A program made the translations under genes and the position numbers. The notes under the pieces are model-generated. The model saw only the letters and a list, made by a program, of their open reading frames with translations, was not told the origin of the DNA and made no database searches. DNA of 26,923 nucleotides, from the NCBI GenBank assembly GCA_040389905.1, contig JAZJZK010000054.1, forward strand, positions 1-26,923. Reading direction: 5' to 3'. The stretch comes from Gemmatimonadota bacterium. Lineage in GTDB: Bacteria; Gemmatimonadota; Gemmatimonadetes; Gemmatimonadales; Gemmatimonadaceae. Positions 1-26,923 of the stretch are shown piece by piece. Position 1 is the stretch's first letter. Each line of letters starts with the position of its first letter.

Positions 1-63
1 CTTCCGGAGCTCTGAAAAGGGGCTGAAGTACCCACTCGATCGGGAGAAGACCCAATGATGAAA

Positions 64-798
64 TCACATCGTCCTTTCGAGCGTACCGAATACCGTGTGA
101 TCGACGTGCTCGCACAACTCACGAAGTAGCGCGACCACCTCGCGTCCTCGCCCCGGATTGCCCGCGCGGAAGGCCAGCGCAAACTCCACCCGCAAGAACA
201 TATCGAGCTTCGGATCCGGCCCGACGATCTTGACTGGCACGGATGCGACAACGGCACCGTCGGCGAACGGCCCCGCCACAATGGATAGCTCACCAAGCGA
301 CACCTTGCGTTCGGTATTCACCCCCATCGTTCCGTCTTCCCGAATGCCACCGTCGGCGAGACGAATGGCGTCGGGAACTGCCAGTTGCTGAAGGATCCAC
401 AGCGGCCCGTTCCTGAACCCGCCTATGGCGTGATAGGGCTGTAGCGCCTCGAGGTCCGCCTGCGCTTCGTCGGACATTGACGCAATGGCTTTACGCGACC
501 GCTGCGCGAACAGCGGCAGCGATTCGTAGATCGGAAAGCGCGTGAAAGTGCCGGCGAGGTGCGTCGTGATTTCGTTCAACGAGTCGTTGAGTGCTCGCAC
601 GATGTCGGAGATGAGCACCGCGATCTCTTCTGGCAGCGTCTGCACCACTTGCACCCGGACGACATAGCGTCCGCCGCGCATGTCGTGTTCGTGAACCAGG
701 CGGTAAGGATTCCTTGCGAGGAATTCGTGTTCCGCTGCGGCCATGTCGTCCAGGAGTCGGCGCGCGCGCTCCAGCGAAGCGCGGTGAGGAAGAACCAC
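64..798 (-). CDS. Hypothetical protein (244 aa)
   Basis: Long ORF starting 2 nt after the stop of the upstream esterase ORF on the same strand, so likely co-transcribed. No confidently recognised motif. Confidence 0.7.
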   Translation of the reverse strand: MVLPHRASLERARRLLDDMAAAEHEFLARNPYRLVHEHDMRGGRYVVRVQVVQTLPEEIAVLISDIVRALNDSLNEITTHLAGTFTRFPIYESLPLFAQRSRKAIASMSDEAQADLEALQPYHAIGGFRNGPLWILQQLAVPDAIRLADGGIREDGTMGVNTERKVSLGELSIVAGPFADGAVVASVPVKIVGPDPKLDMFLRVEFALAFRAGNPGRGREVVALLRELCEHVDHTVFGTLERTM

Positions 799-800
799 CG

Positions 801-1538
801 CTACCGAGAATGGAGGTGTGCGGCCAACTCCAGCTTCAATGCAGTGATCCCGTCGACCGCAATCCGCGCCATCAACTCGGCGCCCAGTGGACGAAAGTGC
901 GTGTTGTCTTTCACGCCCTCGGGGTAGTTGGGATTCTCGCCTGGCGCGAGCTGAAGAAAGAGCTTTGCCGATGAATCGGCACCGAAGCTCTGCAGGACAG
1001 CAGCGCTTCCGCGTTCCATGTCGATCAGCGGCACCTTCCGTTCTGTGGCGACGGCGCGCGTGAGTTCCGGATACTCACCATGCGTGTTCTCGAGCCGGCC
1101 ATTGGCGTCGAATCGCCGACGGACCACGGGTGTCATGAGCACGGGAAGCCCACCGCGCGCCTGAACCTCGTCGATCATTTGTGAAAGATTCTTCTTGAAC
1201 ACATCCGGCGGGCTGTAGCTGGCCTTGCCGGGTTCGTCGTTATGGCCGAACTGAATGAAAACATAGTCGCCAGCCTGGATGGAGTCGGTGATCGCGCGCC
1301 AGTGTCCTTCGGAGACGAAGGACTTCGTGCTGCGCCCATTGAGCGCACGATTGGCGACGCGCACTTCGGCAGGCCGAAAGTACTGGCCGAGCATTTCTCC
1401 CCACCCGGTTTCCGGCCGCTTGGAAGCGAGCTTCTCCGCGGCGGTGGAATCACCGGCGATCCAGACGGTGATGGGCCGAGGTGCGGTCGAGAGCGAGGCG
1501 GCAGCGAGGAGCGAGAGAAAGACGGTGCGCGAAGTCAT
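801..1538 (-). CDS. Secreted SGNH/GDSL acetylesterase, rhamnogalacturonan-acetylesterase-like (CE12-type)
   Basis: Signal peptide MTSRTVFLSLLAAASLS. SGNH blocks are GDST (block I), NGRS (II), QFGHND (III) and DNTH (V). Confidence 0.88.
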   Translation of the reverse strand: MTSRTVFLSLLAAASLSTAPRPITVWIAGDSTAAEKLASKRPETGWGEMLGQYFRPAEVRVANRALNGRSTKSFVSEGHWRAITDSIQAGDYVFIQFGHNDEPGKASYSPPDVFKKNLSQMIDEVQARGGLPVLMTPVVRRRFDANGRLENTHGEYPELTRAVATERKVPLIDMERGSAAVLQSFGADSSAKLFLQLAPGENPNYPEGVKDNTHFRPLGAELMARIAVDGITALKLELAAHLHSR

Positions 1539-1653
1539 AAGAAATGTGGAGGAATCTCTTGACTGGTCCTATCAGGCGGATATTGTTCCATTGTCGAACA
1601 AAAAGCCCATTCGTGCGTCCATGCGCCGGACATGGGCTGTGTAAGTGAGCGAG

Positions 1654-1740
1654 GAGCGGATTTGACGGATTCAACGGATTCAACGGATAAGCATTGTTTC
1701 TCTATCCGGCTTTTATCCGTTGCATCCGTACAATCTGCTC
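1654..1740. repeat. Palindromic intergenic repeat built from ACGGAT units
   Basis: gagcggatttgacggattcaacggattcaacggataa (1654-1690) is an imperfect inverted repeat of ttatccgttgcatccgtacaatctgctc (1713-1740). It has an internal 9-nt periodicity. Confidence 0.75.
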
Positions 1741-1821
1741 CTTGGCCCGTTGCAGTTCCGCGTTCGCACCATTGGGATGTGAAAGTGGCCTACATGTGAC
1801 CCACTTGTCGAGGCGCGGGTC

Positions 1822-1859
1822 ATTGATGCTATTGACATTATCAATCGCGTCAGCAGATT
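1822..1859 (+). promoter_or_regulatory. Putative sigma70 promoter and operator upstream of the PUL regulator
   Basis: Perfect TTGACA at 1832-1837 and a weak -10 (CAGATT, 1854-1859). The inverted repeat ATTGAT(1822-27)-N12-ATCAAT(1840-45) brackets the -35. Confidence 0.45.
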
Positions 1860-1883
1860 GTCCCAACTTCGAACAATCGATCC

Positions 1884-2999
1884 GTGCGACTCGACACCAA
1901 CGCCCCAGTACCACTCTACCAGCAAGTCGCCGCCGATATCCGGCGAAAGATCGTCGCAGGCGAGATGCCCGTTGGCTCACGGATCCCACCGCACCGCGAC
2001 CTCGCCGTCTCATACGGCGTTTCCATCATCACCATCAACAAGGCGCTCTCTGGCCTCGTCAGTGAAGGGGTCCTCTACAGCCACGTTGGCCGAGGCACCT
2101 ACGTCATGGTCCGCCCGGCCTCGACCTCCGGCATCGCCAACCCACAGACGATCGGCTTCGTCCTCCGGGACCTCAGCAGCCCCTACTTCTCCCTCATCGC
2201 CCACTGCGCACAGCAACGCGCCGATGCCCTCGGCGTCGGAATCCTCTTCGCCTCCAGCTCCAACCGCCTCGACCGCGAAGAAGAACAAATCCGGCGCCTC
2301 CTCTCGCTCGGCGTCCACGGCATGATTGTCGTGTCGATGAGCCGCACCTTCCGTATCAGCGAGTCCGTCCAGGCGCTGCACGAGTCGGGCTTTCCGTACG
2401 TGATGGTGTCGTACACGGCTGGCGACGACATCCCCTACGTCGGCGGTGATCTCGACCTCGCGGGGCGCCTCGCCGCACGACATCTCCTCTCGCTCGGACA
2501 CACCCGCTTCGGCTACCTGATCGACAAGAAGGGCAGCCTCAACGGCGAGCTGCGCATGGGTGGGTATCGCGAGGAAATCGAGCGGGCCGGCCATGTCATC
2601 GATCCGGCGAACGTCTTCGAGTTCGCATTCGAAGGCGAATGGAACGACTACAAGTCCGGCTACGCCGTCGGCGAGCAGATGAAGACGCTCGCCAATCGCC
2701 CCGACGCGATGTTCTGCTTCAATGATCTCGGCGCGCTGGGACTCGAAGACGGGTTGCTCGATGTCGGGCTTCGCGTACCAGACGACGTCGCCCTCGTCGG
2801 ACTCGATGACATCGAGCTCGCGGCGCGCGCACGTGTGCCGCTTACCACGCTGCATCAGCCCGTCGACCAGATCGGCGCACGCGCCGTCGATACCGTCCTC
2901 GCTCGCCTGCGTGGCGAGCACCCTCCAACCCGTCAGCTGTTCGCGCCTGAGCTGATTGTTCGCTCGTCGACGGCGGCCCTCGTGCCGACCGCATCATGA
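1884..2999 (+). CDS. GntR-HTH / LacI-type sugar-binding-domain transcriptional regulator (AraR-like architecture)
   Basis: N-terminal GntR wHTH (PLYQQV...GSRIPPHRDLA..YGVSIITINKAL..L..EG...GRGTYV). C-terminal LacI-family sensor (PDAMFCFND, RVPDDVALVGLDD, PLTTLHQP, PELIVRSS). GTG start. Confidence 0.9.
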   Translation: MRLDTNAPVPLYQQVAADIRRKIVAGEMPVGSRIPPHRDLAVSYGVSIITINKALSGLVSEGVLYSHVGRGTYVMVRPASTSGIANPQTIGFVLRDLSSPYFSLIAHCAQQRADALGVGILFASSSNRLDREEEQIRRLLSLGVHGMIVVSMSRTFRISESVQALHESGFPYVMVSYTAGDDIPYVGGDLDLAGRLAARHLLSLGHTRFGYLIDKKGSLNGELRMGGYREEIERAGHVIDPANVFEFAFEGEWNDYKSGYAVGEQMKTLANRPDAMFCFNDLGALGLEDGLLDVGLRVPDDVALVGLDDIELAARARVPLTTLHQPVDQIGARAVDTVLARLRGEHPPTRQLFAPELIVRSSTAALVPTAS

Positions 3000-3043
3000 C
3001 GCAGGTCCCTCACACCAACCTCCTTTATATGGAGAGCACAACG

Positions 3044-6000
3044 ATGCAGTGGGCGAAACGCCTCGTACTCCTTGGCGCGCTGATCTTCGCGCCGAGCGTA
3101 GTCATTGCCCAGACGGGCAGAATTACTGGAACCGTGACCGATAGCACGACCGGTCAAGCGGTTCCGAGCGCGACAATCACCGTGGTCGGCACCAAGCTTG
3201 GTGCCGCCACCTCCTCGGATGGTCGCTACTCGATCTCCGGTGTCCCCGTCGGCAGCGCGCAAGTCCGCGTCCAACGACTCGGCTTCGCGGCGCGCACCCA
3301 GACGGTGACCATCGTTGGCGGTGCATCACAGATCGTGAACTTCGCGCTCCAGGTGCAGGCCGCACAACTCAGCGCCGTGGTCAGCGTGGGTTACGGCACG
3401 CAGAACAAGCGCGATGTCACCGGCTCGGTCGCCGCGGTGACGACGGACGCCCTCGAGAACACGCCGATCGTGTCACTCGACCAGATCCTCCAGGGCACAT
3501 CACCGGGCGTGGATGTTACCACCGCTTCTGCCGAACCCGGTGGTGCCCTTTCGGTCCGCATCCGCGGTACGTCGTCGATCACCGGAAACGCCGAACCGCT
3601 CTACGTCATCGACGGATTTCCGATCGAGAACGACATCGAAGGCGCTTCGGTCGGCAACGGTGGACGCTCGAAGACCACGCCGGCCAACCCGCTGGCCGCG
3701 ATCAATCCGAGTGACATCGAGTCGATCACGATTCTCAAGGACGCGTCGTCCACCGCTATCTATGGCGCGCGCGGCGCGAACGGCGTCGTCATCATCACCA
3801 CGAAGCAGGGACGTGGCACGAAGCCGCAATTCAGCGTCGACTACTCGTCCGGCGTGTCGAGCCTGTCCAAGAAGTACGAGATGCTGAACGCTGAGCAGTA
3901 CATGAATTACGCGAATACTTTCGCACAGGGGTCGAGCACGCCGTACACGCCGTTTCCCGACACGACAAAGGCTCGGATCCTCGGCAGCGGCATCAATACC
4001 GACTGGCAGGACGCAATCTTTCGCACGGGTGATGTGCGCAACCTCCAGCTGACCATGCGCGGCGCGACGACCGCGGCCTCGCCGACGCGGTATTCGCTCT
4101 CCGGTGGATACTTCAACCAGAGCGGCATCGTGCTCGGCTCCGGTTTGAAGCGCCTCTCTGGGCGCGTGAACCTGAATCAATCGATGGGATCGCGCGTGGA
4201 GATCGCCGGTTCATTGACGGCGAGTCAGGCGCGCAGCAAGTCGACGCCAACCGCCGGCCAGCAGAACGCAAACTCGGGCGCGGTGAGCGCGGCCATCCAG
4301 TACGTCCCCATTCTTCCGATCAAGCGCGCGGACGGCACGTACTCCTACATCAACACCGACCTCAATTTCTACAACGCGCTCCTCGATGCACCGCAGACTC
4401 CGAACCCGGTGTCGCTCGCACAGGAAGTGCTGGATTCATTGAGTGACACGCGGCTGTTGAGCAATGTGTTCGGGCAGGTCGAGATCCTCGACAATCTCCG
4501 TTTCAAGGTGAGCGTCGGCGCCGACTACGCGAACCGCGGCCGCAACACGTATTACCCGCGCACGACGATCCGGGGAGCCGCAGCGAATGGCGATGCGATC
4601 CGTGCCGGCGGCGTGACGTCGTCATGGCTCAACGAGAACACACTGACCTACGATCGCAAGCTCGGCACGTCGCAGGATCTCTCGCTGCTCGGTGGCTACA
4701 CGCGTCAGCGCACGGACGCGGAAGGCAATACGGTCGCCAACTCGAATTTCGTGAGCGACATCACGGGCTACAACAACATCGGCGCGGGAACGCAGGCCGG
4801 TGGCGCGAACGTCTCGTCGCGCCGTTCAACGCAGACACTGGAATCGTACCTTGCGCGCCTGAACTACTCGCTGAAGGACAGGTACCTGTTCACGGCCACC
4901 GTTCGTCGCGACGGCTCGTCGCGTTTTGCCGAGAATCGCAAATGGGGCAACTTCCCCTCGGCGGCATTCGCGTGGCGTGCGTCGTCGGAGTCGTTCCTCG
5001 CGAACAAGTCCTTCCTCGACGAACTCAAGTTCCGCGTTACGTACGGCATCGTCGGTAACCCATCGATCCGCCCGTATCAGTCGCTCGCACGATTGAACAA
5101 CGTCCCGTACAGTTTCAACGCAACGGGTTTGGCGGGCTACTACCCGGTGTCGGTCGCCAACCCGGACCTCACGTGGGAGTCGACCGCGCAGACGGACTTC
5201 GGGGTCGACTTCGCGTTCCTCGACCGCTTCACCTTCGTCGCGGACTACTACAAGAAGAAGACGACCGATCTGCTCCTCCAGATCAGCCTCCCCTTCGAGA
5301 CCGGTTTCCAGAGTGCGCTCGCCAATCGCGGCTCCGTCGAGAACGTCGGCTACGAACTCGGCCTCGATGCAAAGATCATCGCGCCGAAGAACAAGCAGGC
5401 ATTCGCATGGCGTGCGAACATCAACTTCGCACGCAACACGAACACGGTACTCGACCTCGGCGGCCCTGATCGCCTGTTCGCTGATCTGTTGACCAGCGAC
5501 TATAACCTGCCGGGCACGCTCATTCAGGTTGGAAAGCCCGTCGGCACGTTCTTTGGCTTCATCAGCACCGGCGTCATTCGCGACTCCGCGGCGGCGGCAA
5601 AGATCAAGACGAGAAACTTCAGCGGCTCGACCTTCAAGCCAGGCGACATGGGCGTCGTCGACATCGACGGCAATGATTCCATCACCGTCGCGGACCGAAC
5701 CGACATTGGCAATCCGGTTCCCAAGTTCACGATGGGTCTCACGAACGTCTTCAGCTTCCGCGGCATCGAGCTAAGCGGTTTGCTCCAGGGCGTCTACGGC
5801 AACAAGATCCTCAACATCAACCGAATCCGCACGGAAAGCTCGCCGCGCGTCAACGTCTCCGTCGAGCGCTACCTCAACGCATGGTCACCGACGAATCTCG
5901 ACGGAACGTTCCCGAAGATCGGCGAGAATCCCAATCAGGTCGGCACGAACAACTTCACATCCAACCTGCTCGAAGACGGTTCGTATGTCCGGCTTCGTTC

Positions 6001-6223
6001 GGTGTCGCTGTCGTTCGTCATTCCCGAGCGATTCACCGCGCGTTCGCGTCTGTCGGGCGCTCGTTTTTATGCGACGGGAACGAACCTGTTCACGGCGACG
6101 CACTACACCGGGTACGACCCCGATGTCAGTAGTCAGTCCGTTGGCACGACCAACCGTGGGATCGACATCGGCGCGTATCCGCTGGCACGCGGCGTGACGA
6201 TTGGACTCAACCTCAACTACTGA
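3044..6223 (+). CDS. susC: SusC/RagA-family TonB-dependent outer-membrane transporter
   Basis: Signal peptide from ATG 3044 with RBS GGAGAG at 3031-36. Carboxypeptidase-regulatory-like N-domain, plug motifs EPLYVIDG and DIESITILKDASSTAIYGARGANGVVIITTK, RRDGSSRF, NPDLTWE and a C-terminal aromatic (LNY). The ORF is also open upstream to 2996. Confidence 0.95.
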   Translation: MQWAKRLVLLGALIFAPSVVIAQTGRITGTVTDSTTGQAVPSATITVVGTKLGAATSSDGRYSISGVPVGSAQVRVQRLGFAARTQTVTIVGGASQIVNFALQVQAAQLSAVVSVGYGTQNKRDVTGSVAAVTTDALENTPIVSLDQILQGTSPGVDVTTASAEPGGALSVRIRGTSSITGNAEPLYVIDGFPIENDIEGASVGNGGRSKTTPANPLAAINPSDIESITILKDASSTAIYGARGANGVVIITTKQGRGTKPQFSVDYSSGVSSLSKKYEMLNAEQYMNYANTFAQGSSTPYTPFPDTTKARILGSGINTDWQDAIFRTGDVRNLQLTMRGATTAASPTRYSLSGGYFNQSGIVLGSGLKRLSGRVNLNQSMGSRVEIAGSLTASQARSKSTPTAGQQNANSGAVSAAIQYVPILPIKRADGTYSYINTDLNFYNALLDAPQTPNPVSLAQEVLDSLSDTRLLSNVFGQVEILDNLRFKVSVGADYANRGRNTYYPRTTIRGAAANGDAIRAGGVTSSWLNENTLTYDRKLGTSQDLSLLGGYTRQRTDAEGNTVANSNFVSDITGYNNIGAGTQAGGANVSSRRSTQTLESYLARLNYSLKDRYLFTATVRRDGSSRFAENRKWGNFPSAAFAWRASSESFLANKSFLDELKFRVTYGIVGNPSIRPYQSLARLNNVPYSFNATGLAGYYPVSVANPDLTWESTAQTDFGVDFAFLDRFTFVADYYKKKTTDLLLQISLPFETGFQSALANRGSVENVGYELGLDAKIIAPKNKQAFAWRANINFARNTNTVLDLGGPDRLFADLLTSDYNLPGTLIQVGKPVGTFFGFISTGVIRDSAAAAKIKTRNFSGSTFKPGDMGVVDIDGNDSITVADRTDIGNPVPKFTMGLTNVFSFRGIELSGLLQGVYGNKILNINRIRTESSPRVNVSVERYLNAWSPTNLDGTFPKIGENPNQVGTNNFTSNLLEDGSYVRLRSVSLSFVIPERFTARSRLSGARFYATGTNLFTATHYTGYDPDVSSQSVGTTNRGIDIGAYPLARGVTIGLNLNY

Positions 6224-6233
6224 GCGCACGCAC

Positions 6234-7826
6234 ATGAAGAGACTTCTTCGGAATCTCGCGCTCGCAACGGCCGTGATGTCCGCGCCGGCGTGCTCGAAGG
6301 ACTTCCTGACGGAGGTGCCGCAGGATTTCGTGGCACCTGAGAATTTCTACAAGAATGCAGAGGACGCGACGGCCGCGGTCAACGCGGTGTACGCGAGCTT
6401 CATCAACCTTCAGTCGCCGCTCTCGAGAGACCAGTATCTCGGGCGCAACTACTGGATGATCGCGGAGTATGCCACGGAAGTCGCGACGAGCCGCCTGAGT
6501 GCGACGAACGAGCGCAGCCTCGTCGACAACTACCACACGCAGTTCAACTCCGCGCATCCGTACATCCAGGGCATCTACGAAGCGGCCTACTCCGGTATCA
6601 ATCGCGCGAACTCGGCGATTGCTCGTGTGCCAACGGTGACGATGAACGAGACGCGCAAGGCGCAGCTCGTCGCTGAAGCCAAGTTCCTGCGTGCGCAACA
6701 CTACTACTATCTCGTCGGGCTGTTCGGCGGGGTTCCGCTCAAGGTCGAGGAGACGGCGTCGATCGTGTCGGATGGTCAACCGCGCGCGACGGCCGCAGAA
6801 GTGTACGCGCAGATCTACAAGGACTGCACGGACGCGGCGGCGGTGTTGCCGGCAGCGTGGACGGGCGCCGATTACGGTCGCGCGACGAAGGGCGCTGCAC
6901 TGACGCTCCTCGGCAAAGCGGCACTCCAGAATGCAGGTGCCAACGCAATCGTTGCGGACTACCAGCGCGGACTCGACGCATTCAAGACCGTCATGGGGCT
7001 CGGCTACATCCTCGACGCGAACTATGGCAGCCTGTTCGACGGCAGCAACGAGACGAGCAAGGAAATCATCTTCGCGTTCCAGAACGTGCGGATCGACAAC
7101 GCCGGCGGCACGATGACGCAGTGGTTCACGCCGGTCGTGAGTCCGGCGATCTACCTGAGCCAGCAGAATCAATTTCAGGCGGAGCGCGCGTTCTACGATT
7201 CGTACAATGCGAACGACAAGCGCAAGGCGGGTACGTGGATGACGACGTTCACGAACGCGGGCAAGGTCATCACCTGGGCGTGGACGTCCGGCATTCAGGC
7301 GTCAACGCAGTATGGGTCAACCGGTCCGACGCCCCGCAAATACGTGGACTGGGGCGCCTCGAGCTCGGGTGGTGAGGCGCCGGACGTCGTCATTACACGC
7401 TACGCCGATGTCCTGCTGTCCGCCGCGGAAGCGGTGAATGAGATCTCGGGTCCGACCGCCGAAGCCTATGGCTACGTGAACCAGGTACGTACGCGCGCCG
7501 GCGTGCCAGCGCTCACGGCGGGTCTCGCCAAGGCCGCGTTCAAGGACAGTGTGTTCCTCGAGCGTCGGTACGAGCTGGCGATGGAGATGCATGGCCTGTT
7601 CGACAATCGCCGCAACTGGGCGTGGTCGGCGGCGCGTCTCGCGACTTCGATGACGAGCATCTCGACGAAGAACGCAAGCCCGTTCACGAGCAGCACGACC
7701 AAGTTCAATGCGGCGCCCATTCCGGACAAATGGAAGCTCTATCCCATTCCCCTTCGGGCGTGTGAGCTGAACAAGGCGCTGAAGCAGAATCCCGGCTGGG
7801 AAGACGGGGTTTGCGCCAACCCATGA
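6234..7826 (+). CDS. susD: SusD/RagB-family glycan-binding lipoprotein
   Basis: Lipoprotein signal ending SAPA-C. Motifs YSGINRAN, EAKFLRAQHYYYLV..FGGVP, GRATKGAA, RYADVLL..AEA, ERRYEL..E, YPIP and QNPGW. Directly follows SusC. Confidence 0.95.
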   Translation: MKRLLRNLALATAVMSAPACSKDFLTEVPQDFVAPENFYKNAEDATAAVNAVYASFINLQSPLSRDQYLGRNYWMIAEYATEVATSRLSATNERSLVDNYHTQFNSAHPYIQGIYEAAYSGINRANSAIARVPTVTMNETRKAQLVAEAKFLRAQHYYYLVGLFGGVPLKVEETASIVSDGQPRATAAEVYAQIYKDCTDAAAVLPAAWTGADYGRATKGAALTLLGKAALQNAGANAIVADYQRGLDAFKTVMGLGYILDANYGSLFDGSNETSKEIIFAFQNVRIDNAGGTMTQWFTPVVSPAIYLSQQNQFQAERAFYDSYNANDKRKAGTWMTTFTNAGKVITWAWTSGIQASTQYGSTGPTPRKYVDWGASSSGGEAPDVVITRYADVLLSAAEAVNEISGPTAEAYGYVNQVRTRAGVPALTAGLAKAAFKDSVFLERRYELAMEMHGLFDNRRNWAWSAARLATSMTSISTKNASPFTSSTTKFNAAPIPDKWKLYPIPLRACELNKALKQNPGWEDGVCANP

Positions 7827-9163
7827 CGTCTCTTCAAACAGCAGGTGCGGGCCCTTCGTTTCACTCAGGGCGACAAAACAACCATGGTCGTTCCACTCGT
7901 CTTGTCGGCCTGCACCTGCTGTTGCGCAGTTCCACTCGTTTTGTCGCCCTGAGCGGAGCGAAGGGCCCGCACGTGTTGTTGTCCATACTCTGTGTTGCGA
8001 TGTTGCAGACGGTTGGCGCACAATCGCCGCCCACGATCGTGTGGCGCGGCGAGCTGCTGGCGCGATCCAAGGCCCTGGTCGCGTCGAATGATCCGTCCTC
8101 GCGCGCTGCATTCGCAAAGCTCCAGCGTGATGCGAAGCAGCAACTCGACGCACCAATCGTCGCCGTCACCGATAAGAAGTCGCTGCTGCCGCCGAGTGGC
8201 GACAAGCACGACTATTTCTCACTGAGTCCGTATTGGTGGCCCGACCCCGCCAAGGCCGACGGGCTCCCGTACATCCGTCGCGACGGCGAGACCAATCCGG
8301 AAAGCAAGAAAGATCTCGACCGGCCACGCCTCGGCGCGATGGTCGACAACGTGGGCACGCTCGCCTTCGCGTACTATTTCACCGGCGACGAGCGGTACGC
8401 GATCCGCGCAGGAAAGCAGCTGCGTGCCTGGTTTCTCGATGCCGACACACGAATGACGCCGCACCTGCACTACGGGCAGCTCGTGCGTGGGAACCCGAAG
8501 GAGCGCGGTAGCGCCATCATCGATACGCACAACTTCATCGACGTCGTGGATGCGGCGCAGCTTCTGTTGGGATCGAACGGGTGGACCACAACAGATCACG
8601 AAGCGCTGCGCGCGTGGATGAAGCAATACAACACGTGGCTCCTGGAATCGGACAACGGAAAGGACGAGTGGGACGCGCCCAACAATCACGGTTCGTGGTA
8701 CGCCGCGCAGACGGCAACCCTCGCCCTCTTCAGTGGCGATACCTCACGCGTCCGATCCATCGTCAGTGATGCGAAGGCGCGCATCGGAGCGCAGATCAAG
8801 CCCGATGGGCAGCAGCCGGTGGAACTCGAGCGCACGCGTTCGATGCATTACAGTGGCTTCAACGCCGATGCGCTCTCGCGGCTCGCTGAAGTGGGGCGTT
8901 GGGTGAACGTCGACCTCTGGCACTACGAGGCGCCGGAAGGCGGTAGCATCAAGAAAGCGGTCGATCATCTCGCGAACTACGTCGCGCGGCCGAAGGAGTG
9001 GCCGGGCAAGCAGATTGACGCGGTCGAGCCGGATTTCATCGTCGAAGTGATGCGACGCACGGAGGCGGCGCTCGGAAAGTCGCTCTACGCTGCCACGTAC
9101 CCAAAGCTCGATTCGAAGCTGGTGAACGAATCGCGCGGTGTGCTCTTGTATCCCGTAAAATGA
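7823..9163 (+). CDS. Polysaccharide lyase, Alginate_lyase (PF05426) fold, PL38-like; secreted
   Basis: Motifs PPSGDKHDYFSLSPYWWP, YIRRDG..NP, NNHGSWY and ELERTRSMHYS.FN. ATG 7823 overlaps the SusD stop (ATGA). An alternative GTG start lies at 7973, just before the hydrophobic signal core. Confidence 0.88.
   Translation: MTSLQTAGAGPSFHSGRQNNHGRSTRLVGLHLLLRSSTRFVALSGAKGPHVLLSILCVAMLQTVGAQSPPTIVWRGELLARSKALVASNDPSSRAAFAKLQRDAKQQLDAPIVAVTDKKSLLPPSGDKHDYFSLSPYWWPDPAKADGLPYIRRDGETNPESKKDLDRPRLGAMVDNVGTLAFAYYFTGDERYAIRAGKQLRAWFLDADTRMTPHLHYGQLVRGNPKERGSAIIDTHNFIDVVDAAQLLLGSNGWTTTDHEALRAWMKQYNTWLLESDNGKDEWDAPNNHGSWYAAQTATLALFSGDTSRVRSIVSDAKARIGAQIKPDGQQPVELERTRSMHYSGFNADALSRLAEVGRWVNVDLWHYEAPEGGSIKKAVDHLANYVARPKEWPGKQIDAVEPDFIVEVMRRTEAALGKSLYAATYPKLDSKLVNESRGVLLYPVK
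7845..7972. repeat. REP-like palindromic element within the 5' end of the lyase ORF
   Basis: gtgcgggcccttcg-tttca-ctcagggcgacaaaac (7845-7879) is inverted as gttttgtcgccctgag-cggag-cgaagggcccgcac (7938-7972). An internal direct repeat gttccactcgtYttgtcg occurs at 7890 and 7929. Confidence 0.8.
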
Positions 9164-11343
9164 GAATCAAAAACGTTTGGTGCGGCCTGCACCTCACGCT
9201 GTTGCTCGTCGTTCCAGCCGTCGCCTCGGCGCAACACCCCAGCATCTTCCTCACGAAGGCGGAAGCGGCCGACATACGCGCCGCGCAGGCGAAATACCCG
9301 CTGCTGGCGAAGTCTGTTGCCGCCGCACGAGCCGTCGTGGACGACGCGATCGCGAAGCCAACCGACGTTCCGCAGCCAGGCGAAGCCGGCGGTTACGCGC
9401 ACGAGCGGCACAAGCAGAACTACCGCGAGATGCAGCTCGCGGGTGAACTGTGGCAGATCACGGGCGACGAGCGTTATCCGCGCTTCGTGCGCGACATGCT
9501 CGAGAAATACGCCGTCCTGTATCCGACACTCGGCGCGCATCCCCTCTCGAAGAATCAGGCGCCCGGCAAGCTCTTTCATCAATCGCTGAACGAAGCCAAC
9601 TGGCTCGTCGCGACGGCCATCGCGTACGACTGCGTGTACGATTGGCTCAAGCCCGCCGAGCGTGCGCGATTCGAGGCGAATGTCTTTCGGCCGATGGCGG
9701 ATTGGATGTCCGTCACCCAGGCGAAGGAGTTCGACCGTATCCACAACCACGGTACCTGGGCGACGGCGTCGGTCGGCATGATCGGCTACGTCATGCGCGA
9801 CACCTCGTACGTGAACAGGGCGCTGTACGGTACCAAGCGTGACAGGAGTGGCGGATTCCTTCGGCAGCTCGACCTCCTCTTCTCGCCGGACGGCTACTAC
9901 ATGGAGGGGCCGTACTACATCCGGTATGCGCTACTCCCCTTCTTTGCATTTGCGGAAGCCGTGCAAAGACAGCAGCCCTCACTCAAGATCTACGGTTACC
10001 GCGACAGCATACTGAAGAAGGCGCTGTACTCCGCCGTTCAGACCGCGTATCCGAACGGAGTGTTTCCGCCGATCAACGATGCGTCGCGCACAATGGCGAT
10101 CGATGCGCCGGAAGTCGTGATGTCGCTCGACCTGGCATATGATCGCTACGGCGCCAACCGCAACCTGCTTGGTGCGGCGAAGATCCAGAACGAGGTGATC
10201 CTGAATCGCGCGGGGCTTGCCGTTGCGAAAGACCTGTCCGCGCATCGCGACGCACGAATGAGCTTCGGGAGTATCGAGTTCACCGATGGCCCCAAGGGCG
10301 ATCAGGGTGGGCTCGGCATCCTTCGGACCGGACTTGGTCTGGACGCAACGATGCTGCTGATGAAGTACGGCGTGCACGGCGAAGGGCACGGGCATTTCGA
10401 CAAGCTGCAGTTCGTCCTGTTCGACGCCGGCCGAGAGGTCGTGCCGGATTACGGATTCAGCCGGTGGATCAACATCGAGCCCAAGTTCGGTGGCCGCTAC
10501 CTGCCCGAGAACGACAGCTACGCCATGCAGACGGTTGCCCACAATACCATGGTGGTCGATCAGCGCTCACAGAATAGCGGAAAAGACGGCGACGCCGACA
10601 AGGTCTCTGGCGAGCGCCATTTCTTCGATGCAGGTGACGCGAGCGTGCAGGTCATGAGTGCGCGCGACAATTCGTCGTACCCTGGCGTGCGCCAGCAACG
10701 GACCATGTTGCTCGTGCGCGATCGCCGGCTTCCCTATCCAGTCGTGGTCGATCTCTTCCGCGTGACGAGCACCGCGGAGCACACCTATGATCTTCCACTC
10801 CACTTCCGCGGTCAACTCATCGCCACGAACGCGAAGTATCAGCCGAACGTGACTCGACAGGAGGCACTCGGAAGTGCCGCAGGCTACCAGCATATCTGGA
10901 AGGACGCGTCCGCGACGTCCGATGCGCCGGTGTCGCTCACGTGGCTCGATGGATCGCGCTATCACTCCGTGCTCTGGGGCGCGGCGCCCGGAACGGAGGT
11001 GATCTTCGGCCGCACCGGAGCGGGCGATCCGAACTTCAACCTTGTCTCCGAGCCGATGATCATGCTCCGCCGACGTGCCGCGAACACGACGTTCGTGTCG
11101 GTGATCGAGGCGCATGGCTTCTTCAGCGAATCACAGGAGCGATCGGTGGAAGCCGTTGGCCGGTTGAAGTCGGTCAAGGTTCTCGCGGATGAGGCGGAAG
11201 GTTCGGTCCTCGAAGTGACCGGCGATGGCGGCGTGCGTTGGGTGGTGATGGTGTCGAATGCCTCGGCATCGCCAACCGTATCGCATCGCGTTGGGAGTTT
11301 CGAGTGGAAGGGCCCCTATTCCGTGACCGGTGTTCAACGCTAA
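9160..11343 (+). CDS. PL17 exo-oligoalginate lyase (alginate lyase domain plus heparinase II/III-like domain)
   Basis: Signal peptide. Motifs GGYAHERHKQNY, LFHQSLNEANWL, IHNHGTW, DGYYMEGPYYIRYA, HGHFDKL, DYGFSRWINIEPKFGGRYLPEN and QTVAHNT. ATGA overlap with the previous gene. Confidence 0.93.
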   Translation: MRIKNVWCGLHLTLLLVVPAVASAQHPSIFLTKAEAADIRAAQAKYPLLAKSVAAARAVVDDAIAKPTDVPQPGEAGGYAHERHKQNYREMQLAGELWQITGDERYPRFVRDMLEKYAVLYPTLGAHPLSKNQAPGKLFHQSLNEANWLVATAIAYDCVYDWLKPAERARFEANVFRPMADWMSVTQAKEFDRIHNHGTWATASVGMIGYVMRDTSYVNRALYGTKRDRSGGFLRQLDLLFSPDGYYMEGPYYIRYALLPFFAFAEAVQRQQPSLKIYGYRDSILKKALYSAVQTAYPNGVFPPINDASRTMAIDAPEVVMSLDLAYDRYGANRNLLGAAKIQNEVILNRAGLAVAKDLSAHRDARMSFGSIEFTDGPKGDQGGLGILRTGLGLDATMLLMKYGVHGEGHGHFDKLQFVLFDAGREVVPDYGFSRWINIEPKFGGRYLPENDSYAMQTVAHNTMVVDQRSQNSGKDGDADKVSGERHFFDAGDASVQVMSARDNSSYPGVRQQRTMLLVRDRRLPYPVVVDLFRVTSTAEHTYDLPLHFRGQLIATNAKYQPNVTRQEALGSAAGYQHIWKDASATSDAPVSLTWLDGSRYHSVLWGAAPGTEVIFGRTGAGDPNFNLVSEPMIMLRRRAANTTFVSVIEAHGFFSESQERSVEAVGRLKSVKVLADEAEGSVLEVTGDGGVRWVVMVSNASASPTVSHRVGSFEWKGPYSVTGVQR

Positions 11344-11365
11344 TCGGACGCAAGTGGAACTCGAC

Positions 11366-11455
11366 TGTCATCCCGAGCGAAGTCGAGGGATCTGCACTTA
11401 TCACCAGCGTACGAGGTGCAGACCCCTCGACTCGCTGCGCTCGCTCGGGGTGACA
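11366..11455. repeat. REP-like palindromic element (long hairpin)
   Basis: tgtcatcccgagcga-agtcgagggatctgcac ... gtgcagacccctcgact-cgctgcgc-tcgctcggggtgaca forms a near-perfect long stem-loop. It shares the gtcNYCCYGAGCG(A/G)AG core with the element at 7845-7972. Confidence 0.82.
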
Positions 11456-11504
11456 ATGGCTCGCTCCGTCGTGCGGGACGACAACTCAAGCCTAAGGCTA
11501 TTGA

Positions 11505-12263
11505 ATGCAAGTAGATCTCAAGAATAAAGTCGCCATCGTCACCGGCGGCGCACGCGACATCGGCCGCGCGATCACGCTCAAGCTCGCACAGAGCGGCGCA
11601 TCCGTCGTCGTGAACTACCTCAGCAGCGCGACGAAGGCGAACGAGCTCGTTGGCCAGATCTACGCCAGCGGTGGCAAGGCAATCGCCGTGAAGGCGGATG
11701 TCTCGAATGGTGCAGACGTCAAACGCATGATTGACGAAACGCGTGTCGCGTTTGGCGACTCGATCGACATCCTTGTCAACAATGCCGGCGGCCTTCTCGC
11801 GCGCAAGAAGCTCGACGAAATGGACGCGGCCTTCTGGGACCAGGTCATGGCGCTCAATGTCCGGAGCGTCTTCCTCGTCACGCAGGCCGTGGTACCGCTC
11901 ATGCCACCTGGGTCCGCGATCGTGAATCTCGCGTCGCTCGCCGCCCGCGACGGTGGCGGTGGCGGAGCCATGGCGTACTCGGCGGCGAAGGGCGCCGTGC
12001 TCACGCTCACGCGCGGGCTCTCGAAGGAGCTCGCCCCCAAGCGTATCCGTGTGAATGCCGTGTCGCCGGGCATGATCGACACAACCTTCCACGACACCTT
12101 CACCAAGCCGGAGATTCGGCAGGCGACAGCAGCGCGCACCTCCGTGGGCCGCGAAGGCACTGCCGAGGATGTGGCAAACGCAGTGCTCTTTCTCGCATCG
12201 GATGCGTCGGCGTACATCACCGGCGACTCTGTCGAGATCAACGGCGGGTTGTACTTCATCTGA
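11505..12263 (+). CDS. Short-chain dehydrogenase/reductase, likely DEH (4-deoxy-L-erythro-5-hexoseulose uronate) reductase
   Basis: Motifs TGGARDIG, NNAGG, catalytic YSAAK and RVNAVSPG. It sits directly after PL17 and before kdgF, as in alginate loci. Confidence 0.82.
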   Translation: MQVDLKNKVAIVTGGARDIGRAITLKLAQSGASVVVNYLSSATKANELVGQIYASGGKAIAVKADVSNGADVKRMIDETRVAFGDSIDILVNNAGGLLARKKLDEMDAAFWDQVMALNVRSVFLVTQAVVPLMPPGSAIVNLASLAARDGGGGGAMAYSAAKGAVLTLTRGLSKELAPKRIRVNAVSPGMIDTTFHDTFTKPEIRQATAARTSVGREGTAEDVANAVLFLASDASAYITGDSVEINGGLYFI

Positions 12264-12610
12264 TGCCGACACGCGGACCATTCGTTCTCGCCAGTGAAAT
12301 TGGCTGGGAGAAAGTAAGCGATGGCGTTCGACGCCAGGTACTCGGTCATGGGACCGATCTCATGATGGTCCGCGTCGAATTCAAGAAAGGCGCAGTTGGC
12401 GCGCTGCATCACCATCCGCACCGGCAGGCGACGTACATCGTCGCCGGCCGTTTCGAGGTCACTGTGGGCGACGAGCTCCACGAGCTCGCTCACGGCGATT
12501 GCTTCTATGCGCCGAGCGACGTGCCGCACGGCGTCCGCGCGCTGGAGGACGGCGAGTTGGTCGATGTGTTCACGCCCGTGCGCGACGACTTCCTTGCTCC
12601 GGTGAAATAA
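12263..12610 (+). CDS. kdgF: Cupin protein, KdgF-like (linearises unsaturated monouronates)
   Basis: Motifs GVRRQVLG, HHHPHRQ, PSDVPHG and DVFTPVRDDFL. TGATG coupling to the SDR gene. Confidence 0.85.
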   Translation: MPTRGPFVLASEIGWEKVSDGVRRQVLGHGTDLMMVRVEFKKGAVGALHHHPHRQATYIVAGRFEVTVGDELHELAHGDCFYAPSDVPHGVRALEDGELVDVFTPVRDDFLAPVK

Positions 12611-13881
12611 TGTCCCAGAAAGTGCGGGGCCTGCGGTGGTGGATCGTGGGGATGATCTGTCTCGTCACGATCATCAACTACATCGATCGCCAGACGCTCT
12701 CCGTGCTCGCTCCGACAATCCGCGAGCAGTTCGGGATGAGCAACGTTTCGTACTCACGCGTCGTCACGATCTTCCTGCTGGGCTACACCATTTCGCAGGC
12801 CCTCTCAGGCAAGGTGCTCGACCGCATTGGCGTGCGTCGCGGCTTCATGGTCTTCGTCGGTATCTGGACGATCGCCTCGATGCTGCACGCCACGGCACGC
12901 AACGTCTATCAGCTCGCGGTGTTTCGCTTCATCCTCGGCATCGGCGAAGCAGGCAACTGGCCCGGCGCGGCCAAGGCAGTGGCCGAGTGGTTCCCGGTGA
13001 AGGAACGCGCGTTCGGGATGTCGATCTTCAATGGTGGGTCGACGATTGGGGCCGTCGTCGCGCCGCCGGTCATCGTGTGGGTCGCGCTGCACTATGGATG
13101 GCGCTATGCGTTCTTCATCGGCGCAATTCTGTCGACTCTCCTGATGGTGCTGTGGTATTTCTTCTATCGATCACCAGCCGAGCATCCGAATTTGTCGGAC
13201 TCGGAACTCGCATACATCACGTCCGATCAGCCGTCGACGGATGTCGCTGGGGCGGTCTCGCGTCGCCCTTGGGCCTCGCTCTTCGGGTATCGGCAAGTGT
13301 GGGCCGTTGTGGCGGCTCGCTTCTTCAGTGATCCGATCTGGTGGTTCCTCATCGCGTGGCTGCCCAACTACCTGAAGACCGCGCGTGGGTTCAGCCTCGC
13401 GCTCATCGGCCTGCTGGCGTGGGTGCCATTCCTGTTTGCGGACATCGGCAACTTGACTGGCGGTGCTGTGAGCAGCCTGCTCATTCGTCGCGGATGGACC
13501 GTCGACCGGGCGCGCAAGGCGGTCCTCGGACTGAGCTCACTCATGGTCCCGCTCGGCGTAGTCGGCGTGGTCACGGCCCAGAGCGATGCGGTCGTCATCG
13601 CGTCGATCAGCATGATCGCGTTCGCGTTTCAAAGCTGGATCGTGAACATGCACACGATCCCGTCGGACTGCTTTCCGAAACAGGACGTGGGCTCAGTGTT
13701 TGGGATTGGTGGAACCGCGGCCGGCATTGCGAGCATGCTCTTCACGCTGCTCGTCGGATATGTGGTCGACCACTTCTCCTACACGCCGGTGTTCATCATG
13801 GTGGGCGTGATGGCTCCGCTCGCGGCCGTGTTGTTCTTCTCGATCATGGGGCGGATCGAACGTGTGGAGTCGGTAACCTGA
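12610..13881 (+). CDS. MFS transporter, ExuT/hexuronate (ACS) family
   Basis: Motifs RWWI...TIINYIDRQ, RFILGIGEAGNWPGAAKAVAEWFP.KERA and DPIWWF...WLP.YL, with many TM segments. ATG 12610 overlaps the kdgF TAA. Confidence 0.9.
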   Translation: MSQKVRGLRWWIVGMICLVTIINYIDRQTLSVLAPTIREQFGMSNVSYSRVVTIFLLGYTISQALSGKVLDRIGVRRGFMVFVGIWTIASMLHATARNVYQLAVFRFILGIGEAGNWPGAAKAVAEWFPVKERAFGMSIFNGGSTIGAVVAPPVIVWVALHYGWRYAFFIGAILSTLLMVLWYFFYRSPAEHPNLSDSELAYITSDQPSTDVAGAVSRRPWASLFGYRQVWAVVAARFFSDPIWWFLIAWLPNYLKTARGFSLALIGLLAWVPFLFADIGNLTGGAVSSLLIRRGWTVDRARKAVLGLSSLMVPLGVVGVVTAQSDAVVIASISMIAFAFQSWIVNMHTIPSDCFPKQDVGSVFGIGGTAAGIASMLFTLLVGYVVDHFSYTPVFIMVGVMAPLAAVLFFSIMGRIERVESVT

Positions 13882-13896
13882 TCCAGAAGCATTCGC

Positions 13897-14073
13897 GCGC
13901 CGGCACATTGAACGCGGATTGTGCGGATGGAAAAGAAGAACATCGATACAGCGTGAAATACGGAATGCGCTTTCGTCAATTACTCCTCGGCGAGATGCAT
14001 CTGTCGCACCTCACCGAAGAAATCAGTGCTTCGCAGTTGAAATCTGCTCAATCCGCGTTCCATGTGCCGGCGC
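13897..14073. repeat. Inverted-repeat element (32-bp arms) between the convergent MFS and vapC genes
   Basis: gcgccggcacattgaacgcggattgtgcggat (13897-13928) matches the reverse complement of 14042-14073 with 3 mismatches. It has the same GCGGAT/ACGGAT unit style as 1654-1740. Confidence 0.78.
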
Positions 14074-14077
14074 ACAT

Positions 14078-14473
14078 TCAGCAAAGCCGATGCACCCCAG
14101 AGACGCTGTCGAATCCCGCGTCGAAGCTCATGATCTGCTCGACTTGATATCGCTGCATGATAGCGACATGAAGCGCATCCCGTGCCGACAGTTGGGGCAA
14201 GTTCAGCATGAGCGTCTTGGTTCGCATCAGATCCGCCTGCTCGACCGGATACACATGGTCCACCACGGCGAGTAGCGCGTCGAACGCCGGCTGAATGGCG
14301 TCTCGCCGGCCGATGGACGAATAACGATGCAGGATTTCCTGGAGCACCTCCGAATCAGTGAGTAACCGTTCGCCGCGTGCGATGGCCCGCTCGAGAAGTA
14401 GGCGCGACGCATCCTTATGGGGATGCTGCGCGCCTACGAGGTACATGGGAATGTTCGAATCGACGAAGATCAC
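14078..14473 (-). CDS. vapC: VapC-family PIN-domain ribonuclease toxin
   Basis: Motifs MIFVDSNI, EVLQEIL, LSARDALHVA and SFDAGFD supply the PIN acidic residues. Overlaps the upstream small gene by 4 nt. Confidence 0.9.
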   Translation of the reverse strand: MIFVDSNIPMYLVGAQHPHKDASRLLLERAIARGERLLTDSEVLQEILHRYSSIGRRDAIQPAFDALLAVVDHVYPVEQADLMRTKTLMLNLPQLSARDALHVAIMQRYQVEQIMSFDAGFDSVSGVHRLC

Positions 14474-14727
14474 TCGGGGCCGCCGGACAAATACCCGTGT
14501 TCGATTTCTCCGAGCATTTGATCGATATCACCAACGGGATACTGGTACTGCGCGGCCTCCCGCACGGCCATCAGCTTCCGATGCTGATCGGCAGGTGGTT
14601 CGCTCTGCCGAGCACGACGCAATTCCTGTCGCACCCATTCCGCAACAGTCATCCGCTTGCGTTTAGCGGCTTCTCGAATTTGAGCCATCTCGTCGTCCTC
14701 GAAGAGAACCTGAAGTCTGACAGTCAT
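14470..14727 (-). CDS. vapB: VapB-type antitoxin (RHH/CopG-like)
   Basis: 85 aa with an N-terminal beta-strand and helices (RLQVLF..DEMAQIREAAKRKRMTVAEWVRQEL). Directly upstream of vapC. Confidence 0.82.
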   Translation of the reverse strand: MTVRLQVLFEDDEMAQIREAAKRKRMTVAEWVRQELRRARQSEPPADQHRKLMAVREAAQYQYPVGDIDQMLGEIEHGYLSGGPE

Positions 14728-14762
14728 GTCATGAGTGTAATTAACTCATGCGCATGAGTCAA
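14728..14762 (-). promoter_or_regulatory. vapBC sigma70 promoter with overlapping palindromic operator; leaderless transcript
   Basis: The minus strand reads TTGACT(14762-57)-17 nt-TACACT(14739-34)-6 nt-ATG(14727). A perfect 16-bp palindrome ACTCATGCGCATGAGT lies at 14744-14759, with a third CATGAGT half-site at 14730-36. Confidence 0.8.
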
Positions 14763-14900
14763 CTGGCCGGTACGTGCGGGAGCTGCCCTATGCTCGCGCT
14801 TGACGACAGGGGCAGCAACGCGTACATACAGTATCGATCCGCCGATGTTGTCTGCTGACTTGTTGAGCGCGGCTAACTCATTACCCCTCATAGCGTTCCA

Positions 14901-16163
14901 GTGACGCCGCTCGACGCACAAGCAACTGCGCAGGCAGGCCTGCTCTCGCCAGATTCCATTCGCGAAACCCTCGAAAAGGGGCTCGCCGGCAAGTTTGCGG
15001 GGCAGAATCTCCTCGTGCTCATTCCCGACCACACGCGCTCGCTCCCCCTGCCGTTCCTTTTCCGGGCGCTCGTGGAGGTGCTACGCGAAGCGAAACACAT
15101 CGATTTCATGGTGGCACTGGGGACGCACCCGCCGCTGCCTCCTGAGAGTCTCAACAAGCTGGTCGGGATCACCGAAGCCGAACGGGCTGCGGAGTTTGCG
15201 CACATCGGTTTGCTGAACCACGCCTGGGATGACCCGGCGTCACTCGCGTCGCTCGGGATCATGGCGCAGGACGAGATTCGCGCCCTCGCGGGCGACCACT
15301 GGCACTCGTCGCTTCCCGATCAGGTCAACATTCGCCTCAACAAGGCGGCGCTCGAGCACGATCACATACTCATTTTGGGCCCGACCTTCCCGCACGAGGT
15401 CGTGGGATTCTCAGGGGGCGCCAAGTACCTGTTCCCAGGTATTTCCGGCAGCGACATGATCGACGCGACGCATTGGCTTGGCGCGCTCGCCGGTGTGGTC
15501 GGCACGATCGGCATCAAGGAGACGCCGGTGCGCGCGATGATCCACGCCGCTGCCGAGCGACTGACGACTCCGGTTACGTTGATCGCGCTGACGGTTGAGG
15601 GTCCTGGACTTGCGGGTCTCTTCATCGGTAATCATCGCGACGCGTGGGCGGCCGCGGCCGATCTCTCTGCGCAGCGCCATGTGCATTGGTGCGACAAGCC
15701 TTTTCAACGAGCACTATCCTGCGCGCCGCCGATGTACGACGAGCTGTGGACCGGTGCCAAGGCGATGTACAAGCTCGAACCCGCGATGGCACTCGGGAGT
15801 GAAGTCGTGATCTACGCACCGCATCTCGATACGGTCAGCCATGTGCACGGCAAGTACATCTATGAAGTGGGCTATCACATCCTACCGTACTTCCTTGCCG
15901 ACTGGGAGCGCTTCAAGCACCTGCCGCTCGGCGTGCTCGCGCATAGCACGCATCTGCGAGGGTCAGGTGTGATGGAGGGCGGCGTGGAGCGTGCGAATGT
16001 GCGTGTCACGCTCGCGAGCAAGATCTCGGCGGCGGATTGTGAGATGCTGAATGTCGGCTATCTCGATCCTGATTCGATTGATGTGGAAGAATGGAAGGGT
16101 CGTGAGGATGAGGGGATTCTCTTCGTGCCAAAAGCTGGAGAGACGCTGTATCGAGTGAGATAA
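14901..16163 (+). CDS. LarA-family (lactate racemase / DUF2088) alpha-hydroxy-acid racemase/epimerase
   Basis: Motifs IPDHTRS, ALGTH, LLNHAWDD and PHEVVGFSGGAKYLFPGISG, which include the conserved His residues and the Lys of nickel-pincer enzymes. GTG start. Confidence 0.85.
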   Translation: MTPLDAQATAQAGLLSPDSIRETLEKGLAGKFAGQNLLVLIPDHTRSLPLPFLFRALVEVLREAKHIDFMVALGTHPPLPPESLNKLVGITEAERAAEFAHIGLLNHAWDDPASLASLGIMAQDEIRALAGDHWHSSLPDQVNIRLNKAALEHDHILILGPTFPHEVVGFSGGAKYLFPGISGSDMIDATHWLGALAGVVGTIGIKETPVRAMIHAAAERLTTPVTLIALTVEGPGLAGLFIGNHRDAWAAAADLSAQRHVHWCDKPFQRALSCAPPMYDELWTGAKAMYKLEPAMALGSEVVIYAPHLDTVSHVHGKYIYEVGYHILPYFLADWERFKHLPLGVLAHSTHLRGSGVMEGGVERANVRVTLASKISAADCEMLNVGYLDPDSIDVEEWKGREDEGILFVPKAGETLYRVR

Positions 16164-16172
16164 AACGGAACA

Positions 16173-16492
16173 GCCTCAACGCAAAGGTCGCAGAGAACAG
16201 CAACGCCGCAGAGAACGCAGAGGACTTCGGAACAGTACGAGAAGTAAGTGTTTGGTGCAGACTCGCCTGGTGTGCAGTCCTCCGTGACCTCTGTGTTCTC
16301 TGTGGTTAAGGGCTCTTGACGAGCAAAGGGCAACTGCGGAACAGCTTTTTACCACAGAGGACACAGAGGAACACAGAGGACTACCGAATTGCAAGATCAT
16401 TGGTCGTTGCTTTAGTGCCATTTCCAATTGTTGACGCAGTCCTCTGCGCTCTCTGCGGCTGTTGCAGTTCTCTGCGACCTCTGCGTTAAGGC
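16173..16492. repeat. Nested double inverted repeat made of (C/G)CAGAG units
   Basis: Outer arms 16173-16226 and 16438-16492 are about 54 bp and near-perfect. Inner arms are 16276-16309 and 16349-16382 (accacagaggacacagagg type). Confidence 0.82.
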
Positions 16493-16574
16493 TTTGGCAG
16501 TTGCAGTTCCGGCTTTGCAATTGCAGTTCTATGCTCTAAGGGATCGGCGCATCGTTAGACGAGAGGATACACCA

Positions 16575-18005
16575 CTGGAAAAGGCTAATTTCGGCTTCAT
16601 GGGCATCGGCGTCATGGGCCACATGCTCGCGCTCAACATGGAGCGCAATGGATTTCGCGTCGCGATGTTCGACGTGACGCCGGGAAAGGCGAAAGCCCTT
16701 GCCGACAAGCATCCGGGACTCAATCTGATTCCATGCGAGACGATGGCGTCATTTCTCGAGACGCTGGAAACGCCGCGCCGAATCATGATGATGGTGCCAG
16801 CCGGCGCCCCGACGGACGCCGCGATCAATGGCATCAAGGACTCGCTCGAAAAGGGCGACATGCTCATCGATGGCGGCAATACATACTTCATGGATACCGA
16901 TCGCCGTTCACGCGAGCTCGAGGCGCACGGCATCGTGTACATCGGTACCGGAGTCTCCGGCGGAGAGCAGGGCGCGCTGTGGGGACCGAGCATCATGCCC
17001 GGCGGGCAGCGTGAAGCGTGGGAGCTGGCGGCGCCGGTCTTCCGCGCCATCGCCGCGAAGGCCGAAGACGGTGAGCCGTGCGTCGCGTATATGGGTCCGC
17101 GCGGCGCCGGACACTACGTCAAGATGGTGCACAACGGCATCGAGTACGGCGACATGCAGCTCATCGCCGAGATCTACGACCTGTTGCACCGCGGCCTCGG
17201 CATGTCGGCAATTGAACTCGCCGACCTCTTCGACGAATGGAATGCTGCGGAGCTGAAGTCGTATCTCATCGAAATCACCGCGGAAATTCTGCGTCACACC
17301 GATCCGGAGTCCGGCGTCCCACTCGTCGACGTCATCCTGGACGAAGCCGCAAGCAAGGGTACCGGAAAGTGGACGAGCCAGAACGCGCTGGACATTGGCG
17401 CGCCGATTCCTACGATCAACGCCGCCGTCGAGAGCCGCATTCTCTCGAGTCTCAAATCGCAACGAGTCGTCGCGAGCAAGGCCATTCGTGGCCCCACCGT
17501 CGAATTCTCGGGCGATCGCGACCGGCTGATCAAGGCCGCGCGTGAAGCGCTCTATGCGAGCAAGATCACATCATATGCGCAAGGGCTTGGTTTGCTCGCC
17601 GCCGCGTCCGCCGAGTACAAGTTCGACCTCAACCTCGGTGAGATCGCGAAGATCTGGCGCGCCGGCTGCATCATTCGCGCGAGTCTCCTCGGCGACATCA
17701 TGGCGGCGTACCAACGCAATCCAGCGCTCGCCAATCTCCTGCTCGACGATGCGTTTCGTGACGCCGTTGAAAGCCGTCAGGACGGATGGCGCTTCGCGAT
17801 TCAGTCGGCGATCGGCATGGGTATTCCCGTGCTCGCCCTCAGTGCCTCGCTCGCGTATTTCGACGGTTATCGCAGCGAGCGCCTTCCGGCGAACCTCACA
17901 CAGGCGCAACGCGACTACTTCGGTGCGCACACGTATCGGCGCATCGATCGCGAAGGCACGTTTCATACTGAATGGACCCCCGACTCAAAAGAGGACAACG
18001 CGTGA
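16575..18005 (+). CDS. gndA: 6-phosphogluconate dehydrogenase (decarboxylating), long form
   Basis: Motifs GIGVMG, MVPAG, IDGGN, GVSGGEQGA..GPSIMPGG, GHYVKMVHNGIEYGDMQ, KGTGKWT, IWRAGCIIR and QAQRDYFGAHTY. The probable start is CTG 16575, 7 nt after the RBS AGAGGA. Confidence 0.93.
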   Translation: MEKANFGFMGIGVMGHMLALNMERNGFRVAMFDVTPGKAKALADKHPGLNLIPCETMASFLETLETPRRIMMMVPAGAPTDAAINGIKDSLEKGDMLIDGGNTYFMDTDRRSRELEAHGIVYIGTGVSGGEQGALWGPSIMPGGQREAWELAAPVFRAIAAKAEDGEPCVAYMGPRGAGHYVKMVHNGIEYGDMQLIAEIYDLLHRGLGMSAIELADLFDEWNAAELKSYLIEITAEILRHTDPESGVPLVDVILDEAASKGTGKWTSQNALDIGAPIPTINAAVESRILSSLKSQRVVASKAIRGPTVEFSGDRDRLIKAAREALYASKITSYAQGLGLLAAASAEYKFDLNLGEIAKIWRAGCIIRASLLGDIMAAYQRNPALANLLLDDAFRDAVESRQDGWRFAIQSAIGMGIPVLALSASLAYFDGYRSERLPANLTQAQRDYFGAHTYRRIDREGTFHTEWTPDSKEDNA

Positions 18006-19084
18006 CGCACGGTCTCGATATTCGCACGGACGCATCGCTCGACTTCCTGTCGCTCGGCGCCATCATTCATCGTCTCGATCCTGGACAGATTCCGTTTCGC
18101 AAGGCGACGCAGTGCGCGATTCACGTCAGTGGCGGCGAATTCAACTGTGCGGCGAACCTTGCCGATGCGTTTCGCCTTGAAACCGCCGTCGCGACGGCGA
18201 TGGTCGACTACCCGATCGGTGATCTGATCGCCGAGCGTGTGCGCGCGATGGGCGTGCGTCCCTTCTACAAGCGCTTCAAGCACAATGGCGTGAACGGCCC
18301 CAACATGGCGACGGTTTACAGCGATCGCGGTCATGGTGTGCGAGCGCCCGTCGTGTTTTACAACCGTTGCAACGAAGCGGCCGCGCAGCTCAAGCCCGGC
18401 GACTTCGACTGGAAAGACATCTTCTCGCGCGGCGTGAAGTGGTTCCACAGCGGCGGCATCTTCGCGTCGTTGTCGGACACGACGGGTGAATTGATCATCG
18501 AGGGGATGAAGGCGGCACATGAAGCGGGCGCCATCACGTCGTTCGATCTCAATTACCGTGCGAAGCTCTGGAACATCTGGGGCGGTGGCGAGAAAGCGCA
18601 ATCGGTCATCAAGCGGATTGTCGAGAACGTCGACGTGCTCGTCGGCAACGAAGAGGACCTTCAACTCGGACTTGGCATTCCGGGTCCGGAAGTCGCCGCG
18701 GCATCGAAGCTCGATCCCAGTGCCTTCTTCGGCATGATCGGCGAAGTGGTGAATCGGTATCCTGGCATCAAGGGCGTCGCGACCACGCTGCGCGAAGTGC
18801 ACTCGACGAATCACCACAGCTGGGCCGCGGTCGCGTGGCTCGATGGCAAGACGTACACTTCGCCAACCTGTGAGCTAAACATCATCGATCGCGTCGGCGG
18901 CGGCGATGGCTTTGCGTCGGGCTTCTTTTATGGGTTGTTGAGTGATGCCGAACCGCAGGAAGCGGTAAATCTCGGGTGGGCGCATGGTGCATTGCTCACG
19001 ACCTATCCGGGCGACACGAGCATGGCGACGCTCGAAGAAGTGCGCGCGTTCGCGAAGGGAGGGTCGGCGCGCATTCAGCGGTGA
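18002..19084 (+). CDS. kdgK: PfkB-family sugar kinase, 2-keto-3-deoxygluconate kinase-like
   Basis: Motifs GGEFN.A, SFDLNYRAKLW, GNEED and DRVGGGDGFASG. The GTG start overlaps the gnd stop (GTGA), with RBS AGAGGA upstream. Confidence 0.82.
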   Translation: MTHGLDIRTDASLDFLSLGAIIHRLDPGQIPFRKATQCAIHVSGGEFNCAANLADAFRLETAVATAMVDYPIGDLIAERVRAMGVRPFYKRFKHNGVNGPNMATVYSDRGHGVRAPVVFYNRCNEAAAQLKPGDFDWKDIFSRGVKWFHSGGIFASLSDTTGELIIEGMKAAHEAGAITSFDLNYRAKLWNIWGGGEKAQSVIKRIVENVDVLVGNEEDLQLGLGIPGPEVAAASKLDPSAFFGMIGEVVNRYPGIKGVATTLREVHSTNHHSWAAVAWLDGKTYTSPTCELNIIDRVGGGDGFASGFFYGLLSDAEPQEAVNLGWAHGALLTTYPGDTSMATLEEVRAFAKGGSARIQR

Positions 19085-19087
19085 GGA

Positions 19088-19115
19088 ACAGGGGACAGGA
19101 GACAGGAGACAGGGC
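19088..19115 (+). repeat. Short tandem repeat, 4 x 7-nt ACAGG(A/G)(G/C)
   Basis: acagggg acaggag acaggag acagggc fills most of the kdgK-lyase spacer. Confidence 0.7.
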
Positions 19116-19122
19116 ATACGGC

Positions 19123-20355
19123 ATGACTGCGCTCAGGGTGAGCACCCTACTCCTGTTCGTTTCGGCGTGTGTCGCGCCGAATGTGTCCGTAGTGCCCGTG
19201 TCAGCAGCACTGGCGAGGCCGCGAACCATTCTCATGCGCGGAGAATGGCTCGCGGAAGCGAAAGCCGAGTTGCAGCAGGGCAACGAGGAGCTGCAGGCCA
19301 GCCTCGCCGTCCTGCGCGACAGCGCGGAGTCTGCACTCGGAGCGGCGCCGCTGTCGGTCATGCAGAAGAAGCGGATGCCGCCGAGTGGCAACAAGCACGA
19401 CTTCATGAGCATGGCGCCGTATTGGTGGCCAGATACCACCAAGCCAGGTGGTCTCCCATTCGTCCGCCGCGATGGCGTGGTGTACCCGGAGAGTCGCCTC
19501 GATCATGATGGGCTTCGCCTCCAGAAGACGATCGACCGTGTCGAGGCACTCGCGCTCGCGCATTTCCTGACCGGCGACGCCCGGTATTCGCGAAAGGCCG
19601 CGCAGGATCTTCGCGTGTTCTTCCTGGACACCGCGACCGCGATGCATCCGCATCTCGAGTACGGTCAGGCCGTACTCGGCGTCAACGACGGACGGGGAAC
19701 GGGGATCATCGATACTCGCGACCTGCCACGTCTCGTCGATGCTGTTCGTCTACTCGACGGCGCACCGGGGTGGACCCCGACTGATTCGGCAGCGATGGTC
19801 GCGTGGTCGTGGGGCTATCTCAAGTGGCTCGTTCAGAGCAAGAACGGGAAGGAAGAACGTGCCGCCACGAACAACCATGGCACGTTCTACGACGCGCAGC
19901 TCCTCGCGTTGGCGCTCCATGTGGGCGACACGCTCTTTGCGCGCACGGTCGTCGATAGCGCGAGAGCGCGCATTGCGTTCCAGATACGCGCCGATGGTAA
20001 GCAGCCGCTCGAGCTGGAACGGACGCGGCCGTTGCACTACAGCGTTTTCAATCTCGACGCCTTTACGATGCTCGCTGAAATGGGGCGCCAAGTTCGTGCG
20101 GACCTCTGGCGTTTCACTGCAGCGAATAGCGCGAGCATCGAGAAAGCACTGCGTTTTGTCGCGCCGTACGCGAACACGGCCGTGAAATTCCCTGCGGTCG
20201 ACTTGACGCCGGTCGGGACCGCAATCTTTCTGCTGCCACTTCGCCGAGCCTCGGCGGCGCTTCGCGACGCCGAATTGATTCGTGCCTTGCAACAATTGCC
20301 GTGGAGAGAGCGTGCGTATGGCATCTCGCGGTTCGCATATCCCTCGGTGCCGTAA
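19123..20355 (+). CDS. Second PF05426 (PL38-like) polysaccharide lyase; predicted lipoprotein
   Basis: Lipobox in MTALRVSTLLLFVSA-C. Motifs PPSGNKHDFMSMAPYWWP, FVRRDG, NNHGTFY and ELERTRPLHYS.FN. Clear paralogue of 7823-9163. Confidence 0.88.
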   Translation: MTALRVSTLLLFVSACVAPNVSVVPVSAALARPRTILMRGEWLAEAKAELQQGNEELQASLAVLRDSAESALGAAPLSVMQKKRMPPSGNKHDFMSMAPYWWPDTTKPGGLPFVRRDGVVYPESRLDHDGLRLQKTIDRVEALALAHFLTGDARYSRKAAQDLRVFFLDTATAMHPHLEYGQAVLGVNDGRGTGIIDTRDLPRLVDAVRLLDGAPGWTPTDSAAMVAWSWGYLKWLVQSKNGKEERAATNNHGTFYDAQLLALALHVGDTLFARTVVDSARARIAFQIRADGKQPLELERTRPLHYSVFNLDAFTMLAEMGRQVRADLWRFTAANSASIEKALRFVAPYANTAVKFPAVDLTPVGTAIFLLPLRRASAALRDAELIRALQQLPWRERAYGISRFAYPSVP

Positions 20356-20463
20356 GCGTCGGCCAATCGTCCAGCTCGCAATTCACGGCAAGCGGATTGC
20401 CTTAGTGACACGCGTACCGTTCTCTGCGTTTTGGCGCAGCGAGCCTCTCGCGGAGTCGTCGAC

Positions 20464-21261
20464 ATGTTCCAGACACTGCTCGCATCCGGGCCGGCCAAAC
20501 GACTGAGCAAGAGGGGATGGCTCATCAGTGGGACGCTGCACAGCGCGCTTCTCGCCGGCATCGTTGTTCTGACGGGCCGTGCCATCATGCCCGCGCTCAG
20601 CAAGCCGCAGGAGCAGCATGTCGTATTCGCGAATATGGAGCCGCCACCGCCACCGGTCGTGAAAGTCGAGCCGGTTCCCGAGAAAGTGCACGTCGCACCA
20701 AAGCGGGCAGCTCCGAAGCCGGCGGCTACGCCGCAGTATCGTCCGCCTGCGCCAAAGCCCAAGGTGGCGCAGACCTTCGTTCCCGCGCCGATTGCCATTG
20801 CGACGACCATTCCTGCCATCAGTGCCCCTGCGGCACCGGTCGGTGAGATCGTCGTCGCCGTTGCTGCGGCGCCGCCCATCGGCGGAGGGGGCACTGAGAA
20901 AGCGTCGGCAAGCGCTGGATCGGAAACCGGTACGGGAAGTGGACAACTCAACAGCGGGGAAGCGTTCACCGACGACCAGGTCGAGCGGATTGTGCAGCTC
21001 ACGTCGGCCCCGGCAACCCCGCGCTTTCCCGAGACCATGCGGTCGACGGGCGTGCAGGGCACTGTTGCGATCCGGTTCGTCGTGGGAACGAATGGACGCG
21101 TCGAATCGAAGTCGTTCGAAGTCATGTCGTCGCCGCACGACGCATTTTCCGAAGCGGTGAAGCGTGCATTGCTGCTGACGAAGTACCGGCCCGCCGAAGT
21201 GCGGGGCAAGGCCGTCCGCCAACTGGTCGAGCAGAGCTTCACGTTCAAGCTCGATCAGTAA
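20464..21261 (+). CDS. tonB: Energy transducer TonB
   Basis: N-terminal TM with S..LH (ISGTLHSALL), a Pro-rich linker, and a TonB_C domain (PRFPETMR..GVQGTV..RFVVGTNGRV ... YRPAEVRGKAV..LVEQSFTF). ATG 20464 follows GGAG. Confidence 0.9.
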   Translation: MFQTLLASGPAKRLSKRGWLISGTLHSALLAGIVVLTGRAIMPALSKPQEQHVVFANMEPPPPPVVKVEPVPEKVHVAPKRAAPKPAATPQYRPPAPKPKVAQTFVPAPIAIATTIPAISAPAAPVGEIVVAVAAAPPIGGGGTEKASASAGSETGTGSGQLNSGEAFTDDQVERIVQLTSAPATPRFPETMRSTGVQGTVAIRFVVGTNGRVESKSFEVMSSPHDAFSEAVKRALLLTKYRPAEVRGKAVRQLVEQSFTFKLDQ

Positions 21262-21387
21262 TGGCGTCTGCTTTGCGCTCGCGCGCGCGAGGCAAATGGA
21301 ACGCAGGTACGTCCGTGCCCGACAGAATCCTTTACGCCCTCGGCGTGAATCGGGCGGATTGGTAAGGTTCGGTGATCTCTTTTGTGC

Positions 21388-21416
21388 TTGTTTTTGTCGC
21401 CGGGTTCTTGTATGTT
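21388..21416 (+). promoter_or_regulatory. Putative sigma70 promoter for the leader-tRNA transcript
   Basis: TTGTTT(21388-93)-17 nt-TATGTT(21411-16). The predicted +1 falls a few nt before ATG 21426, and there is no Shine-Dalgarno. Confidence 0.55.
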
Positions 21417-21425
21417 GTCACTACG

Positions 21426-21497
21426 ATGACGATGAATTCCGCGCTCAACCGCAATAATCTCAATAATAATCGGCCCTCCTCGCGGAGACCTGGTTAG
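21426..21497 (+). CDS. Asn-rich leader (attenuator) peptide MTMNSALNRNNLNNNRPSSRRPG
   Basis: 23 codons with 7 Asn (6 AAT, 1 AAC), five of them within six consecutive codons (21453-21470). The stop codon lies inside the 5' arm of a predicted antiterminator. It is below the ORF-track cutoff and was read by hand. Confidence 0.8.
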   Translation: MTMNSALNRNNLNNNRPSSRRPG

Positions 21498-21559
21498 CGC
21501 ACACGCGTCACACAGATGCCAGCGCCTTCCAGGTCAGACCTGGAAGGCGTTCTTGTTTT
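21487..21559 (+). promoter_or_regulatory. Attenuator with mutually exclusive antiterminator and intrinsic terminator
   Basis: Terminator: CGCCTTCCAGGT(21523-34)-cag-ACCTGGAAGGCG(21538-49) followed by TTCTTGTTTT(21550-59). Antiterminator: GACCTGG(21487-93) pairs with CCAGGTC(21529-35), and GCGC(21497-500) pairs with GCGC(21522-25). Confidence 0.78.
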
Positions 21560-21561
21560 GA

Positions 21562-21634
21562 TGGGGTGTAGATCAACTGGCAGATCGCCTGACTGTTAAT
21601 CAGGAAGTTGCAGGTTCGAGTCCTGCCGCCCCAG
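21562..21634 (+). tRNA. tRNA-Asn(GTT), atypical sequence, CCA not encoded
   Basis: Cloverleaf with acceptor TGGGGTG/CGCCCCA plus G discriminator, D-arm GATC-aactggca-GATC, anticodon arm CCTGA-ctGTTaa-TCAGG and T-arm GCAGG-ttcgagt-CCTGC. Confidence 0.95.
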
Positions 21635-21667
21635 TACATGTAAGATATTTCAGGACAATATGTTACC

Positions 21668-21701
21668 GAAAGCCGCCACGGTGAGAACTGTGGCGGCTTT
21701 C
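21668..21701 (+). terminator. Intrinsic terminator-like hairpin after tRNA-Asn
   Basis: GAAAGCCGCCACGG-tgagaa-CTGTGGCGGCTTTC forms a 14-bp stem with one G-U pair, with short A/T runs at its base. Confidence 0.75.
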
Positions 21702-21783
21702 TGGCAAAATAATCACCGAGTAAGCACGAAAACCGTCTTCAAGCGAGATCGTAGCGTGCTGTGCATGACGCTCGTGTGACGCT

Positions 21784-22137
21784 GTGTCGTTATGCTCAGC
21801 CATGACCGTGATCGCTTTAGACGTCAATCTCTCGTGGTTAATTGCAAAGAGCGGGATCGAGAAAGGACCAGCACATCGCAGGCTGTATGCGATCGAGAAT
21901 CAGCTGATCTATCTGGCTCGGCCATGGCGTACCCGCGCACCAATCGATCCAGCGCGAGAACTGCGGATGTCCCGCGCAACGCGCCAGCAACTGATTGCAT
22001 GGGTCGGAGCGAAGGAGTCGCAGATCATTAACCTGCCGAAGCGAATCGCTGAATACGAGTCGCTTCTCCTCGACGATGAGACAGTGGCGGATAGCTGGAT
22101 ACGCTTTGTCCTCGCAGCCGCGCCTTTTTCCACCTGA
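21784..22137 (+). CDS. Hypothetical protein or gene remnant (about 117 aa)
   Basis: Protein-like helical composition at the island junction. The start is uncertain and no family was recognised. Confidence 0.3.
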   Translation: MSLCSAMTVIALDVNLSWLIAKSGIEKGPAHRRLYAIENQLIYLARPWRTRAPIDPARELRMSRATRQQLIAWVGAKESQIINLPKRIAEYESLLLDDETVADSWIRFVLAAAPFST

Positions 22138-22333
22138 ATGCGGATCACACGTACCTGAGGGTGCACGCTTCGTCCGTCCAGGGAAGCTTCCATGGCTTTT
22201 CAGCCGACGATGGGCCAACTTCAACACCGTGCAGCGTTCGACGACCTCCCCGTTCGTCAACTCCAAGGGCTTGATGTCGGACGAGCCGAAGTGGCGGAAA
22301 CGGACCAATGCAAAAGCGAAGTGCCGACCGATC

Positions 22334-23440
22334 ATGACTCAACCAATCCGTGATTCCGAACGGCAGACCCACCTCAGGCTGGTCTATAGCCAAGAGAACT
22401 TCGCGAGCGTCCCGTTACCGGAACGCGCCAGCAAGTACCCTGAATTGCGATATATGGGGTCAAAGAACCGACTCCTTCCCTGGATTCACGGGGTCCTACA
22501 GGGCCTTAAATTCGAGACGGCGGCGGATCCATTCTGTGGCAGCGGCTGTGTAGCGTATCTCCTCAAGACCATGGGAAAGCGCGTCGTCGCATCTGATTTT
22601 CTGAACTTCCCAGCAGTGCTCGCTCTCGCCGCCGTGGCCAATAACCGGTATCAGCTCGATGGTCCCGCGGTGAAGCGACTGCTCGCCTCACGCCGAGGTG
22701 GCCCACACTTCATCGAGCGAACTTTCGAAGGGATCTTCTACACTCCCGAGGACCTACGTTTCCTCGACCGCGTTTCCGGAAACCTTGCCCATCTTGAGCA
22801 CGATCATCAGCGCGCGCTTGCTCGGGCGGCACTTATGCGCTCGTGTTTGAAGAAGCAGCCGCGCGGTGTGTTCACAGTGTCAGGAGACTTGTCGCGCTAC
22901 GACGACGGCCGGCGCGATCTGCGTCTCTCGCTTGAGGAGCATTTTCTCGAACAAATCCAGGCATTCAATCGCATTGTTTTCGACAACGGGCACCGTCACA
23001 CCGTGAAGCGTGCGGACGTTTTCTCCTTGAAACCACGCGGTATCGATCTTGTCTATCTGGATCCACCGTACGTTCCACGGTCAGACGATAACTGCTACAT
23101 GAAGCGATATCACTTCCTTGAAGGGCTCTCGCTCTACTGGAAGGGTGTTCGCATCATGGAGGACACGAAAGTAAAGAAGATCGAGAAACCCTACACACCG
23201 TTTAGTTACCGCAAGACTGCGATCGAGGCGTTTGATCGTTTGTTCCATCTCTATAGAGATAGCACGATCGTCCTCTCGTACAGCTCAAATGGCTTTCCCG
23301 ATCGCGAGGAGCTTGAGACCTTACTGCGACGGTACAAGGGGAATGTCACCGCGTACGAGAAGCCACATCGCTATCACTTTGGTACGCATGCGGGCGTGGA
23401 GCGGTCCGAGGTTCGCGAGTACCTGATAGTGGGTACATAA
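22334..23440 (+). CDS. N6-adenine DNA methyltransferase (D12/Dam-like, alpha-type motif order)
   Basis: YMGSK (motif X), DPFCGSG (motif I) and DLVYLDPPY (motif IV). The start is taken at ATG 22334 because the upstream extension to 21995 looks non-coding. Confidence 0.9.
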   Translation: MTQPIRDSERQTHLRLVYSQENFASVPLPERASKYPELRYMGSKNRLLPWIHGVLQGLKFETAADPFCGSGCVAYLLKTMGKRVVASDFLNFPAVLALAAVANNRYQLDGPAVKRLLASRRGGPHFIERTFEGIFYTPEDLRFLDRVSGNLAHLEHDHQRALARAALMRSCLKKQPRGVFTVSGDLSRYDDGRRDLRLSLEEHFLEQIQAFNRIVFDNGHRHTVKRADVFSLKPRGIDLVYLDPPYVPRSDDNCYMKRYHFLEGLSLYWKGVRIMEDTKVKKIEKPYTPFSYRKTAIEAFDRLFHLYRDSTIVLSYSSNGFPDREELETLLRRYKGNVTAYEKPHRYHFGTHAGVERSEVREYLIVGT

Positions 23441-24277
23441 GTGCAATTCATTGCTCAGGATCTCGACGAGATCGTCTTAAGTCTGCAACGGATCAATGTC
23501 GAATGGAAAGACGACACGGCGCGTCGTGTCATCGACCGGCTTCAGAACTTTCCTGGGAAAGAGACATACTCAGCGGCCGATCTTGAGGCGTTGCTCGATT
23601 CACACTTCGACGATGGCGTTCTGATCCTCCGTCTCTTTCTGGGACTATCAAAGGATCAGTTCACGGGCGTGTTGACGTCCACACTTGACCCGCTCGGGAT
23701 TGGAATAAAGAGCTACAAAGCAAACCGACAAGCGTTCCTCGAAGCGCTCATCGGAATCGGGGCACTTGAGGCCATGGCAGTTGAGGTCAATCGAAAACTG
23801 CATTGGAGCGACGTGCTGCTCGAAAGACTTCGAAGTGGTCGAGGCAGCGCGATCTCGGGGCAAAGGCGAGGTCGGGGGGGAGAAGACTTCGCAGAAGTCA
23901 TCGTAGCAAAAGTGTTCGGCAGCGTGTTCGATACCCGCGCGACCTTCACGGGACCGTACTCGAAGAAAGCGAAATGCGACTTCGCAATCCCATCGAAAGA
24001 CGAACCTCGGATCGTGATCGAGTCGAAGGTCTACGGCGCCACTGGTTCTAAAATGACGGATATCATCGGCGATGCGGAGCAGATCATCGCTGCCAAGCGA
24101 CCGGATACTGCTTTCCTGCTTTTCACCGACGGCCTAACCTGGAAGCAGCGAAAGAGTGATCTGCGAAAGCTAGTCGAGCTTCAGAATGCTGGCGGTATTA
24201 CTCGCATTTATACCACAGCCATGGTAGCGCAGTTCGAGGCTGATCTACGGCAACTCAAGTCGGAGTACGGCCTCTAG
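23441..24277 (+). CDS. Type II restriction endonuclease, PD-(D/E)XK, DpnII/MboI-like C-terminal domain
   Basis: Motifs RGRGGE, CDFAIP...IVIESKVY.ATGSK and FTDGLTW. The GTG start abuts the MTase stop. Confidence 0.78.
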   Translation: MQFIAQDLDEIVLSLQRINVEWKDDTARRVIDRLQNFPGKETYSAADLEALLDSHFDDGVLILRLFLGLSKDQFTGVLTSTLDPLGIGIKSYKANRQAFLEALIGIGALEAMAVEVNRKLHWSDVLLERLRSGRGSAISGQRRGRGGEDFAEVIVAKVFGSVFDTRATFTGPYSKKAKCDFAIPSKDEPRIVIESKVYGATGSKMTDIIGDAEQIIAAKRPDTAFLLFTDGLTWKQRKSDLRKLVELQNAGGITRIYTTAMVAQFEADLRQLKSEYGL

Positions 24278-24404
24278 ATTAGCGAAGCGGTGCGGACGAA
24301 CTCTTATCCTCACGGCGACACGTGTCGCTGACGAGTAGTATGTTTGCTGGCCCTGCACGGACTGCATCTCCGTGGAGTGCTCAGATCCCATTCCAAACCT
24401 GTTA

Positions 24405-26552
24405 ATGACGAACCCTTGGCCGCCCGAGACCCTTCAGGGATTCCAGCAAGCCGCACAATCGCTGAAGCTCTATCGACGGGCCGAGCTACAGGACCTCGAG
24501 CAGGGAGGGTCTCTCGTCGAAGAGCTCTATGTCGATCCGCTCCCAGCGGACAACGCATTTCAGACAGTGCTGAGCCCACACACAACGTTCGTCATCGGTC
24601 GAAAAGGGACCGGAAAATCAACAATCTTCCAGCGCTTACAATACGAACTCCGCAAGAGCAAATATCAGACGTCGGCCTACCTCGACATAAAAACGGTCTA
24701 CGAATCCTCACAAGTTGATCCTGAGCTGCTCGCCCGCGTCCAAGAGCTGGATGCGGCCCTACCGGCCGCCAGTTTAGAACGGCTGCTTCTATACCGCGAG
24801 TTTCTCCGCGCAGTCGTCACCGAGATCAAGTCGGAGCTCACAAAGCGCATTCAAGCGTCAATATGGGAGAAGGTGAAGGAACACTTCTCGGGCAACATCG
24901 CCGAGCTGTTTGAAGGACTAGATACTCTGTTGGAGGAAGCCAACGAGGACCGATTCATCAACATTATCGGTCTGCGGTCCGCCGACCGTAAGGCAAAGAA
25001 GAGTGCGGCGAAGCGCGCGTCGACAAAGGCTGGCGCTGCTGGCGAACTAGGAACGGCGCCAAAGGCATCCGCCACCGTCGAGCGGACCAGTGAATCCAGT
25101 GCCGCGGACGAAAACGAAGTTGAGTACACAGACATTCTCCTGCGCTCCTTCAACATCAAAGAGATAGTCGCGCGACTTCGTGAAATCCTTGATCAACTCG
25201 GGATTCGATACCTCTACGTTTTGGTCGACGACTTTTCGGAACTACCTGAAGAGGCGATGCGGGTTGTTGTCGATGTGCTCCTTGCACCGCTCAACAATTG
25301 GTCGGATGAGTTTATCAAGTTCAAAATCGCCGCCTACCCCGGTCGAGTGTACTTCGGTGCGATCGACAAAACGAAGGTTGACGAGCTTTATCTCGACATG
25401 TATCGGCTGTACGGCGGCGGTGACGTGGGACGGATGGAAGATAGCGCAATCGATTTCACCAAGCGCTTGGTCGAGCGGCGCATTCAGCATTTTTGCAATC
25501 GCGACGCTGCCGACTTCTTTGAGAACCCGGACGCGGAGGTGTGGCAGCACCTCTTTTACGCATCGATGGCCAATCCCCGGAGTCTCGGGTACCTACTGCA
25601 CTACCTCTACGAGTCGCATCTAATTCGCGGTCGACGGATTAGCGTTTCCGCCATCCAAGAAGCCGCGCAACGATATTACGCCGAGAAAATCGAGTCGTAC
25701 TTCACCATCGGCAAATTCCTGCATGAATCCTTCGAGGAACGATCGTCGATCTTTAGTCTCAAGGAACTGCTTGAAGCACTCGTCACCCGCGCGCGCGAAC
25801 TCCGCAGTCAAGGTGGATCCGACCTCATCCGCAAAATCTCCGGTCGGCCGCCCACCAGCCACTTTCACGTTCCGGTCGCCTACGAGCCGCTCTTTTCGAG
25901 CCTTGAGCTGAACTTCTTTCTCACGAAGTACTTCGAAATGACTGACCGATCATCGAGAAAGGTCAGTGTCTATGCGCTGAACTACGGTCTCTGTTCCAAA
26001 TACACAATCCGCTTCGGCAGGCCAACGGGCGAGCGTGAATTTCGGACGTATTTCATCGAGCGGGGTTTTGACTATTCACCGATCCTGCTTGCCTACTTGG
26101 CGAAGAATCAGGAGATCGTGTGTGACGCGTGTAGGGCGACGTACGCGTTTGAGAATCTGGACGCTCTTAAATTCTACGGCATGCGTTGCCGCGAGTGCAA
26201 GGACGGCACCGTTCGGGTAACAAACCTTTCTCGTAAGTACGCTGATGAGCTCCGCGCAGTGAGCCAGGACGCGCTGTTGCCGGCCACAGAACTCGGGATC
26301 TTGCAGACCTTGCATGCTGAAGACGGTCCTATTCGCGCTGCTCAGATTGCCGGTGAGCTGGACTGCTCCTACCAACTCGTAGGCAAACGTGGCAAGGCAT
26401 TGGCCGAGCGCGGGCTCGTAACGCGCACCATGGCGGGTGGCTTTCGACTATTCGAAATCGCCAAGTTGGCAACGACTGCGTATTTTTCGAATCCTGCTCG
26501 GAACGATTTGCAGATGGAATCGGAACCTCCTAGTTCTGGGACTGCTGAGTGA
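24405..26552 (+). CDS. Large P-loop NTPase with C-terminal Zn ribbon and winged HTH
   Basis: Walker A GRKGTGKS, Walker B YVLVDDFSE, a STAND/AAA-like SMANPR motif, CDAC...CREC, and a wHTH (RAAQIAGELDCSYQLVGKRGKALAERGLV). Confidence 0.8.
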   Translation: MTNPWPPETLQGFQQAAQSLKLYRRAELQDLEQGGSLVEELYVDPLPADNAFQTVLSPHTTFVIGRKGTGKSTIFQRLQYELRKSKYQTSAYLDIKTVYESSQVDPELLARVQELDAALPAASLERLLLYREFLRAVVTEIKSELTKRIQASIWEKVKEHFSGNIAELFEGLDTLLEEANEDRFINIIGLRSADRKAKKSAAKRASTKAGAAGELGTAPKASATVERTSESSAADENEVEYTDILLRSFNIKEIVARLREILDQLGIRYLYVLVDDFSELPEEAMRVVVDVLLAPLNNWSDEFIKFKIAAYPGRVYFGAIDKTKVDELYLDMYRLYGGGDVGRMEDSAIDFTKRLVERRIQHFCNRDAADFFENPDAEVWQHLFYASMANPRSLGYLLHYLYESHLIRGRRISVSAIQEAAQRYYAEKIESYFTIGKFLHESFEERSSIFSLKELLEALVTRARELRSQGGSDLIRKISGRPPTSHFHVPVAYEPLFSSLELNFFLTKYFEMTDRSSRKVSVYALNYGLCSKYTIRFGRPTGEREFRTYFIERGFDYSPILLAYLAKNQEIVCDACRATYAFENLDALKFYGMRCRECKDGTVRVTNLSRKYADELRAVSQDALLPATELGILQTLHAEDGPIRAAQIAGELDCSYQLVGKRGKALAERGLVTRTMAGGFRLFEIAKLATTAYFSNPARNDLQMESEPPSSGTAE

Positions 26553-26923
26553 ACAGTTGTACAGCCACTGATGATGCCGCAACGGGCACCGAGTAGCGAT
26601 CGTATTCCGGCTGGTGGAAACGCGATACTGATTATCGACGTCGGGCGAAACACCCACGAAGAGCTTCTGTCAGGTTTAGAAGGATGACTATTGCGTCAGC
26701 CCGCGCAGTGTCCTGCGCGGTCGCGTCTCGACCGCGGCGGGTACGACGATGGCAAGAGAAACGACAACGATGGTTCACAGGTTAGCGAGAAGGACTATTT
26801 CTTGCTCGTTAACGTGTAGTGATCGGTCCTGCCAAGCGTCTTGATCGTCGCCTTCACCTCGCCTACCCCTGTCTTGGTTCAGCGTGAACTGGAGTGTCGG
26901 CGAGTGCGATTAGGCAGTAGCGG

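What the first reader, a model, noticed from the sequence alone, without database searches (positions are those of the whole stretch)
21388..21701. Asn-sensing leader-peptide attenuator that appears to control a tRNA-Asn gene (tRNA feedback switch)
Seen in sequence: a promoter-like TTGTTT-17-TATGTT precedes a 23-aa ORF with 7 Asn codons (NRNNLNNN cluster). This is followed by a 12-bp perfect terminator with a U-tract ending 2 nt before a tRNA whose anticodon (GTT) reads those same Asn codons, and then a second terminator. The octamer AGACCTGG occurs twice (21486-93 in the leader's 3' end and 21536-43 in the terminator's loop and 3' arm), so two competing partners exist for CCAGGT. Established: this is the geometry of his/trp/pheST-type ribosome-mediated attenuation. 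Inference: a ribosome reaching the TAG (21495-97) masks the antiterminator arm and transcription terminates. A ribosome stalled on Asn codons (21453-70) leaves 21487 onward free, giving read-through and tRNA-Asn synthesis. Classical attenuators control biosynthetic or synthetase genes. I do not know of a described Asn leader whose sole output is the cognate tRNA, though I cannot search the literature here.
Basis: partly seen in the sequence, partly recalled or inferred. Interest (0 to 1): 0.95.

Follow-up and report, generated by a model that had tools for sequence, protein, structure and literature searches.

The report
Asparagine-codon switch controlling spare tRNA
A tiny asparagine-rich gene and a conserved two-way RNA hairpin sit in front of a second, divergent asparagine tRNA gene in this bacterium and many Gemmatimonadales relatives, so the cell likely makes this spare tRNA only when ribosomes read asparagine codons slowly, a control I found in no paper searched.

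Summary
Observation confirmed at the stated coordinates. The 23-codon ORF is the only 7-Asn short ORF among 69,647 in the genome. The architecture is conserved: 96 of 199 unique homologous tRNA loci carry an Asn-rich leader, and 95 of these 96 have a terminator behind it. Both mutually exclusive helices covary. Asn codons peak nine codons before the stop, which would leave the antiterminator arm free. The same scaffold precedes pheA and a sulfite-reductase-like gene with Phe- or Cys-rich leaders. Against: no expression data; 103 of 199 copies lack the leader; at equilibrium the terminator wins here, so the switch would be kinetic; one clade adds an aminotransferase behind the tRNA. No paper found (six searches). 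This scan noted the same logic before in CPR bacteria and phages, on unrelated DNA. Verdict: new variant of classical attenuation.

The parts
21388..21416 (+). Promoter-like site (-35 TTGTTT, 17 nt, -10 TATGTT); start of transcription predicted at or a few bases before the leader ATG
   Evidence: Sequence; not called by the scanner; TTG-N3/16-18/TA-N3-T found upstream in 56 of 64 homologues, spacer 17 in 54 of the 56
21426..21497 (+). Leader ORF, 23 aa, 7 Asn (6 AAT), likely leaderless (ATG 9 nt after the -10, no Shine-Dalgarno seen)
   Evidence: homologous leaders are 23% Asn against 2.6% genome-wide
21447..21470 (+). Asn sensing cluster NRNNLNNN, last Asn nine codons before the stop
   Evidence: Asn at codon -9 in 53 of 64 homologues, none at -1 to -3
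21487..21500 (+). Antiterminator 5' arm (21487-93 pairs with 21529-35; 21497-500 pairs with 21522-25), overlapping the stop codon
   Evidence: Fold of 21470-21540, -28.5 kcal/mol, z -3.1; covariation
21521..21559 (+). Attenuator terminator: 12-14 bp stem and U-rich tail; its 5' arm and loop are shared with the antiterminator
21562..21634 (+). tRNA-Asn(GTT), second (type B) isodecoder; U1-A72, G73, D-stem GATC/GATC, no encoded CCA
   Evidence: 46 of 74 columns identical to the housekeeping copy at G000:C53:30199-30273
21668..21701 (+). 15-bp hairpin after the tRNA, likely the end of the transcript (weak U tail)
   Evidence: z -6.8; not called by the scanner

Best explanation
This is likely a ribosome-mediated transcription attenuator whose output is a second, spare tRNA-Asn gene: an Asn-rich short ORF overlaps one arm of a conserved two-state RNA switch, and slow reading of its Asn codons would let transcription pass the terminator into the tRNA. 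Shown in sequence: promoter-like site, ORF, two mutually exclusive and covarying helices, tRNA, and a separate housekeeping tRNA-Asn. Inferred: transcription starts at about the ATG, so a ribosome loads at once on a leaderless RNA. With plentiful Asn-tRNA it runs to the TAG, covers 21487-21500, and the 21521-51 terminator forms. When AAU/AAC decoding is slow it pauses at 21453-70, the freed arm captures the terminator's 5' strand as it leaves the polymerase, and read-through gives a precursor that is processed to tRNA-Asn. The new tRNA speeds up the same codons, which would close a negative-feedback loop. Because AAT is favoured, the sensor most likely reports the level of working Asn-tRNA (charged, intact, able to wobble-read AAU), not only free asparagine.
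For: Leader with >=3 Asn in 96 of 199 unique loci, terminator behind it in 95 of 96, promoter upstream of the ORF in 81 of 96 and downstream of its stop in 2 of 96. Cognate arm pairs -15.9 kcal/mol against -12.7 for arms swapped between loci, 0 of 10,000 permutations as good, pairing peaks at the last 12 nt of the ORF (66 loci). Antiterminator on 47 aligned loci: 81.8% paired, 9 of 13 pairs with two-sided change, 48 cells, 0 of 500 shuffles on cells, slid controls at most 41%; terminator 92.6%, 8 of 11 pairs. Three-way changes across antiterminator arm, shared arm and terminator arm (C-G-C 25 against T-A-T 7; G-C-G 43 against A-T-A 2), and the signal holds in 25 representatives under 75% identity (82.8% against 75.2%, 0 of 5,000). 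Masked folds: with the ribosome on the last Asn codon 11 shared bases are captured (-25.9 kcal/mol), with it at the stop none (-2.1); means over 64 loci -24.2 against -5.1. Asn codons sit 7-16 codons before the stop. The same RNA model hits Phe/Tyr/Trp-rich and Cys-rich leaders before prephenate-dehydratase-like and NirA-like genes, a built-in positive control. Housekeeping tRNA-Asn pattern in 76 of 80 genomes that hold this tRNA type.
Against: No transcript ends, ribosome data or reporter data. Full-length equilibrium folding gives terminator probability 1.0 in both states at this locus, and under 0.5 in the stalled state for only 9 of 64 loci, so the switch must rest on folding order. At-stop folds still sequester 6 or more shared bases in 30 of 64 loci, though weakly. 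103 of 199 loci have no such leader, and 28 of these have a promoter-like site within 70 nt of the tRNA, so the tRNA need not be regulated this way. Two of the five shuffle measures for the antiterminator were reached by 21 and 13 of 500 shuffles, and the loci are kin. The promoter here is a poor consensus match. More tRNA would not cure a lack of free asparagine, so the physiological trigger is open.
Confidence: 0.82

Rival explanations
1. It is an ordinary amino-acid-supply attenuator whose real target is an enzyme behind the tRNA (an aspartate-aminotransferase-like gene); the tRNA is a passenger, and this locus has lost the enzyme.
For: A class I/II aminotransferase starts 41 nt after the tRNA with no hairpin between in 8 loci of one clade; its N-terminus is seen by eye in two more short loci, one from another genus (L135, L206). 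A SerA-like gene follows in 2 loci. The same scaffold precedes the aminotransferase alone in G117 and G119.
Against: Of 75 downstream ORFs scanned, 52 had no Pfam hit and the other 15 non-aminotransferase hits fall in many families; the tRNA is the only constant. The window has a 15-bp hairpin after the tRNA and the genome has no close orthologue of that aminotransferase (best 30% identity; genome 85% complete). The leaders before the lone aminotransferase have no Asn in the frame found. All aminotransferase hits are below the curated cut-offs, so the substrate is unknown.
Confidence: 0.07
2. The spare tRNA is the dedicated substrate of the indirect route (Asp-tRNA-Asn amidated by GatCAB), so it acts as the 'biosynthetic gene' of an Asn attenuator.
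For: gatB is present. The housekeeping tRNA-Asn here has an extra D-loop base at 20a and the regulated one does not; PMC1635274 (passages read) reports that adding U20A to tRNA-Asn lowers amidation almost tenfold. By hand count, 17 of 18 genomes with both tRNAs and a 20a housekeeping copy have the leader.
Against: Only 18 of 56 genomes with both tRNAs have the 20a base, and 16 of the other 38 have the leader anyway (hand count); kin are not independent. No glnS over the cut-off, so GatCAB is explained by Gln-tRNA. asnS is in 79 of 80 genomes and two asnB-family genes pass the cut-off. The single AspRS reads RARDLGG; from recall, unverified here (one search found nothing, one search gave no residue), Leu at that place marks discriminating enzymes.
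Confidence: 0.06
3. The terminator simply dampens a constitutive promoter, and the Asn-rich ORF is an A/T-rich by-product that is not translated.
For: Terminator wins at equilibrium here. Some leaderless copies keep a promoter followed by a hairpin and U tail with no ORF between (for example L092, L125, G244, G257).
Against: An in-frame start, an Asn cluster at a fixed distance from the stop and a covarying second helix are all conserved. Other two-codon amino acids in the leaders use C-ending codons 48:10 while Asn uses AAT 181:118, so it is not general A/T richness.
Confidence: 0.05

Closest known systems
Classical leader-peptide transcription attenuators (trpL, hisL, pheL, thrL, leuL; pheM-pheST) (recalled, textbook)
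   Same: Short ORF rich in one amino acid, control codons just upstream of an antiterminator arm, mutually exclusive terminator with U tail; the same scaffold serves pheA- and NirA-like genes in relatives.
   Different: The regulated product is a tRNA that reads the control codons, not an enzyme or synthetase; the leader appears leaderless; I found no published Asn leader of this kind.
Polycysteine leaderless short-ORF attenuators of mycobacteria (10.1101/834739; abstract and section list read)
   Same: Leaderless short ORF rich in one amino acid acting as a ribosome-stalling sensor.
   Different: There stalling frees a ribosome-binding site of a protein gene (translational control); here a terminator stands before a non-coding gene.
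Inducible cryptic tRNA array of Anabaena sp. PCC 7120 (PMC8421152; abstract read)
   Same: tRNA set split into a housekeeping part and a spare part induced when translation is impaired.
   Different: A 23-tRNA horizontally spread array induced within a global response; a term search of the held text for 'attenuation' and 'leader' returned no hits (where other expected terms also returned none, so this is weak). Here one gene has its own codon-specific switch.
T-box riboswitches (PMC2494555 and PMC7778990; passages read)
   Same: Terminator/antiterminator choice set by the state of a specific tRNA.
   Different: T-boxes bind the tRNA directly and need no translation; no T-box match here; the passages seen name synthetase, transport and biosynthesis genes as targets, not tRNA genes.

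Membership tests
Leader-peptide transcription attenuator | Short upstream ORF enriched in control codons related to the downstream product | tested here: met
   7 of 23 codons Asn before tRNA-Asn; 96 of 199 loci
Leader-peptide transcription attenuator | Intrinsic terminator between the leader and the regulated gene | tested here: met
   95 of 96 leader loci
Leader-peptide transcription attenuator | Mutually exclusive antiterminator sharing a strand with the terminator | tested here: met
Leader-peptide transcription attenuator | Control codons placed so that a stalled ribosome frees, and a finishing ribosome masks, the antiterminator arm | tested here: met
   Asn peak at codon -9, none at -1 to -3; masked folds with an assumed 13-nt footprint
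Leader-peptide transcription attenuator | Promoter upstream of the leader and none between terminator and gene | tested here: met
   Consensus scan only: 81 of 96 upstream, 2 of 96 downstream of the stop; weak match at this locus
Leader-peptide transcription attenuator | Protector/pause hairpin (1:2 stem) upstream of the antiterminator | tested here: inconclusive
   A 4-bp CTCC/GGAG hairpin recurs by eye in alignment A2 and in the fold; not counted
Leader-peptide transcription attenuator | Translation-dependent, amino-acid-responsive read-through in vivo | not testable with these tools
   Only contigs of other strains were available
Leader-peptide transcription attenuator | Regulated gene encodes a biosynthetic enzyme or synthetase (true of the classical members) | tested here: not met
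   The gene is a tRNA, followed by a hairpin; an enzyme follows in a minority of relatives
T-box riboswitch | Stem I with specifier loop and T-box bulge | tested here: not met
   Only RF00005 reached a gathering score in the window
Functional tRNA-Asn | Cloverleaf, GUU anticodon, U1-A72, G73, conserved with compensatory stems | tested here: met
   82 distinct sequences with paired stem variants; charging itself not tested

The most novel reading that the evidence does not exclude
A self-monitoring tRNA backup: a leaderless AAU-codon test gene measures whether the housekeeping tRNA-Asn still decodes well (lost to cleavage, under-modification such as missing queuosine, or shortage) and switches on a structurally different spare tRNA-Asn that restores decoding. 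It would be a codon-specific repair loop built from a classical attenuator, kept across two families of Gemmatimonadales.
Probability: 0.35. Interest if true: 0.9.

Novelty: new variant of a known kind. Interest (0 to 1): 0.78.

Why it matters
Bacterial tRNA supply is usually described as set by promoters, growth rate and gene copy number (my own knowledge). A tRNA gene gated by how fast its own codons are read is a closed, codon-specific feedback loop that I found in no paper searched. This case sits in large-genome bacteria with a separate housekeeping copy, has covariation over dozens of loci, and comes with natural controls (leaderless copies; the same scaffold on pheA). It makes testable why some bacteria keep two very different tRNAs with one anticodon, and it gives a 140-nt portable sensor of Asn decoding.

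Tried and rejected
RNA evidence: 7 runs held 5-6% of the words; 4 were laid. Only the tRNA was covered, by short contigs of other strains at depth 2-24. Some run on upstream into terminator-like sequence of relatives, but contigs give no ends or strand and DNA carry-over is not excluded, so this is not counted as evidence. Rfam: nothing but the tRNA. A leader before asnS or aspS of this genome: none seen by eye; the RNA model finds only this locus strongly, plus one weak hit without Asn codons. Similar leaders before the other 45 tRNA genes of the genome: none. Origin of the second tRNA from another tRNA of this genome: no close match, best 51 of 73. The D-loop 20a idea holds in this genus and two others but not generally. 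Link to the presence of asnS: uninformative, 79 of 80 have it. The first automatic terminator score also passed 37 of 59 leaderless loci, so a stricter stem rule was used later, on leader loci only. L084 and L059 were dropped before alignment (stop or terminator not in register), L053 had no called stem, and the 17 rows of the second family were left out of A2 because they aligned out of register. Literature: (and 69 for the phylum) found no tRNA gene under leader-peptide attenuation; listings only were seen for those hits; the library lacks most subscription journals and older papers, and no supplements were read, so prior description is not excluded.

Full report
Observation. Folding 21470-21540, which lacks the terminator's 3' arm, gives the alternative: 21487-93 with 21529-35 and 21497-500 with 21522-25, -28.5 kcal/mol. 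The ORF is the only one with seven Asn among 69,647 short ORFs of the genome, and 1.4% of them have three or more. The scanner called neither the promoter nor the second hairpin.

Context. The locus lies after a TonB-like gene and before an adenine methyltransferase, a DpnII-like nuclease and an ATPase. The genome holds a second tRNA-Asn on contig C53 with a promoter-like site directly upstream and no leader. The two are 46 of 74 identical. The window's type was matched in 72 of 301 phylum genomes (one of them, G103, unpublished), and a looser pattern found divergent forms in 16 of 40 genomes that had scored negative. In 76 of 80 genomes chosen for it the housekeeping type is also present. So the regulated gene is a spare isodecoder.

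Conservation of the switch. Among 199 unique loci with at least 250 nt upstream, 96 have a 10-35 codon ORF with three or more Asn ending 40-200 nt before the tRNA; 95 of these have a terminator stem after the stop; 103 have no such ORF. Leaders occur in both main families. Cognate antiterminator arms pair better than arms swapped between loci (-15.9 against -12.7 kcal/mol, 66 loci, 0 of 10,000 permutations), and the pairing peaks at the last 12 nt of the ORF. On 47 aligned loci of the window's own subtype the antiterminator is 81.8% paired with two-sided changes in 9 of 13 pairs (48 cells, 0 of 500 shuffles; pair and type counts were reached by 21 and 13 of 500), and slid controls reach at most 41%. 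The terminator is 92.6% paired, 8 of 11 pairs with two-sided changes. Three positions change together across the two helices, and the signal persists in 25 representatives under 75% identity. These loci are kin and the structure came from one of them, so the numbers overstate independence. One of the 47 rows (L007, G012) is from an unpublished genome; one search excludes it.

Geometry. Asn codons lie 7-16 codons before the stop, peak at -9 (53 of 64) and never occupy the last three. With an assumed 13-nt footprint, a ribosome on the last Asn codon leaves the antiterminator arm free and the nascent RNA captures 11 shared bases (-25.9 kcal/mol); a ribosome at the stop leaves none (-2.1). Over 64 loci the means are -24.2 and -5.1, and six or more bases are captured in 61 against 30 loci. 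At full-length equilibrium the terminator still wins at this locus, and loses in the stalled state in only 9 of 64, so the decision would be kinetic. A TTG-17-TAnnnT site precedes 56 of 64 leaders, and in 43 of the 56 the first in-frame start follows 5-11 nt after it: the leader is likely translated from a leaderless RNA. A promoter-like site within 70 nt of the tRNA is seen in 2 of 96 leader loci but 28 of 103 leaderless ones.

Codon choice. Leaders use AAT 181 times and AAC 118 times; the genome uses AAT for 34% of Asn; other NNY pairs in the leaders end in C 48 times and in T 10 times. In 24 leader clusters the count is 72:44. The only anticodon is GUU, so AAU needs wobble reading; tgt is present. 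Selecting loci on three or more Asn inflates the Asn share but not the AAT:AAC ratio.

Independent definition and controls. A covariance model of the switch was run on 141 family genomes (57 with a match; one, G433, unpublished and not analysed). Of 28 top hits examined, 18 lie before tRNA-Asn and 15 of those have three or more Asn; some were in the training set. Seven strong hits lie before enzymes: prephenate dehydratase-like with a Phe/Tyr/Trp-rich leader, NirA-like with a Cys triplet, glutamate-synthase-like with Leu-rich leaders (three; one scanned, two by eye; one has three Asn) and an aminotransferase (two); three weak hits were uninformative (these family hits are below cut-off, some on partial proteins). 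The scaffold is therefore this lineage's ordinary attenuator, here wired to a tRNA.

What follows the tRNA. Of 75 downstream ORFs scanned, 8 are one clade's class I/II aminotransferase 41 nt after the tRNA, 2 are SerA-like, 13 fall in assorted families and 52 have no hit. The tRNA is the constant output. Duplicated 3' halves in three genomes suggest that the gene is also an integration site.

Mechanism and rivals. I commit to ribosome-mediated attenuation of a spare tRNA-Asn (0.82). The trigger is inferred: any slowing of Asn decoding would act, but extra tRNA helps mainly when working tRNA, not free asparagine, is short. The rivals are an enzyme-directed attenuator with a passenger tRNA (0.07), a tRNA reserved for GatCAB amidation (0.06; supported by the 20a base in this genus and by PMC1635274 passages; weakened by its absence in 38 of 56 genomes, by lack of glnS, and by a recalled, unverified AspRS signature), and a plain damping terminator (0.05).

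Comparison and novelty. It works like trp/his/phe attenuators (recalled) and meets each structural feature tested, except that the target is a tRNA. Related ideas in print are leaderless Cys attenuators in mycobacteria (10.1101/834739, abstract), an inducible tRNA array in Anabaena (PMC8421152, abstract) and T-boxes (PMC2494555, PMC7778990, passages). Searches returned no tRNA gene under leader-peptide attenuation; the library is incomplete and no supplements were read. Earlier notes of this scan describe the same logic in CPR bacteria and phages, one marked in doubt; none matches this DNA or names this phylum. They are unchecked leads and were not used as support. Verdict: real, conserved, new variant of a known kind; interest 0.78.

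Noticed in passing
window 22334-26552: D12-class adenine methyltransferase, DpnII-like nuclease and a Sll1717-like P-loop ATPase with a below-cut-off anti-phage family hit: a likely defence island just after the tRNA.
   Followed up: partly
L224 (G378), L235 (G417), L239 (G346): Same attenuator scaffold with Leu-rich leaders before a glutamate-synthase-large-subunit-like gene; an unusual pairing.
   Followed up: partly
L247 (G347) and L246 (G423): Classical-looking Phe/Tyr/Trp attenuator before a prephenate-dehydratase-like gene and Cys attenuator before a NirA-like gene.
   Followed up: partly
L244 (G119), L245 (G117): Scaffold before an aminotransferase without a tRNA; the frame ending at the conserved stop has no start of its own, while an overlapping ATG frame runs four codons further.
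   Followed up: no
23 of 199 type B tRNA loci, e.g. L010, L013, L027: C instead of A at position 38 of the anticodon loop (18 with leader, 5 without); could alter modification at 37 or nuclease sensitivity.
   Followed up: no
type B tRNA D-stem, window 21571-21586: Purine-11/pyrimidine-24 pair (GATC or GGTC stems) in 156 of 199 loci instead of the usual GCTC.
   Followed up: no
L092, L125, L197 (G244), L198 (G257): Promoter-like site followed at once by a hairpin and U tail, then the tRNA, with no leader ORF: possibly leader loss or another control.
   Followed up: no
L274, L275 (G008), L276 (G026), L277 (G072): Duplicated 3' halves of the type B tRNA, as left by integrating elements.
   Followed up: no
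L059: Leader with a stop six codons early but an intact downstream switch; L090-type and L188 (G090) loci keep the switch with one Asn or none called.
   Followed up: no
window 1884-20355: LacI-type regulator, SusC/SusD-like pair by eye, alginate-lyase and sugar-acid catabolism genes: a polysaccharide-use cluster.
   Followed up: no
G000:C56:5100-5194: A tRNA-Sec is called in this genome.
   Followed up: no
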